From IMG/VR virus record IMGVR_UViG_3300046721_000236: a stretch of 44,053 bases of DNA. One strand, written 5' to 3'. Source of the stretch: a virus. Positions 1 to 44,053 of this stretch are shown piece by piece (positions within the stretch are counted from its first letter, which is position 1; each line of letters starts with the position of its first letter). Position numbers and translations under genes: made by a program. A model generated the notes under the pieces. It did not search any database and was not told the DNA's origin. It saw nothing but the letters and a program-made list of their open reading frames with translations.

Positions 1-127
1 TGGAGGAGTTGTGATCCGCATCGGCCACCGCATGCCGTGGCTGGACATTGCCATCATCGTGGCCATGGGGCTGATGCTCGGCGTGGCGATTGGCCTGTTC
101 CTGATGGGCGGCTGGCGATGATGGCCG
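1..127. repeat. Terminal direct repeat copy A, identical to 43927..44053 (circular-assembly overlap or terminal redundancy)
   Basis: Bases 1-127 (tggaggagttgtgatccgc...ggctggcgatgatggccg) recur exactly at 43927-44053. Unit length is 43926 bp. Confidence 0.95.
11..121 (+). CDS. Small hydrophobic protein (36 aa, one predicted TM helix)
   Basis: GTG start forms a GTGA overlap with the stop of the 61-aa ORF (visible in the duplicate copy at 43937). Peptide is VIRIGHRMPWLDIAIIVAMGLMLGVAIGLFLMGGWR. Its stop overlaps the next ATG (ATGA). Below the 60-aa cut-off of the ORF track. Confidence 0.4.
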   Translation: MIRIGHRMPWLDIAIIVAMGLMLGVAIGLFLMGGWR

Positions 128-231
128 CGATGTGGGCGCGGTTGCTGCGCTGGCTCTTCGTGCCATCATTCGATCCGCAGATGTCAGACGAGTGGAGAAC
201 CAATCACTTATACACGTCCGGTAAATCATAA
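118..231 (+). CDS. Small hypothetical protein (37 aa)
   Basis: Internal ATG of track ORF 37..231, in an ATGA overlap with the preceding small ORF. The upstream part of the track ORF is His/Arg/Gly-rich and looks off-frame. Confidence 0.35.
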   Translation: MMAAMWARLLRWLFVPSFDPQMSDEWRTNHLYTSGKS

Positions 232-240
232 GGAGCCGTT

Positions 241-726
241 ATGAAATCGCTTGGAATCGCCCTAATCGTTCTAATCGGCGTCAGTCTCTCGGCTCAGTCC
301 CGCTTTGTTCCCGGCAAGTATCTATCTCGGCGCGCGGCCCAGATTGTCGAAGTCGCCACTGAGGGCAATTTCCTGAAGTGGACGATTGGCTCGCATGTCT
401 TTTATTGGGGCGGCAATGGTGACATTCCTATCGAGGCGCACGATTACGACGGCGACGGCTTAGATGATCCGACGATTTACCATCCACAAACACATGAATG
501 GTGGATCTTGCGGTCACGTTGCGACGGCGGGCGCTGGACCTGCTATGACGTGCTGACGATGGCGGCCGTGCATACAAGCGCCAGTGAACCGCTGGTGTGC
601 GCGCCAGGCACGGTGCTGGCGCTGGGCGAAGGCGACCCATATTGCGCACCTCCGATCCAGACGTTTACCTGCCCGCCAGGCACGCATATCGCGCTGGGCG
701 ACGTCCTGAGCTGTGAGGCCCTATGA
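241..726 (+). CDS. Secreted protein with one FG-GAP/VCBS-like repeat and a Cys-rich C-terminus
   Basis: AAGGAG lies 5 nt upstream of the ATG. The N-terminus MKSLGIALIVLIGVSLSAQS looks like a Sec signal peptide. DYDGDGLDDPTIYHPQTHEWWIL fits the DxDGDGxxD...W FG-GAP/VCBS pattern. Confidence 0.7.
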   Translation: MKSLGIALIVLIGVSLSAQSRFVPGKYLSRRAAQIVEVATEGNFLKWTIGSHVFYWGGNGDIPIEAHDYDGDGLDDPTIYHPQTHEWWILRSRCDGGRWTCYDVLTMAAVHTSASEPLVCAPGTVLALGEGDPYCAPPIQTFTCPPGTHIALGDVLSCEAL

Positions 727-2141
727 GCGACAAGCAAATCGTGCTCATCGACTTCAGCAGCATCGCACACCCGATTTGGCATATGGCGGCGAGCGATCCG
801 AATCCCGATGCCACGTCCATCGGCATCATTGCGAAGGTACGCGCCCTGACGTCAGGCCAGCCGCATGCGGCCTTGTGCCTGGATTCGCCCAAGTCGTTCC
901 GCCGCGAGATGGACGCGACGTATAAGGCGGCGAGGGAAAGCAAGCCGGCGCCATTCTTCCATCAATGTGAGATCGCACTCGAGGCGTTGAAGGGCGACGG
1001 CTTCCCGCAATGGTCGGCGGAAGGCTTTGAAGCCGATGACATCATCGCCACCGCCGCGCGTCGGGCGATTGCCATCGGCTTTGGCGTGTCGGTATTAGTC
1101 GTCAGCGCCGATAAAGACTTGCTGCAATTGGTGAATAACCTTATCAGCGTCAAGTCGCCTATCACGGGCAACATCATGACGCCGGAGGGCGTCAGAGAGA
1201 AGTTTGGCGTGGCTCCGAATCAGATTCGCGATTACCTGACGCTGGTCGGTGATGCGTCAGACGGCGTCATCGGTGTGCGAGGTATTGGAGCAAAGACCGC
1301 GAAGGCCATGATGGGAGTGTTTGGCAACATCGACGATATGTACGCGGCTATTGACGCAGGCGACTTCGATGGACCGGGCAGCAACATTCTGAAGCCATCA
1401 CATCTCGCCACGCTGGCCGAATTTAGGAATCGCCTGCCCATCGTGCGCACGTTATTGTCCCTGCGCGAGGATGCGCCTATTGACTTTGCCCAGGTGCTGA
1501 AGGAACGCCAGCCGACCGACGGAGGAGATGAGATCATGCAGGACATCGAGAAAGCGATGCCGACGCTTACGCCAGAGGAACAAGTCGCATTTATCGAACA
1601 GGCATCAACCATCAAGCCAGAGCCGCCGCGTATGTCGCTCGTGCCGATGAACGGCGATTATGAACGCCAGCTCGAGCCTCGATCGATGAATCAAGCCGTT
1701 GAATTGTCAGGCTTGCTTCACAAGGCGCGACTCTTTAACGGTTATGGCTCGCCAGAAGCCGTGCTGTCGACGGTGCTCGCAGGCCGTGAATTAGGGATTA
1801 GCGCAATGGCGAGCCTGCGCAGCTTCCATATTGTCGAAGGGCGCCCCACGCTGGCCGCCGATGCCCTCCGCGCGCTCGTGCTGAAGTCAGGCAAGGCGAA
1901 GTCGTTCCGCTGCACCGAGCGCACGGCGCAGGCCGCGACATTCAGCACACAGCGCCAAGACGAAGAGCCGATGACGCTACGCTATACCATCGAAGAGGCG
2001 CAAGCGGCTGGCCTCGTGAAGAACGGCAGCGGTTGGACGAAGAATCCGGCCGATATGTTAGTCGCGCGAGCGTCGTCGAAGCTGGCCCGGTTGGTCTATC
2101 CTGACGTTGTGGCTGGCCTCTATGCGCCTGAGGAGTTCTAA
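723..2141 (+). CDS. 5'-3' exonuclease (FEN/PolA N-terminal type, PIN plus H3TH) fused to a RecT-like single-strand annealing domain
   Basis: N-terminal half has LIDFSS, FRREMDATYKAAR, EADDIIAT, VSADKDLLQLV and LTLVGDASDGVIGVRGIGAKTAKAMM, the FEN/53EXO motifs. C-terminal 180 aa (ELGISAMASLRSFHIVEGRPTL..., GSGWTKNPADMLVARASSKLARLVYPDVVAGLYAPEE) resembles RecT-family annealases. ATGA overlap with the upstream gene. Confidence 0.8.
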   Translation: MSDKQIVLIDFSSIAHPIWHMAASDPNPDATSIGIIAKVRALTSGQPHAALCLDSPKSFRREMDATYKAARESKPAPFFHQCEIALEALKGDGFPQWSAEGFEADDIIATAARRAIAIGFGVSVLVVSADKDLLQLVNNLISVKSPITGNIMTPEGVREKFGVAPNQIRDYLTLVGDASDGVIGVRGIGAKTAKAMMGVFGNIDDMYAAIDAGDFDGPGSNILKPSHLATLAEFRNRLPIVRTLLSLREDAPIDFAQVLKERQPTDGGDEIMQDIEKAMPTLTPEEQVAFIEQASTIKPEPPRMSLVPMNGDYERQLEPRSMNQAVELSGLLHKARLFNGYGSPEAVLSTVLAGRELGISAMASLRSFHIVEGRPTLAADALRALVLKSGKAKSFRCTERTAQAATFSTQRQDEEPMTLRYTIEEAQAAGLVKNGSGWTKNPADMLVARASSKLARLVYPDVVAGLYAPEEF

Positions 2142-2332
2142 TGCAAGCCACGATCTATGTCAGTAGCACGAAAGGGAATAATGCAGATATCGGGCGCTCG
2201 ATTGGCTTAACAGGGGAAGCGCTTGAGAATTTTTGCTATGCCTGTTATGAAGTCGCCCTCGAAGTAGACGTCGACGAAAAAACGGGGGAAGCCACAATCA
2301 TCAGCGTAGATGGTCGCAAGGTGGAACCATGA
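2141..2332 (+). CDS. Hypothetical protein (63 aa)
   Basis: ORF track. Start overlaps the previous stop (TAATG) and the stop overlaps the next start. Confidence 0.5.
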   Translation: MQATIYVSSTKGNNADIGRSIGLTGEALENFCYACYEVALEVDVDEKTGEATIISVDGRKVEP

Positions 2333-2733
2333 CGGCTTACGAGCTCGAAGCCATCGGCCTACTGAAGCGCATCGATGCCACACTGGCGGAATTGCTGGCG
2401 CTCTCGAAGTCGAAGCGAGCCGGGACACCGATGCCCGCCGCGGCGATTGACCTCGAAGGCCCCTATGGTGATCCGATCATCAAGGCGAAAGACCCGCGCG
2501 ACTGGAACGGTCCATCGATGAACGGCCGGCATCTCAGCGAATGCCCGCCGGAATATCTTGATCTGCTGGCATCTCGCTATGACTACTTCGCGGGCAAGGA
2601 AGAGGACGAGAAAAAGAAACGCTATGCCGTCATCGATGCGGCGAAGGCCCGAGCATGGGCTGCGCGGCTGCGGAGCGGCTATCAGCCAAAGGCGCCGGAG
2701 CCGATGATTGACGAGGGGCAGATCAAATGGTGA
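2329..2733 (+). CDS. Hypothetical protein (134 aa)
   Basis: ORF track. ATGA coupling upstream, balanced protein-like composition, no family recognised. Confidence 0.6.
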   Translation: MTAYELEAIGLLKRIDATLAELLALSKSKRAGTPMPAAAIDLEGPYGDPIIKAKDPRDWNGPSMNGRHLSECPPEYLDLLASRYDYFAGKEEDEKKKRYAVIDAAKARAWAARLRSGYQPKAPEPMIDEGQIKW

Positions 2734-3299
2734 CGGACGACGCCCGCACCCGACGACTCCGAGCGCTACCGCGATATTCACAGAGCAGCCTTGACGACTT
2801 GCTACTGCGCGACCCTGATGGCGATTGGGTGCGTTTCTCTGATGTGGAGGCCGTGCTGGACACCGAGGGGGACCGACAGACACCACGAGCTATCGAAAAC
2901 ATGCACGATTGCATCAATTGCAGCGAGGAAGGCGCGAAGCAGTGGGCCAATCCTCATGTCGGCCCATTTTGTGACGACTGTTACCGTTGGTTGCGCGCGG
3001 ACACCGAGGGGGAACCTGTCGCTACGAGGTTGTCGTCGCAAGATGAAGCGAGAGAATCGTTTCTGCGCGGGCATCTGGACACCGAGGGGGACCGACCGGA
3101 GCCTGATGACGCGAACGAACTGCGGACGGTGGTGCGAGATATGCGCCTCTCGGCTATCGACCGTCTCTGCGCGGACGTTCCAAAACTCTGGCCTCGTCTT
3201 TCGGCGCGGACATTTGCAGCGGTCGTCGGTGCGCTGGGGGAAATCAGCATCATCGAAGCACGCGAAGCCCTCTCACGGGCTGACACAGAGGGCGCATGA
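2727..3299 (+). CDS. DTEG-repeat protein, paralog A (190 aa, four (L/A)DTEG copies)
   Basis: Contains LDTEGDRQTP, ADTEGEPVA, LDTEGDRPEP and the C-terminal ADTEGA-stop. The N-terminal ARTRRLR block is shared with ORF 4293..4760 (19 identical nt, 2745-2763 = 4305-4323). The alternative frame 2791..3372 is Arg/Cys-rich. Confidence 0.65.
   Translation: MVTDDARTRRLRALPRYSQSSLDDLLLRDPDGDWVRFSDVEAVLDTEGDRQTPRAIENMHDCINCSEEGAKQWANPHVGPFCDDCYRWLRADTEGEPVATRLSSQDEARESFLRGHLDTEGDRPEPDDANELRTVVRDMRLSAIDRLCADVPKLWPRLSARTFAAVVGALGEISIIEAREALSRADTEGA
2849..2877 (+). repeat. DTEG element copy 1 (29 bp, identical to 4442..4470)
   Basis: ggccgtgctggacaccgagggggaccgac. Confidence 0.9.
2999..3013 (+). repeat. 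DTEG element copy 2 (15-bp core)
   Basis: ggacaccgaggggga, read in frame as DTEGE. Confidence 0.8.
3075..3096 (+). repeat. DTEG element copy 3 (22 bp, identical to 2856..2877 and 4449..4470)
   Basis: ctggacaccgagggggaccgac. Confidence 0.9.
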
Positions 3300-3934
3300 G
3301 AGTGGCGGCGCTGTTTGTCGCGCGCAATGGTCCCTACGCCAATATTCCGGCCGTCGATCTCTGGGATGCTGAACGCGATGCCAGGCTCTATCGTGGGCCG
3401 TGGCCGGTGATTGCTCATCCGCCCTGCGAGCGGTGGGGCCGGTATTGGTTCGGCGGTCCCTCGGCCCGCGTGCGACGAGTGAAGGGCGACGACGGCGGGT
3501 GCTTCGAATCGGCGTTGGCTTCCGTGCGGAAGTGGGGCGGCGTGCTTGAGCATCCAGCGGCGAGCTCGGCGTGGGCTGCCTTCGGACTCAAAGAACCACC
3601 GAGGGCCGGTGGCTGGATTGTGGCGGATTGGGAGGGCGGCTGGACGTGTTGCGTAGATCAGGGCCACTACGGTCACCGAGCCCAGAAGGCTACCTGGCTC
3701 TACGCCGTTGCGGTGCCGCTCCCAATGCTTCGATGGGGGAAGTCAGACCGACGTATCCGGCTCGATGACGGCTATGACTCGCGCGAGGAACGACGGCGGA
3801 AAATTAGGACCGGGACGTGTCAGCGGCTTTCGCAGCGCGAACGTGCCGAAACGCCAGCGGCCTTCCGAGACGTGCTGATGTCGATGGCACTCAAAGCGGA
3901 ACTACCAGACACCGAAGGGAAACGTGCGGTATGA
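3296..3934 (+). CDS. Cytosine-C5 methyltransferase-like protein with a degenerate SAM-binding motif and a C-terminal PDTEG tail
   Basis: IAHPPCERW resembles motif IV (PC). GGVLEHP resembles motif VI (ENV). HYGHRAQKATWLY resembles motif VIII. RLSQRERAETPAAFRDVL resembles motif IX. The N-terminus ALFVARNGPYA sits where FxGxG is expected. ATGA overlaps at both ends. Confidence 0.4.
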   Translation: MRVAALFVARNGPYANIPAVDLWDAERDARLYRGPWPVIAHPPCERWGRYWFGGPSARVRRVKGDDGGCFESALASVRKWGGVLEHPAASSAWAAFGLKEPPRAGGWIVADWEGGWTCCVDQGHYGHRAQKATWLYAVAVPLPMLRWGKSDRRIRLDDGYDSREERRRKIRTGTCQRLSQRERAETPAAFRDVLMSMALKAELPDTEGKRAV

Positions 3935-4296
3935 CTCAACGCGAACCGTCTGGCCTGTATGTCTATCAGCCACTCGCGCCGACGAAGGCAAACCCAGAGC
4001 CGAAGATCGTCGCAGGCATCGAATATTTCTGGGTTGGCGATGAGGAAGATTCACAGTGTGCGCGGTGTGGTAGTTCGACTTATGCCGTGGGCTGTTGGAA
4101 CTGCGGCGGTGAGGGGTTCCTGGAGGATGAGGACGACTGGGAAGGCGACCCAGACGGCAGGCGTTGCGACATCTGCGGCGGGGATGGTGGCTGGCAACGG
4201 TGCTGCTCATCCCGCGAATTCTGTGATGCTCATCCGATGCCTGGCCGTGAAGCGATTAAATCCTCAGCGCGCGAGAACTGGGAAGGCGAAGAATGA
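3931..4296 (+). CDS. Cys-rich zinc-finger protein with DnaJ-type CxxCxGxG motifs (121 aa)
   Basis: Internal ATG of track ORF 3817..4296, in an ATGA overlap with the upstream stop. Contains CARCGSS, CWNCGGEG and CDICGGDG. Confidence 0.6.
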   Translation: MTQREPSGLYVYQPLAPTKANPEPKIVAGIEYFWVGDEEDSQCARCGSSTYAVGCWNCGGEGFLEDEDDWEGDPDGRRCDICGGDGGWQRCCSSREFCDAHPMPGREAIKSSARENWEGEE

Positions 4297-4760
4297 CTGA
4301 TGAACGCACCCGACGACTCCGAGAGCTAGAAGCCATCGCGCAGGAAATCGAAGCGGCTTCGCTGTATCTCGACAAGCCTAACTATCCTATCAAGCCCCTA
4401 TGTTCAGACGACTTGAGGGAATGGGCGAAGCGTTTACGTGCGGCCGTGCTGGACACCGAGGGGGACCGACCAGCACCGACAATTGAAGAAGCGGACCTGT
4501 ATAAGCTCGCGGCAAAGGTCGCACATCAGCAGGAGACATGCCCATCAGCGCGAACGAGTGGCCCCTGCAAGTCCTGCGTCAATCGCGTGGACTTCGCCCG
4601 CTTATGTATCTTGCGGTTACGGTTACGGGCGGACACCGAGGGGGACGCCAGCCCAGCGCCCTCGATTTGCCCGAGCTATATCTGCCCGGTCTGCTATCAC
4701 GAAAAGGACCGCTGTTCGCATTGCGATACCGCGCTCCCTGATCCTCCGGTGCAGCCATGA
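4293..4760 (+). CDS. DTEG-repeat protein, paralog B (155 aa, two DTEG copies, Cys-rich C-terminus)
   Basis: Contains LDTEGDRPAP and ADTEGDASP, shares the N-terminal RTRRLRE block with paralog A, and has a CPxxxxxxCKSC ... CPSYICPVCYHEKDRCSHC cluster. Confidence 0.65.
   Translation: MTDERTRRLRELEAIAQEIEAASLYLDKPNYPIKPLCSDDLREWAKRLRAAVLDTEGDRPAPTIEEADLYKLAAKVAHQQETCPSARTSGPCKSCVNRVDFARLCILRLRLRADTEGDASPAPSICPSYICPVCYHEKDRCSHCDTALPDPPVQP
4442..4470 (+). repeat. DTEG element copy 4 (29 bp, identical to 2849..2877)
   Basis: ggccgtgctggacaccgagggggaccgac. Confidence 0.9.
4631..4646 (+). repeat. DTEG element copy 5 (16-bp core)
   Basis: ggacaccgagggggac. Confidence 0.8.
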
Positions 4761-4779
4761 CGGAAAAGGAGAAACGACC

Positions 4780-4962
4780 ATGCTGATGAGTCTCATTCGC
4801 GCCGGTCGCTGGGGTGACCTGCATTCCGAGCGCAAGACACTCTGGCTGATTGCCGTCGTCATCCTCGTCGGCACATCAGGCACCTATCTACACGCCGCCT
4901 CCGTTTCGGTCGGCTGGTGGGATATGTGGTACGCCTTCTGGGAATGGCTCTACACCCTGTGA
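4780..4962 (+). CDS. Small membrane protein (60 aa)
   Basis: AAAGGAG at 4765-4771 precedes ATG 4780. Peptide MLMSLIRAGRWGDLHSERKTLWLIAVVILVGTSGTYL...WWDMWYAFWEWLYTL has one TM helix plus an aromatic tail. It is the C-terminal part of track ORF 4438..4962. Confidence 0.6.
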   Translation: MLMSLIRAGRWGDLHSERKTLWLIAVVILVGTSGTYLHAASVSVGWWDMWYAFWEWLYTL

Positions 4963-5243
4963 GGCGCCTCTCGCTGGCCCTACTGCTATTATTCGGCCTC
5001 TTCGTCGCTGTGCGTGCCGAAGAGGCCAGCAGCGAAGACAAGCTCCGTCTGCAAGTCGTGCTCCTGCGTGGCGAACTGGCCGAGGCGCTAAAGGCACATG
5101 CGAAGTGTGAAGCCGAAGGCTCCGCCGCCACGAAGCAGTTGCAGCAAGCGCAAACAGAAGGGCAGGCGCTCGTCAAGGCGCTCGAGGCCCGCGGCTTGAC
5201 CGTTAATCAGCAGAATGAGATTGTCACCAAGCCCGCGCCTTAA
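4917..5243 (+). CDS. Signal-peptide or TM-anchored coiled-coil protein (Rz/i-spanin-like architecture)
   Basis: RRLSLALLLLFGLFVAVRA is followed by a heptad-like EEASSEDKLRLQVVLLRGELAEALKAHAK...QQAQTEGQALVKALEA. The true start may be GTG 4959 (GTGA overlap with the upstream stop) or ATG 4944. Confidence 0.55.
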   Translation: MGYVVRLLGMALHPVRRLSLALLLLFGLFVAVRAEEASSEDKLRLQVVLLRGELAEALKAHAKCEAEGSAATKQLQQAQTEGQALVKALEARGLTVNQQNEIVTKPAP

Positions 5244-6319
5244 AAGCCGCGGCAGAGGACGTAGAGCTTATCGCCCGCAATGTAGTTGCCATCGATCTCG
5301 ACGGCTGTCGTGCTCGTAGCCACGTTCAGCACATACGCCGCCCCGACCGTTTGGGCCGAGACGGTGCAGACCGGCGCGGTTGCATACGCGGGGCTAAATG
5401 TCGCAAAGCCGGTGCCTGCCACGCCTGCGCCAATCGTCACGATGAACGCATAATTGCGGCCGGCAATCGCCCGTCCTGCGCCACCCCATCCCCCGCCGAC
5501 CGTGGGAGCCCCGGAACTATCCGTCACGTTGCCTGTGCTGCCCACGAGGAGATTGCCACTCACTGACAGATTAGACGTCGCCGGATCAATCGTATTGCCA
5601 ATGCTCACGCCCCCGGAGGCATGGAGGCGCATGGCTTCCGCGCTGCCGGTATAGAACCGAATCGGGGCCGACACGCTCGTGAGAATCGATAAGCCCCCGA
5701 CCCCGATCGCCGCCAGCGTCGAGCCATTCGCGAGAAATGGCCCACTCGGCGTAAAGGTTGACGATTGCGATTGCAGCACGGTCAGTCCCGCATTCGCATC
5801 GTTCCCAATCAAGAGGCGTGTCGCATTGCCTACGCCAGCCGTCGTATTGCGAATCATCAGATCTTGAAGGCCGGCGCCCCCCGCACTGATCGCATGGGCG
5901 CCAAATCCAGTGACGGTCAGAATGCCGCTCACCGTCGTGCTGCCAGCCACAGTCACCAAGGACCCTGATTCCGACACCAAGCTATCGCTCAATGATGTCG
6001 GCGACATGAATTTGCTATGCGTCCCTGTCGTGCCACTGACGGACGATCCAGAGGCAAGGCCGATGCCGTTAAAGAATAACGATCCAGCCACCGAATACAG
6101 CTTATTGGCCGTGATTGCAGGCGCCCCGCTGGGCAAGACGATCGAAGCTGTTGTGATGCCGCTGCCAGCGGCCGGCGTCGAGCTGCCCAGCGGACACCCG
6201 ACACAGATGGACGTAGGCGCCTGTGACGTGGTCGTCAGCGTCGTAAACGCGCCCGGTCGTGGCTGCGCCGATGCGGAGGCAGCGACGAGCAACACGCAGA
6301 GCGTCAGCCAGATTCTCAT
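5240..6319 (-). CDS. Gly/Ser/Thr-rich fibre-like protein with an N-terminal signal-peptide-like segment
   Basis: MRIWLTLCVLLVAASASA-QPRPG is followed by a long G/S/T/A-rich beta-type sequence. It is the last gene of the virion array and has an ATGA overlap upstream. Confidence 0.6.
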   Translation of the reverse strand: MRIWLTLCVLLVAASASAQPRPGAFTTLTTTSQAPTSICVGCPLGSSTPAAGSGITTASIVLPSGAPAITANKLYSVAGSLFFNGIGLASGSSVSGTTGTHSKFMSPTSLSDSLVSESGSLVTVAGSTTVSGILTVTGFGAHAISAGGAGLQDLMIRNTTAGVGNATRLLIGNDANAGLTVLQSQSSTFTPSGPFLANGSTLAAIGVGGLSILTSVSAPIRFYTGSAEAMRLHASGGVSIGNTIDPATSNLSVSGNLLVGSTGNVTDSSGAPTVGGGWGGAGRAIAGRNYAFIVTIGAGVAGTGFATFSPAYATAPVCTVSAQTVGAAYVLNVATSTTAVEIDGNYIAGDKLYVLCRGF

Positions 6320-7002
6320 GCGGGAACCTTAACTAATTGAATGGCCCAGGCGAAGCCGGAGCCCGTATCGACTTTCGCTTTGATGCCGTAGTTCTTCACG
6401 CTGCCGCCTGCCGCAAACGTAATGGGGCCGCTCGTGATGACGTTGCCGGCGGCGTTTGAGCCCGACATCTCGACGATTGGCGTATCGGGCGCCCCATCCG
6501 TCAGATTGACGAGCGCGACCGTCACGATGGCCGCGCCGAGCGTGCTCAAGGCCATGCCTTGCAGCTTATAGGTGCCCGGTGCCAAGTTGGCGCTATCCAG
6601 CGGATAGATCGCTGTGCCCGCGTGGCAACTGGCGAAGGTCGGCCCGAGCGGATAGCCGGTCGTAATCGGTGAGGTCGGATCGCCCGCGAAGTTGAAGACG
6701 TCGTAAACGCCGGATTGCGTCAGACCGACAGAGCCGACCGGGTCGGTGGAATCAATGACCACGCCGAGGGCATCCGTCAGAATGAATTTATAGGACTGCG
6801 CAGCGAGGTAAATCTTGTAGCGCCCGCCGCTGCTGAGGACGATGGGGTTGGCGTTGGGAACAAGCAGATCGGCATCGGTCCACGTCGTCGCGGGCGTCGA
6901 GGTGCCCGCCGCATAGGTCCATAAGAAGCCACCATCCAGCGGAAAGCCGTTATCGTCCAGCGCTTGCGGAAAGGCATACGGCGCTAAAGTGCCCAGACTC
7001 AC
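6316..7002 (-). CDS. Tail fibre/tailspike-type protein (conserved N-terminal fibre domain)
   Basis: FPQALDDNGFPLDGGFLWTYAAGTSTPATTWTDADLLVPNANPIVLSSGGRYKIYLAAQSYKFILTDALGVVIDSTDPV matches the widespread phage fibre/spike N-terminal pattern (D.nG.PL.gG.l..Y.AGT.TP..T..D......N.NP..L...G.y...). Confidence 0.65.
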   Translation of the reverse strand: MSLGTLAPYAFPQALDDNGFPLDGGFLWTYAAGTSTPATTWTDADLLVPNANPIVLSSGGRYKIYLAAQSYKFILTDALGVVIDSTDPVGSVGLTQSGVYDVFNFAGDPTSPITTGYPLGPTFASCHAGTAIYPLDSANLAPGTYKLQGMALSTLGAAIVTVALVNLTDGAPDTPIVEMSGSNAAGNVITSGPITFAAGGSVKNYGIKAKVDTGSGFAWAIQLVKVPA

Positions 7003-8513
7003 GGATTCCCCCCATACTTCGGCATCAGCGACTTTTGGCCTCGACGTGCCCGCGCGGCCATGTCGGCGTTCATCTCGGCTTCTGATTTAAAGCCGGGGTT
7101 GCTTTTCAGCAACTGTTCAGCCGGATTCGCTGGCGGTGGCGGGCGATTGCCGAGCACCGTCTTCAGCGCCTCATCCGGGGCCACGCCGCGCTTAATGAGC
7201 ATGGCGGCATTGTTGACTTCAGCCGCCTGCGGGGCCACCTTGGCCGTATCGAAGGCGTTCAGCGCTGCCTTGAAGGCCTCCGGCGTCGACATCGGCGCCG
7301 CCTCTGGCATGCGTTTAATAATGGCTTGTAGATTGTCAGCGACTGGCTGGCCATTCGCCATTGCCTGTTTAACGACCTGCGATGGATCTAAATGCGCCGA
7401 AACAGGCGTTTCGCCAAGAGGAATCATGCCCGTAACGGTCCCATCAGCGCCTTTCGCGACAATGGCCTCATAGCCGTATTTCTCGCGCACGATCTGCGCC
7501 GCTTCTTGCAATGTCGTCGGTTGGCGCCCGAGGGCTGTTTTCGCCAAGTCAATCAGTTGCGATTCGGCCCCGTGTAACGTCTTGACCGTTAATGTTTTCT
7601 CAGGGATGGGCACATCGGCTGCATGCACCTTCCCGGTAAACTCTTCGGGGCCAATGCCGCCGACATCATGCGTGGCATATCCAGCCGCCCACGCCGGATC
7701 TGTCGTCATCATGGTGCCCGGTTGTAAGGTTGGACGTGCCGAGGTCGAACCGTGATAGACCCGCACGGTTTGAGGTGCGGCCTCAGGAGCCACTGAGGCA
7801 GGCCCAGCGGGCGTAGGCGAGGCGACCGGCGCCGGCGTAGGGGCTTGGGCCTGTGGCGCGGCTGGACGCGCCTCGAGGGTCGCAGCGAGGTCTGGCTTGA
7901 CGTTCCCATGCGCCGCCGCATTCTCCGCCGTTAACCGCGCCGTCAGTTCGGCTGGCGTCTCAACGACGGCTGGCGCGACGTCGGCCAAGGGCCGGGCGCC
8001 GACGTCCTGCAGGAATCGACCCCCGCTCTGCAACACTTTTCCCGCAGCGGTGGCCGCGGGCGGCGCACCGGCCGCAATGGCCGCTTTCCCGAGATTCCCA
8101 CTGAGGGCGGCATAGCCAGCGCCATACGTGCCAATGCGCTGCGCGATCTTGGAAGCGCCCAAGGCTTCCAGGCCCTTCCCCACCGTCTCGGCTCCGCTGC
8201 CCGCCGCTCGAGCAGCCGCGCGGGCTCCTGTCACGACACCTGCGGCATCAGGGACGAGCAGACTGGCAATATCGGCAATCGTTTCCGGCCGCGCGACTTT
8301 CTCGAGCACCGGCTTCAGTTCGTTGTTAAACCAGTCCTGAAAGCCGCTCGACGCTTCCGGCGAGCCAGACGTGGCTGCCGAGGCCCGCCCTTCCGCCAGC
8401 ACATTGCGCGGCTGGTAGGGCGGCGTATAGCCCTTAATCACCTTACCGATGTTCTCTTCGGGCTCGCCCGCGTCAATCATCCGCTGCACGATGGCCTTGA
8501 GCTCGTCAGGCAT
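6999..8513 (-). CDS. Putative internal virion/ejection protein with a possible ART-like central domain
   Basis: Sits in the block after the gp10-like gene. Has an Ala/Pro-rich linker, then VRVYHGSTS...MMTTDPAWAAGYATH...KYGYEAIVAKGADG, reminiscent of H-Y-E type ART domains found in phage polyvalent proteins. Confidence 0.45.
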   Translation of the reverse strand: MPDELKAIVQRMIDAGEPEENIGKVIKGYTPPYQPRNVLAEGRASAATSGSPEASSGFQDWFNNELKPVLEKVARPETIADIASLLVPDAAGVVTGARAAARAAGSGAETVGKGLEALGASKIAQRIGTYGAGYAALSGNLGKAAIAAGAPPAATAAGKVLQSGGRFLQDVGARPLADVAPAVVETPAELTARLTAENAAAHGNVKPDLAATLEARPAAPQAQAPTPAPVASPTPAGPASVAPEAAPQTVRVYHGSTSARPTLQPGTMMTTDPAWAAGYATHDVGGIGPEEFTGKVHAADVPIPEKTLTVKTLHGAESQLIDLAKTALGRQPTTLQEAAQIVREKYGYEAIVAKGADGTVTGMIPLGETPVSAHLDPSQVVKQAMANGQPVADNLQAIIKRMPEAAPMSTPEAFKAALNAFDTAKVAPQAAEVNNAAMLIKRGVAPDEALKTVLGNRPPPPANPAEQLLKSNPGFKSEAEMNADMAARARRGQKSLMPKYGGNP

Positions 8514-9809
8514 TTACTGGCCACCGCTGTATTTCTTGATGAGGTCTTCGGCGCTTAAAGCCGTCGTCGGAGCCGCGCCTATTGCCGATTGAAAGCCGCT
8601 CACATCGAACCCGCCGCGCTTCAGATTTTCGATATGCCCGATCTTGCTGTCATTGGCCAGTTTGAGGATGTTCGCCAACTTGGCTTGGACGACTTGCGGC
8701 GGATCATCCTGCTTCGGCATGTATTGCTCGGCCTGCTCCTGGTCGTTCTTGCGCATGACGCCGCCGTGAATCGCTCGGCCTGCGACTTGTCGCGCTAAGG
8801 CGATATTGGCGGCCGTTTCCTTCGCGGCTTCCGCGCCGGGCACATAGGGGGCCAAGCCGCCCGGCACAAGGAAATTTTCCGCGCGGGCGATGCCGCCCAT
8901 GCCCTGACCCGTGCTGAGCTTATTGCCCAGATCCTTCAATTCGCTGATGGATTTGTCGAGGTCGCTGATTTTGTTGATATCGGCGGCCTGCACGGGTCGC
9001 CCTGCGGCGGCTTTCGCCGTCTTCGCCGCTTCGGTATCGGCTCGCGTCTTCTGCTCCAGCGCCACGCGCTGAGCTTCCAAGCCGATCCGCTGCGCGCCTT
9101 GCTTCGCCGCTACTTGCCGTGCGGCCTCTTCCGCCTGCTGATTCGCCGTCATGCCCGTGGGCGACGTGCCAGCTAAAACGAGCTGAGCAGACTTCGCCTT
9201 GGCCTCTTGTTCTGGCTGTTCGGCCGTCTGCTTCGAAGCTTCTGCATTGGCGGCAATGAGCGCCGACGTGATCTTCGGAATCGCCTGCGGCCCCTGTTGG
9301 AGCACCATTTGCCGGTATTCGTCTGGTTGTTTGGAATCAGGAAAGACTTCCTGATGAATCTTCATCGCCATCTCAAAGCCTTCCGGCGTATCGCCTCCAG
9401 CTTTGATTAAGCGGGCCTGATTCGCCTGATAGGCTTGTTCATGCAGCGCCTGTTCTGCATTGGCCTTTTTCGTCGTGGCGGATTTCTCCGCAAAGTCGGC
9501 GGCATTCTTCCGCGCCTCATCCACCATTTTTTGCGCGGCTTCGTAATGCTCTGGCGCCGTCGTCTTGACTTGGGCGAGAAAATTATCAGGCGTGAGATCA
9601 GGATTGCCAATCACCTGATAAAAGCGGGCATTGGCTTCGTCCTGCTTCTGCTTATCCTTCAACGCCTGTTGTCGGAGTTGTTCTTCCGCCTGCGACGACT
9701 GGATCTCCTGCCGCTGCCGTTGCAAAGCCCCGACCTGCGCCAGCGTCTGAAAGGGCGTATTAAAGCCCTGCGAGGGCGGTTGCTGATAGATGGAGGTATC
9801 GATCGGCAT
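8514..9809 (-). CDS. Coiled-coil Ala/Gln/Lys-rich putative internal virion (ejection) protein
   Basis: ORF track, 431 aa. Long helical low-complexity stretches. Lies among the ejection-protein candidates. Confidence 0.55.
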   Translation of the reverse strand: MPIDTSIYQQPPSQGFNTPFQTLAQVGALQRQRQEIQSSQAEEQLRQQALKDKQKQDEANARFYQVIGNPDLTPDNFLAQVKTTAPEHYEAAQKMVDEARKNAADFAEKSATTKKANAEQALHEQAYQANQARLIKAGGDTPEGFEMAMKIHQEVFPDSKQPDEYRQMVLQQGPQAIPKITSALIAANAEASKQTAEQPEQEAKAKSAQLVLAGTSPTGMTANQQAEEAARQVAAKQGAQRIGLEAQRVALEQKTRADTEAAKTAKAAAGRPVQAADINKISDLDKSISELKDLGNKLSTGQGMGGIARAENFLVPGGLAPYVPGAEAAKETAANIALARQVAGRAIHGGVMRKNDQEQAEQYMPKQDDPPQVVQAKLANILKLANDSKIGHIENLKRGGFDVSGFQSAIGAAPTTALSAEDLIKKYSGGQ

Positions 9810-9810
9810 G

Positions 9811-11598
9811 TTACTGATTCATCGTCTGCCACGGGTCGCCATACCCGCCCGTCTGTGCCGTGGATGGCAATTGCGATCCGTAATTCGGATAGGTGCCCGG
9901 GGCCGCTTGCCACCCGCCGGTATTCTGCCCACCGCTGCTGGTCTGCCCAAGTTGTCCCAGCGCCCACAGTTGCGATCCGGTATTCACGGCGCCGCCGAGC
10001 GCATTACCCCAATTCTGCCCCTGCTGCTGCGAGCCAGCCGCCTGCGCGTTGCCGATGCCCTCATAGGCATTGGTCGCCTGATTGCCATAGTTCTGCCCGG
10101 CCTGCGCCATCTGCCCATTCGCCTGCATCCCAAGCTGCGCGAGCGAATAGTTGTTGTTGAACAGTTGCTGATTCGCGCCCTGATTCAACTGATACGTATT
10201 CGCTGCCTGCCCATAGTTCTGGGCGTTCTGATTCAAGCCGTAATTCGCATAGCCGAGGCCGAGCTGTCCCTGTCCGAGTGCCAGCGAATTCGCGCCCTGC
10301 TGATAGCCCAAGCCGAGCTGCCCTTGCCCGAGCGCATTTGAGACATTCGCCTGATAGGCATTGAGGCCCGTCTGCGCGTTGAGCCCATAGGCAGAGGCCG
10401 CATTGGCTTGGTTCGCCTGCTGCGTGTTGAAGTTCATGCCCGCGTTGAACTGCCCAGCGTTCAAGCCCGCAGACTGATTGGCCAACTGCCCCTGGAGGTT
10501 CTGGCCAGCGTTGAACTGGCCGCTCTGCATCTGGTTGCCGACATTCGCGCTTTGCGCTTGGAGGTTCGCGCCCTGATTCGCCAAGGCGGCCTGCTGCTGA
10601 TACTGGTTCGTCAGCCCATACGCCTGTGCGAGATTCCCCTGATTCGCTTGGTTATAGTTCAAGGTGTTCTGCGTATTCGTCTGGTAGCCTTGCAGGGCAT
10701 TGTTGTAGACCTGCTGGTATTGCTGGCTGGCCAGATTCGCCGCTTGGTCCTGCAGCGCCTTCCACGTATTCGACCCACGCGCCACGCCCTTCGCCGCGCC
10801 TGAGTTGACCAGCGCCTGCATCGCCTGCTGCTGGGCGTATTGGAATTGCGGATTGTTCTGAAGGTCCGCTTGCGTCGGCGCTTGGAAGCCGGAGGGGTTC
10901 GCCAATGTCTGCGCCTGCAACGCCTGTGGCCCTTGCACTTGCTGCGGCGTAATCGTCCCCGGCGCGGCCGTTGGCTGTGGTGTGACCTGCTGCGGCGTCA
11001 CATTGCCGGGCTGCTGGATCTGCTGCGGCGTATAGGCGCCAGGCGCTTGATACGGCCCCTGCTGCTGCGCATTCTGGAAGTTCTGCCCAGCCTGCGGAAC
11101 GGTGGGGTTCGCAATGGTGCCCGTGCCGCCACCCGCGCCTTTGCCACCGGTATCCGGTCCTTGCCCGGCAAGGTCGGACCCGAGGCGCCCCGTGATATAG
11201 GACCAGTCCCCGTTGGCGTTGTTCAGCGCCTGCCCTTGCCAGTATTGCCAATCGCCGAGGCCCGACCCGCTGCCGCCCGGCGTAATGCCGTATTGCTGAT
11301 AGAGCTGCGCCAGATGCGGATCGATCCCCGCCGGCATGCCCCCGCCTTGCTGCCCGCCGCCGGTCTGCTGCGTCAGCCAGGAGGGCGCCCCGCCCTGAAA
11401 CTGCTGCGTCATGCTGCCATCAGCGTTCTTCGTGAAGTATTGCCCGCCGCTCGAATACACGGGCACGCCATCGGGCGCCGTGGCCACCTGCTGCATGCCT
11501 TGCTGTTGGCCCTGCTGGTTGACCGCTGGCGCCGGCGATCCAGCGGTAGCTTGGTCGCCCGTAATGGTCTGGAGTTGCTGATCGAACCAATCGGCCAT
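9811..11598 (-). CDS. Gln/Asn/Gly-rich low-complexity virion protein (595 aa)
   Basis: Several hundred residues of Q/N/G/A/Y repeats (NQGNLAQAYGLTNQYQQQAALANQGANLQAQSANVGNQMQSGQFNAGQNLQG...). Adjacent to neighbouring genes with no gaps. Confidence 0.6.
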   Translation of the reverse strand: MADWFDQQLQTITGDQATAGSPAPAVNQQGQQQGMQQVATAPDGVPVYSSGGQYFTKNADGSMTQQFQGGAPSWLTQQTGGGQQGGGMPAGIDPHLAQLYQQYGITPGGSGSGLGDWQYWQGQALNNANGDWSYITGRLGSDLAGQGPDTGGKGAGGGTGTIANPTVPQAGQNFQNAQQQGPYQAPGAYTPQQIQQPGNVTPQQVTPQPTAAPGTITPQQVQGPQALQAQTLANPSGFQAPTQADLQNNPQFQYAQQQAMQALVNSGAAKGVARGSNTWKALQDQAANLASQQYQQVYNNALQGYQTNTQNTLNYNQANQGNLAQAYGLTNQYQQQAALANQGANLQAQSANVGNQMQSGQFNAGQNLQGQLANQSAGLNAGQFNAGMNFNTQQANQANAASAYGLNAQTGLNAYQANVSNALGQGQLGLGYQQGANSLALGQGQLGLGYANYGLNQNAQNYGQAANTYQLNQGANQQLFNNNYSLAQLGMQANGQMAQAGQNYGNQATNAYEGIGNAQAAGSQQQGQNWGNALGGAVNTGSQLWALGQLGQTSSGGQNTGGWQAAPGTYPNYGSQLPSTAQTGGYGDPWQTMNQ

Positions 11599-12093
11599 TT
11601 AACCCAGCACTTTCGCGCCGCGCTGCATCGCTTCCTGAATCCGTGCCCGCGGGAACCCTTGCAAGGTCCGCCCATCAGGCGTCTGAATCGTGACGGTGTC
11701 GCCCTGTCCGCCCGGCGTCGGCATCCCCGGCATGGGCTGTCCAGGCGGCTGGCCGAGCGCCCCCATGGACGGCATCTGCTGCGAGGGCATTTGCGGCAGG
11801 TTCGGCTTGGGCACGCCTTGCTGGTAGTTCGCCGGGCTGAACTGGTTCGCTGGCTGCGCGGCCATTTGCCCGAGACGCCCGAGCGTCATCTGGCCGGCCT
11901 GCTGATAGGGCGCTGCCGCCTGCTGCTGATTACCATAGACCTGTTGCTGCACACCAAGCGCCTTGTTCGCGGCGGCCGTCTGCGCATCGACCGCCTTGCC
12001 CGTCTGGTGTCCTTTAATGGCCGCTTCAGCCACGCCAGCGCCCGCTGAGGCCGCCGTGAGCCCGATAATCGCTGCCGTGGTCAATGCGCTCAT
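11599..12093 (-). CDS. Putative internal virion protein with a hydrophobic N-terminus and a Gln/Pro/Met-rich middle
   Basis: MSALTTAAIIGLTAASAGAGVAEAAI then a Q/P/M-rich region. ATGA overlap with the GNAT gene. Confidence 0.5.
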   Translation of the reverse strand: MSALTTAAIIGLTAASAGAGVAEAAIKGHQTGKAVDAQTAAANKALGVQQQVYGNQQQAAAPYQQAGQMTLGRLGQMAAQPANQFSPANYQQGVPKPNLPQMPSQQMPSMGALGQPPGQPMPGMPTPGGQGDTVTIQTPDGRTLQGFPRARIQEAMQRGAKVLG

Positions 12094-12563
12094 AGCTTCA
12101 CCTGATAAGCCGTTTCGACGGCCTGATACCCGAGGGCTTCATACATCGCCCCGACGCGCGGATTATCCGACGGCGCAATCATCTGCAGCGACTGCGCGCC
12201 ATACGCTTTCGCCCACTTCTCCGCCCGCCGCAAGAGCCAGCCCCCCGCGCCGCGGTCCTGCGGATTGAGCCACCAAAACAGTTCGCCGGCAACTACCTTC
12301 CCGCTCATGGGATGGACATACCCCAGCACGCCAATCGTGCCCATGATGATGCCGTCGCGTTCCGCCACGAAGATGGCCGCATCGCACCGATTCATCAGGC
12401 TATTGAGGAAGCGCATTAGGGCCTCCGCACTTTCTCCGATGTATTCCCGGTATTTGGTCGAGGTCACAAACTCGCGCAACAAGGCGACGATCTCCGGCAC
12501 GTCAGGCTCACCCGCCTGTCGGTAGGTAATCGCGCTCCGCACGGCCGTGGCCAGCGTCGTCAT
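12090..12563 (-). CDS. GNAT-family N-acetyltransferase
   Basis: IFVAERDGIIMGTIGV..., the RGAGGWLLRRAEKWAKAYG acetyl-CoA loop (R/Q-x-x-G-x-G/A), and ...YEALGYQAV. Start moved to ATG 12563 (ATGA overlap) from track ORF 12090..12581. Confidence 0.75.
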   Translation of the reverse strand: MTTLATAVRSAITYRQAGEPDVPEIVALLREFVTSTKYREYIGESAEALMRFLNSLMNRCDAAIFVAERDGIIMGTIGVLGYVHPMSGKVVAGELFWWLNPQDRGAGGWLLRRAEKWAKAYGAQSLQMIAPSDNPRVGAMYEALGYQAVETAYQVKL

Positions 12564-12838
12564 TTGGCGCACACCGTCCAATTCGTGCCGTTATAGAAGG
12601 CGCCAACCGTCAACGCCCCACCACCGGCCACGACGCTGCCCCACGTATTAACCGTCGAATCTGTCACGACGAAGACCATACCAGCCACCGGCTGCGGGAG
12701 GTTCGCAAACGTCACAGGCGCCGAGTTGCCCGGCGTGCCATTCACGGCCGCGCGTAGTCCCGTGAACCACTGCCCCCACGGATAACTGAGGAGATGGCCC
12801 TCGAGCGGCGCCGTCAGTTGCGGAAACGGCGTAATCAT
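12560..12838 (-). CDS. Small beta-rich virion-module protein (92 aa)
   Basis: ORF track. ATGA overlaps on both sides. ...AGMVFVVTDSTVNTWGSVVAGGGALTVGAFYNGTNWTV. Confidence 0.5.
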   Translation of the reverse strand: MITPFPQLTAPLEGHLLSYPWGQWFTGLRAAVNGTPGNSAPVTFANLPQPVAGMVFVVTDSTVNTWGSVVAGGGALTVGAFYNGTNWTVCAK

Positions 12839-14262
12839 GACGGTCCCACGCTCACATCAATCAACGCATCGACCCAGCGCGACGGCACGGGATCTGTATC
12901 GATGAAGCGGTCGACCCGATTGCGCGCCTGCCCGCACTGCGTCCAGCGCACCCGCGTATCAAAGGCGCCAATGGCCCCGCTCGAGGCCCACTGTTCATTA
13001 CCCCATGTCTGCCCGCCATCCTTCGAGGTCTGCCGCATAATCTGCGGGTCCGAGCCTTGCCCGCGCTGCACGCCTTGGCCGACGTCCATCACGAGTTGGA
13101 TCGCATGCGTCGTGAACCGCTTCTGGTCAAACGACAATCGCGGCGGCTGCCGTAGACGACGAATCGCCGCGCCGTCCACATCGGTAAACAAATCCGTGCC
13201 CATCCGGTAGATCGCCCCCGTTAAGCGGTCCTGCACCAGATTCCGATCGGGATGGGCGAAGAACATCGGCCGATAGGCCAGCCATTGTGCCTGCCGCGTA
13301 TCCCAATACAACCGTTCGTGCCACAGGCTCGTGGCTTGGTCGAACACCCAGGTCCGTTCGGCGCTGGGGAACGTCAGCACATAGAAGGTGTGGCCGTTCT
13401 CCTGATAACTGAATGCCACGGCATCCGAGAGATCGCCATACGTCGCGATCGACGCTTCCACGGCATGTGTACTGATGCGGCTGGGCGTATAGCCAGAGGC
13501 CGACACTACCTGCCCATGGCCCTGCTCATTATGCGAGAGCCAGATCAGCGACTTATCCAGCCGCGCGCCCGAAAACGCGGCGGCCGTGCCCGTCTGCATA
13601 AACGCCTCTTGAATCGAGGCGAAGGGAAACGGCGCCGTCCCGGCGTCATACCAGACTTCTGAGGTGTGATCCCCGAGCAGATAGATCAGACGATTGACGA
13701 CATACAGAGCCCGCCAGGGGTCGCTGCCGTCCGTGCGCTGCTGGATGTTTCCGAGGTCGATACTCAGGAAATTCTCGAATGCCGTCACTTGCAGGGTAGA
13801 AGAGGTGGCATCGAGAATGACGCCAAACCCATCCAGAAAGCCGCACATCGTGGCGCCCAGCGTGGTCGGATTCTGAAAGACGTTCGTGATCAGGTCCAAC
13901 ACATAAAACTGATTACCGCTCGTCAGGCCGAGCTGATTCCCAGCATCCCCGTTGGACATGAACGTGACGGGCGAGGCGTTGCGTTCGATGATGCCACGCT
14001 GCACGGCGGTATTGCCGACGAGCTCGTAGAGCGTAAACCCCGTGACGAAAAACGTCCGCTCGCCGAGGGAAAACATCCCGCCGCCGAAATTCGCCGTGGG
14101 GGCCACAATCAATTCAAAGCCGGGACACTGAAGGAGCGCCCCCGGCGTTGGGGCCGTCTGCGATTCGTTCAACTCGACATAGCGATTGATCAGGCGTTCG
14201 GCATCGGCCATATACGATTGGCTTTGATACGACGGGCCGAGGAAGCCGGGATACTGGGGCAT
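12835..14262 (-). CDS. P22 gp10-like tail hub / packaged-DNA stabilisation protein
   Basis: 475 aa. N-terminus MPQYPGFLGPSYQSQS... and C-terminus ...SKDGGQTWGNEQWASSGAIGAFDTRVRWTQCGQARNRVDRF follow the P22 gp10 pattern (S.DG..yG.E...Y..RV.W...G..R). Confidence 0.65.
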   Translation of the reverse strand: MPQYPGFLGPSYQSQSYMADAERLINRYVELNESQTAPTPGALLQCPGFELIVAPTANFGGGMFSLGERTFFVTGFTLYELVGNTAVQRGIIERNASPVTFMSNGDAGNQLGLTSGNQFYVLDLITNVFQNPTTLGATMCGFLDGFGVILDATSSTLQVTAFENFLSIDLGNIQQRTDGSDPWRALYVVNRLIYLLGDHTSEVWYDAGTAPFPFASIQEAFMQTGTAAAFSGARLDKSLIWLSHNEQGHGQVVSASGYTPSRISTHAVEASIATYGDLSDAVAFSYQENGHTFYVLTFPSAERTWVFDQATSLWHERLYWDTRQAQWLAYRPMFFAHPDRNLVQDRLTGAIYRMGTDLFTDVDGAAIRRLRQPPRLSFDQKRFTTHAIQLVMDVGQGVQRGQGSDPQIMRQTSKDGGQTWGNEQWASSGAIGAFDTRVRWTQCGQARNRVDRFIDTDPVPSRWVDALIDVSVGPS

Positions 14263-14595
14263 TTACGACAATCCGAGACTCACGGTCAGCGCGGATGCGG
14301 GCGCACTGGAGCCGGCCGCCGTCGTCGTTGCCGCCATCCACAGGCCATCTTTGAAATACAGGCCGCCGCCGTCCTGCACGCCGAGTGTCTTACTGGCCAG
14401 CGTGGCCAAGCCGACCTGATATTTCGGCACGGTCGTGCCCACGGTCGGCGCGATCGCCGTATCGTAAAAGCTGACATACGAGGCCGCGGCAGCCGCGTTA
14501 TAAATGTCGTAATCGAAGATCTTGCACGGCCCACTGACAAAGATCGCCGTGGCCAGCAGGCCGGACGTGCCATTGACGAGGACGGGACTGGCCAT
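14263..14595 (-). CDS. Hypothetical virion-module protein (110 aa)
   Basis: ORF track. GGAG lies upstream. Sits between the adaptor candidate and the gp10-like gene. Confidence 0.5.
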   Translation of the reverse strand: MASPVLVNGTSGLLATAIFVSGPCKIFDYDIYNAAAAASYVSFYDTAIAPTVGTTVPKYQVGLATLASKTLGVQDGGGLYFKDGLWMAATTTAAGSSAPASALTVSLGLS

Positions 14596-14604
14596 CGCTG
14601 CTCC

Positions 14605-15642
14605 TTATCGGTTCGAGGTCGTCGTATTGCCCGTGAGGTAATTCCAGCCCGCGCCCAGGCCCGGCACGAGGGCCGGATCGATCGACATCGCCCCCGGGTC
14701 GACGTTCGGCTTCTTCATGTTCTCAAAGGCCGCGCTGGCCATCCGAGGCAATAGGGGCGGAATCTGCACGCCAAAGGGACTACAGAAGCGCAAGGCGAGT
14801 TGATAGAGGAACGCGTCCTGATACCCCGGCGGGCCTTGGAGAATACTATCGAGGCTGGCCGGGACACCCACGGCTTGCGGCGTATACAGCACGATGCTCA
14901 GACTCTGCGGCTGCGGCCACAGAAACAACGTGCCGTGCGCATCGGCCAGATTCGTTTGGTAAAAGCTCTGGGTCGGCAGCGCAGACGGCAAGCCCTTAAT
15001 CGACAGCGACGAAAACGCATCCTCGTCCATCATCCCGATCGGCACTTCGATGGCGGGCGATGAGCCGGGAATGAGAAAGCTAATCGCATTGATCCACATC
15101 GGCCGGTCAATGTTGACCGTCTGCCCGATGCCGACCAGCACGCTGGACGTCGAGGCGGGCCAGACAAAGGTTGTCTGGAGCTGCAGCGAGAGCGTCAGCC
15201 GATCCGCCGCCCAGGTATCAATCATCGTCTGCACGCGCCGCAGGCCGAGGGCAATCTGGCCGGCGTTGGCCTGTTCGCCCGGCTCAAGCACGCCGATCTC
15301 CACCAGCGCATCCGTGATGAGGGACCGCACCGTATAGGCCAGCGCGAAGACGCCTGAGGCTGGGGTCGCCGCCGCCGTGGTGGCCACCTGAATCGAGGCG
15401 GAGACGGCGCCGAGGCCCGTAAACGTAAACGCAATCAGGGCGCCGTTCGTCTCGGCTTGCGAGGGCCGGTAGGTGTAATACCCATGCCCTTCCGCCGTGC
15501 AGATGCCCGCCCCGACGCTACCAATCGCCTGGACGCCACCATCCACCGTGACGTAGACCGTGACGACGCCGACATAATCGAGGCCCGTCGAGGCATCGAC
15601 CATCTGCGCGCCAATCACTTGTCCTGGCTGGTTAATAACCAT
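14605..15642 (-). CDS. Putative head-to-tail adaptor with an N-terminal 95-aa domain paralogous to ORF 20903..21199
   Basis: N-terminus MVINQPGQVIGAQMVDASTGLDYVGVVTVYVTVDGGVQAIG...ETNGALIAFTFTGLGAVSASIQVAT aligns with MVKGVAGQVIGAEMLDVGNGSPFAGVVTVYVTGDGGTQALG...ETNYTLVAFTFTGPNAIAVTMQVAT. The adaptor role is inferred only from its position just upstream of the gp10-like gene. Confidence 0.45.
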   Translation of the reverse strand: MVINQPGQVIGAQMVDASTGLDYVGVVTVYVTVDGGVQAIGSVGAGICTAEGHGYYTYRPSQAETNGALIAFTFTGLGAVSASIQVATTAAATPASGVFALAYTVRSLITDALVEIGVLEPGEQANAGQIALGLRRVQTMIDTWAADRLTLSLQLQTTFVWPASTSSVLVGIGQTVNIDRPMWINAISFLIPGSSPAIEVPIGMMDEDAFSSLSIKGLPSALPTQSFYQTNLADAHGTLFLWPQPQSLSIVLYTPQAVGVPASLDSILQGPPGYQDAFLYQLALRFCSPFGVQIPPLLPRMASAAFENMKKPNVDPGAMSIDPALVPGLGAGWNYLTGNTTTSNR

Positions 15643-15668
15643 GAGGAATCCGCGTGTAGTCTACACCC

Positions 15669-16577
15669 TCAGTGCGTTTCCGGCTGGGTTCGCGTGGGGC
15701 CAAGGAGCTGGTTACTATCGGCCGCCCATTCCGGCTTAAATCGCTGCACCAGCAAGATTGAGACGCTGGGCTCCCGCACGTTGCGGGCCTGCGCTGATTG
15801 GGGCACTGGTTTGGGGTTCGGCCAGTCCAGCGGCTTGACCGGCTTAAAGATGGGCAGCGAGAGCAGGCCCAGATCATTGAGCGTATGGCTCCCCTGCTGC
15901 GATTTGGCGCCCTGCGGGTTCGGCCAGTCGTGCTGATGCTTCGCTTGGCCTTGGGGAGCCGGCAGAAACACATTGAAATTATAGGGATCGGTGACGAATG
16001 CCGATTTCAAAATGGCGGGATTGACCCAATCTCGCTGTTTAAATGGGTCTTGCACCATGATCACGACGGGAAACACGATCGGATTCCGAATCGGCGGCGT
16101 ATCCACCGTCGGCAATTGCGGCGCCTTCGGCCAGTCATATTGAATGAAGGCAGGACTCGTCTGATCCTGCATGTAATAAAACAGGTGCGTATCCGGCTTT
16201 AAGGGAAGTCTGGCGGGCGTGGGCCAGTCACGCAATTTAACGGGATCACCGATCGACAGCGGTGGGGGTAATAACAAGAGATTGCGAGGCACATCGTCCC
16301 GCATCAAGGCGCCCGGTGCGGACGGCACGGGCCAATCGCGTTGCTTACGTGGATCGTCCTTGGGTCCGATCTCTGGCCGATAATGATGCAGCCCAGATGG
16401 CCGCTGGCCCAATTGGGCGGGGGTCGGCCATTGATGATGAAAGTAAAAGGGTTGCTGCGCGGGGCCGGATGGAAATAAGAGAAGGTTCCAAGTCGGCGGC
16501 AACTGTGCGCTATTGGCGGCTGTCGTCGATAAGGCCGCAATCGCCGTGATGAGCGGCGCGCGGAAGATCGTCGCCAT
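15669..16577 (-). CDS. Trp/Pro-repeat protein (seven DWPxP-type repeats), small paralog
   Basis: QWPTPAQL, RDWPVPSAP, RDWPTPARL, YDWPKAPQL, RDWVNPAIL, HDWPNPQGA, LDWPNPKPV. C-terminus RFKPEWAADSNQLLGPTRTQPETH matches the end of ORF 21223..22917. Confidence 0.65.
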   Translation of the reverse strand: MATIFRAPLITAIAALSTTAANSAQLPPTWNLLLFPSGPAQQPFYFHHQWPTPAQLGQRPSGLHHYRPEIGPKDDPRKQRDWPVPSAPGALMRDDVPRNLLLLPPPLSIGDPVKLRDWPTPARLPLKPDTHLFYYMQDQTSPAFIQYDWPKAPQLPTVDTPPIRNPIVFPVVIMVQDPFKQRDWVNPAILKSAFVTDPYNFNVFLPAPQGQAKHQHDWPNPQGAKSQQGSHTLNDLGLLSLPIFKPVKPLDWPNPKPVPQSAQARNVREPSVSILLVQRFKPEWAADSNQLLGPTRTQPETH

Positions 16578-17765
16578 CTACATCACACTCGCCGCCCAGA
16601 GGTCATTAGGCGCGGGACCCACGACGAATTCATACGCGCCAATATCGAACGCCGAGCCTTGCGGCCGTGTCACGCCTAGAATGTCGGTCGTGTAGGCGTT
16701 CGTCGTGCCTGCATCAATCGCCGGACTGCCGACCGTCAATTGATAATTGTCGCTGGAGGGATTCACGAAGACCGGATTGACGCCCACGAGGTTCGTCACG
16801 TCCGAGGCGCCCGAGTCATTGACCACATTGACCGGCGTATTCAGATACACAATGTTATTTTCGAGCACGTGCCCAAACGTGCCAGATGTGGTATGGATTC
16901 CAAACATCGTATTATTCGTAATAGTGTTCTGATAGATGAGCACGGACCCCGTGCCACTCTCTGTATAAATGGCGGCATTGCTCCCCGCGTTGAGGCCGGT
17001 CAGGCGATAGACCACGTTGTTATAGACCTGTGCGCCCGTGCCTGCGCCGACATCAATACCCACGATGTAGTCACTTCCCGATCGCGTAATGTCATGCACG
17101 ACATTATTGCTGGCAATGTTGTTATTCGCGCCAAAGACACTGTAAAAGTAAATCCCTACACCGCTCGTGTCATAAACGTTGCAGTGATCGACCACGTTGT
17201 CGGAGGTGTTCAGGAAAAACGCCGCCGAATAATCGCCAGCATCGCCCCCGCCATGCACCGTCAAATTGAGATATTCGCAATGGCCCGTCAGACCGGCAAT
17301 TTCTGAGGTGCATTGAAACGTATTAAACGCCGCATTGCCTTCGTTGATCACGCCATTGATCGGGCCGACATATTCCCCGCCCGAGAAGCGGATATGATGC
17401 GGATTGCCGCCGGTCCACCCGCGCAGATAGATACACCCCTGCGTGATCCCCCGCGTGGCATCGACATTGATGCCGACGAATTGGATAAATTGCTGCGTCT
17501 GATCGAATTGAATCACGCAGGCGCCACTCGTGGGCGCCAGCCACACCGTCGCGCCCGTCGCCGCCTGGATCGTCGTGGGCGCCCCCCATGAACTGCCAGA
17601 TGGCACGTTGTTCAGGATGGCGTCGTTATAGGTGCCGGCGCCGATGATGAGCGTATCCCCGCCCGCGAGCACGGCGAGCCCGCCGGACACGGTTTGCTTC
17701 GCGAGGGCGGGCGACGTGCCACTATTCGCATCATTGCCCGTCGTCGCGACGTAGAAGGTCGCCAT
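16578..17765 (-). CDS. Right-handed parallel beta-helix (pectate-lyase fold) protein, probable tailspike/depolymerase
   Basis: Start set at ATG 17765 (TAATG overlap): MATFYVATTGNDANSGTSPALAKQTV..., repeated N-x-V/I rungs, and C-terminal ...YQLTVGSPAIDAGT...ILGVTRPQGSAFDIGAYEF. The track ORF 16578..17939 N-terminal extension is Arg/His-rich. Confidence 0.7.
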   Translation of the reverse strand: MATFYVATTGNDANSGTSPALAKQTVSGGLAVLAGGDTLIIGAGTYNDAILNNVPSGSSWGAPTTIQAATGATVWLAPTSGACVIQFDQTQQFIQFVGINVDATRGITQGCIYLRGWTGGNPHHIRFSGGEYVGPINGVINEGNAAFNTFQCTSEIAGLTGHCEYLNLTVHGGGDAGDYSAAFFLNTSDNVVDHCNVYDTSGVGIYFYSVFGANNNIASNNVVHDITRSGSDYIVGIDVGAGTGAQVYNNVVYRLTGLNAGSNAAIYTESGTGSVLIYQNTITNNTMFGIHTTSGTFGHVLENNIVYLNTPVNVVNDSGASDVTNLVGVNPVFVNPSSDNYQLTVGSPAIDAGTTNAYTTDILGVTRPQGSAFDIGAYEFVVGPAPNDLWAASVM

Positions 17766-20080
17766 TACATCACCGTGAAGGTCATGCCATTCGTCGGCGT
17801 GCCGTTGACCGTCACCGTGACGGCTCCGGTGGTTGCGCCCACAGGCACCGTCACTGTGATCGACGTGGTCGACCAGGCGGTCACGGTTGCCGCGGAGCCG
17901 TTGAAGCGCACGACGGAGGCATTTTGCCGGGCGCCCCAACTGCGTCCCGTGAGCGTGACCGTGGTGCCCACCGGGCCAGACGTCGTGCTGAGGCTTGTCA
18001 GTGTGGGCGGGCCTTGCAACGGATGCGGATACGTATAGGGCGTATAGCCAGGCATGGCCGTCGATGGACTCACAAAATAATCGCGATTGATCATCAGCCG
18101 CGCCGCGCTCGGCGCATCGTGCGGCACGACCGACAGTTGCGCGCCGTTCATAAGGTTATCCCAGAAATAGGCGGGTACGGAGAGTTGCGGGGGCGGCGAA
18201 TAGGGCGGCGGACTCCCATTGAATGGCGTGCCAAAATCTCCGCCGCGTCCGGGTTGATCAAGACAGGGCCATCCGGTGGCGTCTTGGTTGCCATCCCAGG
18301 GCGACGTCCCGTCACACCCCAGCCACGTCCCAGGCCCGAGGTTTTCGACGGCCCGCACAATAGCGAGCTGGCCATTCCCATCGCCAAACGTTCCGGTCCA
18401 TCGTGTGCCAAACATCACGCCAGTGCCGCCACGAATAGAAAACGGTTGCGCCACACTGAGCACTGATTGCGTGAGCGTATCGTTATAGATTTCCCACTTC
18501 CGACAGCCACGCGCCTGTCCGCGGGCCGGATGCATTTCTAGATACGTATCAACAACCGTGTTGTATCGGAACACGAACTTTCCGGCAAATTCGCAATCGA
18601 TCGCATTCTGAAATGATTCCATGTGAAAGTCATTGTCTTCCACATACACGGCATCATCGGTACCGAGGCCGAGTGCGTCTGACCACACCGTCGCCCCACC
18701 ATTTTCAGAGATATTGCCATCCGCGCCGAAACGGAAAACGAGGACGCGCATATCAATAAAGTGATTGTTATCGATAAGCCCTTTCAGTGGCGCGGACAAC
18801 TGATTGGCCCCTGAAGCATTCGTGTTCGTCGCATAGACGCCGGCCGTATAGACGCTGACGTTATGCTGATGACATTCAAATGTGTTGTGGTCGATCCGCA
18901 CGCCCGATCCACTGAACTTGACTTGCCCGCAGAGGAACCGAATCCCCGTGACGCGCGCCCCGACTGCGGCGTTGATATAGAGCGCAGTCTGCCCATTTGC
19001 CGCCGTCACGTCGATCGTTGTGGCCGTGCCGCCTGCGCCCTGCAATGTCACCGGCCATCCATCAGCGGTCGAGATCAATGGAGCACCGGCCGAGGCATGG
19101 GCGGGCCAGTCCGTGCAGGTGCCCGCCGGGATGATGACCGTCGCCGGCGATGTATGGCCCGCCGCATAGGCGAGGTTTTCCGCATTGACGACATCTTGCC
19201 AATTGCAACTGGCGGCGACAAATGTGCTTCCGCCAGTTGTCACCGTAAACGTAATCCCGTTACTCGTCACGCCCAGCACGAGAATCGTGACCAGCCCGGT
19301 CGTCGCGCCGGCTGGGACTGCCGTCGTTACGGAGGTATCAGACCATGCCGCATAGGACGTCGCCGGGACACCGTTAAAGAACACCAGACTGGAATTCTGC
19401 ACCGCGCCAAAATGCAACCCGGTGAGCGTCACGGGTGTGCCGATGGGGCCGGAGTTCAGATTTAGGCTGGTGAGCACAGGCGCCACGGTCACAGTAAACG
19501 TGAGGTTATTGGACGTCTGGCCGAGCACCACGACATGCACCGGCCCGGTCGTCGCGCCGACCGGCACCGTCGTCACAATCGATGTTGCGCTCCAACTGGT
19601 CGGCGTGGCCACGATGCCGTTAAAGGTGAGCACAGAGGTGCCCTGTGTCGCGCCGAAGTTTGTGCCGATTACCGTCAGCGGGGTGCCCACCGGGCCACTC
19701 GTGATCGTCAGGCTCGTGAGCGTGGGCGGCGGTGAAGGGATAACCGTAAATGGCAGACCGACTGTCGACACGCCGCCGCGCACGACCACGACCGGCCCTG
19801 TCGTCCCTGCCGGTGGCACGAGCGCCGTAATAGAGGTGTTCGACCAGGCGATCGTGACCGCCGGGGCGCCGCTAAACGTGACGAGGCTATTTTCCTGAGC
19901 CGGGCCGAAATTGTTGCCCGTGAGGACCACCGAACTGCCCACCAGACCGGAGGTCGGCGCAAGGGTGGTCAGCGCCGGTATTTCCGGGCGGATAATGACT
20001 TGCCCCGGAGTGGACGGCGCGGCCTGCGCCCCCGCCAAGGCCAGCAGCGCCAGCACCGCGGCGAGGCGCATGGGGGTCAA
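17765..20080 (-). CDS. Signal-peptide protein with four N-terminal and one C-terminal IPT/TIG domains flanking a beta-helix-like catalytic core
   Basis: MTPMRLAAVLALLALAGAQA-APS. Repeats of the type LTSLTITSGPVGTPLTVIGTNFGATQGTSVLTFNGIVATPTSWSATSIVTTVPVGATTGPVHVVV. Central ...IDNNHFIDMRV...VYVEDNDFHM...FRYNTVVD... rungs. Confidence 0.7.
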   Translation of the reverse strand: MTPMRLAAVLALLALAGAQAAPSTPGQVIIRPEIPALTTLAPTSGLVGSSVVLTGNNFGPAQENSLVTFSGAPAVTIAWSNTSITALVPPAGTTGPVVVVRGGVSTVGLPFTVIPSPPPTLTSLTITSGPVGTPLTVIGTNFGATQGTSVLTFNGIVATPTSWSATSIVTTVPVGATTGPVHVVVLGQTSNNLTFTVTVAPVLTSLNLNSGPIGTPVTLTGLHFGAVQNSSLVFFNGVPATSYAAWSDTSVTTAVPAGATTGLVTILVLGVTSNGITFTVTTGGSTFVAASCNWQDVVNAENLAYAAGHTSPATVIIPAGTCTDWPAHASAGAPLISTADGWPVTLQGAGGTATTIDVTAANGQTALYINAAVGARVTGIRFLCGQVKFSGSGVRIDHNTFECHQHNVSVYTAGVYATNTNASGANQLSAPLKGLIDNNHFIDMRVLVFRFGADGNISENGGATVWSDALGLGTDDAVYVEDNDFHMESFQNAIDCEFAGKFVFRYNTVVDTYLEMHPARGQARGCRKWEIYNDTLTQSVLSVAQPFSIRGGTGVMFGTRWTGTFGDGNGQLAIVRAVENLGPGTWLGCDGTSPWDGNQDATGWPCLDQPGRGGDFGTPFNGSPPPYSPPPQLSVPAYFWDNLMNGAQLSVVPHDAPSAARLMINRDYFVSPSTAMPGYTPYTYPHPLQGPPTLTSLSTTSGPVGTTVTLTGRSWGARQNASVVRFNGSAATVTAWSTTSITVTVPVGATTGAVTVTVNGTPTNGMTFTVM

Positions 20081-20586
20081 AACGGCTCGTAGAGGATGTG
20101 CGCTGACATGGCCCCGGAGGTGCCCGTGTCGTTCTTTGCCGAGAGCGACATCTCGCCCAAGCTGGCCGTATTCCCCAGCCCGACTGGCCGCGCCTGGGTG
20201 TTGCTGTAGTTCAGCCTGACAATGCCGCCGAAAGCGTTGTAGGACGGCGTCAGGAGATAGCCCTGCGTCAGCCGCTGCGGCCCGGTGCTGGCCGCCGTGA
20301 ACGTCACCACAACGGTAGCCAGTGTGCTGGCCGAGCCATCGAGCGGACGATCGGCAGCTGGTGCGGCGAGCGCCGTTGGCGTGACGGCAATCGTCGAGTG
20401 CAGCGCCAACACCATGTCATTGATGGACGAGGCAGACGCCTGCCCACCCATGTAGAGTTCTTCAATGGCCCAGCGCTGCGTGCCGCTGCCGCCCTTCATG
20501 GCCATATAGGTGGCGTTGGCCATCGTGCTGGTATCGGCCGTGTTCGTCGGCGTGAATGTGGTAAAGGTGAAGGTGCGCAGAGCCAT
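20077..20586 (-). CDS. Hypothetical 169-aa beta-rich protein, distant paralog of ORF 26271..26771
   Basis: MALRTFTF... versus MADRTYTI.... Similar length, and the same position directly after a Zn-ribbon gene. Confidence 0.5.
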   Translation of the reverse strand: MALRTFTFTTFTPTNTADTSTMANATYMAMKGGSGTQRWAIEELYMGGQASASSINDMVLALHSTIAVTPTALAAPAADRPLDGSASTLATVVVTFTAASTGPQRLTQGYLLTPSYNAFGGIVRLNYSNTQARPVGLGNTASLGEMSLSAKNDTGTSGAMSAHILYEPF

Positions 20587-20903
20587 TAGAGCGATCTCCT
20601 TTTATCAAGCACGAGGTCTAATTTGCCGTCGCCGCAGGCGTCGATCAGCTCCTGCACTGTGAAGCAGGCATTGGTGGCGTGGTAGGTCGCTTCGCAGGCG
20701 CGACAGATATAGCGGGCGCATTTCGGGCATCGGCCGAGCGGCACCGTGCGACTGGGGTTCAGGATGACGTTCCGCTGGCAGTGATTGCAGACATGCAAGG
20801 CGGATTCAAACGTGCGACCCTCTGGCACCTCCGGCGTGCCAGGGGAATTCCGATGGTCAATGAGAATGACGCCTTCGTAGGACCGTTGGGAATGGATGGG
20901 CAT
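20586..20903 (-). CDS. Cys-rich zinc-ribbon protein (105 aa)
   Basis: CNHC ... CPKCARYICRAC ... C...C cluster. 1-nt overlaps with both neighbouring genes. Confidence 0.55.
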   Translation of the reverse strand: MPIHSQRSYEGVILIDHRNSPGTPEVPEGRTFESALHVCNHCQRNVILNPSRTVPLGRCPKCARYICRACEATYHATNACFTVQELIDACGDGKLDLVLDKRRSL

Positions 20904-21199
20904 CAGGCGATCCGCTGCTTCGGCGGGATGATGACGTTCGGCACCGTCGCCACCTGCATCGTCACGGCAATGGCATTTGGGCCGGTAAACGTAAACGCCA
21001 CGAGGGTATAGTTCGTTTCGGCCGCCGTGGGGAAATAGTTATACAAGCCGTTGCCTTCCACCTGAATGGACCCGAGTCCCAGCGCCTGCGTGCCCCCGTC
21101 GCCCGTCACATAGACGGTTACGACGCCCGCGAAGGGGGAGCCGTTGCCGACGTCAAGCATTTCCGCGCCAATCACTTGACCGGCGACCCCTTTAACCAT
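20903..21199 (-). CDS. Stand-alone copy (98 aa) of the 95-aa N-terminal domain of ORF 14605..15642
   Basis: Start set at ATG 21199 (MVKGVAGQVIGAEM...). The track ORF extension to 21283 overlaps the upstream gene. Confidence 0.6.
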   Translation of the reverse strand: MVKGVAGQVIGAEMLDVGNGSPFAGVVTVYVTGDGGTQALGLGSIQVEGNGLYNYFPTAAETNYTLVAFTFTGPNAIAVTMQVATVPNVIIPPKQRIA

Positions 21200-21222
21200 G
21201 AAAGCGCGTGTAGTGTAACACC

Positions 21223-22917
21223 TTAGTGCGTCTCCGGCTGTGACTTCGACGGCCCGAGGAGCTGATTGCTGTTCGCCGCCCATTCGGGCTTGAAATGCAC
21301 AATGGCGCTGTCATTCCGGCGCGGCTTCACGGATTGCGCCGACCAGTTCGGTTGCCATTGCAGCATGATGGTGCTGAGATTCGCGCCACGCAGCGGCATG
21401 GCCGGCGCCGGGGCCGTGCCCGTCGGCAGCGTGGCGATCATCGTCGGCGCGTGTTGCGCCGGCCAGGCCTGCGCCCACTGGCTGACGAGGACGATCGTTT
21501 CCGTGACCGACAGGAATGATGATGGCGCCGGCGGCGTCCCTGGCGACGGCTGAATCACGGCAATCGGCCGCCGCTGCGCGGCCCACGCTGTCGGCCATGA
21601 ACCGACTATCTCCGAGATATCGGAGGCGCTGAGCGGGCCAATACTCGGCGGGGCGCCTTGGCCCTGCACCACGACCACGGGGCGGGCCTGCGCAGGCCAC
21701 GCCGTCGGCCATGCGTTGACCAGCTCCGATAGTTCGGCGGCGGTGGCTGGTCCTTGTGGCCCCGGTGAATTACCCGTCGAGGGCTGGACAACCACGATCG
21801 GCCGTGACTGCGCGGCCCATGACGTCGGCCACGTCCCAATAGTGAGGAACAGATTGATCTCGCCCATCGGCCCAATAGGCGTAGGTTGATTGACCGGCGG
21901 CGGCACGAACCATGCCGCGAGTTTAGGCGGACTCTGAGCCGGCCAATCCGTGAGCCATGACCGTTGAATGGCAAGATCGGTGACGCTGAGCGGGCCTTGG
22001 ATTGGCGGCGGATCGCCCGTCAACGGCTGCACGAGGGTCGTTAAACGCTGTGGCTGACTCCAGCCGATCGGCCACGCCTGCACAATCGCGCGATCAGTCG
22101 ATGTCAGTGGCCCGATGCTCGGCGCTGATGCAGTCGTTTGCACAACAGCGATGGGGCGCGATTGCGCCGACCATGTCTGTGGCCATGTCAGCCAGATCTG
22201 GGCAAGTTCAGATGCCGATAGCGGGCCTTGCGGAGACGGTTGATCCCCACTGGACGGCTGCACGAGTGAGATGAGTGCTTGCGGCTGCGCCCATCCGAGC
22301 GGCCATGAGCCCACCAGTGATTGCCGCACGGGAGGCGGCAGATCGCCCGTGCGGAACGTCGCAATGAGCGTGGGCGCATGCTGGGCGGGCCAATCCTGCG
22401 TCCAAGCTCGCTGGATCGCGATCTCCGTTGGCGTGGTCGGGCCAACGACCGGAGGCTGATCTGGATTATCTGGCGCAATCGTCCACGTCGTAACAACTTC
22501 AATATCGATCGCGTCATACCACGCCGACAGGAGGCTGCCCGGCAATCGAACAGCCGGCAAGAACGTCGATGCACCAGTCGGCGGGGGAATGACGGCGGCA
22601 TTTATGGGTGGCTTCTGCGCCGGCCACGTATCAGGTGCCCAATTTGTCGTTGCAAGTCGATAGGTCTGGCGCGGCGGCGGTTGCTGCCCATAGACGAGGG
22701 TCAGCGGCGCGATCTTGTTCTGCTGATTGTTCGGCGCTTGCAGGCGTGGTTCTAAGGATGTCGGCCATGCCGCCAACACGGCCACCATTGCCAATGTGGC
22801 CTGCACTTGACGCAGCGGGGGCTGATCGCCCGTTGAGGGCTGCGGCTCATGCGGAATCGGCGGCGCATAACTGGCCGATCCTTGTGAAGGCGGAGTCGGC
22901 GGATAGAAAAAGGCCAT
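21223..22917 (-). CDS. Trp/Pro-repeat protein (564 aa, about 10 repeats of about 40 aa), large paralog
   Basis: WxxxW(P/A/S)AQ motif at residues 172, 205, 245, 282, 321, 363, 403, 441, 481 and 521. C-terminus HFKPEWAANSNQLLGPSKSQPETH. Confidence 0.7.
   Translation of the reverse strand: MAFFYPPTPPSQGSASYAPPIPHEPQPSTGDQPPLRQVQATLAMVAVLAAWPTSLEPRLQAPNNQQNKIAPLTLVYGQQPPPRQTYRLATTNWAPDTWPAQKPPINAAVIPPPTGASTFLPAVRLPGSLLSAWYDAIDIEVVTTWTIAPDNPDQPPVVGPTTPTEIAIQRAWTQDWPAQHAPTLIATFRTGDLPPPVRQSLVGSWPLGWAQPQALISLVQPSSGDQPSPQGPLSASELAQIWLTWPQTWSAQSRPIAVVQTTASAPSIGPLTSTDRAIVQAWPIGWSQPQRLTTLVQPLTGDPPPIQGPLSVTDLAIQRSWLTDWPAQSPPKLAAWFVPPPVNQPTPIGPMGEINLFLTIGTWPTSWAAQSRPIVVVQPSTGNSPGPQGPATAAELSELVNAWPTAWPAQARPVVVVQGQGAPPSIGPLSASDISEIVGSWPTAWAAQRRPIAVIQPSPGTPPAPSSFLSVTETIVLVSQWAQAWPAQHAPTMIATLPTGTAPAPAMPLRGANLSTIMLQWQPNWSAQSVKPRRNDSAIVHFKPEWAANSNQLLGPSKSQPETH
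21328..22440 (-). repeat. In-frame tandem repeats of about 120 nt (about 40 aa) inside the Trp/Pro-repeat gene
   Basis: Unit consensus W-P-x-x-W-x-A-Q-x-R-P-I-x-V-V-Q-P-S-x-G-x-x-P-x-P-Q-G-P-L-S-x-x-E-L. Boundaries are approximate. Confidence 0.7.
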
Positions 22918-22918
22918 G

Positions 22919-23602
22919 CTATTGCGTCAGAATACCCACCATATACGTCTGATACGGCACAAAGACCGGCGGCGCCCCACTCGTCGGCCGCATGGCAAAG
23001 GAAAAGGACTCATACCAGAACAGGGCTGATGTGACGTTGACCGTCCCCGTCGCGCCAGCCGTGCTGATCGTTTTTGAGAACGCCACCCAGGCCGCCACGT
23101 TCCCCGTTTCACTCACATAGCCAGTCGGGGCGGTATACCCTTGGTTCTGGTGCTGGTTGTTCAGCGCGATGATATGCACCGCGCCATTGGTGACAGTGGT
23201 AATGGACGGAATCGCGAGCGGAGACGAGGGGTTAAAGCCGAAATCCGTCCATGCGCTGTCGTTGACATCAATCGGCGTAGTACCGTCAGTGCCAGACCAT
23301 TCCGACAGATAGATCGTGGTCGTGCTCGTGTTGGTCGTCCACGTCCACGTATAGGAGGTCGGCTCAGCGCCGCCAGCGACCTTGTAGGCCACGACAACGC
23401 TATATGAGCCCGGCGAGTAGTTCAGTTGCGGCAGCGCCGTCCAGCCGCTTGGATGAGTGATCGTATGCGGTTGGCTGTCCGTAAAAAACAGCGCCCAGAG
23501 CAGATTCCCACTCGTCGGCGTGGCGCCCAGCGTCCCGCTCGTAGCCGAGGTTAGGTTCTGGAACCCATCGCGGTAGACGTCCTGTACCTTGGCGATCGCC
23601 AT
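22919..23602 (-). CDS. Hypothetical beta-rich appendage protein (227 aa)
   Basis: ORF track. Thr/Ser/Gly-rich. Lies within the appendage cassette. Confidence 0.5.
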   Translation of the reverse strand: MAIAKVQDVYRDGFQNLTSATSGTLGATPTSGNLLWALFFTDSQPHTITHPSGWTALPQLNYSPGSYSVVVAYKVAGGAEPTSYTWTWTTNTSTTTIYLSEWSGTDGTTPIDVNDSAWTDFGFNPSSPLAIPSITTVTNGAVHIIALNNQHQNQGYTAPTGYVSETGNVAAWVAFSKTISTAGATGTVNVTSALFWYESFSFAMRPTSGAPPVFVPYQTYMVGILTQ

Positions 23603-24996
23603 TAGGGGGACAACAGGAGATCGATGTTTTGGACGAGCGGCGGATAGCCCATCGGGAGATTCACGCCGCTAAAGTCTACGGTATTCGTCCCGCTCGTCAA
23701 ATCGGCAAACGTAATCGGAATGGCGAGGCATAAATACCCGCCGCACCCGGCGTCGTTAATGAGCATCGAGACTTCGTCTGACGTCAAGAGACGTGTGCGA
23801 AATGTGCCGCCATTGAATTTGTATTTTAGCCCCCATGTCGTATCCGGGGTGGTCGCGACGGTCTGCACGAAGAGATTGAGCGTCAGCAGCGCCGACGACA
23901 TTCCAGAGAGATTCACAGTCCCCGTAAACGTCAGCGGGCTAATGAGCGCCGTTGGACTCCACACCCCCACGGCGCGGTTGGTCCCATCCGAAACCTCGTA
24001 GCCGAGATTGCGATAGGTATAGGGATAATCATTCTCCGTCGTATCCGTTGAGGTGCCACTGGTCGTATTGTCTGGAATCTCATAGGCTCGAGGCGCCGAC
24101 AACAGCGGGCCGTCAAAACTGACATTATCCCAATGATAGACATGGCTGGCGGACGCGGCAGCATATTTCACGGACGCATGATTCCGCGCGCCAAGATGCA
24201 CATACCCGCGCGTAAATGGTAAGGTCATGGGCGCCGAATAGATCAAACGAAAATTGCTGAATGTGAAACCGTCCGGCGAATAGTCCGACATGCGCACCTC
24301 GACCAGCGTCGTCGACAGGCGCACTTCGATCCTGTTCAGCTTGTCTTGTAATACGGTTGGCCGGCTCGTGCCTGTGACCGTGACGGTCGGACTCAGTACC
24401 GTTTTCGCGAAGGTCGTATAGACATGCGCCGTCCCGATCGTCGTATAGCCGGTCGCTGTATCAGACCATGAGAGCGCGAGCCCGTTTTTCGGCAATGGTC
24501 CCGTTTCATCATTATCGACAATGTGAAACGATGGACAGGGCACGGGTTCATCCGTAAAATCCATTTGGATATATGTCCACAGCGCATTGCCACAGACCGC
24601 ATCCACATCGAATCGAATCGACCCCGCACGGCCGGCAATATCGAACGGCTGCCGGATCATATAACTGTGATTCCCGTAGTTCTGGATCACAATACCTGAC
24701 ATGAGCGTCCCTGGATTCGTCGAGGTGCCATCGCAGATGAGGGAATCATCTGGCGGGTAGACGCTGGTCCCTCCGGCAAACGTCGCACGGCAGGCCGCTG
24801 GAATCGTTGCGGGTCGCGTCTTATTCACACGATCGGTGCTGATGCCATTCGCGGTCAGCCGGCCCACGCCCCAGATTGTCGGGTCCAGATCGCCGGCCCT
24901 CCCCCGCGTGGCCGAAGGTTGGCTGAATGTTTCGAGAAATGTAGGCACGAAGGGCACCGCGCCACGGCCGCGCGTCGTCCGCAGGTAATACAGCAT
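23602..24996 (-). CDS. Hypothetical 464-aa beta-rich protein next to the GH30 gene (possible carbohydrate-binding or hydrolase function)
   Basis: ORF track. 1-nt overlaps with both neighbours. No motif recognised. Confidence 0.5.
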   Translation of the reverse strand: MLYYLRTTRGRGAVPFVPTFLETFSQPSATRGRAGDLDPTIWGVGRLTANGISTDRVNKTRPATIPAACRATFAGGTSVYPPDDSLICDGTSTNPGTLMSGIVIQNYGNHSYMIRQPFDIAGRAGSIRFDVDAVCGNALWTYIQMDFTDEPVPCPSFHIVDNDETGPLPKNGLALSWSDTATGYTTIGTAHVYTTFAKTVLSPTVTVTGTSRPTVLQDKLNRIEVRLSTTLVEVRMSDYSPDGFTFSNFRLIYSAPMTLPFTRGYVHLGARNHASVKYAAASASHVYHWDNVSFDGPLLSAPRAYEIPDNTTSGTSTDTTENDYPYTYRNLGYEVSDGTNRAVGVWSPTALISPLTFTGTVNLSGMSSALLTLNLFVQTVATTPDTTWGLKYKFNGGTFRTRLLTSDEVSMLINDAGCGGYLCLAIPITFADLTSGTNTVDFSGVNLPMGYPPLVQNIDLLLSP

Positions 24997-26261
24997 TAGA
25001 CGCCGGTCCCTGTAAACGTCGTCACGCTATTTGGCGCGAGACTGGCCGTAAAGATATTGCGCACGACGGGCACGGTCGACAATGTCACGAGATTATTCGA
25101 GGCATCCGTGAGGTGCGGCGTCATCGTCGGCGGCGTCGAGCCGAGCCCCAGCAATCCCACTTGTTTCGTCACGGTCGTGCCATTGGTATTAATCGCCACG
25201 AGCACACACTGTCCGTTGCTCGGATTGCGATACGCCGTGAGTGATACACCGCTGACGGTTCCCAACGTGCCGACGCGCACATATCCCGGCCGCACAAACT
25301 TACTGAAATTCCCCATCACGAAAAACCGTTTCGTAGTCGGCACAATATCGTTGTTATCGCCAATCAAGCCTTGATTCGACGCATCATGGCCATAAATCCA
25401 CCACCAATGCCACGCATTGACTTGGCTATTTGCGATGCAGTCGTGAATCCAGCCGGCCACAGTGAGCGCATTCGCCATACTGCCGTCGAAGGCTTCGAAG
25501 GACGACATCTCCGTTTGCCAGTTCGTATGCCCAGCAATGGCCGATGTCGTGCCGCCATATTGATGCCAGGCGCAAATATCGAGATACGGCGCGGCCGTGC
25601 CATCGGCTTGTACCGCGCTGACATAGCCAGGATTGAGCGAGGCGGCGGCCGGCTCCGCCAGAATTAACCGAGGCCGAGGAGAAAGCGCCGCCAATTTCGG
25701 CCCCAGCACCTTGACGAAGTTCGTCATTTCAGCGGTCGTATAGAGCATCGACTCATACGACGCCGTAAAATCTGGCTCGTTTTGAATCGAGAGCGCATAG
25801 AGCGTAACGCCCGCATTTATGACGATATTCGCTTGAAAGCCCGCGAGACGTGTCGCCCAATCGTCATAGTTGATGACGAGTAAATGACCGCCGCCGGTTT
25901 CGCTGCCATTGTCTTTCCACGCCGCCGGGCCGGTCCAAGGCGTGGCCCAAATGAGCGCCCCGCGTGCCGCCGCCTTCGTCAGATTGGAATAGGCGCCACG
26001 GAAGAGGGTGCCATCGCTGGCGATATCCGTGCGCAGAAATGTCAGGCCGATCTGACCTGGGCCATTGAGAAAAAACAAATCCGCCCAGGCATCCGTCAGC
26101 GGGACAAAGCCCAGATAGGCATCTGAGGCGCCAAACCCATCTATTGTTTGCTGGACATTCCCGAAATCCATTGTGAGATCGGGCGCAAAGACGGGGTCCG
26201 CAACGTGACTGCGCGTCTGCCGGATTTGATAGGTGCCCATCAGCCCGGAACCGATGGGCAC
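24996..26261 (-). CDS. Glycoside hydrolase family 30-like enzyme
   Basis: QQTIDGFGASDAY near the N-terminus, SIQNEPDF (acid/base Glu), NWQTEMSSF (nucleophile Glu), AWHWWW, and a C-terminal beta-sandwich ...VSLTAYRNPSNGQCVLVAINTNGTTV. GTG start. Confidence 0.8.
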   Translation of the reverse strand: MPIGSGLMGTYQIRQTRSHVADPVFAPDLTMDFGNVQQTIDGFGASDAYLGFVPLTDAWADLFFLNGPGQIGLTFLRTDIASDGTLFRGAYSNLTKAAARGALIWATPWTGPAAWKDNGSETGGGHLLVINYDDWATRLAGFQANIVINAGVTLYALSIQNEPDFTASYESMLYTTAEMTNFVKVLGPKLAALSPRPRLILAEPAAASLNPGYVSAVQADGTAAPYLDICAWHQYGGTTSAIAGHTNWQTEMSSFEAFDGSMANALTVAGWIHDCIANSQVNAWHWWWIYGHDASNQGLIGDNNDIVPTTKRFFVMGNFSKFVRPGYVRVGTLGTVSGVSLTAYRNPSNGQCVLVAINTNGTTVTKQVGLLGLGSTPPTMTPHLTDASNNLVTLSTVPVVRNIFTASLAPNSVTTFTGTGV

Positions 26262-26270
26262 CCAGAGGGA

Positions 26271-26771
26271 TTAACCGATTTCGCGATACGCCACACCCCA
26301 CGACCACGCCGTGAGCGTTGATGGCGTCGACGTGAACTGGAGGAAGTTGCCCGACGTGCAGCCCGGCATCGCCAGCATCGTTTCGGCCGGCGTGGGCACC
26401 CAGAGCCAGCCGTTCAGCACGTTGAAGTTGTCCCAATAGATTTTGACTTCCGTGCCGCCACCGTTGGCCGAGCTGTTGACCCCGCAGGTGCCCGCGGCGC
26501 CTGACGTGCCGCCCACGAGGTTGGCAGTCGGCAGGCCCAGCGAGGTCTTCGCGGGCGTGGCACTGACCACGGTCGGAAAGACAGTCAGTTTCGTGCCGAG
26601 GGCAACCCCCTGTTGGGCGCTGGTCGCATTGGCCCGCTGGCTGACCCATGCGCGGAGAATTTCGTAGCCGGGCACCGAGGCACCGCCGGCTGACGGATTC
26701 ATGAAGACCAACTGCGGCGCCGCCACCACGGTCTGGTTGTCGACGGAAATCGTATAGGTGCGGTCAGCCAC
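26271..26771 (-). CDS. Hypothetical 166-aa beta-rich protein, distant paralog of ORF 20077..20586
   Basis: GTG start with AAGGAG upstream. See the paralog note for 20077..20586. Confidence 0.55.
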   Translation of the reverse strand: MADRTYTISVDNQTVVAAPQLVFMNPSAGGASVPGYEILRAWVSQRANATSAQQGVALGTKLTVFPTVVSATPAKTSLGLPTANLVGGTSGAAGTCGVNSSANGGGTEVKIYWDNFNVLNGWLWVPTPAETMLAMPGCTSGNFLQFTSTPSTLTAWSWGVAYREIG

Positions 26772-26783
26772 GGGAGACTCCTT

Positions 26784-27050
26784 TTACTGCGATGACAGTT
26801 CGCCAGCCATGACAAACGTCTGGCCCGGCCGTTCGTAATCGATTTCCTGCCCCGTGCGCGCGTCCAGACACTTCAACCGCTCAACCTGCCCTGTCCCGTT
26901 GCATTTCGGACAGTCGATCGTGAGGTCTTCCCCGGTCAGCCGGTTATAGCCCAGCCACATCTTGCCGGGATGCCGTTTGTAATCGCTGCAGGCGATACAC
27001 TTCATCCAGCCCACCGGAATCATGATGACGGGCACGGCTTCCTGAGCCAT
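26784..27050 (-). CDS. Zinc-ribbon protein with a DnaJ-type CxxCxGxG motif (88 aa)
   Basis: KCIAC ... CPKCNGTGQV. Confidence 0.55.
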   Translation of the reverse strand: MAQEAVPVIMIPVGWMKCIACSDYKRHPGKMWLGYNRLTGEDLTIDCPKCNGTGQVERLKCLDARTGQEIDYERPGQTFVMAGELSSQ

Positions 27051-27562
27051 TACGCGCTCTTCGCCTTCTTCGGCTCAAACGAGGCCAGCACAGCTTCCAA
27101 GTCTTCGGCCGAGAGTTCAGCCATCTGTTCCTGAATCGCGTTCATGCGGGCTTTCTTCTGCCCATCGATGACCAGCGCGCGATCCGCGGGGCTCAATCGC
27201 TCGAGCATCAGGCGAATCGTCTCGGACTGATCCACAACGGCCGTGCCTGGGTCCATCTCGAGAAAGCCCTGCGCCAGCATCCGTTTGTGTTCCGGCTCGC
27301 TCTGCACGGTGATCTCTTCGCCGTCAGCACTCCAGAGCAGGCGCGGATAGGGAAACGTCTTGCCGGCATCCGGGTTGTTGCGTGGCCCTTCGACCGACCA
27401 GAAGAACGTGGGCCGCGGGTCGTCCTTCGTCGGCAGCAGTCGCAGATCATGCAACTGCCGCGGGCGGAACGGTGAGCGCCCGCCTTGCAGATCCGCCGTG
27501 TTCAGCGAGCCGTCTGCAATCGCCGCCCGAATTTCTGCGAGCAGTTCAGCATTCAGTGCCAT
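27050..27562 (-). CDS. Hypothetical protein (170 aa)
   Basis: ORF track. 1-nt overlaps with both neighbours. Confidence 0.55.
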   Translation of the reverse strand: MALNAELLAEIRAAIADGSLNTADLQGGRSPFRPRQLHDLRLLPTKDDPRPTFFWSVEGPRNNPDAGKTFPYPRLLWSADGEEITVQSEPEHKRMLAQGFLEMDPGTAVVDQSETIRLMLERLSPADRALVIDGQKKARMNAIQEQMAELSAEDLEAVLASFEPKKAKSA

Positions 27563-28350
27563 TAGTAGCCCTTCAGCTCCGATTCCACAATCGTGTTCGT
27601 GCCCACGAAGTTGGTGCCGCCATTGAACGAGACGCCCAGGAATCCGCCCGGCGTCGAATCAAAGGCCGACGACACCACGGACAACTGACCATTCCCAGAG
27701 GCGCCGGTCGCCACAAGGCCCGTCGCCGCCAGCGCATGACTACAGACACATGTGCCGGCCATAATCGCGGCCGTGCCGCCGAGGCGGATATGCGATGTGA
27801 CCGTAAAGGTGCCAGTATCCACGGCCGCCGTGCCTGCGCCCCAGGTAAACGTCAGAATCGCCGGATCGGCCACGGTCCCGAGCGTGCCATACCGCACGAT
27901 GACGGTGGCCGCCGCGGTGCCTGCCGCCGTCTTCACCATGTCGAAGACACAGGTGAAGCGCATGCCATTCTGGATGACACCCGGCCCGACCGGAATCGCG
28001 GATCCCGCCAGATAGGTATCCGCCGCGTAGCCCGTTGAGGAGGTGACACTCGCCACACTCACGGCCGAATTGAGAATCTGATTAAACGCCGGGCCGATCT
28101 GATAGGTCTGCTGAAACTCACTGGTTAGCCCATACCAGACCGGGGCGCCGTTTTCGTGCGGCAGTGAGATCGAGCCGTTGTAGCCGGGCACGACCCCGAT
28201 GGTCGGTGACACCGTGACATCCGTCACGCGAAAATATTCATCTTCGCAGAGGATGATCATTTTGTTCGCGATGCCGGTCGCGGACGTCAACTTCAGCGTC
28301 TTATCATTGGCCGCTTTGGCGAGGGCGAGCGTCGTGGATACGAGTGCCAT
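27562..28350 (-). CDS. Capsid-proximal protein, tandem paralog 2 (262 aa)
   Basis: N-terminal 80 aa MALVSTTLALAKAANDKTLKLTSATGIANKMIILCEDEYFRVTDVTVSPTIGVVPGYNGSISLPHENGAPVWYGLTSEF aligns with ORF 28350..28937. Confidence 0.6.
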   Translation of the reverse strand: MALVSTTLALAKAANDKTLKLTSATGIANKMIILCEDEYFRVTDVTVSPTIGVVPGYNGSISLPHENGAPVWYGLTSEFQQTYQIGPAFNQILNSAVSVASVTSSTGYAADTYLAGSAIPVGPGVIQNGMRFTCVFDMVKTAAGTAAATVIVRYGTLGTVADPAILTFTWGAGTAAVDTGTFTVTSHIRLGGTAAIMAGTCVCSHALAATGLVATGASGNGQLSVVSSAFDSTPGGFLGVSFNGGTNFVGTNTIVESELKGY

Positions 28351-28937
28351 TAGGCCACCGTGACGCCGTTCTGTGCCACGCAGGCCCAGACGCCGTTAGA
28401 TGCTTTCATCGTGCAACTATTGCCGACCGCGCCGCCGAAGGTCGCCACGTCTGTGGCTGCGGCGTTACCCGCCATCGTGATCGTATGCGCCTGCGCCGTC
28501 GTGCTGATAAACACGAGCGTATTCTGCTGATCAATGGCTGGTGCGGCGAGCGTCATTGCGCCGACGCCCGCTTTCGTCAGGTAGATAATCGCCACGTCTG
28601 AGGTCGGCACGGTGCCCACGCCGCCAGGGCCGGTAATGGCGCCGCTGACGCCGAAGCTCTGACTCGTAACCGTTCCACGTGGAACGACTCCGACGTTCAC
28701 GAAATCGCTTTGCACGCCGTAGATGACCGGCGCGAGGATGCCGTGCGGCCCGGCCGTTGAGCCGAGATAGCCGGGCACGACACCAAGGACTGGCGTCAAG
28801 GCGTTGCTGGTGATCCGCATCCATTCGGCATCCACCAGCGCCAGCATTTTCGGCAGGGCGCCGGTCGCGGAGGTCAGATTGATCACGACATCGTTGGTCG
28901 CTTTCGCACTCGCAAGCGTGGTCGCAGTTAAGGCCAA
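28350..28937 (-). CDS. Capsid-proximal protein, tandem paralog 1 (195 aa)
   Basis: TTG start with GGAGA upstream. MALTATTLASAKATNDVVINLTSATGALPKMLALVDAEWMRITSNALTPVLGVVPGYLGSTAGPHGILAPVIYGVQSDF. Confidence 0.6.
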   Translation of the reverse strand: MALTATTLASAKATNDVVINLTSATGALPKMLALVDAEWMRITSNALTPVLGVVPGYLGSTAGPHGILAPVIYGVQSDFVNVGVVPRGTVTSQSFGVSGAITGPGGVGTVPTSDVAIIYLTKAGVGAMTLAAPAIDQQNTLVFISTTAQAHTITMAGNAAATDVATFGGAVGNSCTMKASNGVWACVAQNGVTVA

Positions 28938-28992
28938 GTTCGTATCTCCAAGTTGAGGTTCACGGGCACGTGCTCTCTAGACCTCTCGGCCT

Positions 28993-30237
28993 CTAACCGC
29001 ACACTTTACATGCCAGCTCTTGCCGCAGCACCGCCGTGCCATACAGCACGTCAAGGCGCTGAATCCACTGGTCTGTGGTCGCCACGTAATCGCGGATGCA
29101 GCGAATCGCCTTGCCGGATTTCTTCGACGCCGCCCGATACGCCCTGTCCGTTCCGCCCGGCAGCGGCATATCCACCATCGCCAGCGTGCCAAAGTTCTTG
29201 TTGGCGACCATGTTGAACGGGGTTGACTTGCTGAGGATGGTCGAGAACGATGCAGCCGGCGTGTCGTAGACATAGACGGCTGTCGAGACGGCTGGCAGGT
29301 TCGTCACGTTCTGCAACTGCTGGCCGGGACCATACATCGCAGGCGCAAAGGGAATCACCATCGTGCCGCCCGAATCGCTCGTGGTCGCCGTGACCACGAA
29401 CTGCATCGGCGATCCCATATTCTGATAATTCTGGGGATTGACGAGGTTGACCGGCGTCGTCGTCGACACGAAGCTAATCGTATCGCCCGCGTTGAGTGTG
29501 CCCGTCGTCCAACCCGTCGTGCTGATCGTCGTGGCGCCGTTGGCCGGAGCTGTGCCCACGACCGGCGTCGAGGATCCGAGCGCCCCGACGGTCTGCACGT
29601 AGATGTTCTGGTCCATGTCCCAGGCCATGCCGAGCGTGCCCGATTCCGTCATGCTGCCCGATTCATACTGCGCGCTGATGGCTTTGCCGCTGTTATACAG
29701 CGTCTTCAAGTTGTCCATCAGGGTGAAATCTGCGACGGGCGAGAGCCAGGCGTAGCGGTCTTCGGACGGGCAGGCGTTGTTGTCCAGCTTCACCTTGGCG
29801 AGTCCGTACGTCGTGAGCGTCGTCGGCGTCGTGCCTGGCGTGCCGACCGAGTTGTTCAAGCCCTGCGCCAAGTTGCAGACATCTTGGTCGATCAGGTTGT
29901 TGAGGCGCACGATCTGGGGCTTGAGGACGCGTTCGCGGTAGTTATCGATGTCGAGGGCGAGGTTCTGAGACGACACCTGCGTATCGATGCCGCGCTGATA
30001 CGACAGCGTCAGCGGCACGAACGTCTCAGTAATCGCTTCGATCTGGGCGGCCTGTCCGAGACGCCCCAGATACCGGGGTGGCTTGCGGATATTCAACGTC
30101 TGGCCGAGGACGGTCCCACCAAAATCAAACTGGTCGGAATACTCGCTGTTGATGCGCTGCATCACCTTGTCGGTGTTCTCGAGCACATCCAGCGCTTCAA
30201 ACGTTACGATATCGTTGGTGAGGAACGTATTCGCCAT
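28993..30237 (-). CDS. Major capsid protein (P22 coat-like, HK97 fold)
   Basis: 414 aa, directly after the scaffold candidate. MANTFLTNDIVTFEALDVLENTDKVMQRINSEYSDQFDFGGTVLGQTLNIRKPPRY... follows the P22 gp5-family N-terminal pattern. Confidence 0.7.
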   Translation of the reverse strand: MANTFLTNDIVTFEALDVLENTDKVMQRINSEYSDQFDFGGTVLGQTLNIRKPPRYLGRLGQAAQIEAITETFVPLTLSYQRGIDTQVSSQNLALDIDNYRERVLKPQIVRLNNLIDQDVCNLAQGLNNSVGTPGTTPTTLTTYGLAKVKLDNNACPSEDRYAWLSPVADFTLMDNLKTLYNSGKAISAQYESGSMTESGTLGMAWDMDQNIYVQTVGALGSSTPVVGTAPANGATTISTTGWTTGTLNAGDTISFVSTTTPVNLVNPQNYQNMGSPMQFVVTATTSDSGGTMVIPFAPAMYGPGQQLQNVTNLPAVSTAVYVYDTPAASFSTILSKSTPFNMVANKNFGTLAMVDMPLPGGTDRAYRAASKKSGKAIRCIRDYVATTDQWIQRLDVLYGTAVLRQELACKVCG

Positions 30238-30252
30238 CGGGCGGCCCTACTC

Positions 30253-31239
30253 TTATCGACGCGCTTTCCGTTCAGCCTCCCGCCGCGCTTTGTAGGCGGC
30301 GTAATCGCCCTTGCGGGCAGCTTCGGCAGACGGGGATGGCGTCGTTGGGCTACCGGACCCCACTGGCTGAATTGGGGCAGGCGGCGTCATCGTTCCGGCG
30401 GTCGGCGTCGAGGCCAGCGGTGCGGCGCCGTTCGTCGGGGCCACCGTGGAGAGCAGCATTCCAAACTCAATCGGATTCGCTTGCGCGAGCTTTTGAGCGA
30501 GGGCGCCGTCCTTCACGATCGCATATTGCACATGCTCACTCTGCGGATGCTGCAAGATGGCCTGAATCTTCGCATGATCCATCGGCACTTGCGAGCCGGG
30601 TCCGGTCGTGCGCATCGCATCGAAGTCTGCATACACTTTCCGCCCCTTTGCCCAGGTGCTTTCGGCGTGGTTCAGAAAGTCGCGAGAGGCCCGATCCGCT
30701 TCGATGCTTTGCCGGATACGGGCGTCGATGCCGGATTGCTGCTCTTCAGCGACCCAGCGCGCAGAGTCTAGCACGAATTCTGCGTAGGTTTTATATTTCG
30801 TGCCGATCTCGTCTTCCGTGGGCTGCGGACGGTTCCCCGAAGGGAGCCCCGAATCTCCCCGTTCGGGGCCAGACGGTGAAGGCGGCGCCGGGGCCGCAGC
30901 CGCAACCGGGGCGGTCGCGGGCGGGGTGGGTGCCGTAGGAGGCTGAACCTTCGCCCGAAGCTCCGCAAGCTCGCGCTCGTAGGTGGCCGCTTTCGCTTCG
31001 GCCTCCTTTCGGGCTTTCGTCAGTTCAGCAAATCGCGCTTGGCCACGGGATTGTTTGACGGGCTCGGCAGGCGTTGATGGAGTTTCAGTCGGCGCTTCGA
31101 CGGGCTCTGGTTCATGCCGCTCCATCACGTCGGCCAGCGCCTCCGATGTGACGCCCATCCCGCTCAGCGTGCGCCCGGTCGCGGATTCGTGCGTGGTAAT
31201 CGCGTTTGGGTCCGGTGCTGCCGCTTCTGTTTCTGCCAT
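30253..31239 (-). CDS. Scaffolding protein candidate
   Basis: Immediately upstream of the coat gene. Has a coiled-coil (FAELTKARKEAEAKAATYERELAELRAKV), Pro/Ala-rich linkers and a basic C-terminus. Confidence 0.55.
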   Translation of the reverse strand: MAETEAAAPDPNAITTHESATGRTLSGMGVTSEALADVMERHEPEPVEAPTETPSTPAEPVKQSRGQARFAELTKARKEAEAKAATYERELAELRAKVQPPTAPTPPATAPVAAAAPAPPSPSGPERGDSGLPSGNRPQPTEDEIGTKYKTYAEFVLDSARWVAEEQQSGIDARIRQSIEADRASRDFLNHAESTWAKGRKVYADFDAMRTTGPGSQVPMDHAKIQAILQHPQSEHVQYAIVKDGALAQKLAQANPIEFGMLLSTVAPTNGAAPLASTPTAGTMTPPAPIQPVGSGSPTTPSPSAEAARKGDYAAYKARREAERKARR

Positions 31240-31454
31240 TAGCCCTTCTTGCTATGGAGGTATTTCCCGAGGTTACGGTGCGGATGCCCGCTCGCCTTCG
31301 CGACGTGCGCCGGCTTGCCCTTCGATGAACCCACAGCAAAATCGTGGAGCTGGCTCATGCTCATGCTGGAGCGCACCTTTTTTGCCATCGCGAAATTCGC
31401 TCCATGTTCCGCCGCACGCATGAGGTTGGCCTGAGCCTTTGACTTGGCGGGCAT
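31239..31454 (-). CDS. DUF3008-like small basic protein (71 aa)
   Basis: MPAKSKAQANLMRAAEHG...SMSMSQLHDFA...KGKP resembles the MPAKSKAQ...SMS..L.EFA pattern. GGAG lies 6 nt upstream. Confidence 0.55.
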   Translation of the reverse strand: MPAKSKAQANLMRAAEHGANFAMAKKVRSSMSMSQLHDFAVGSSKGKPAHVAKASGHPHRNLGKYLHSKKG

Positions 31455-31479
31455 GTCTGCTCCGTGTTAGTTTCTCGCC

Positions 31480-31659
31480 ATGATTGAACTACTGCTGATC
31501 CTTATCGTCTGCGGGGTCGCGCTCTACCTCGTCGAAACCTACATCCCCATGAGCCCGCCCATCAAGGTCGTCATCCGCGTCGTCGTCGTGCTCCTGCTCG
31601 TGCTCGTCCTGCTCCGGGCCTTCGGCATCGGGGACATCCCCGTACCCAGGGTGCGATAG
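31480..31659 (+). CDS. Small two-TM membrane protein (59 aa, Thivi_2564-family-like), antisense to the late operon
   Basis: MIELLLILIVCGVALYLVETYIPMSPPIKVVIRVVVVLLLVLVLLRAFGIGDIPVPRVR. Third codon positions are very C/G-rich. TTGGCG-18-(TGt)TAGTTT lies 6 nt before the ATG with no SD. Below the track cut-off. Confidence 0.5.
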   Translation: MIELLLILIVCGVALYLVETYIPMSPPIKVVIRVVVVLLLVLVLLRAFGIGDIPVPRVR

Positions 31660-31806
31660 CTCGTATTCCATCACCGCCTCCCGCGCCTCGAGCACGGCCT
31701 CAGCACTGCGCCCGATACAGCACAGACCGGGGCCAAGCTCCATATACAACCGCGTCCGCATGAGCGGCGAGAGTTCAATCTCTGCCGGCTCAGGCATCAG
31801 CGACAT
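31489..31806 (-). CDS. Questionable ORF (105 aa) whose C-terminal half is the codon-for-codon antisense of the 59-aa membrane ORF
   Basis: 1-nt overlap (TGATG) with the upstream Big_2 gene supports it. The acidic tail DEHEQEHDDDADDD is the expected shadow of a Val/Leu-rich sense frame. Confidence 0.3.
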   Translation of the reverse strand: MSLMPEPAEIELSPLMRTRLYMELGPGLCCIGRSAEAVLEAREAVMEYELSHPGYGDVPDAEGPEQDEHEQEHDDDADDDLDGRAHGDVGFDEVERDPADDKDQQ

Positions 31807-32234
31807 CAGGGCTGCGGCACCGGCTCCGACGCCGTAATCTCGATCGACGTCGCTTCAGCCGCCGTCACGGTAATGTCGAACGTGCCCTGAATGTTCCGCA
31901 CCCCAGGCGTCAGATCCGCATCGGCAATGACCGTCACAGTGCAGGCGCCGATCGCCGTGCCCTTGACGAGCGCCGTGAGGCCCGTCGCATCCGGCGCGAT
32001 GGACACGACCGCCGGATTCGACAGCTGCCATTCGGGCACGCCATCGACGGTTGACCCTTTCGGCAGGGGCGTGGCGGTGAGGGTGGTTTCTTGCGTGGTG
32101 CTCATGGAGATAGGCATCGGATTCTGCTCCTGTATCGGGCCGCTAGTAATCTGCAACGATTTGGCGCCGGGTTTCTTGTTCGGCGACACGATGGTAACGC
32201 GCTTCTTCTTGATCACCACGATAATTGTGCTCAT
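31806..32234 (-). CDS. Big_2 (bacterial Ig-like group 2) domain protein, possible capsid decoration
   Basis: PAVVSIAPDATGLTALVKGTAIGACTVTVIADADL...GTFDITVT. Confidence 0.6.
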   Translation of the reverse strand: MSTIIVVIKKKRVTIVSPNKKPGAKSLQITSGPIQEQNPMPISMSTTQETTLTATPLPKGSTVDGVPEWQLSNPAVVSIAPDATGLTALVKGTAIGACTVTVIADADLTPGVRNIQGTFDITVTAAEATSIEITASEPVPQP

Positions 32235-32881
32235 TGCACCACGACGGTCATGGGCCGCGTCGCCCCGCCAGCCGTGCAGCCATTCACATCCGTCGCCTGC
32301 ACGGTCAGTTGATACGTCCCCGCCGGCACGGTGGCCGTGAAATAGGAACCCGCGACGTCGTTGAGGCGTGCGCCATTCAATCGGCCCTGCTCCACGCCAT
32401 TAAACAACACGCTGACCATCGTCACATCGCTTTTACTTTGCAGTAGCGAATACAGCACTTGCCCGACGCCACCCGTCGGTAGTGTGCGCGCCCACGACCC
32501 GACTGTGAGTGACACATTCGCCGGATTCGCACAGCCCGACATCACAAAGGGCGCGGATTTCGCGCTTTCGGCTGAATTATTGACCGTATCCGTGGCCGTC
32601 ACTTGCGACGAGGCGCCCGGCACCGTTGCGCCGATGGATGATACCTGCGTGACGGGCGCTTGACAGGATGCCGTGACTGGCGAACCAGTATCCGTCGTCG
32701 AGCACGTCACCATCGTGAGGGTCGCCGTGGATTGCGTCGTCACACCCGGAGACGTTACATACACTTTATAGGTAAACCCTTGCGCCACGGCCGCACTTGT
32801 GACGTTCGGCTGACTCCAGAAGATCTGCGCCTGCGCCGGGGAGGCGATGACGAGCAAACCCACGAGCAGGCGGGCTCTCAC
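32231..32881 (-). CDS. Signal-peptide protein with Ig/FN3-like beta-sandwich domains
   Basis: GTG start in a GTGA overlap. MRARLLVGLLVIASPAQA-QIFW. Ends ...GSYFTATVPAGTYQLTVQATDVNGCTAGGATRPMTVVVQ. Confidence 0.6.
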   Translation of the reverse strand: MRARLLVGLLVIASPAQAQIFWSQPNVTSAAVAQGFTYKVYVTSPGVTTQSTATLTMVTCSTTDTGSPVTASCQAPVTQVSSIGATVPGASSQVTATDTVNNSAESAKSAPFVMSGCANPANVSLTVGSWARTLPTGGVGQVLYSLLQSKSDVTMVSVLFNGVEQGRLNGARLNDVAGSYFTATVPAGTYQLTVQATDVNGCTAGGATRPMTVVVQ

Positions 32882-33069
32882 TTGCCGTCTCGCAGGATTT
32901 CCAGTTTGGCTTCAATCTCGCGGATATCGGACGCCGCATCCTGCACGGCATGCCAGTCGCCCGATTCCAGCTTGATCTGACAATAGGCAATCAGGCCCGC
33001 TTTCCGCTTCTGGAGTTCGACGATCAGTCGATCTTGCGGATTTGGCGAAAACTTCGTCGCGGTATTCAT
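32878..33069 (-). CDS. Hypothetical helical protein (63 aa)
   Basis: ORF track. ATGA/GTGA overlaps on both sides. Confidence 0.5.
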   Translation of the reverse strand: MNTATKFSPNPQDRLIVELQKRKAGLIAYCQIKLESGDWHAVQDAASDIREIEAKLEILRDGK

Positions 33070-34244
33070 TGCCCACTTCCGTTCGGCTGCGCCTGCTGCT
33101 GGGCGGCTATGGTAGCACCAACCGCCGGGGGCAGCAGGCCATACTTCTTCAGGATGTCGATCGTCTTCGCATCGAACACAACGAAATTACGCGACACATT
33201 CCCGGCGGCCTCGGCGGCCTTTTCGGCAGCAGCTTGTGTCGGGTATGGTGTCATCGAACCTTTAATAAACCAGTTGTCGCCTAGTTTGTTCACGCCTGCC
33301 GTAATACGCGAGCCCTGATCGAGATATTTGATGCCGGGGATGCCTGCTTCTTTCAGTTCCAGCGATGCCACGTTTGGCCCTGCTATGCCTTCATCCTGTT
33401 TGAGCCGGTCAGCAATATGGTGATATGCCTCAGCGCCGGTCATAGTGTCGCGGGGAGGCGGTTTCCAAAATCCTCCGCTACTCATATACCGCTCTTGCGC
33501 GTTTGGTAGGAGCAGAGCTTTAACTTTTTCCTGCACGTCAGGATGCTGTTGACTCAGCGGCTTATCCCAATCGAGGAACTGATCCGGGTGCGCGTTGATC
33601 CCCACTTCATACATCTTTGGCGTATTGACCTGAATCAGCGAGGGATCAACGCTTTGCATTGTCTTGATTCTTGATTGCCACAACGCCGCTTGATCTGGCG
33701 CATACGTTTTATTGAAATCAACGGCTTTTTGCGCTTCGGCCATCCATGCGTCTTTACCCATCGCTTTCATATCCGCTAGATCGCGATGCATGGATGTGCC
33801 AGAGGGATATTCAATATTCTGATATCTCACCGGCGCAGCATCGCGGGCTGATCCTGTAAAGGCCTTCTTATACTCCTCAGCCACCTGTGGATTTTCCGCG
33901 AAATACAACCCGTGCCCGTAGGCTTGCGCGCCTTCCCCCGTCCCGATCTTGCTCGTATCGAATGCCTCGAAATCATGCGGGCTTCCGTGATACGCCTTGA
34001 TCGCCGCTGCAAATCGTGGGAACCGCTGCGCCACCGCATCAATCAGCCCGCCGCCCATCGGCCCGACATCCATCGCCGCGCCGACGCCCATCACCTGTTG
34101 CGGATCATCCAGCCCGAGCCAGCTCACCATCTTCCGTAAAATGCCCTGCCCAGGCGCATCGAACACCGACGCGCCATGCGGGTTGATACTCGCGGGCAGC
34201 TCCGGCTTCTGGATGACGAGCGGATTAGGCACCGCCGCCCCCAT
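33066..34244 (-). CDS. ART-PolyVal-like ADP-ribosyltransferase-domain protein encoded next to the portal gene
   Basis: AIKAYHGSPHDFEAFDTSKIGTGEGAQAYGHGLYFAENPQVAEEY (H and Y elements) and the distal LKEAGIPGIKYLDQGSR...NFVVFDAKTIDILKKY. Start set at ATG 34244. The track extension to 34328 is Arg-rich and lies inside the portal gene. Confidence 0.55.
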   Translation of the reverse strand: MGAAVPNPLVIQKPELPASINPHGASVFDAPGQGILRKMVSWLGLDDPQQVMGVGAAMDVGPMGGGLIDAVAQRFPRFAAAIKAYHGSPHDFEAFDTSKIGTGEGAQAYGHGLYFAENPQVAEEYKKAFTGSARDAAPVRYQNIEYPSGTSMHRDLADMKAMGKDAWMAEAQKAVDFNKTYAPDQAALWQSRIKTMQSVDPSLIQVNTPKMYEVGINAHPDQFLDWDKPLSQQHPDVQEKVKALLLPNAQERYMSSGGFWKPPPRDTMTGAEAYHHIADRLKQDEGIAGPNVASLELKEAGIPGIKYLDQGSRITAGVNKLGDNWFIKGSMTPYPTQAAAEKAAEAAGNVSRNFVVFDAKTIDILKKYGLLPPAVGATIAAQQQAQPNGSGQ

Positions 34245-36552
34245 TCGGTTGCTGCTTCGCTTGTTCCGCCGCCTGTTGCGCCATCTCCGCTTGATGCGCC
34301 TGATCGCTTTCCTGCGCCTGCTGGTCAATCACGGCGCCCTGCGATCCCTGCTCCAAGGCTTGCTGATGCGCCTGCGCCGCGAGATCCTTTTCATGCTGCT
34401 GCTTCATGCCTTGCATGCCGACCTCGTGCGCGTGCTGCAAACCCGTCGCGAGCCGTTCTTCCGCTGCCTCCGCCACTGGATCCAGCTGCGACTTGCTGGC
34501 CGAGATACGCGCGACGGCGATCGAAGTCGCGTTCTTCATCATTTGCAGCGCCAATTCCCGATCCGCATCCGTGTCAGCTTTATGCTTCGCAATCTGTAAA
34601 TCGGTCTGCGCCTTGATCTGCGTCTCCTGCAAACTGCCCTGCTGCTCGGCCTGCTTCGTCTGAATGAACTGCTGCGCCTTCTGCAACTCAGCCTGCATCT
34701 GCTGCATCTGCGCCTGCACAGCCGGCGGAATCTGCGGCTGATCGTTTTTGTCCTGCAACTGCGGCGGCAGCGCGTTCCGCAGCTTCTCCGCAATCTTGTG
34801 ACTACCCGGAAACGACAACTGCTCCACGTAATCCGGCGTGGCCACGGCGGCCATCTCTGGCGGCAGATGCGGAATCAGTTCGCCCAGCGCCTGCGCGCCC
34901 TCTTCCCGCTTCGTCGCCGTCGCCTTCCCGACCGAGACGGTCACGGCATAGCGCCCGTTGTTCAAGTCGTAAAACTTGTGCAGGCTGCCCTCGAGCTGCG
35001 CGATTTCCGGCGTGATGTTCGGCGGCGAGGGTTGCGGCTGCCCGTTCGGCCCCTCCTGGTAGGGCTGACCGACCATGACCTGTTCAGGCTCATCGTCCAT
35101 CCCCAGAATGTGAATAATCTGCCCCTTCGTCGTAATCTTCGGGATGATCTCGACCGCCAATTCCCCCGCGTAAATCAGCGCCCGCTTCACATTGTCTGGG
35201 TAATTACTGTTGGCGAGGTCTGATTGCGCCTGCAAGGCTTGCAACGCCCGCCCGCTCCGCTCGTTCGGGTTTGTATTCCCCAGTGACGCATCGCCCGTCG
35301 ACGTCGTCGCCTTAATCGCATCCTCGCTGACCCGCATCAATTCCACGGCGGCCTGGATCGGCGGCTCCGTCGTATCCAGCATCGGCGTCGGATACTCTTT
35401 CCCTTCCTGGTCCCACGGGTCAAACGGCAGATACGCGTGATTGATGATATTGCGCGTCTGCCAAATCTGCTTATAGTTTGCCACGCTCGCCGCCGCAATC
35501 ATCGGCGCGTTCTTCGGCGCCAGCGCGAAAATCTCCACGGCGCCGCTATACGTGTAGTTCACCATCCGCTGCGCGTCCATGCCCTCTTCAATCACGCCGC
35601 GCAGCCAGATCTTCCCGTCCACGTTCAACTCTTCGCCCAGAATCGGAATCAGCGGAATCCGCGAGCCGACCCAATCGAACGACTGCAACGATTGCACGGC
35701 GTTGATGATGTCGCACTTCACGCTGGGCACTTGCATGACGCGTTCAGCTTTGATGTCTTTCTTGTCATCAGGCTTTTCTTCAGTGACGGTCCCGTCTTGC
35801 AGTTGATACAGATGGCGCTTCGTGTAGACGATGCGGTAATACTCGGCAATCCTGATGCTCTCTTCACTCACCCATGAGGACCACTTCGACATATCGCCCG
35901 TGGACATGAAGGCCTCAAGCCCGCGCAGGTCCGCATCCGGCCACTTCCGTTCGTGCTCGTCCTTCGAGATATCATTCGTGACGAACGCCCAGCCCATATC
36001 GGAATATGTCGGCAGAACTGCCGAGGGATCACGATACACGCTCAGATTGTTCGTAATGCGCTCCATTCGCAGCGCCTGCCACATGGCCTCTTCGGTCAGC
36101 TCCCCGTCCCACGTCTCGTTGATGTAATCCGTGCGCAGCCGGAACCAGCCGATCCCGCCCTCAATCGCTTGGTCGGCCGCCCATTCAATCGGGGATTCCC
36201 CACGGCTGTTGTTCATCATCCAGCGCAGATAGCCCTTAAAGATATCGGCCGTATCCTGGTCGCTTGTGCCACCCGCCGGCAGCACGTCGAACCCAAAGCT
36301 GGCATTCTTGATGGTGTTGCTCACTTGCCGCACCGGCTGCGACAACCGATCGACCACGAGGCACGGCCGCGGTGGCTGCGGCGCCATCCCCTGCAGGCTG
36401 TTCCCGCCTTCGCGCGCCAGCTTAATCGCCGCCGGCCACTGGTCGCCCACCCGAAACTGTTTCGCGCGCACGATGCGATTGCGCTGCTGCTCTTCGGCTT
36501 CCGCCGCTCGGTTCCAGCGTTCGCGCGCTTCGCGAATCAGATCCTTCGCCAC
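34225..36552 (-). CDS. Portal protein (P22 gp1-like) with a Gln/Ala-rich C-terminal barrel
   Basis: GIGWFRLRTDY, IRIAEYYRIV, IPLIPILGEE and DAQRMVNY parallel P22 portal GVGAWRLVTDY, IQIAEFYEV, IPIVPVFGEW and DGQRLRNM. Has a long Q/A-rich helical tail. Confidence 0.85.
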   Translation of the reverse strand: MAKDLIREARERWNRAAEAEEQQRNRIVRAKQFRVGDQWPAAIKLAREGGNSLQGMAPQPPRPCLVVDRLSQPVRQVSNTIKNASFGFDVLPAGGTSDQDTADIFKGYLRWMMNNSRGESPIEWAADQAIEGGIGWFRLRTDYINETWDGELTEEAMWQALRMERITNNLSVYRDPSAVLPTYSDMGWAFVTNDISKDEHERKWPDADLRGLEAFMSTGDMSKWSSWVSEESIRIAEYYRIVYTKRHLYQLQDGTVTEEKPDDKKDIKAERVMQVPSVKCDIINAVQSLQSFDWVGSRIPLIPILGEELNVDGKIWLRGVIEEGMDAQRMVNYTYSGAVEIFALAPKNAPMIAAASVANYKQIWQTRNIINHAYLPFDPWDQEGKEYPTPMLDTTEPPIQAAVELMRVSEDAIKATTSTGDASLGNTNPNERSGRALQALQAQSDLANSNYPDNVKRALIYAGELAVEIIPKITTKGQIIHILGMDDEPEQVMVGQPYQEGPNGQPQPSPPNITPEIAQLEGSLHKFYDLNNGRYAVTVSVGKATATKREEGAQALGELIPHLPPEMAAVATPDYVEQLSFPGSHKIAEKLRNALPPQLQDKNDQPQIPPAVQAQMQQMQAELQKAQQFIQTKQAEQQGSLQETQIKAQTDLQIAKHKADTDADRELALQMMKNATSIAVARISASKSQLDPVAEAAEERLATGLQHAHEVGMQGMKQQHEKDLAAQAHQQALEQGSQGAVIDQQAQESDQAHQAEMAQQAAEQAKQQPNGGGGA

Positions 36553-36755
36553 TAGGCGACCTCAATCAACTGATGCTTCTTGCGCGGAATACCCGCTACG
36601 AGGTCGGCGATCTCGTGCACAAACAAACAATCGGGATGCTGGCAATGCGGGAACAGCACGGGATGGAGTACGCCATGCTGATGCACATGGACGCGCTGCT
36701 GCTCCGTCGTGGCCAATAAGAGCAGGTATTCCAGTTCGCCACGCGTCAGCGTCAT
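36552..36755 (-). CDS. Hypothetical His/Cys-containing protein (67 aa)
   Basis: Start moved to ATG 36755 (GGGGGAAG upstream, ATGA overlap with the preceding micro-ORF). 1-nt stop/start overlap with the portal gene. Confidence 0.45.
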   Translation of the reverse strand: MTLTRGELEYLLLLATTEQQRVHVHQHGVLHPVLFPHCQHPDCLFVHEIADLVAGIPRKKHQLIEVA

Positions 36756-36847
36756 TGCTTCCCCCGCATGTCGCACTTCACGAACCAGATCGCCACCGCC
36801 AAAATCACCGCTAACACGCTCGCCCAAATCGCATAGACCAACGTCAC
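36752..36847 (-). CDS. Micro-ORF, 31-aa single-TM peptide
   Basis: VTLVYAIWASVLAVILAVAIWFVKCDMRGKQ. GTGA overlap upstream and ATGA overlap downstream. Confidence 0.35.
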   Translation of the reverse strand: MTLVYAIWASVLAVILAVAIWFVKCDMRGKQ

Positions 36848-37014
36848 CGTTTCAACGCCTTCTCAAGCAGATCTGCGCATTGATCCAAGACCACCGCTAA
36901 CGCCTGATCGCCATCTGCCACGCGCTCCATCCCAGCGAGCCAGCGCAACTCCGCAAGTAATTGCTCGGCATGGGAGGCCGCTCCGCTGACTTTCATCGCC
37001 GGTCTTGACTTCAT
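36844..37014 (-). CDS. Micro-ORF, 56-aa helical protein
   Basis: MKSRPAMKVSGAASHAEQLLAELRWLAGMERVADGDQALAVVLDQCADLLEKALKR. ATGA overlap with ORF 37011..37403. Confidence 0.4.
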   Translation of the reverse strand: MKSRPAMKVSGAASHAEQLLAELRWLAGMERVADGDQALAVVLDQCADLLEKALKR

Positions 37015-37403
37015 CGTTTCATCCCCTTCAAGGCTTCGCGTTCCGCTTCAATCCCCGGCAGCGCCTGCCGCATCGTCTCTCGCCACTTCAGCGCATTCTT
37101 CGGGGCCAATAAGAGCTTGGCCTGCACGCGCGGCGGGCTCGCTAGTAACTCGAAATACGCAAAGATCGCATTGAGGGTGCCATCCTCTTCCCCAATCCGA
37201 TAGCCGCGCCAGATATCGCCCGCCACCTTGCGCCATTTCTCGCGCCCCTCGCACACAATCGTCAGCAACCGCGGCCGGTCCCGCTCAATCTGCCGGATGA
37301 ACTCCTGGATGTTGTCCGTCAACGCCCGCTCACGCGTCGTGCTGTAGCCGACAATGGGGAGGTCGGGCAGGTGGAACATTGGCACAGAGTCTACACCCTT
37401 CAT
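37011..37403 (-). CDS. Hypothetical protein (130 aa)
   Basis: ORF track. ATGA overlap with the TerL stop. Confidence 0.55.
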   Translation of the reverse strand: MKGVDSVPMFHLPDLPIVGYSTTRERALTDNIQEFIRQIERDRPRLLTIVCEGREKWRKVAGDIWRGYRIGEEDGTLNAIFAYFELLASPPRVQAKLLLAPKNALKWRETMRQALPGIEAEREALKGMKR

Positions 37404-38896
37404 CCCATCCAGCTTTGGCTAAACCCGCTAAACGACGGCTGCGGCACCGGCTCTTCTTTCTTCTTCCGCGCCACGGTCTGCGCAAACGTCAGCGCCAGCG
37501 CGTCCCCTTCATCCGGGCTCGGCACGTCTCGCGCCGCCATCTCTTTCTTCGACTCCAGCCATACCCGCTGCTTCAAATCCTCCCGCAACCCTGGCGCCGT
37601 CAGGTCGTTCTCGAGCCGCGGGGACGTGTCAATCGCCCCGTTGACCAGCCAGTCCTTCATCCGCCCCCACATCATGTCGCGCATATACCGGTATTTCTTG
37701 TCAGGACTGTCCGCGCCAAAGTTCACTTCGAGGAGGTTAGTGAAGCCCAATTCACGGAGTCGGGTCCCAACAGATCCTGCGATTCCTGCTGAGTCCAAGA
37801 ACAGCATAGATACGCGATGCCCTCCATAGCTGCCAGCCAGAACGTCACTGAGCCGGTTGGTGAGGACGGAAGGATCACGCGTGAGTTCACCGGCAATACG
37901 CACAGCAGGGATACTACGCGCGTCTCGACCACGTCTAAATCTGATGACGTTGCTATCCTTGCCTCCCCAGGCAAGGTCGCATCCAGCGACCAGCGGTTCA
38001 TCATCCAGCACCTCCACCTTCCGTTTCTGCGCCTCGCGCACGCGCACCGCATCAATAAACTGCGCATCCTCCGCATTCGGCGGCAAGCCTCGGACGCGTA
38101 CCCGGAACCGGTCGCTGTCCTCGCCCCAGTCTTCCAGCTGTTCCGCAATCAGCGCCTTGTTCGGAAACTGGCACGTCCGCGCATCAATCTGCCACGTCTT
38201 CCACCCGCGCCCTTTGCCCGCGAACACGATGTCGTGAAAGCTGCCCCTGCGTCTCGTCGGATTCCCAAACAGAAACTGCATCGGCTCCCCATCCGTCAAG
38301 CCGCCTTCTTGCACCTCGTGGATGATCTCCGGGACGTTGCTGTCTTCGTCGTTGATGTAAAAGCTCGTGCTCGCCGCATTGTGCTGGCCAGCGAAGCTCT
38401 CGCTGTTGTCCGGGTCGCACGTCTGCGGGCTGCACTTCCACTCTTCGCGATGGCCTTTGCGATACAGGATGGACGTGTTCAGCTCGAACCAGTCGCGCGT
38501 AATCGCCCGCTTGACCCATGTCGTAATCGAGGGCCACGTCTTATCCTGCAGCTGCGGCCCCGTGTTCGCCGTGATCACGCCCTTCGCATGGCGCCTCGTG
38601 CTCATGAGGAAGCTAACCAACATCCCCGTCAACGCGCCCTTCCCAATCCCGTGGCCGCTCGAGACAGCCGCGCGAATGGGCATCACGGGATGGACGCCAT
38701 CAAAGTCCCTCCGTTTAATCTCGCTCCCCAGCCACTCCAGAAACTCACATTGCCACGCGTCGGGCTCACGATAGTGCTGCAAGGGCCCTGGCTCGCCCCA
38801 GGGGAACGCGCCGCAGACCCAGGCAAGGGGATCCGCATAGAGGGACGCGCACCACTCCACGAGGTCGTCATCGTAGCTGCGTGATGGTGCGGGCAT
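37400..38896 (-). CDS. terL: Terminase large subunit
   Basis: Walker A-like SSGHGIGKGALTG, an ATPase core, and a C-terminal RNaseH-like nuclease (CDLAWGGKDSNV, FLDSAGIAGSV). 498 aa, upstream of the portal gene. Confidence 0.85.
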   Translation of the reverse strand: MPAPSRSYDDDLVEWCASLYADPLAWVCGAFPWGEPGPLQHYREPDAWQCEFLEWLGSEIKRRDFDGVHPVMPIRAAVSSGHGIGKGALTGMLVSFLMSTRRHAKGVITANTGPQLQDKTWPSITTWVKRAITRDWFELNTSILYRKGHREEWKCSPQTCDPDNSESFAGQHNAASTSFYINDEDSNVPEIIHEVQEGGLTDGEPMQFLFGNPTRRRGSFHDIVFAGKGRGWKTWQIDARTCQFPNKALIAEQLEDWGEDSDRFRVRVRGLPPNAEDAQFIDAVRVREAQKRKVEVLDDEPLVAGCDLAWGGKDSNVIRFRRGRDARSIPAVRIAGELTRDPSVLTNRLSDVLAGSYGGHRVSMLFLDSAGIAGSVGTRLRELGFTNLLEVNFGADSPDKKYRYMRDMMWGRMKDWLVNGAIDTSPRLENDLTAPGLREDLKQRVWLESKKEMAARDVPSPDEGDALALTFAQTVARKKKEEPVPQPSFSGFSQSWMG

Positions 38897-39030
38897 TATC
38901 GTCTCGGCCCCAACACCTTGGCGCGGAACCGTTCATACACCCATGGATAGCAGGCATCGAGGAGAATGACCACGCAGAAGATCGCCCCGCCCGTGAGCAC
39001 GCCCAGCAGAAACGTCTCATAGATGCTCAT
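38896..39030 (-). CDS. Micro-ORF, 44-aa single-TM peptide between the terminase subunit genes
   Basis: MSIYETFLLGVLTGGAIFCVVILLDACYPWVYERFRAKVLGPRR. ATGA overlap with the upstream gene and TAATG overlap with terL. Confidence 0.4.
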   Translation of the reverse strand: MSIYETFLLGVLTGGAIFCVVILLDACYPWVYERFRAKVLGPRR

Positions 39031-39449
39031 GGCTTCAGCTTCAGCAACGATCGCTCCTTCGCGCGATCGAGGGCCGTCGTATTATCCGCCCGAATCTCAA
39101 TCTCCTGCACTTGTTCCTTCGGCCGGTCAATCGCTCTATTCAGCAAATCCGTGAAGGCTTGCACGCTCGGGTCTTTCTCCCAGACCTCGATGACCTCGGC
39201 GTCCTGGTCGACGTCCTCGAGCGAGCGCACGCGTTCGAATTTACCCGTCTGCTTATCGCGATAGACCAGATATTGCAGGCCCTTCGCATTGGCCACCTGG
39301 GCATCGACGAGCGCCGGCAGATGCGCCGTGATGGTTTTGCGCACGTATTCGCGGGCCGCTTCCTTGGCCAGCGTTTTGAGGAGCTTGGTGCCTTTCTTGC
39401 GACCGGCACCTGGACGTTTACCGCCGTGATTGTTCTTCAAGTTAGTCAA
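39027..39449 (-). CDS. Putative terminase small subunit / DNA-binding protein
   Basis: Immediately upstream of terL. Basic N-terminus NHGGKRPGAGRKKGTK, typical of small phage DNA-binding or TerS proteins. The apparent start codon is TTG, so the start is uncertain. Confidence 0.45.
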   Translation of the reverse strand: MTNLKNNHGGKRPGAGRKKGTKLLKTLAKEAAREYVRKTITAHLPALVDAQVANAKGLQYLVYRDKQTGKFERVRSLEDVDQDAEVIEVWEKDPSVQAFTDLLNRAIDRPKEQVQEIEIRADNTTALDRAKERSLLKLKP

Positions 39450-39481
39450 ATCTTTGACGGTAGGAACTATACCCCCCTCAT

Positions 39482-39694
39482 GGGAATTCGGGAACGGAAA
39501 GAGGCGATGAAGGGGAGCTTATGCTTTCTATATATATTATTAGTTCCGGCGTTCCCATGTATATATGGGAACGGGGAACGGAATTGTTTCCTGAATGAAT
39601 TCGCACGAAACAGGCAGAGGCGAAAAAGCCGTTCCCAGAGGTCGGGAACGGAAACGGAACTTGGGAACGGCGGGAACGCGGGAACGCGGGAACG
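39482..39694. repeat. GGGAACG iteron array with AT-rich blocks (candidate origin or control region)
   Basis: Direct GGGAACG at 39490, 39567, 39574, 39644, 39663, 39672, 39680 and 39688. Inverted CGTTCCC at 39550 and 39630. Degenerate copies at 39482 and 39650-39660. AT-rich ctatatatattattag at 39529-39544. Confidence 0.85.
39550..39573. promoter_or_regulatory. 24-bp palindromic operator-like site CGTTCCCAT-gtatat-ATGGGAACG
   Basis: Perfect 9-bp arms around an AT-rich 6-bp centre. A second inverted pair, CGTTCCC-agaggtc-GGGAACG, lies at 39630-39650. Confidence 0.7.
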
Positions 39695-39698
39695 GCTT

Positions 39699-40652
39699 TC
39701 ATGAGCGCGTGACGAGGCTGTAACTATAGGGGTCGTGCCGCTTCCCGGAGCCATGACGGACGACGGCGCCTTCGGCCATAAGTCGAGCAATCGCATGGAG
39801 TTTGGTCTGCTTGCGTCCTTCGACCAGTTCGAGCCATTCGATATGGGTGAGGAGGGGGGTCGGGCTATTGGCGAGGGCGTCGAGGAGCTTCTGGCCAAAG
39901 AGTTTCTGTTCCGCGAGCATGCGACTCCCGCCGAGGGACACACGGCCGGTCGTGGAGAGGTTGAGGACGCATTCATCGAGGTCTGGGCCGACGCGTTGGG
40001 TCGTGGAGACGGTGCGAAAGCCGCCGCGCTTGGCGAGGACGATGGTGTTGTCCACGGAGCCCGCAATGGCCGTGGAGCCGAGGACGCTATCGAGGGCTTC
40101 ACGGTCAGCGGCTTTACCGGCGTGATGGAGGAGCAAGAGGGCGGCGCCCGTTTCCCTAGCAATGGCGATGAGCGGGTTAAAGGCCAAGGTCACTTGGGCG
40201 TAGTCTTCCATGGATTTGACGCGAATGAGGCGCTGGAGCGTGTCGACGATGATGAGGGCGGGCCGCTCGAGTTTGGCGCGGGCGAGCAGTTCTTTCATAA
40301 AGGCTGGCGTGGGGGCGGTGAAATAGCACTGGAGGCGGGCAGCATCGGCGGGCTCCAGGTCGAATTGCCGGAAGTGGGCGAGATGGTCTTCTTTGCGGCC
40401 TTCGAAGGCGAGATACCAAACGAGGCCAAAGGCGCATTGCGAGCCGAGCCACATGGATTCTGTGGCGACGGCGACGGCGAGGTGACGGGCCGCCGTGGTT
40501 TTGCCGACTTTAGGTTTCGCGACGAGGAGATTGACACTGCCGGCGGGGATGCGATCGGAGACGACCCAGTCGACGATTTCTGGGGGTTCGTTGAGGAGCG
40601 TATCGAGGCCGGTTAAGGCCGCCAGCGGAAACGGAACAACAGCCATGCGCAC
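39699..40652 (-). CDS. RecA-fold ATPase of the RepA/DnaB-like (AAA_25) type with a C-terminal winged-helix-like domain
   Basis: Walker A LVAKPKVGKTTAA, Walker B PALIIVDTLQ, LLLLHHAGKA, and the C-terminal ...EWLELVEGRKQTKLHAIARLMAEGAVVRHGSGKR. AAGGAG lies upstream. Confidence 0.7.
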   Translation of the reverse strand: MRMAVVPFPLAALTGLDTLLNEPPEIVDWVVSDRIPAGSVNLLVAKPKVGKTTAARHLAVAVATESMWLGSQCAFGLVWYLAFEGRKEDHLAHFRQFDLEPADAARLQCYFTAPTPAFMKELLARAKLERPALIIVDTLQRLIRVKSMEDYAQVTLAFNPLIAIARETGAALLLLHHAGKAADREALDSVLGSTAIAGSVDNTIVLAKRGGFRTVSTTQRVGPDLDECVLNLSTTGRVSLGGSRMLAEQKLFGQKLLDALANSPTPLLTHIEWLELVEGRKQTKLHAIARLMAEGAVVRHGSGKRHDPYSYSLVTRS

Positions 40653-40670
40653 TCCTTACTGAGTGAAGGA

Positions 40671-40737
40671 AGCCGGGCCATCGCCTGAGTAAGCAAGCGA
40701 TGCGCGTCGAGCGAGGGGCGGCCGCCCCCGCCCGGCT
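40671..40737. other. GC-rich nested inverted repeats in the 99-nt gap upstream of the ATPase gene
   Basis: Outer arms AGCCGGGC (40671-40678) and GCCCGGCT (40730-40737) enclose CATCGC-12 nt-GCGATG and the 14-bp palindrome GGGGCGGCCGCCCC (40715-40728). Confidence 0.5.
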
Positions 40738-40751
40738 GGGTTCATTCTACG

Positions 40752-41174
40752 TTAGCCAACAGTTTTCTCATCTGTCTGATTGCTACCTAATTGCCCGCGT
40801 AACCACTCAATCGTGTCGACGCTGGCGAGCTGCTTCGGCGTGAATTGGAAGACTTTCCAGCCAGCGGCCTGCGCCAGATTCAGCTTTTCATAATCGCGCT
40901 GGAGGCCTTTGCGCGTGCTGTGGTCGCGGAAGCCTTGCTGCTCGACGGCGACTCTCAGGCACGGCCACGCGTAATCGAAGCGGAAATCACGATTCGGGAT
41001 GAGGAGCACTTCGCGGGCGGGGATGGGGAGCTTCGCTGCGGCGCAGAGCTCGAGGAAGCGATCGAAGGGCTGGGCATGAGGCCGCAAAGGCAACGGCAGC
41101 GGAGGCGCGAGGCCATCCATGCGGCGGCGAAAGGCGGCGTATTCTTCGACCGTCCAGCGCAGCCCGTTAGGCAC
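40752..41174 (-). CDS. PD-(D/E)xK superfamily endonuclease (Vsr/DUF559-like)
   Basis: FRFDYAWPCLRVAVEQQGFRDHSTRKGLQRDYEKLNLAQAAGWKVFQFTPKQL fits the D...E.xG..H....D..K.N.....GW.V.rF pattern. GTG start. Confidence 0.55.
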   Translation of the reverse strand: MPNGLRWTVEEYAAFRRRMDGLAPPLPLPLRPHAQPFDRFLELCAAAKLPIPAREVLLIPNRDFRFDYAWPCLRVAVEQQGFRDHSTRKGLQRDYEKLNLAQAAGWKVFQFTPKQLASVDTIEWLRGQLGSNQTDEKTVG

Positions 41175-41418
41175 GCGTCATCTGCGATTCCGTGTAGCGG
41201 CGAATTTCCTCACGCCGGTCGTTGATTTGCTGGCGCAGCGCCGCATTATGTCGCAGGAGTTCGCCATTCTGGGCCAGCAGGATCTGGCTCATCTCCCGAT
41301 AAATCACCAATTCCTGCTCGAGCTCCGCTACATCCGCGGCGAGGTGTTCCAGCACGGCTTGCACGACGTGTTCTTTCGACATGACGAACCAGTATGGTCC
41401 CCCTGTCAATGCCACCAC
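41167..41418 (-). CDS. Coiled-coil hypothetical protein, first gene of the minus-strand array
   Basis: ORF track. A more likely start is ATG 41382 (MSKEHVVQAVLEHLAADVAELEQEL...). Confidence 0.45.
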   Translation of the reverse strand: MVALTGGPYWFVMSKEHVVQAVLEHLAADVAELEQELVIYREMSQILLAQNGELLRHNAALRQQINDRREEIRRYTESQMTRA

Positions 41419-41514
41419 AGGAAGTGGCTAAGTTCTTACCCTGCACTATCTGTGGGCCGTTCGTGCTACGCTCTCCCCACAATTACGAGTGTTGCGCCTG
41501 CAATTCAACCTGTT

Positions 41515-41796
41515 ATGACCATAGAGGCTGGGTGGGTAAGCCTACTCTTACTCACCGGCGGCTTGGCGCTTCAAGGCTTATTCTGGGTGTTTACGCAGGG
41601 GCAGGTGGCGAAGGATCTCGCCAAACTGAACGACCGCTTCGATGATGCCAGCGAGCGCAGCAGTCGTCAGATGAGTGAGATTCAAAAGAAAATCGGGGAA
41701 CTGGAATTAAAGAATGGCGAAATCGAGGCGCATCTGACGTATGTCGATCGCAACATCACGCGGCTGGAACAACGCCGAAGTGTGAGGAGTGAATAA
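41515..41796 (+). CDS. TM plus coiled-coil protein (93 aa), candidate lysis-cassette member
   Basis: Internal ATG of track ORF 41119..41796. MTIEAGWVSLLLLTGGLALQGLFWVF then a coiled coil. The upstream part of the track ORF overlaps minus-strand genes. Confidence 0.5.
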   Translation: MTIEAGWVSLLLLTGGLALQGLFWVFTQGQVAKDLAKLNDRFDDASERSSRQMSEIQKKIGELELKNGEIEAHLTYVDRNITRLEQRRSVRSE

Positions 41797-42879
41797 ATGG
41801 CCTATGTCGTCTGGCACGTGCAAGACCCGGAGGGCAAGCCGATCGGCGGCGCCGTCGTCAGCGGGAAATCGACCATGATGGGCGACTGGTCTTCCGTGAC
41901 AAATGCCTGCGGCGATTGCAAAACGACGCTCGGCGCGGCGACGTATGACATGACGTTCGAGGCGTATGGCTTCGTGACGCGCCTCTATCCGGCCACGATT
42001 GGCGACAGCGGCGAAGTCGTCACGGGTCTGGAGCGTGGAGCCGTCGACCCTTTTAAGCCTGCCCCGCGCTTCTGGGCCGCGAATATGTGCGGCATCCGAA
42101 TCCCGGGGCTGCCTCCCGTGCCTGGTGGTGCGGCTGATCCGTCGCTGCTGCTCTCGTGGTTCTATGACCGCTATGACACGGGCTGGCGCGCGGCGATTCG
42201 CGGACAATGGCAAGTCAAGGACTACACGCATGTGTTGCTCTCCTGGCCGGACAGCCACGCGCAAGGGGCCACGCCGGAATCCTTCTTGGCCACCTGCAAA
42301 GAGTTAATCGACGATGGGTTCTATCCGTGTGTGATGCTCAGCTCGAAGGACTTCGATAGCACCTACGATACGCCGACGCTCGTCGACAACCTCACGCCTG
42401 TGATCAATGCGCTCGTGGGCACCGTGCCGATGTTTTGTATTGGGTGGGAACTATCGATCTGGCGCACGCCGACGCAAGTGCAGGAGATGATCAACGCGCT
42501 CAGTCCGCTCTGCATGGCGCAGGCGGGCACGCTCGTGTATGTGCATTTTCAGGAGGGGTATCCGAGCTTCCAACAGCCCGGGGGCGTCGTGGCCGATTTC
42601 TGGAATCCGAATGTTGGCAAGCTGACGGGCCTGCTCTATCAGAAGCGGATCGCACAGACCGATGCCGAATTTCTCGATAGCATCAATGATTGTCTCGAAC
42701 GCTTCGCGGGCGGCTGGGGCATGGTGGCCGGCTTTGATTTCGTCGCACTCGAGCTGACCGCGATGACGCAGTTTAATGGCTCATGCAGCGAAGCGGAAGG
42801 CAATCGGGTCGGGCGGCTGGCCATCAATGCGCCCGCGGTCAATGGCACGAAGGTGAGCGGCAGCGGCAACGGACACTAG
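41797..42879 (+). CDS. Prealbumin-like N-terminal domain plus a putative TIM-barrel glycoside-hydrolase-like domain (endolysin candidate)
   Basis: The N-terminus VWHVQDPEGKPIGGAVVSG fits a CarboxypepD_reg-like pattern. Then ...THVLLSWPD...FYPCVMLSS...FCIGWELS.... Flanked by small membrane-protein genes. No canonical lysozyme or amidase motif recognised. Confidence 0.35.
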   Translation: MAYVVWHVQDPEGKPIGGAVVSGKSTMMGDWSSVTNACGDCKTTLGAATYDMTFEAYGFVTRLYPATIGDSGEVVTGLERGAVDPFKPAPRFWAANMCGIRIPGLPPVPGGAADPSLLLSWFYDRYDTGWRAAIRGQWQVKDYTHVLLSWPDSHAQGATPESFLATCKELIDDGFYPCVMLSSKDFDSTYDTPTLVDNLTPVINALVGTVPMFCIGWELSIWRTPTQVQEMINALSPLCMAQAGTLVYVHFQEGYPSFQQPGGVVADFWNPNVGKLTGLLYQKRIAQTDAEFLDSINDCLERFAGGWGMVAGFDFVALELTAMTQFNGSCSEAEGNRVGRLAINAPAVNGTKVSGSGNGH

Positions 42880-42887
42880 GAGGCGGT

Positions 42888-43022
42888 ATGGCCAGTCTGA
42901 GTGAAATTCTCCAAATCATTACGCTCGTGCGCGACATCATCACGGCGTTGAGCGGCATGGGCCTGAAAGTTAATGGCGAAGTGCACATTGACCAGATTTT
43001 GGCGCTGATCCCCAAGCCATGA
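42888..43022 (+). CDS. Small protein (44 aa)
   Basis: GGAGG at 42879-42883 precedes ATG 42888. MASLSEILQIITLVRDIITALSGMGLKVNGEVHIDQILALIPKP. Confidence 0.45.
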   Translation: MASLSEILQIITLVRDIITALSGMGLKVNGEVHIDQILALIPKP

Positions 43023-43279
43023 TGCAAGCCTTTTCGGCGTTCATCCGCACGGAGCCCGTGCGCGCCATGGCGATTCTCAATGCGATCATCGTCGTCGCCG
43101 TGGCATTTGGCGCGAAGTTGACCCTCCCGCAAATTTCTGCGATTGGCGCACTGGCCGCGGCGATCTTCGGCGTTGGGAGTCAAATCACGCGCGGCCAAGT
43201 GCAGCCGATTGCGAAGATGGCACCCGCACAAGCCGTGCAAGTGCTGGAACAAGCGAAGACCGAAGAAACCAAGCCATAG
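43019..43279 (+). CDS. Two-TM small membrane protein (holin candidate)
   Basis: ATGA overlap. AMAILNAIIVVAVAFGA and ISAIGALAAAIFGVG hydrophobic segments, with a charged C-terminus. Confidence 0.5.
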   Translation: MMQAFSAFIRTEPVRAMAILNAIIVVAVAFGAKLTLPQISAIGALAAAIFGVGSQITRGQVQPIAKMAPAQAVQVLEQAKTEETKP

Positions 43280-43282
43280 CAC

Positions 43283-43312
43283 TTGCTATAGGCATATCGC
43301 ACGTGCTAGCCT
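43283..43312 (+). promoter_or_regulatory. Candidate sigma70-type promoter for the RHH gene (leaderless geometry)
   Basis: TTGCTA-18 nt-(TGc)TAGCCT. The -10 ends 7 nt before ATG 43320 and no SD is present. Confidence 0.4.
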
Positions 43313-43319
43313 GTGCGAT

Positions 43320-43478
43320 ATGCCGAAACCTGCCGAGACGCACGTCCTCTATTTACGCAAATTCCCTAAGGATTTGTCGCAACGCCTGAAGATCGAGGCG
43401 GCGATCCGTGGCTGCACAATTCCGCATGCCTTGGCGCTGATTCTTCGGGAATATTTCAAGCTTGCTAAAAGTGCTTGA
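43320..43478 (+). CDS. Ribbon-helix-helix (Arc/MetJ/CopG-type) transcriptional regulator (52 aa)
   Basis: MPKPAETHVLYLRKFPKDLSQRLKIEAAIRGCTIPHALALILREYFKLAKSA has a beta-strand/helix/helix layout typical of RHH proteins. It is flanked by TGCTAG/TTGCTA repeats. Confidence 0.6.
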   Translation: MPKPAETHVLYLRKFPKDLSQRLKIEAAIRGCTIPHALALILREYFKLAKSA

Positions 43479-43503
43479 CATGGCTAGCTAGTGCTAGTAA
43501 ACT
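43475..43503 (+). promoter_or_regulatory. Consensus-like sigma70 promoter TTGACA-17 nt-TAAACT feeding the plus-strand early genes
   Basis: TTGACA at 43475-43480 overlaps the RHH stop codon. The spacer tggctagctagtgctag contains CTAGCTAG and GTGCTAG. TAAACT at 43498-43503 ends 6 nt before ATG 43510. Confidence 0.6.
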
Positions 43504-43509
43504 CCTCTT

Positions 43510-43758
43510 ATGGACAACATTTCAAAGCACCTGTTCGCCACCCTCACGGCGCTGTCGCGGGCCGAAGCGGCGATGGTCGCCCCCAGCCGCCCGCGTTATG
43601 CGGTGCGCCTCACGTCTGGCATCTACGCCAGCCCGAATCGGCATTGGACGCAGGACACGACGCACGCGCAGCGATTTGACCTCATCACGTCGGCGAATAT
43701 CTACGCCGTCAACGAGCTGGGCCTCGAACTGGACGATTTCACCGTGGAGGTGTTATGA
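43510..43758 (+). CDS. Hypothetical protein (82 aa), probably translated from a leaderless mRNA
   Basis: ORF track. No SD, and the ATG sits at the expected transcription start of the upstream promoter. Confidence 0.5.
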   Translation: MDNISKHLFATLTALSRAEAAMVAPSRPRYAVRLTSGIYASPNRHWTQDTTHAQRFDLITSANIYAVNELGLELDDFTVEVL

Positions 43759-43940
43759 GCCGCTGGAGTCAGGAACCCAACGCTGACGACGACAATGCGC
43801 TGAGCCCTGAGCGCGAAGAGCCCAACTGCGAAACCTGCGGCGAACCGGCCAACGAGGCTATCTGGGCTGGCAACGGGCAGTATGCGTTCTGCTCTGACAA
43901 GTGCCGCGATGACTACTTCAAAGCCCTGGAGGAGTTGTGA
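43755..43940 (+). CDS. FCS/TRASH-type zinc-finger protein (61 aa)
   Basis: CETCGEP...YAFCSDKCRDDYF. ATGA overlap upstream. The stop lies inside the terminal repeat. Confidence 0.5.
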   Translation: MSRWSQEPNADDDNALSPEREEPNCETCGEPANEAIWAGNGQYAFCSDKCRDDYFKALEEL

Positions 43941-44053
43941 TCCGCATCGGCCACCGCATGCCGTGGCTGGACATTGCCATCATCGTGGCCATGGGGCTGA
44001 TGCTCGGCGTGGCGATTGGCCTGTTCCTGATGGGCGGCTGGCGATGATGGCCG
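43927..44053. repeat. Terminal direct repeat copy B (identical to 1..127)
   Basis: Exact 127-bp identity with the window start. Confidence 0.95.

Follow-up and report, generated by a model that had tools for sequence, protein, structure and literature searches.

A short coding DNA element in constant codon phase at module boundaries of a phage early protein family

Family genes and repeated blocks at the locus

The window, by which we mean the whole 44,053-nucleotide stretch of IMG/VR virus record IMGVR_UViG_3300046721_000236, contains two genes of one family, paralogous in layout, downstream of a gene for a 5′–3′ exonuclease fused to a RecT-like annealase (723–2141; Pfam 5_3_exonuc_N and 5_3_exonuc, PHROG RecT-like). 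Immediately upstream of the first family gene lies a conserved 134-aa gene (2329–2733), used here as a yardstick of neutral divergence. Family gene 1 (2727–3299, 190 aa) and family gene 2 (4293–4760, 155 aa, with relatives P0012–P0016) flank two inserted genes: a non-family gene at 3296–3934, which matches phrog_12600 (1e-60; annotated function unknown) and a homologue of which is named N6-adenine methyltransferase in one single deposited record, and a Cys-rich gene of 120 aa at 3934–4296, which has no linkers and no family matches. All of these genes, and the blocks within them, lie on the + strand. No domain was recognised by Pfam in the two family proteins of the window, nor did either match a PHROG family, and the structure predicted for the 190-aa protein (pLDDT 49) was too poor for a fold search. 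An ART-PolyVal protein of the window (33066–34328) is encoded by a separate gene.

Each family gene alternates short repeated blocks with modules. Gene 1 opens with an N-block shortly after the start codon (CGCACCCGACGACTCCGAG, encoding RTRRLRA; 2745–2768), followed by module A, linker 1 (2849–2882, core 2858–2873, of the type GCCGTGCTG-core-CGACAG, reading AVLDTEGDRQ), the Cys-rich module B, linker 2 (2990–3023, core 2999–3014 with one mismatch, RADTEGE), module C, linker 3 (3068–3101, core 3077–3092, HLDTEGDRP), module D and a decayed linker (3276–3299; CGGGCTGACACAGAGGGCGCATGA, RADTEGA-stop), whose stop codon overlaps the ATG of the next gene. Gene 2 consists of a second N-block (4305–4328), a module, linker 5 (4442–4475, core 4451–4466, AVLDTEGDRP), a module, linker 6 (4622–4655, core 4631–4646, of the RADTEGDASPAP type that is usually the last linker of a gene), a Cys-rich module and a C-block (4734–4760; CTCCCTGATCCTCCGGTGCAGCCATGA including the stop codon, LPDPPVQP-stop), whose ATGA overlap can begin the next gene.

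The linkers share a 16-bp core, GGACACCGAGGGGGAC, found in five copies in the window, exact at 2858, 3077, 4451 and 4631 and with one mismatch at 2999, every copy being read as D-T-E-G-D/E. At least five core matches occurred in 0/100 shuffled sequences. The copies are confined to 2858–4646, within 2 kb and one gene family, with none elsewhere in the 44 kb; they are strand-oriented direct repeats, in which no dyad symmetry was seen by eye, and their spacings are irregular (141, 78, 1374 and 180 bp in the window, 75–700 bp elsewhere). As the preliminary description of this DNA had stated, identity extends to 29 bp (2849–2877 and 4442–4470), to 22 bp (3075–3096 and 2856–2877) and, between the N-blocks, to 19 bp (2745–2763 and 4305–4323), and D-T-E-G is encoded seven times across the ORFs 2727–3299, 3296–3934 and 4293–4760, each copy in a codon phase constant relative to its own ORF. 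Outside these three ORFs, the six frames of the 44 kb hold a single D-T-E-G; it lies at 14124, within an ORF of just 47 aa that runs antisense to the local genes.

Two of the seven copies had been described as degenerate, one of which is secure and the other doubtful. The copy at 3282–3293 is taken to be a real linker that has decayed at the end of a gene, because it is conserved base for base in contig L054 and has the typical CGGGC upstream; in L054, likewise, module D is followed by a phrog_12600 gene. The copy at 3908–3919, a weak linker-like GACACCGAAGGG in the 10-residue tail of the 3296–3934 product, is a doubtful member, because it is missing from the closest orthologue (that of L054, which ends in PIEAERAI-stop) and because this tail lies outside the alignment with phrog_12600 homologues from sequenced Pseudomonas, Caulobacter, Ralstonia and Xanthomonas phages, which ends at approximately residue 201.

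Recurrence of the blocks and conservation of their DNA

A database search for the core, which the preliminary description had proposed, recovered the element, its DNA and codon phase both preserved, in approximately 25 viral or metagenomic contigs from different projects. IMG/VR, scanned for exact matches to the 16-mer, yielded 43 loci, approximately 20 of them with 2–5 copies, all in DTEGD phase, in ORFs of 130–320 aa, and the core was exact in 52/69 distinct copies. N-block DNA (CGCACCCGACGACTCCGAG, here encoding RTRRLRE, with rare CGA codons) opens 16 distinct family genes of other contigs, and a codon-agnostic scan of IMG/VR for LPDPPVQP-stop returned family loci only, the DNA of the C-block being identical in 15/16 distinct copies. 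Recognisable modules in relatives are DUF3850, DUF551 and Lar-like (Lar_restr_allev). In many family loci, an exonuclease–RecT orthologue precedes the array. Three contigs (L046, L061 and L063; the L061 backbone has a GC content of 46%) carry the element but have no other gene in common with the window, nor is any non-family gene common to all four; the exonuclease–RecT gene is absent from their sampled flanks, and the 134-aa upstream gene is not conserved beside the array in L046.

Searches of 50,697 records of sequenced phages, by blastn with positions 1–8000 of the window and by tblastn with the 155-aa protein, gave no match, and there is no cultured relative to draw on. A 20-mer scan gave only two matches in genome contigs and three in JGI metagenomes, one of these being a family member (L050). 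The remaining 20-mer matches, including two hemC genes with VDTEGDR in the same codons, were attributed to chance, as were three extra loci from the N-block scan (L051–L053), which matched in another frame. A literature search for DTEGD returned nothing relevant.

The paralogous layout of the two host genes might be taken to mean that the copies are a recent internal duplication, or chance, and of no significance. We give this reading practically no credence: it is already refuted by the shuffled sequences, none of which held five copies, and by the recurrence of the element base for base in contigs of different projects and backbones whose surrounding DNA is unrelated. Loss of the motif from relatives, variable phase or free drift had been named as marks of such an origin; the opposite was found, with motif kept, phase constant and no drift.

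Conservation was measured over 50 distinct copies. Positions −1 to +14 were conserved at 94–100%, and in the core the third codon positions varied no more than the other two; the flanks are partly conserved from −10 to +25 and at background beyond −12 and +26. Recent shared ancestry does not account for this identity. In the neighbouring 134-aa gene (10 orthologues), by comparison, third-position identity was 0.60, and the same codon was used in 0.64 of identical residues. Old module pairs had an interior identity of 0.68 versus a core identity of 140/144 (97%). The codons ACC, GGG and CGA are non-preferred in the window phage (24%, 26% and 11% usage, respectively); the chance of DTEGD in exactly these codons, from phage codon usage, is 0.0055 per copy, and the identity of the core therefore goes beyond codon bias. 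No tRNA genes able to explain the choice of CGA and GGG were found. Single-base variants in the D-T-E-G codons across relatives, for which a comparison of synonymous and non-synonymous change had also been proposed, were non-synonymous in seven cases (D>A, D>N, G>W, G>E three times, E>stop) and synonymous in three.

Avoidance of stop codons does not account for the constant phase, since the consensus is open in all six frames. An overlapping gene was also rejected: the long +1 ORFs (2791–3372 and 4438–4962) are not matched in relatives, in most copies of which the other frames stay open over approximately 15–70 codons only. From the invariance of third positions, the non-preferred codons, the mostly non-synonymous variants and the module and breakpoint patterns given below, we conclude that conservation is on the DNA and not the peptide, which strongly supports the earlier suggestion of a DNA-level role or gene conversion.

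The rival view is that the peptide (L/A)DTEGD(R/A)P is the functional unit, as a flexible inter-domain linker or as a protease, docking or modification site in a small polyprotein, with DNA identity a by-product of recent spread. Its appeal is that every copy of the motif is in phase and between modules, that residues downstream of it are Pro-rich, that helices appear to stop just ahead of it in the low-confidence model, and that the degenerate copies of the window have changed synonymously, their three synonymous-only changes hinting at some peptide constraint. Furthermore, some modules are Lar-like, DUF3850 or DUF551, and larger multi-domain polyvalent phage proteins have been proposed to be processed by peptidase domains (PMC5512222). 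However, the free synonymous variation and synonymous-biased variants of a peptide motif are not what was found: synonymous sites are as invariant as others, while neighbouring genes have lost 40% of third-position identity, and the core is kept in old module pairs in codons that are non-preferred. Most variants change the peptide and are nonetheless tolerated (DAEG, DIEG, DTEW, DTEE, NTEG and AEGD). The window ORFs scanned yielded no protease gene, and the start and stop blocks are equally invariant as DNA, which a cleavage site does not explain. We consider it unlikely that the peptide is the unit of function, and the preliminary description's reading as a short linear motif, which rested on synonymous changes in the two degenerate copies, one of them doubtful, is not supported.

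DNA-level invariance and strict strand orientation could equally be the mark of a cis-acting DNA or RNA signal, such as a stoperator-like regulator site, a Chi-like hotspot or a translational pause, the pause being formed by the Shine–Dalgarno-like GAGGGGGA with a rare CGA codon and the phase being inherited via duplication. The purine run resembles a ribosome-binding site, the GAGGGAGA run is kept also in the variant linker CCGAGGGAGACACC, there are three CGA codons in the N-block and one in the linker, and the linker of L035 carries a TAG followed 8 nt later by an ATG, making an intercistronic junction possible. Against this, 2000–5500 holds no sigma-70-like promoters and no terminators, folding z-scores (−0.06 to +1.39) were no better than those of shuffles, there was no Rfam match and dyad symmetry is not apparent. 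The copies are irregularly spaced, at 78 to 1374 bp, in one gene family and not genome-wide, and a start codon follows the linker in approximately three copies only, for which reason internal translation starts after the Shine–Dalgarno-like run were rejected. Moreover, a binding site needs no single phase in approximately 70 copies and does not explain exact breaks of homology, and the element occurs in backbones without a common candidate regulator. A cis signal as the main explanation is accordingly judged improbable. As regards stoperator-like operators, which are asymmetric, repressor-bound and mostly at gene ends, the copies are oriented with transcription, but they are not dispersed, all of them lying in 2 kb and none elsewhere in the 44 kb. 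It does not resemble replication-origin iterons, its spacings being irregular and its copies tracking module boundaries, nor a CRISPR array, whose spacers would here be 60–1350 bp and coding, nor a Rickettsia palindromic element, being 16–36 bp long, without a hairpin and in host genes that are otherwise not conserved.

Re-assortment of modules and ends of homology

Between the start, linker and stop blocks, DNA is either unrelated or re-assorted. There were 27 recurrent module clusters, whose neighbours differ among phages, and other phages have the modules of gene 1 singly (A in P0003 and L017; B in P0002 and L013; C in P0004, P0006 and P0007; D in P0001). P0006 is P0007 with two further modules placed exactly between linkers, and P0012 and P0013 have a C-terminal module in common and unrelated N-terminal parts. 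Linker extensions upstream and downstream of the core occur in many combinations, with a positional grammar (AVL-type first, ASPAP or PPTP types last) that could reflect protein-level needs.

Breakpoints lie on the blocks. Within arrays, 155/258 homology ends fell in blocks (≤8 nt) versus 21% expected, a comparison in which pairs are non-independent and the excess is partly expected for conserved islands in unrelated DNA. Homology of the window ends at 2768, 2858, 3013, 3096, 4629 and 4731–4734: the 94% homology to L013 runs exactly from core 1 to core 2 (2858–3013), the 84% homology to L046 runs from linker 2 to linker 3 (2994–3096), and the last module of gene 2 is 91% identical in L017 from linker to C-block (4629–4740). 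Modules have been transferred laterally. Backbone genes are 69–93% identical among the same phages, and module identity exceeded backbone identity within the same phage pair (98.6 vs 85.1, 94.3 vs 83.6 and 88.3 vs 76.5). The first three modules of L061 have 54–61% GC and the module past its last linker 44%, the contig background; the gene is a compositional chimera at a linker. The TAG…ATG linker of L035, on its sequence, reads as a gene fission at the linker. No within-population variants were found: nine contigs with P0008, from one phage in five samples, were 100% identical in the array, and an apparent difference among them was due to gene calling only.

Such patterns might also come from a dedicated, programmed system of cassette shuffling, shufflon- or integron-like and of high frequency, in which a specific recombinase or nuclease recognises the 16-bp core. 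The invariant core is sharper than homology-driven exchange alone predicts, and recombination of the upstream and downstream extensions implies crossovers inside it. However, the window ORFs scanned yielded no tyrosine or serine recombinase, integrase or homing nuclease, arrays on different backbones have no consistently linked gene, and the copies are all direct repeats that lack dyad symmetry. The three blocks, though different in sequence, behave in the same way, and the array does not vary among the nine contigs of one phage. A system of this kind is, in our judgement, very unlikely.

A proposed route of module exchange and its parallels

We think it probable that the element is a phase-locked microhomology junction for cassette exchange via general or RecT-type recombination. 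This junction reading goes beyond the preliminary description, in that the element is common to many phages and is joined by start and stop blocks and exchangeable segments. Small early proteins of a hypervariable family would be assembled from unrelated modules of 20–125 aa, including Cys-rich zinc-ribbon-like and helical pieces, with three kinds of block in one codon phase as module boundaries: start (ATG..CGCACCCGACGACTCCGAG), linkers (GGACACCGAGGGGGAC) and stop (CTCCCTGATCCTCCGGTGCAGCCATGA). The blocks are the same in the paralogues of one genome and in co-infecting relatives, and homologous or single-strand-annealing recombination across 16–37 bp could therefore insert, delete or swap modules, with a product that would always be in frame. 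Repeated exchange would copy the blocks too, by gene conversion, keeping identity at synonymous sites, and a module with mutated flanks would no longer be able to spread. Judging from lambda Red/RecET recombineering and from minimal homology lengths, 16–37 bp should be sufficient. The enzyme may be the exonuclease–RecT fusion at 723–2141, as a candidate, or a host pathway, and the family proteins may serve host take-over or counter-defence, which would make diversification useful. Against the junction reading, the 16-bp invariant core is short for RecA-type recombination, the exonuclease–RecT gene is absent from the sampled flanks of L046, L061 and L063, and no recombination event was seen directly, the nine P0008 contigs being identical. 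The positional grammar of the linkers and the three synonymous-only changes in the degenerate copies of the window also weigh on this side. Conservation through recombination is, furthermore, an evolutionary argument, with which an extra DNA, RNA or peptide function may be compatible.

The junctions are a new variant of a known principle, represented by the glycine-rich motifs of T-even gp38, by PeSL cassettes and by the VENN motif of CdiA. VENN (CdiA), PxxxxDPxGL (Rhs) and similar pre-toxin junctions form a short conserved peptide and DNA boundary of variable C-terminal cassettes, which are exchanged by homologous recombination with ‘orphan’ modules. Polymorphic toxins differ in having one junction per protein, toxin–immunity pairs and bacterial secretion systems, whereas neither immunity genes nor toxin domains were seen in the window. 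Minicassettes of Neisseria pilE/pilS and the 17-bp repeats flanking Borrelia vls cassettes are conserved DNA anchors for in-frame gene conversion, but conversion there is unidirectional, from silent loci to one expression site of a cellular genome, and depends on specific cis elements and RecA; no store of silent cassettes is evident in the window.

Phage gene exchange at conserved motifs is documented (PMC3157838, PMC2839356). In T2/T6-type gp38, with its glycine-rich motifs, and in the motifs of T-even gene 37 (Tetart et al. 1996, 1998; Trojet et al. 2011, PMC3157838), there are points in common with the window: gp38 has short, strictly conserved in-frame motifs alternating with hypervariable segments, and access to a common library of interchangeable segments (PMC3157838). 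The same alternation is found here, information content being high only from −10 to +25 and the modules unrelated, as are natural chimeras with exchange points in or near the motifs (the 155/258 homology ends, P0006/P0007 and L061). However, gp38 motifs are also the structural core of one folded virion-protein domain, with segment order fixed, whereas the blocks of the window join unrelated domains of very different sizes in early non-structural proteins, and modules are gained, lost and carried over to other genes and to unrelated backbones; start and stop blocks complete the set, and DNA-level invariance is quantified. Pfam and PHROG gave no match to gp38 or tail-fibre adhesins, and the genes lie in an early region beside exonuclease–RecT.

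PeSL mobile regulatory cassettes of T4-type phages (Arbiol et al. 2010, PMC2839356; PMC4122927) likewise involve repeated short conserved sequences flanking novel small genes in hyperplastic early regions, and modular shuffling through recombination between copies. They differ as intergenic units of promoter and stem-loop terminator, whereas all copies of the present blocks are inside coding sequence in fixed codon phase, without promoter, terminator or hairpin (0 promoter-like and 0 terminator-like sites in 2000–5500), and shuffle protein domains, not whole genes only. Polyvalent proteins (Iyer et al. 2017, PMC5512222) are multi-domain conflict proteins with disparate small domains in variable architectures, which this family may resemble: some relatives have Lar_restr_allev, DUF551 or DUF3850, the two window proteins being without a recognised domain. 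Polyvalent proteins differ in that most of them are large, that they enter with the DNA and that a particular set of domains defines them, and no universal DNA junction is described for them in the literature searched.

Phage genomes are mosaic, but it is mostly from gene to gene that exchange is followed; few junctions within genes look designed, and the known examples are limited to tail-fibre adhesins. A junction of 16–37 bp in fixed phase, common base for base to dozens of otherwise unrelated modules and to unrelated backbones, is an unusually clean natural case of microhomology domain shuffling. Its sequence can be used to find a pool of uncharacterised early-protein modules, some of which are related to restriction alleviation, and phage engineering gains from it a natural model for linkers that stay in frame and are ready for recombination. 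We also entertain, as a tentative and rather doubtful extension, that the three blocks are a universal, phase-locked adaptor set of start, linker and stop, kept by selection on cassette mobility. Were this true, gene fusion and fission at the same junction, as in the TAG…ATG of L035, would belong to the system, which would correspond in phages to exon shuffling with symmetric intron phases: unrelated phages, of 46–62% GC and with different replication modules, would draw on one pool of mini-domains for the combinatorial assembly of new early, probably counter-defence, proteins.

The element in the window and in other phages

The window, a tailed phage genome of 44 kb and 61% GC that encodes portal, major head protein, large terminase and head-closure protein, carried the 16-mer GGACACCGAGGGGGAC exactly at 2858, 3077, 4451 and 4631, all on the + strand, and with one mismatch at 2999; five matches were reached by 0/100 shuffles. 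The repeats reported in a preliminary description proved exact in copies, coordinates and identities, over 29 bp (2849–2877 and 4442–4470), 22 bp (3075–3096) and 19 bp (2745–2763 and 4305–4323), and D-T-E-G was counted seven times across the ORFs at 2727–3299, 3296–3934 and 4293–4760, the first and last of which are the family genes (190 aa and 155 aa). Two of these copies are degenerate. The one at 3282–3293, at the gene end, is a true decayed linker (the term used here for the repeated core with its flanks); its DNA is identical in another contig, L054, where the same module again precedes a phrog_12600 gene. The copy at 3908–3919 is doubtful: the closest orthologue lacks it, and the stretch conserved in sequenced phages does not include it. 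The six frames of the window held one further D-T-E-G, at 14124–14135 (+; GACACTGAAGGA), in an ORF of 47 aa on the strand facing the head-closure gene region; it recurs in contig L023 (oriented) at 11477, and was rejected as a linker, being a side effect of the conserved gene encoded opposite.

Family proteins formed 71 clusters at 90% identity in protein collections, every one annotated ‘hypothetical’. Their common layout is an N-terminal M(T)DDARTRRLR(E/A)L, variable segments between DTEGD linkers, and a C-terminal LPDPPVQP followed by the stop codon. The DNA of the start block (CGCACCCGACGACTCCGAG, holding three rare CGA codons) and of the stop block (CTCCCTGATCCTCCGGTGCAGCCATGA) was invariant, and a codon-agnostic scan for LPDPPVQP-stop returned the same loci only, with identical DNA in 15/16. 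The stop-block TGA overlaps an ATG, which in contigs L012 and L035 opens the following family gene, so that the genes stand in tandem arrays. In the window (4734–4800) the stop block combines an ATGA stop/start overlap with a DPP proline motif and an anti-Shine-Dalgarno-like CCTCC; AAGGAG and a further ATG come after it. The region could be a translational-coupling device; no significant structure was found on folding it. Immediately after the stop block lies the gene for a small hydrophobic protein (4780–4962, + strand; 60 aa, MLMSLIRAGRW...), homologues of which adjoin family arrays, on either side, in L055 and L060.

An exact scan of IMG/VR for the element gave 43 loci, about half of them chance matches in unrelated genes and about 20 holding up to five copies, in one constant phase, in ORFs of 130–320 aa. 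In an alignment of 50 distinct copies, positions −1 to +14 made up a near-invariant core (94–100% conserved), with partial conservation from −10 to +25 and background outside; the partly conserved flanks were GCCGTGCTG or CGGGCG upstream, and CGAC(A/C)G(GAGCC), GCCAGCCC or CCGCCGACGC downstream. Third codon positions of the linker were conserved equally with first and second positions in these 50 copies, and the core was exact in 52/69 distinct copies. A second linker allele, CCGAGGGAGACACC, encoding (A)PEGDT, was present in L061 (6562–6576) and L063 (~5176 and ~5326), identical between these unrelated contigs of 46% and 62% GC; it resembles a DTEGD-T linker that has been permuted or has diverged. 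A 20-mer match in hemC (porphobilinogen deaminase, actinobacterial-type; L048 719–738 and L049, − strand, 4052) was rejected as chance, VDTEGDR being encoded with the same codons, and hemC genes explain two non-family matches of the collection scans. In L022 (oriented), at 9670, the linker G-run has gone from GGGGG to GGGGGG, shifting the frame into an ORF that runs ~80 codons more; the extra G could be a frameshift mutation or homopolymer slippage.

Descent, codon phase and the level of constraint

The identity of the element between phages is not a matter of recent common descent. Backbone genes (exonuclease-RecT, a 134-aa gene and tail genes) were 69–93% identical to those of the window, and homology within 2727–4760 was limited to the blocks and a few modules, the segments between blocks. 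For the adjacent 134-aa gene, most orthologues were 87–99% identical to the window protein and two 62–69%; across ten orthologues third-position identity was 0.60, and the codon was shared for 0.64 of identical residues. Module pairs diverged to 0.68 identity kept their linker cores at 140/144. On three backbones (L046, L061 and L063) the element was present with no other gene in common with the window. The family gene of L061 (6001–6714) is a GC-rich island whose first three modules are 54–61% GC, while the module after the last linker is 44% GC, the same as the contig background: the gene is a chimera in composition, its parts meeting at a linker.

Codon bias is no explanation of the identity, because ACC (0.24), GGG (0.26) and CGA (0.11) are minority codons in this phage; the chance of DTEGD being encoded with these codons is 0.0055 per copy. 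Since the consensus is open in all six frames, constant phase is not imposed by stop avoidance, and it is the expected outcome of spread by recombination with only in-frame products surviving. Single-base variants of D-T-E-G among 69 distinct copies were mainly non-synonymous (D>A, D>N, G>W, G>E three times, E>stop), with three synonymous, and DIEG, DAEG, DTEW, DTEE and AEGD were common protein variants in the wider family. The pattern fits DNA constraint or homogenisation, not purifying selection on the peptide. Of the two readings first proposed, a DNA-level role or gene conversion thus gains support, synonymous sites being invariant and the core common to other phages; a short linear peptide motif gains none but keeps a small probability, with linker variants mostly non-synonymous and the copy at 3908–3919 in doubt. 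For the 190-aa protein the predicted structure was poor (pLDDT 49) and suggests at most that helices stop just ahead of each linker.

That the linker acts as a DNA or RNA signal, for instance by pausing translation at GAGGGGGAC and CGA, seems improbable. Its purine run, GAGGGGGA, does resemble a ribosome-binding site, and in L035 (oriented; 5141–5170) a linker with an in-frame TAG (GGACACCTAGGGGGAC) is followed 8 nt later by an ATG, splitting one family gene in two with the purine run at the expected ribosome-binding site position; a linker can thus become an intercistronic junction (gene fission). The downstream module (MNENRDA...) is instead fused in frame in L012 and L013. However, a start codon follows the linker in only about three copies. 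Searches found no Rfam family for the element, folding no better than shuffles, no promoter-like or terminator-like sites, no tRNA genes and no conserved alternative-frame ORF; iterons were rejected on irregular spacing.

Exchange of modules at the blocks

Cutting 43 proteins at their linkers yielded 131 modules, which fell into 59 clusters; 27 of these recur, many with differing neighbours. The four modules of the 190-aa protein were found separately: A in P0003 and L017, B in P0002 and L013, C in P0004, P0006 and P0007, and D in P0001 (P numbers being family proteins). P0006 equals P0007 plus two modules inserted exactly between linkers, and P0012 and P0013 have a common C-terminal module and unrelated N-terminal parts. 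Homology to the window stops at 2768, 2858, 3013, 3096, 4629 and 4731–4734, every end on a block; over all family loci, 155/258 homology ends inside arrays lay no more than 8 nt from a block (expectation, 21%), the pairs compared not being independent. Within one phage pair, the modules in common were often closer than the backbone (98.6 vs 85.1, 94.3 vs 83.6, 88.3 vs 76.5) and other segments less similar than it; each module therefore has a history of its own. The extensions of the linkers upstream and downstream of the core occur in many combinations, which places crossovers inside the core, and linkers tend to an order, AVL-type first and ASPAP or PPTP types last.

The two family genes are separated by a phrog_12600 gene (3296–3934) and a Cys-rich gene (3934–4296), which look like a single inserted unit with the decayed linker as its left border. 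Module D and phrog_12600 are neighbours in L054 too, 97.6% identical; one deposited record names a phrog_12600 homologue N6-adenine methyltransferase.

Proposed mechanism and role

The best explanation, and in our judgement a fairly probable one, is that the blocks are phase-locked recombination junctions for module shuffling. They would act as microhomology junctions sharing one codon phase, such that recombination between any two copies, in the same genome or in co-infecting relatives, would insert, delete or swap modules with the frame kept. The same events would copy the blocks and so keep them identical, and modules with decayed flanks would cease spreading. A plausible catalyst is the exonuclease-RecT fusion (723–2141, + strand), one 472-aa ORF combining a PolA-type 5′-3′ exonuclease (5_3_exonuc_N, 5_3_exonuc) with a RecT-like annealase, since exonuclease/RecT-type systems operate on short homologies; we infer this link, which fails for some of the backbones sampled. 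Both activities in one polypeptide make an unusual recombination module, and many related contigs keep it upstream of their arrays. The scanned ORFs included no recombinase, integrase or protease, and no partner gene was linked to arrays across backbones.

The same junction logic is seen in the VENN and Rhs junctions of polymorphic toxins and in the pilE/pilS and vls cassette systems. In T-even gp38 adhesins, hypervariable segments are parted by conserved glycine-rich motifs, with exchanges in or near the motifs (PMC3157838), and small early genes of T4-type phages are shuffled as modules through repeated promoter-terminator cassettes, the PeSLs (PMC2839356). The gp38 motifs, however, join loops of one domain, whereas the present junction joins unrelated domains, and PeSLs have a promoter-terminator structure which it lacks. 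The present element further differs from known systems in its start/linker/stop set, its siting in early genes and its occurrence on unrelated backbones; it therefore belongs to none of those families, though the principle is known. A literature search turned up no account of the element or of the protein family.

Relatives carry Lar-like restriction-alleviation, DUF551 and DUF3850 modules, which, together with the early-region position, suggests that family proteins may serve host take-over or counter-defence; such a role, if true, would make diversification useful. Elsewhere in the window, an ART-PolyVal ADP-ribosyltransferase domain protein (33066–34328, − strand; 420 aa, E = 3e-8), adjoining the portal gene, is probably a virion-delivered effector.

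Follow-up and report, generated by a model that had tools for sequence, protein, structure and literature searches.

The gene directly after the portal gene in the stretch of viral DNA analysed here (44,053 nucleotides, hereafter the window), which comes from an uncultivated P22-like phage, specifies a typical representative of ART-PolyVal, a very large and already catalogued family of ART-fold phage proteins. Its sequence suggests that the NAD-site residues of the PARP/diphtheria-type ADP-ribosyltransferases (ARTs) are kept, and that an asparagine stands where PARP1 has its catalytic glutamate. On balance, we are inclined to read this product as a stand-alone late protein that would be loaded into the capsid, ejected with the DNA, bind NAD+ and mono-ADP-ribosylate a host target.

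As described in the earlier note, the gene is a single stop-free open reading frame of 392 aa on the minus strand (33066-34244 of the window), and the four motifs quoted there are all present in its translation: AYHGSPHDFEAFD at residues 84-96, GHGLYFAENPQVAEEY at 110-125, GIPGIKYLDQGSR at 301-313 and NFVVFDAKTIDI at 353-364. It is embedded in the following genes:

34225..36552, minus strand: P22-type portal gene, whose stop overlaps the start of the ART gene
33066..34244, minus strand: ART-PolyVal-family coding sequence, 392 aa, with the stop codon TGA at 33066-33068 and an alternative start GTG at 34232
31239..33069, minus strand: five small overlap-coupled open reading frames between the ART gene and the scaffold gene
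30253-31239, minus strand: scaffold gene, within the end of the head module (28993..31239)
28993-30237, minus strand: P22-type coat gene, which closes the head module together with the scaffold gene

The true start may be the GTG at 34232, which overlaps the portal stop by 8 nt, has a G-run upstream and yields a product beginning with MPNPLV, similar to the MPGP start of homologues; the ATG at 34244 entails a 20-nt overlap with the portal gene. A longer frame opening with TTG and reaching 34328 falls within the portal gene. At the other end, the stop codon overlaps the first ATG of the five-gene chain (ATGA), which encodes products of 63 aa, 216 aa, 142 aa (Big_2-like), 105 aa (acidic) and 71 aa (DUF3008-like). 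Translational coupling links the ART gene to both neighbours, the portal gene before it and the open reading frame after it, and matches to internal promoters or terminators around it are not in excess over shuffled sequence. Its product is made late, alongside the head proteins.

The earlier note had expected a MuF-type protein in the slot after the portal. This expectation does not apply to the window, whose head module is of the P22 type, with P22_portal, scaffold and P22 coat matches. To our knowledge, P22-type head modules carry no MuF gene, and therefore nothing has been replaced by the ART gene; in the canonical P22-type order, the portal is followed directly by the scaffold. Likewise, searches of Pfam (E <= 10), PHROGs and NCBIfam gave no MuF or minor-head match to the ART protein. 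The portal is the commonest assignable upstream neighbour of homologues, found in 21 of 77 IMG/VR loci, and five further loci show the order TerL-ART-portal; about two thirds of the homologous loci have no recognisable portal neighbour.

The assignment to ART-PolyVal, proposed in the earlier note, is borne out by the Pfam model PF18760, which scores 35.0 bits against a curated cut-off of 31.2 (E = 3e-8), with an identical outcome for an 89%-identical homologue. The alignment joins residues 83-184 to model positions 8-98 of 140 and is limited to the N-terminal two thirds of the model because of the inserts described below. At least 7,963 homologues are found at E <= 1e-3, nearly all of them already annotated with PF18760, and hhalign matches the protein to compact ART-PolyVal members with 96.3% probability from strand 1 to strand 2. 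ART-PolyVal, also referred to as Tox-ART-HYD2 or the 'N4-like ART' family, comprises domains of polyvalent proteins from phages and conjugative elements (PMC5512222; PMC9503650), for which we found no report of biochemical activity for any PF18760 member in the literature. The window protein shares with it the histidine on strand 1 and the tyrosine on strand 2 (PMC5512222), the phage origin, the location among head genes and the occurrence of the same domain subtype inside giant virion proteins. By contrast, it stands alone with its own N-terminal module instead of forming part of a polyvalent giant, its core is split by three variable inserts, and it departs from the H-Y-D site with which the family is described. 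The aspartate on a later core strand is absent: Asp186 of the compact members, invariant within their GYDGI motif, aligns with Pro303, and the PARP-type slot holds Asn353. This absence is a trait of the whole subfamily (121 relatives), which Pfam nevertheless includes.

On the protein level, we distinguish the following parts:

34014..34244, minus strand: N-terminal module, residues 1-77 (..ASVFDAPGQGILRK..LGLDDPQQVMG..AQRFPRF)
33855..34007, minus strand: first part of the ART core, residues 80-130
33636..33854, minus strand: variable insert 1, residues 131-203, a small hairpin and three helices
33546..33635, minus strand: conserved strand pair and motif, residues 204-233, KMYEVGI followed by LDWDKPLSQQ
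33357..33545, minus strand: variable helical insert 2, residues 234-296
33306..33356, minus strand: strand GIPGIKYLD and QGSR, residues 297-313
33195..33305, minus strand: variable insert 3, residues 314-350, a hairpin and a helix
33138..33194, minus strand: last two core strands, residues 351-369, SR-N353-FVVFD followed by TIDILKKY
33069..33137, minus strand: C-terminal tail GLLPPAVGATIAAQQQAQPNGSGQ, residues 370-392

The core is probably of the ART type and consists of six main strands and three variable inserts. Its first part comprises strand 1 (IKAYHGS, with His86), the near-invariant loop IGTGEGAQAYGHG, strand 2 (LYFAE, with Tyr114) and a helix ending in Tyr125. The earlier note had proposed a split domain with one insert of about 200 aa. 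Both halves indeed consist of genuine core strands of this probable ART-type fold; the gap between them, however, measures 175 aa, and in place of one insert there are three, variable and mosaic, which are separated by a conserved strand and the WDKPLSQQ motif. The conserved strand pair with its motif (KMYEVGINAHPDQFLDWDKPLSQQ, residues 210-233) lies between two variable helical inserts, and the segment of residues 204-233 aligns with GNMYELKH of PARP1. The versions of insert 1 differ among relatives and occur in mosaic combinations. Insert 3, between GSR and SRN, sits in the loop preceding the catalytic-slot strand, i.e. at the position of the ARTT loop, and is missing in a 90%-identical homologue (P0002) and in gp5 of phage phiGT1.

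Solved structures reflect this fold at the margin of detection. ART matches in Foldseek required a compact natural homologue instead of the full-length model, for which no significant ART match was obtained in the PDB (PARP2 appeared only at rank 24). The compact core model (pLDDT 87, pTM 0.82) matches tankyrase-2 with E = 0.054 and a probability of 0.84, and its top 36 PDB matches include RES (E = 0.1), PARP4, PARP1, tankyrase-1 and Tpt1, with none of these ART-fold proteins at E < 1e-3; for solved ART structures, these matches are marginal (E 0.05-3). No ART was recovered from the PDB by sequence and HMM searches, whether the query was the single protein, the full profile or a core-only profile. 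Among predicted viral structures, a BFVD fold search returned 31 matches at E <= 1e-3, some of them to proteins named ART-PolyVal or to polyvalent giants. The sole significant PDB fold match is chain 9k3a_B of the cyanophage A4 pre-ejectosome (Foldseek E = 1.9e-4, TM 0.43 normalised to the query).

For the active site, an hhalign alignment of the core profile with a PARP1 fragment, which is 100% identical to PDB chains, pairs Y114 with Y896, Y125 with Y907 and MYEV with MYEL (E = 7e-4). His86, Tyr114 and Tyr125 correspond to H862, Y896 and Y907 of PARP1, and the protein appears to keep the NAD-site residues of PARP/diphtheria-type ARTs. Across the subfamily, H86, S88, Y114 and Y125 are each present in 121 of 121 relatives, and most positions of the TGEGAQxYGHG loop are conserved in 119-121 of them. 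The earlier note had further postulated an H-Y-(E/D) triad, which we do not recover: the slot of PARP1 Glu988 is filled by Asn353, and the aspartate of VVFD matches D993, a non-catalytic PARP1 residue after the strand. The C-terminal halves align SRN353FVVFD with YNE988YIVYD in local and global modes alike, albeit weakly (E = 0.08), and together with motif and topology arguments, this weak alignment places Asn353 in the Glu988 slot. The asparagine is shared by 120 of the 121 relatives, and asparagine is unable to serve as a base. In related proteins, namely P0243 (QEIAVFDD) and F116 gp60 (REFVVFS), the same slot holds a glutamate.

Three other residues were considered for the catalytic role and rejected. 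If the GYDGI aspartate were catalytic, Pro303 would be its replacement; the strand in question, however, corresponds to HSVKGLG of PARP1, and the catalytic slot lies one strand later. Glu213 of MYEV aligns with E931 in the NMYEL of PARP1, not with E988, and its position is occupied by leucine, threonine or arginine in other ART-PolyVal members. Asp358 of VVFD, the equivalent of D993, is replaced by serine, asparagine or histidine in relatives. Because the general-base glutamate is missing, catalysis would need help from the substrate or from a different conserved acid, for which Glu213 (114 of 121 relatives), Asp227 of LDWDKPLSQQ (120 of 121) and Asp309 (120 of 121, as is Arg313) are candidates.

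Such chemistry would resemble that of the mono-ARTs among the PARPs that lack the glutamate (PARP10, PARP14 and others; H-Y-I/L) and likewise have a non-acidic residue in the Glu988 slot. The resemblance to the PARP family extends to H-G-S, Y-F-A and a tyrosine 11 residues further on, which align around H862, Y896 and Y907, although it is remote (hhalign E = 7e-4 over 41 columns). In contrast to these PARPs, the slot of the window protein holds asparagine rather than isoleucine or leucine, and the regulatory and helical domains of PARPs are absent. The variable inserts, above all insert 3 before the catalytic-slot strand, would set the choice of target.

The idea that ARTs encoded beside portal and terminase genes are packaged into heads has been published before (PMC9503650), and the virion carriage contemplated in the earlier note finds backing in a member of the subfamily, phiGT1 gp5, identified in purified virions by mass spectrometry (PMC10386132 Table S3). 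The signal is low, with 12 spectra and an SC/MW of 0.29, and some contaminants rank just below it in the same table. This protein of a Sulfitobacter phage (QLB38217.1), annotated merely as hypothetical, is 33% identical to the window protein (E = 7e-42), has all motifs in common with it, including TRNFVVFD, and is encoded in the head module, in the interval from portal to scaffold. It differs in having no insert 3, a different N-terminal region and an extra gene (gp4) between its own gene and that of the portal. Because this homologue was detected in virions, packaging of the window protein is plausible by analogy. Furthermore, Burkholderia AMP1 and Ralstonia RS-PI-1 have the same domain subtype within proteins that their annotation lists as structural or as internal virion proteins, and it is also present in a vir555 giant whose gene adjoins that of an internal virion protein. 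The A4 chain 9k3a_B is probably gp27, which carries YHGT...GTYFS and matches the compact-ART profile near the detection limit (hhalign E = 3.9e-4); being a 1,717-aa ejection protein, gp27 differs from the window protein. The profile of the window subfamily gave no hhalign match to A4 gp26 or gp27, and no Pfam ART domain was found in A4 gp26-29.

Residues 1-77 recur at the N-terminus of proteins in 27 representative clusters. They are found on bodies other than ARTs (P0237, P0239-41, P0245-47) as well as on compact ARTs (P0238, P0243), and in all four non-ART cases checked, the gene begins where a P22-type portal gene ends. Judging from these occurrences, the first ~75 residues are a separate portable module that related phages put on unrelated bodies in the same portal-adjacent slot. 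The bodies seen in this slot comprise the H-Y-N ART, compact H-Y-D/E ARTs, DUF7178 and at least two unnamed ones. The module has no Pfam match, and we found no second open reading frame bearing it within the window; the KYGLLxP-type C-terminal ending recurs on non-ART cargo proteins. In our favoured reading, the module, perhaps together with the KYGLLPP tail, would bring the ART protein into the procapsid, at the portal or close to it, from where it would exit with the DNA and act on its host target early in infection.

It is conceivable, and we propose it tentatively, that this slot serves as a general cargo port. The module, possibly with the KYGLLxP-type motif, would then dock whichever body lies between them in the procapsid for ejection; the H-Y-N ART would be an active enzyme whose chemistry is substrate-assisted or relies on a non-canonical acid (Glu213, Asp227 or Asp309) and which is retargeted by its mosaic loop inserts. 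The arrangement is reminiscent of MuF polymorphic toxins and of the CTS-tagged internal proteins of T4, which combine a constant head-loading part with swappable cargo, much as related phages here join unrelated bodies to a constant N-terminal part encoded next to the portal. The module is, however, not MuF and is without a Pfam match, neither an immunity gene nor a protease site was found, and its role in loading is putative.

The missing glutamate invites the view that the protein is a pseudo-enzyme, i.e. a structural protein of the virion or ejection complex whose ART fold would act as a structural unit or spacer within the internal core, or as an NAD-independent binder of a host protein. 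PARP13 and PARP9 are known as PARP-family members that have lost the triad and are inactive, the asparagine is nearly universal in the subfamily, and among solved structures, the A4 pre-ejectosome provides the best match with one of its structural chains. Even so, we consider this unlikely: the conservation of the NAD site and of the TGEGAQxYGHG loop exceeds the needs of a scaffold, Asn353 is invariant where drift would be expected, and related compact forms keep a glutamate or aspartate. The loss of the base could also point in another direction, since in some ART-fold proteins it favours hydrolysis or binding over transfer. Instead of being a transferase, the protein might then cleave NAD+ as a glycohydrolase, or bind or process NAD-derived signals, with early delivery serving to counter NAD-based host immunity or to deplete NAD+. 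The RES toxins, NAD+-degrading proteins of the ART fold, are among its closest solved folds, and counter-immunity roles have been proposed for head-linked ARTs in a virus-wide survey of NAD and ADP-ribose functions (PMC9503650). We nonetheless regard this as improbable, given that no motif specific to RES, TNT or other NADase families is present, that Pfam places the gene product in ART-PolyVal only, and that the variable surface inserts look more like devices for recognizing macromolecular targets.

A different objection concerns packaging itself, for the position of the gene alone demonstrates only co-expression with the head genes, and some homologues adjoin lysozyme or adaptor genes, not portals. 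The product might accordingly stay out of the particle and work late, as an enzyme in the cytoplasm whose substrates during morphogenesis would be phage assembly proteins, phage DNA or a host factor; it could, for instance, shield the portal or terminase from a defence system. This alternative is raised explicitly in the same survey (PMC9503650). The presence of phiGT1 gp5 in virions, the fusion of the same domain subtype within annotated internal virion and structural proteins, and the encoding of the N-terminal module directly after the portal whatever the body (in the four non-ART cases) make this very doubtful.

The working model for a packaged and mono-ADP-ribosylating window protein is T4 Alt, a head-packaged ART that is injected with the DNA and modifies host proteins. 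Alt, however, is a member of the R-S-E clade that is unrelated in sequence to the window protein, and neither the cleaved capsid-targeting sequence nor the prohead protease that T4 employs is evident here. Since 2017, predictions have held that head-packaged ARTs besides Alt are widespread. The subfamily described here has thousands of metagenomic members, an extremely conserved NAD site that lacks the catalytic glutamate, and one member seen in virions; it is therefore well suited, and accessible, to tests of how such proteins act in the first minutes of an infection. Should the N-terminal module act as a loading signal, it would account for the recruitment of variable cargo by P22-like podophages and could be exploited to bring foreign proteins into capsids.

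The open reading frame at 33066-34244 on the minus strand translates into a 392-aa protein, which we refer to as the ART protein. It contains all four sequence strings on which the earlier note had based an ART-PolyVal-type call (residues 84-96, 110-125, 301-313 and 353-364), and that sequence observation is confirmed. The proposed family membership is likewise borne out: residues 83-184 match positions 8-98 of the 140 in the Pfam model ART-PolyVal (PF18760) with 35.0 bits (E = 3e-8), over the curated cut-off of 31.2 bits. A sub-threshold Pfam match points to DUF3990, another ART-clan family; PHROGs returned unnamed families only, and the NCBIfam and PDB sequence searches gave no match. A search of 5.8 billion proteins yielded at least 7,963 homologs at E <= 1e-3, nearly all already annotated as PF18760 and in their majority stand-alone proteins of 310-450 aa. 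Iyer et al. (2017, PMC5512222), who defined ART-PolyVal, ranked it first in frequency among the protein-modifying domains of polyvalent proteins, described its site as H-Y-D and predicted its delivery together with the DNA.

An alignment of 36 relatives, a tally of 121 subfamily sequences and an AlphaFold model (pLDDT 77.6) delineate the following architecture.

Architecture of the ART protein
Residues 1-77: conserved N-terminal region
Residues 82-88: strand IKAYHGS
After this strand: near-invariant loop IGTGEGAQAYGHG
Residues 113-116: strand LYFA, then a helix ending in Tyr125
Residues 131-203 (window 33636-33854): variable insert 1
Between inserts 1 and 2: strand pair with KMYEVGI, then LDWDKPLSQQ
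Residues 234-296 (window 33357-33545): variable insert 2, helical
Between inserts 2 and 3: strand GIKYLD, then QGSR
Residues 314-350 (window 33195-33305): variable insert 3
After insert 3: strand NFVVF, a turn and strand IDILKKY
C-terminal end: Gly/Ala/Gln-rich tail

The single insert of about 200 aa described in the earlier note thus corresponds to a real gap, but one of 175 aa, in which two inserts flank a conserved element. Among close relatives, the inserts are combined in a mosaic manner on a nearly invariant core: P0002, a homolog of 90% identity, is devoid of insert 3, while P0005 (66% identity) has an identical insert 3 and a different insert 1. Judged from these alignments, this reassortment has the look of surface loops being retargeted by recombination.

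A Foldseek search with the full-length model gave no significant match to a solved ART structure (PARP2 appeared at rank 24) and 31 BFVD matches at E <= 1e-3, among them many polyvalent giants as well as small proteins bearing the name ART-PolyVal. For a compact natural homolog from the same portal-to-scaffold slot, a second model of the 202-aa core was built (L095:6861-7466; pLDDT 87, pTM 0.82). Its top PDB match was chain 9k3a_B of the pre-ejectosome from cyanophage A4 (E = 1.9e-4, probability 1.0, query TM 0.43), followed by tankyrase-2 (E = 0.054), a RES toxin (0.1), and further PARP4, PARP1, tankyrase-1 and Tpt1. Since all of the latter six are ART-fold proteins, but every one of their E-values is marginal, the modeled structures support the fold without proving it.

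The compact ART-PolyVal proteins JA13_190, Caulobacter phage Jess A, SecTim467 gp180 and the F116 gp60 domain share an invariant His, a Phe, the Asp of GYDGI and the Ile of QIKS. Strands 1 to 2 of the window subfamily align to these compact members with 96.3% probability in hhalign, and in the C-terminal half their GYDGI falls on IPGIKY, so that Pro303 is the equivalent of the compact-member Asp. As a reference, we used the PARP1 catalytic fragment (100% identical to PDB chains). A core-only search profile with the inserts removed (profile A4) places GHGLYFAENPQVAEEY on GKGIYFADMVSKSANY and GKMYEVGI on GNMYELKH (E = 7e-4), which equates Tyr114 with Tyr896 and Tyr125 with Tyr907. For the C-terminal halves, local and global modes alike pair SRNFVVFD with YNEYIVYD, at a weak score (E = 0.08); this would put Asn353 in the slot of Glu988 and equate Asp358 with Asp993. 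This mapping is supported by a Glu in the same position of P0243, a tag-bearing compact relative (QEIAVFDD), and of F116 (REFVVFS). By alignment, Asn353 therefore appears to sit in the PARP1 Glu988 slot, from which we infer the geometry of the pocket, and the H-Y-(E/D) triad of the earlier note does not hold. The residue is present in 120 of the 121 subfamily sequences, and Asp227, Asp309 and Arg313 (120/121 each) as well as Glu213 (114/121) are near-invariant, too.

The gene lies in a head module of the P22-like podophage type.

Head module around the ART gene
37400-38896, minus strand: large terminase, upstream of the ART gene
34225-36552, minus strand: P22-type portal (PF16510, E = 4e-124), upstream
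31239-33069, minus strand: five small overlap-coupled ORFs between ART and scaffold genes (63 aa; 216 aa, signal-peptide-like start; 142 aa, weak Big_2 match; 105 aa, very acidic; 71 aa, weak DUF3008 match)
30253-31239: scaffold, downstream
28993-30237: P22-type coat, downstream
Beyond the coat gene: P22 gp4- and gp10-like connector genes

Canonically, such modules run portal-scaffold-coat without a MuF gene, and the premise that this slot usually holds one is therefore inapplicable. Here, portal and scaffold are separated by an accessory block made up of the ART gene and the five small ORFs. Most of these ORFs are retained in close relatives (L017-L021), and a similar series accompanies another cargo body in the slot of loci L097-L099; the nearest virus record, G001, has an ART copy of 89% identity. 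A start at ATG 34244 falls within the preceding gene, 20 nt before its end. An alternative GTG at 34232, behind a G-run, overlaps the preceding stop by 8 nt and gives MPNPLV..., resembling the MPGP start of many homologs. At the other end, the TGA stop and the following ORF's ATG overlap as ATGA. Given these overlaps, and since promoter- or terminator-like sites are not in excess between positions 30000 and 39500, the gene is one link of an overlap-coupled late operon.

Homologs elsewhere provide a link to the virion. Sulfitobacter phage phiGT1 gp5, whose gene lies between those for portal and scaffold in the head module, has all subfamily motifs, TRNFVVFD included (E = 7e-42). It was found in purified virions (12 spectra, SC/MW 0.29; PMC10386132 Table S3), where the authors set the contamination level at SC/MW < 0.2. 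Burkholderia phage AMP1 and Ralstonia phage RS-PI-1 have the same domain subtype within proteins annotated as structural or internal virion proteins; it also occurs in Tunturi_5 gp273, encoded beside a minor head protein gene, and in a 1,975-aa protein of Caudoviricetes sp. vir555 (BK063671, 4582-10506), whose gene adjoins one for an internal virion protein. The vir555 protein has an HExxH-like HEIGH stretch after the ART domain, and the record lists Methanomicrobiales as host. In cyanophage A4, YHGT...GTYFS is found only in gp27 (1,717 aa), around residue 1425, and a compact-ART profile matches gp27 with E = 3.9e-4 in hhalign; the A4 structure paper never mentions a ribosyltransferase-like domain (PMC12002296). 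In the record of Anabaena phage A-4L (KF356198, 20116-25269), this ejection protein shows the ART-PolyVal-like signature LYHGT...GTYFSKSSQAAS. Across the best 80 IMG/VR loci, the ORFs that bear the ART measure between about 300 and 2,001 aa, and both stand-alone and fused forms thus exist. The upstream neighbor, scanned in 77 of them, is a P22-type portal in 17, an SU10-type portal in four, an SU10 adaptor in three, terminase in three to four and a cell-wall hydrolase in about six; five further loci show the order TerL-ART-portal.

The packaging proposed earlier is therefore probable, as a homolog was detected in virions, and the idea of head-packaged phage ARTs is already published: a 2022 survey by the group that defined the family noted that their genes often adjoin those for terminase, capsid and portal, and considered packaging in the head probable (PMC9503650). 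Our literature search found no activity report for any PF18760 member. We consider a virion-carried, ejected NAD+-using enzyme the most likely, predicted function; its non-canonical H-Y-N site would probably make it a mono-ADP-ribosyltransferase of unusual type. Less likely alternatives are a structural role without activity, a role as NADase or binder, and an unpackaged late role.

The N-terminal region extends beyond the ART proteins. Residues 1-77 retrieved P0237, which is 69% identical over its first 84 residues, unrelated beyond and has no Pfam domain; its gene lies exactly after a P22-type portal and is followed by similar small ORFs, scaffold and coat. Against 1.84 billion representatives, phmmer found this module in 29 clusters, in 27 of them at the extreme N-terminus. 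In most, the body is the H-Y-N ART; others carry a compact ART-PolyVal (P0238, Pfam model positions 8-133; P0243), DUF7178 (P0245) or one of at least two unnamed bodies (P0237/P0241 and P0239/P0240/P0246), with no Pfam match for the bodies of P0237 and P0239. Such alternative bodies are encoded at L103 1283-3019 (P0245), L097 3008-4126 (P0237) and L100 541-2460 (P0239). For P0239, P0241 and P0245, the gene begins at the stop codon of another gene, which matches the C-terminus of the window portal (E = 1e-13 to 1e-135), and the final motif of several non-ART bodies resembles the IDILKKYGLLPP of the ART protein. The window has no second module-bearing ORF. Past the P22_portal model, the window portal has a C-terminal extension of about 130 Gln/Ala/Glu-rich residues (residues ~640-775; 34225-34640, minus strand), and wherever a cargo gene bears the tag, the portal encoded before it ends in similar QQALEQG-type repeats. 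This extension is a candidate partner of the cargo module.

As the module is found on unrelated bodies after portal genes, the portal-adjacent slot encodes exchangeable bodies behind an N-terminal module that stays constant. The same logic is known from T4 CTS cargo and MuF polymorphic toxins, but the module in this slot is undescribed; we infer that it would load its cargo into the capsid.

Follow-up and report, generated by a model that had tools for sequence, protein, structure and literature searches.

The window analysed here is the whole 44,053-nt stretch of the IMG/VR record IMGVR_UViG_3300046721_000236. The part of it that concerns us lies between two genes of the minus strand: the gene of a 315-aa ATPase, which we call rep, and the gene of a 140-aa protein next to the large terminase. 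The two are separated by a non-coding gap of 249 bp (39450-39698, from the ATPase stop codon to the start of the next ORF) that is crowded with short repeats, or iterons. The features of the locus are, from the rep gene onwards:

39699..40646, minus strand: presumed initiator-helicase gene (rep), 315 aa, with a RecA-fold RepA(RSF1010)-like core and a C-terminal winged helix
39644..39694, plus strand: proximal block of direct iterons beside the rep stop codon (TRF period 8, 3.9 copies, score 55)
39619..39651, minus strand: terminator-like hairpin behind rep, made from an inverted iteron pair (terminator scan)
39543..39580, no strand: proposed central origin core, convergent iterons around an AT spacer
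39516..39545, no strand: AT-rich block (24/30 A/T), proposed DNA-unwinding element beside the core
39482..39496, plus strand: distal iteron pair, GGGAATT + C + GGGAACG, read from the sequence
39466..39471, minus strand: -10-like hexamer TATAGT, with the TTG start of the next gene 16 nt downstream
39027..39449, minus strand: next gene, for a basic protein of 140 aa and immediately ahead of the large terminase gene, small terminase by position

The ATPase gene starts at ATG 40646, which is preceded by the Shine-Dalgarno (SD) sequence AAGGAG and was preferred over GTG 40652. Its product is an ATPase of the RSF1010 RepA type (AAA_25) by profile, by its Walker A/B motifs and by its RecA-like fold. 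The match to Pfam AAA_25 has an E-value of 4.4e-29 and scores 101.9 bits against a curated cut-off of 27; the Walker A motif AKPKVGKT occupies residues 43-50, and residues K44, P45, K46, G48, K49, T51 and D135 are invariant. RSF1010 RepA (1g8y) was the sole match in a PDB sequence search, and the AF2 model (pLDDT 88) finds its best fold matches in 1olo, 1nlf and 1g8y, with a fold E-value of 1e-13. The remaining C-terminal part, residues about 236-315 (39702-39941 of the window), is modelled with the topology H-b-H-H-b-b at a pLDDT of about 87-90. Its fold matches are winged-helix DNA binders or regulators only (TMq 0.6-0.69, with a weak E of ~1e-2), and the predicted fold and these matches agree with the initial annotation, which had called the C-terminus winged-helix-like. 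The profile search gave no match to the Rep_3 family. No close homologue of the ATPase was found in cultured phage and plasmid records: the protein search of cultured phages returned matches to the core only, in Microbacterium phages and at no more than 28% identity, and the PLSDB plasmids returned none. Likewise, a DNA search of 37000-41200 against cultured phages had no match, and the literature searched on AAA_25 or RepA-like helicases with iterons gave no description of an origin for this ATPase family.

The repeat that fills the gap is the 7-mer GGGAACG. There are 15 copies in the whole window, against 7.9 ± 2.6 expected from shuffles; the chance expectation had earlier been put at about five, and about eight is the better figure. 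Ten of the 15 exact copies fall within 39490-39694 (the array spans 39482-39694), eight of them on the plus strand and two on the minus strand, and our recount of this cluster, with its direct, inverted and four tandem members, gave the same numbers as the initial annotation. An eleventh copy with one mismatch, GGAAACG, lies at 39650. The shorter core GGAAC occurs 13 times in 39450-39700 and at most three times in every other 250-bp window. The four tandem copies begin at 39663, 39672, 39680 and 39688, at spacings of 9, 8 and 8 bp, and the final one ends 4 nt from the ATPase stop codon (39699-39701). Together with an exact copy at 39644 and the degenerate members GGAAACG (39650) and GGAAC (39656), they make up the proximal block; a homologous tandem block is found in groups B and L050.

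The proposed core has a different geometry. On its left side, GTTCC (39543-39547) and CGTTCCC (39550-39556) share one orientation, and on its right side two copies of GGGAACG (39567-39573 and 39574-39580) have the opposite one, with the 10-bp AT stretch ATGTATATAT (39557-39566) in between. Their columns do not vary when the gap is aligned with that of relatives whose Reps are 60-82% identical. The segment 39550-39573 had been taken for a perfect 24-bp palindrome, but only its 9-bp arms (CGTTCCCAT / ATGGGAACG) are perfect; the 6-bp spacer GTATAT is not self-complementary, and as 12-nt arms the site is 92% complementary. The AT-rich stretches reported for the gap are real, as the AT-richest windows of 20, 30, 40 and 60 nt in the entire 44 kb all lie inside the array, within 39507-39566. 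The 20- and 30-nt maxima belong to the block 39516-39545 (18/20 A/T at 39525-39544), which sits between the core and the distal pair, and an AT-rich segment is present at the same place in all relatives, whichever repeat word they use. The distal pair lies on the far side of this block from the core, some 35-50 bp before the start of the next gene, and its GTTCCC-N-GTTCCCA is again invariant among the relatives. Compared with relatives that are 95-98% identical, the gap has six substitutions, none of them inside a 7-mer, a result that is consistent but not significant. No DnaA box within two mismatches was found in 39450-39698, and an Rfam scan at gathering and permissive thresholds gave no match. 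A 74-aa ORF that runs over the gap (39478-39702, with its start in an ATGA that overlaps the stop codon of the ATPase) translates into a low-complexity repeat with no family match and is probably not a gene. A further point concerns the 11-mer GGAAACGGAAC of the array, which was said to recur at 40627-40637 in the first codons of the ATPase gene. It is indeed there, as the codons V-P-F-P, but it is missing at the same place in an 82%-identical relative, and the recurrence can be put down to chance, with two or more such matches in 14 of 100 shuffles.

On the other side of the gap, the 140-aa protein had no useful family match in Pfam, PHROGs or NCBIfam. It is taken as a putative small terminase (TerS) by its position alone, and it marks the edge of an exchangeable cassette, outside the origin proposed below. 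The large terminase (TerL, phrog_2) follows at 37400-38896, and after it a P22-like portal. The site is thus directly upstream of the packaging genes, where cos and pac often lie, a location that counts against an origin. Some signals of transcription are interwoven with the repeats. The inverted pair 39630-39636 and 39644-39650 gives a 9-bp hairpin on the minus-strand transcript, followed by CUUUUUCG, with an RNA folding energy of -14.5 kcal/mol (z -2.2); the equivalent hairpin of relative L026, built from a variant of the repeat, has -13.5 kcal/mol (z -3.7). This terminator-like hairpin is kept in group B and is absent in L036 and L038. The hexamer TATAGT has no -35 consensus, a distal iteron about 18 bp upstream of it, and was not called by the consensus promoter scan; several relatives have -10-like hexamers 2-16 nt before the start of TerS, and CATAGT, CACAAT and TATGAT are seen in relatives 2-6 nt before the TTG start. 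The TTG start in the window is without an SD sequence.

Much can be learned from the way in which the relatives of this phage exchange the locus. In sister phages with flanks of ~85% identity, another single cassette stands in place of exactly the rep ORF plus array (39449-40650); nucleotide homology to a VapE-type sister breaks off at 40650 and sets in again at 39448. The proteins that some sisters (L014, L028 and L031) have in the rep slot are VapE-like and match SaPI1 Rep1 (PDB 7PDS) with an E-value of 2.6e-41, and they come with their own repeats in the same layout. Small ORFs may sit between the array and TerS, never between the array and rep (L027, L031, L036). The repeat word itself changes along with Rep. 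L026 and L027, whose Reps are 100% identical, have the same word; at 82% Rep identity the word CGTTCCC becomes CTGTTCCC(A), at 60-65% it is CGGTTCCC, and at 47%, in an unrelated context with no terminase, it is CGGGAACCACA. VapE-type Reps are accompanied by GGTGGATA, AGGTGGC or GGGTAGA. The TerS N-termini follow another pattern: they are 46% identical between L026 and L027, which share Rep and word, and 93% identical between L027 and L036, which differ in word. Those of L028 and L036 are 84% identical, yet one phage has VapE with GGTGGC and the other AAA_25 with CGGTTCCC. L038 uses the word of L036 and has no detectable homologue of the window's TerS, and TerS homologues that lack an upstream rep gene (L032, L033) lack an array as well. 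Finally, a ribbon-helix-helix (RHH) protein that had been suggested for binding assays on the array is 98-100% identical across phages with quite different array words, which makes it an unlikely reader. Judged from these sequence comparisons, the repeat word follows Rep and not the TerS-like or the RHH protein, and the iteron word would be specific to its cognate Rep. Such near-identical backbones, which swap an SF4-like for an SF3-like cassette, each with its own word, amount to a natural specificity-swap series that could be used to learn how winged helices read iterons of 5-8 bp.

The association between the ATPase and its repeats extends well beyond these relatives. Counts of GGAAC cores per 450 nt were made for 69 metagenomic homologues of the ATPase with 36-64% identity, and gave 5.0 after the winged helix; the gene body and the 450 nt that come next had 1.0 each, and the upstream stretch 0.74 (Wilcoxon, tail versus gene body, p 2e-11). 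At least four cores follow the winged helix at 48 of the 69 loci, compared with 0/69, 1/52 and 0/60 in the controls, and a convergent GTTCC-(TATATA-like)-GGAAC site is present at 39/69 loci and in none of the 69 gene bodies. The GGAAC array follows the ATPase family in unrelated contexts too, and in many homologues it lies inside the reading frame of the ATPase itself; about 30% of the distant homologues (L041, for example) are without a clear GGAAC array. The conserved GTTCC-TATATA-GGAAC site could serve as a simple origin annotation beside hundreds of unannotated metagenomic ‘AAA family ATPase’ genes.

Based on these observations, the 249-bp gap is most probably the replication origin of the phage, of the self-loading helicase type, and would be read by the winged helix of Rep. 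The initial annotation had proposed an iteron origin with an unwinding element read by the adjacent ATPase, and this proposal is now well supported by the comparative evidence, since it is Rep, and none of the neighbouring proteins, with which the repeat word co-varies, since the phages swap the rep ORF together with the array as a single cassette, and since the GGAAC array is tied to the ATPase family in unrelated contexts. The origin is further suggested by the predicted winged-helix fold of the C-terminus, by the dense iterons with convergent pairs around an AT spacer beside the AT-richest stretch of the genome, and by the slot homologue of the sister phages, whose match, SaPI1 Rep1, is an experimentally proven initiator-helicase. 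The locus thus offers a concrete candidate origin and initiator for an uncultured group of phages. We infer that binding, ring assembly, melting and the start of replication would all take place at the gap. In the mechanism we propose, a single 315-aa protein would join a hexameric-helicase-like RecA-fold ATPase core to a C-terminal winged helix as the reader of the short GGGAAC(G) iterons. Helicase rings may form on either side of the spacer ATGTATATAT from protomers that occupy the two convergent iteron pairs, and the rings would open this spacer and the adjoining AT-rich block (39516-39545), after which host primase and polymerase would take over. The dependence on the host is assumed because family scans recognised no primase or polymerase encoded in the window. 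The proximal tandem block and the distal pair would be extra sites that could recruit or titrate the protein, and the proximal inverted pair also looks like an intrinsic terminator of the rep transcript.

The closest parallel to this arrangement is found in the Reps of the staphylococcal pathogenicity islands (SaPIs; PDB 7PDS, 7OLA), in which a C-terminal winged helix binds 6-12 short iterons immediately downstream of rep (PMC9371898). The iterons are arranged around an AT-rich region, two or more to a side, and those of the two sides have opposite orientations (PMC9371898). Similarly, the phage protein is predicted to combine helicase and initiator in one chain with a C-terminal winged helix for the iterons; ten exact 7-mers and three degenerate cores begin 4 nt past its stop codon, the iterons at 39543/39550 and 39567/39574 oppose each other around ATGTATATAT, and there is neither a DnaA box nor a separate loader. 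The two systems differ in the helicase, which has a RecA-fold AAA_25 core here and an SF3/AAA+ VapE-like core in the SaPI Reps. They differ also in that the present element is a complete 43.9-kb phage and not a satellite, in its additional tandem block of 4-7 iterons and terminator-like hairpin, and in the central AT spacer, which is just 10 bp long, the main AT block lying beside it. Because VapE-like proteins with a match to 7PDS are confined to the sister phages (L014, L028, L031), the locus would work like the SaPI-type family without being a homologous member of it. Most likely, a layout known from staphylococcal satellite elements is here paired with a different, uncharacterised helicase family. 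If so, the design of a self-loading helicase with a 3'-adjacent iteron origin is not confined to SF3/AAA+ proteins (SaPI Rep, P4 alpha) and extends to a helicase that has an RSF1010-RepA-like RecA fold and a predicted winged helix of its own.

The other known systems share less with the locus. RSF1010 (IncQ), whose RepA is the closest solved structure to the ATPase core, also has its iterons next to an AT-rich region; these are three 20-bp iterons, and it is a separate protein, RepC, that reads them and then allows RepA to load. In contrast, the helicase of the window is predicted to carry its own DNA-binding domain, and its iterons are 7-mers spaced 7-9 bp apart. The alpha protein of satellite phage P4 is likewise a helicase that ends in a winged-helix origin-binding domain, whose targets are short octamers in repeated copies (ori/crr type I iterons), but alpha is a primase plus SF3 helicase, and its ori and crr do not adjoin the end of the gene. 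Classical iteron plasmids (Rep_3/RepA/RepE/pi) and lambda O resemble the locus in that the sites for the initiator are repeated next to an AT-rich unwinding element, and the lambda ori lies inside the reading frame of its own initiator, as the array does in many of the ATPase homologues. Yet the classical iterons are 17-22 bp long on helical phasing (~22 bp), they are served by initiators other than helicases, WH-WH proteins in the Rep_3 type, which depend on DnaB being loaded separately, and the plasmid origins usually have DnaA boxes, of which the gap has none. The array is not a Rep_3-type plasmid iteron origin. Iterons 7-9 bp apart are far shorter and denser than the classical plasmid ones, a point against the origin reading.

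Several other functions have to be weighed for an array in this position. It could be a terminase recognition site (pac/cos) bound by the small terminase, with the AT-rich core as the cut site. Such sites commonly lie just upstream of the terminase genes, as do the lambda cosB R sites and SPP1 pacL, and this array is directly upstream of the TerS-like gene, TerL and the P22-like portal; the contig closes on itself through a 127-nt overlap into a circle of 43,926 bp, which fits a phage with headful packaging, and the TerS N-terminus is variable among relatives. This variation does not match that of the repeats, however, since the same word goes with N-termini that are 46% identical and different words with N-termini that are 84-93% identical. 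The array also keeps its place at the stop codon of rep in phages where further ORFs lie between it and TerS, GGAAC arrays follow ATPase homologues that have no terminase nearby (L040; 48/69 loci), L038 has the word of L036 without a detectable homologue of the window's TerS, and TerS homologues elsewhere are without arrays; we consider a packaging site very improbable. A still fainter chance attaches to a plasmid-style partition or incompatibility site, in which centromere-like heptads would be bound by an RHH or ParB-type protein. Centromeres of the omega/ParR type do consist of short heptads, direct and inverted, as seen here, and an RHH protein is encoded at 43329-43478. But this protein is 98-100% identical where the arrays use unrelated words, the repeat word tracks the helicase, and no ParA- or ParB-like gene was seen among the proteins scanned.

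A role in transcription only deserves slightly more attention, although it too is quite unlikely: the array would be a set of operators for a regulator by which early transcription is ended and the packaging operon turned on, and would have no part in replication. The terminator-like hairpin with its U-run, formed by two repeats and conserved in group B, would fit this role, as would TATAGT with the distal iteron in the -35 position, the -10-like hexamers before TerS in relatives, and the TTG start that lacks an SD sequence. On the other hand, the protein that co-varies with the repeats has the fold of a replicative helicase and not that of a transcription factor, and sister phages replace it by a homologue of a proven initiator-helicase. 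Arrays are also found inside or after homologues that lack such a downstream operon, the hairpin is absent in L036 and L038, and phages with different repeat words have an identical RHH regulator.

Transcriptional control could instead be added to the replication origin, as in the initial annotation, which saw a possible late-gene switch in the site. In a broader and rather doubtful proposal, the origin would double as a hinge between early and late expression and, at the same time, the ATPase would stand for a large family, so far undescribed, of self-loading helicase-initiators with a RecA fold. From its sites in the proximal inverted pair and the distal pair, Rep would then control the iteron-built terminator behind rep and the -10-only promoter before the TTG-initiated small-terminase gene, and the packaging operon would be turned on when the origin fires or when replicated copies titrate Rep. 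The members of such a family would have one GGAAC iteron code in common, with the origin often inside their own C-terminal coding tail.

Two minor observations may be added. The GC skew has its minimum at 39297, close to the gap, and was given little weight as origin evidence because a contrast in composition between the structural and early modules is seen in all relatives, including those with other rep genes. A scan of a genome collection for the host gave a sole match, to a small contig in a Gammaproteobacteria MAG.

The first 127 bases of the window recur as an exact copy at 43927-44053, so that the window is a circularly closed assembly and the phage genome a circle of 43,926 bp. Such closure fits a headful phage with circularly permuted DNA and also a circular replicative form. 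The repeat array lies within a long minus-strand block, in which the genes are arranged as follows.

40752-41174, minus: Vsr-like gene, 140 aa, first in the block
39699-40646, minus: ATPase (rep) gene, second in the block
39450-39698: gap of 249 bp between the ATPase gene and the putative TerS
39027-39449, minus: basic protein, 140 aa, putative small terminase (TerS) by its position
37400-38896, minus: TerL, next after the putative TerS
34225-36552, minus: P22-like portal, last gene named in the block

We consider it quite probable that the array in this gap is the replication origin of the phage, and the iteron-origin reading of the initial annotation is supported by the anatomy of the array, by predicted protein folds and by the co-inheritance of Rep and repeat word. 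Among the proteins scanned, no primase or polymerase was seen, and the sole other DNA-metabolism gene recognised was a single 472-aa ORF (723-2141, plus strand) that joins a 5'-3' exonuclease (PF02739/PF01367) to a RecT-like annealing domain (phrog_561) in a fused recombination module.

Ten of the 15 exact GGGAACG copies of the window are found inside the gap, which holds 13 GGAAC cores compared with at most three in every other 250-bp window. The strongest short-period tandem array of the window (TRF) is at 39663-39694, and the AT-richest 20-, 30-, 40- and 60-nt windows of the genome all fall within 39507-39566. The dense array and AT-rich blocks first noticed by eye thus hold up to counting; the recurrence of an 11-mer of the array at 40627, inside the ATPase gene, is put down to chance. 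Listed in minus-strand order from the stop codon of rep, the parts of the array are these.

39694 down to 39644: proximal block of four exact and two to three degenerate direct iterons, 8-9 bp spacing
39651 down to 39619: inverted iteron pair, a 9-bp hairpin followed by CUUUUUCG (minus-strand reading)
between the inverted pair and the core: spacer of about 48 bp
39580 down to 39543: core, with two iterons, the 10-bp spacer ATATATACAT and two opposite-facing iterons
39545 down to 39516: AT-rich block
between the AT-rich block and the distal pair: spacer of about 20 bp with the conserved box CCCCTTCATCGCCTC
39496 down to 39482: distal iteron pair
39471 down to 39466, minus: TATAGT, preceding the TTG start of the next gene at 39449

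The gap matches no Rfam family and contains no DnaA box. The non-iteron box CTCCCCTTCAWCGCCTC (39497-39512; CCCCTTCATCGCCTC on the minus strand) is conserved at this position, with the AT-rich block on one side and the distal pair on the other, in several arrays of the AAA_25 type (phage relatives L026, L027 and L036), and might serve host-factor binding or priming.

The 315-aa product of the rep gene belongs to Pfam AAA_25 (E 4.4e-29). Its only PDB sequence match is RSF1010 RepA, a hexameric replicative helicase, which is likewise the best structural match of the AF2 model (pLDDT 88, pTM 0.83). Residues ~236-315 form a separate domain with a helix-strand-helix-helix-hairpin order; a model of this domain by itself (pLDDT 87) matches solely DNA-binding proteins of the winged-helix type, among them SqrR/ArsR, MarR, HxlR, TubR and Stf76, with TM-scores of 0.6-0.69 and the weak E-values expected for 80 residues. 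The predicted fold is in keeping with the winged-helix-like C-terminus proposed earlier.

A metagenome scan provided 80 loci with ATPase homologues of 36-64% identity, and the 69 with enough flanking DNA were used to count the repeats.

GGAAC/GTTCC cores per 450 nt at loci with ATPase homologues
450 nt after the winged helix: 5.0; at least four cores in 48/69 loci
ATPase gene body: 1.0; at least four cores in 0/69 loci
next 450 nt: 1.0; at least four cores in 1/52 loci
upstream 450 nt: 0.74; at least four cores in 0/60 loci

The difference between tail and gene body is significant (p 2e-11, Wilcoxon). A convergent GTTCC-N(4-20)-GGAAC site, its centre usually TATATA-like, is present in 39/69 loci and in 0/69 gene bodies, and we therefore read the CGTTCCCAT-GTATAT-ATGGGAACG of the window as the signature site of the whole ATPase family. 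In many homologues the called ORF extends into a long C-terminal tail that contains the GGAAC iterons and translates them as recurring SGSxVP / REPE peptides (L054 893-1260, L055 1703-1950, L065 2398-2770, L039 3780-3850 and other loci of the scan); the 74-aa ORF of the window at 39478-39702 is another instance of this. Two explanations offer themselves: the coding sequence of the initiator contains the origin, as in lambda O, or the gene callers have read through a non-coding origin.

Many sister phages, with flanks ~80-92% identical to the window at the DNA level, were found in IMG/VR. Every one of them has an array of the same layout upstream of TerS, but the repeated word varies by group.

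Repeat words of the sister-phage groups
group A (window, L009-L012): CGTTCCC
group B (L024-L027): CTGTTCCC(A)
group C (L020, L021, L023, L030, L031): GGTGGATA
group D (L028, L029): AGGTGGC
group E (L013-L018, L022): GGGTAGA

The AAA_25 protein is present in groups A and B (82% identity between the two), while in groups C, D and E the same slot holds an unrelated VapE-like protein of ~400 aa (Pfam PF05272, E 1e-58 to 1e-66). In two more distant relatives, L036 and L038 (ATPase 60-65% identical), the arrays are built of CGGTTCCC and keep the core, AT block and distal pair. L040, where the ATPase homologue is 47% identical, the context unrelated and no terminase close by, has five copies of CGGGAACCACA, including a GGTTCCCG-CATATAG-CCGGGAACC site at the stop codon of the homologue.

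The array has been weighed as a pac or cos site as well, a reading contradicted by its decoupling from TerS: the word does not follow that protein in the pairs below.

Rep, TerS N-terminus (55 aa) and repeat word in pairs of relatives
L026 and L027: Rep 100% identical; TerS 46% identical; same word
L027 and L036: Rep 61% identical; TerS 93% identical; different words
L028 and L036: Rep VapE-like vs AAA_25; TerS 84% identical; GGTGGC vs CGGTTCCC

No homologue of the window's TerS is detectable in L038, although its word is that of L036, and L032 and L033, which have TerS homologues without an upstream rep gene, are also without the array. The small ribbon-helix-helix-like (RHH) protein (43329-43478, plus), earlier suggested as a reader of the array, cannot set the word because it is 98-100% identical across groups A, B, D and E despite their differing words; it probably regulates something else. 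As for TerS itself (39027-39449 compared with L014-L031), residues 56-end are 99-100% identical in most groups, where the DNA is only ~84-87% identical; in L036 and L031, the relatives that diverge most, the value falls to 78-82%. Identity over residues 1-55 ranges from 46 to 96%. This pattern points to strong purifying selection acting on the C-terminal region, with the N-terminal region, possibly DNA-binding, left variable. Some relatives have a small Cys-rich ORF (zinc-ribbon-like, CxxC...CxxC), absent from the window, between array and TerS (L027 3822-3990; L031 3771-3986; L036 about 4458-4600).

DNA homology between the window and the VapE-type sister L014 ends at 40650 and restarts at 39448, and the exchanged unit is exactly the rep ORF plus the array. 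In place of window 39449-40650, L014, L018, L028 and L031 have a VapE-like (SaPI Rep-like, SF3) helicase with its own iterons, which we interpret as non-orthologous exchange of a complete replication cassette. The TerS gene and a ~100-nt leader upstream of the rep slot (40650-40751) stay homologous across the exchange. Lying after the Vsr-like gene, this leader is kept with different rep cassettes (window 40653-40751, minus; L026 2690-2800; L038 2900-2975; L014 2163-2645) and has a promoter-like match from 40771 to 40744; it may be a shared early promoter or regulatory leader.

The VapE-like proteins match PDB 7PDS, the SaPI1 Rep1-DNA complex, with an E-value of 2.6e-41. SaPI Reps load themselves as helicases and double as initiators by means of a C-terminal winged helix, which reads penta- or hexanucleotide iterons; six to twelve of these lie directly downstream of rep, at least two on each side and facing opposite directions, with an AT-rich region near the centre (PMC9371898). 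The arrays of the window and of all sister groups agree with this description on every point, and the layout is also that of P4-type self-loading helicases. However, the helicase core of the window's protein has a RecA fold (RSF1010 RepA-like), and that of SaPI is SF3/AAA+. By analogy, the array would work like a SaPI origin without being a homologous member of that family. We infer that winged helices would bind the GGGAAC(G) iterons, two rings would form on the convergent pairs and melt the AT spacer and the adjoining AT block, and host enzymes would carry out priming and elongation.

Iteron origins adjoining rep genes are familiar. What appears to be new is the helicase class, with a RepA-like RecA-fold core predicted to be fused to a winged helix; the GGAAC/TATATA site conserved across a large uncharacterised metagenomic family; and the clean replacement of the cassette by one with an SF3-type Rep in phages that are otherwise alike. 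No description of such an initiator with GGAAC arrays was found in the searchable literature, and records of cultured phages and plasmids gave no close relative.

A purely transcriptional switch is unlikely because the neighbouring protein has a helicase fold and SaPI Rep homologues occupy the same slot. A secondary transcriptional role next to replication is conceivable from the sequence: the proximal inverted pair with CUUUUUCG looks like an intrinsic terminator and is kept with the variant word in group B, and upstream of the TTG start of TerS lies a -10-like hexamer, itself preceded at ~18 bp by an iteron. This start has no Shine-Dalgarno in the window (39447-39475, minus) or its equivalents in L026, L027, L028, L031, L036 and L038; the hexamer (TATAGT, CATAGT, CACAAT or TATGAT) is a mere 2-16 nt before it, and the late transcript may therefore be leaderless or have a very short leader. 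A partition site found no support.

The cumulative GC-skew minimum of the genome, at 39297 and ~200 bp from the array, was set aside as origin evidence. The skew of the rep gene is opposite to that of the co-oriented terminase and portal genes (39001-40500), the same contrast is seen in relatives, and it seems to be mostly an effect of module composition. Elsewhere in the genome, a 95-nt direct repeat of 75% identity (15646-15740 and 21200-21294, 5.5 kb apart) lies at the start of, or upstream of, two structural genes on the minus strand, and the early region on the plus strand has three copies of a 36-nt repeat (2849, 3068 and 4442).
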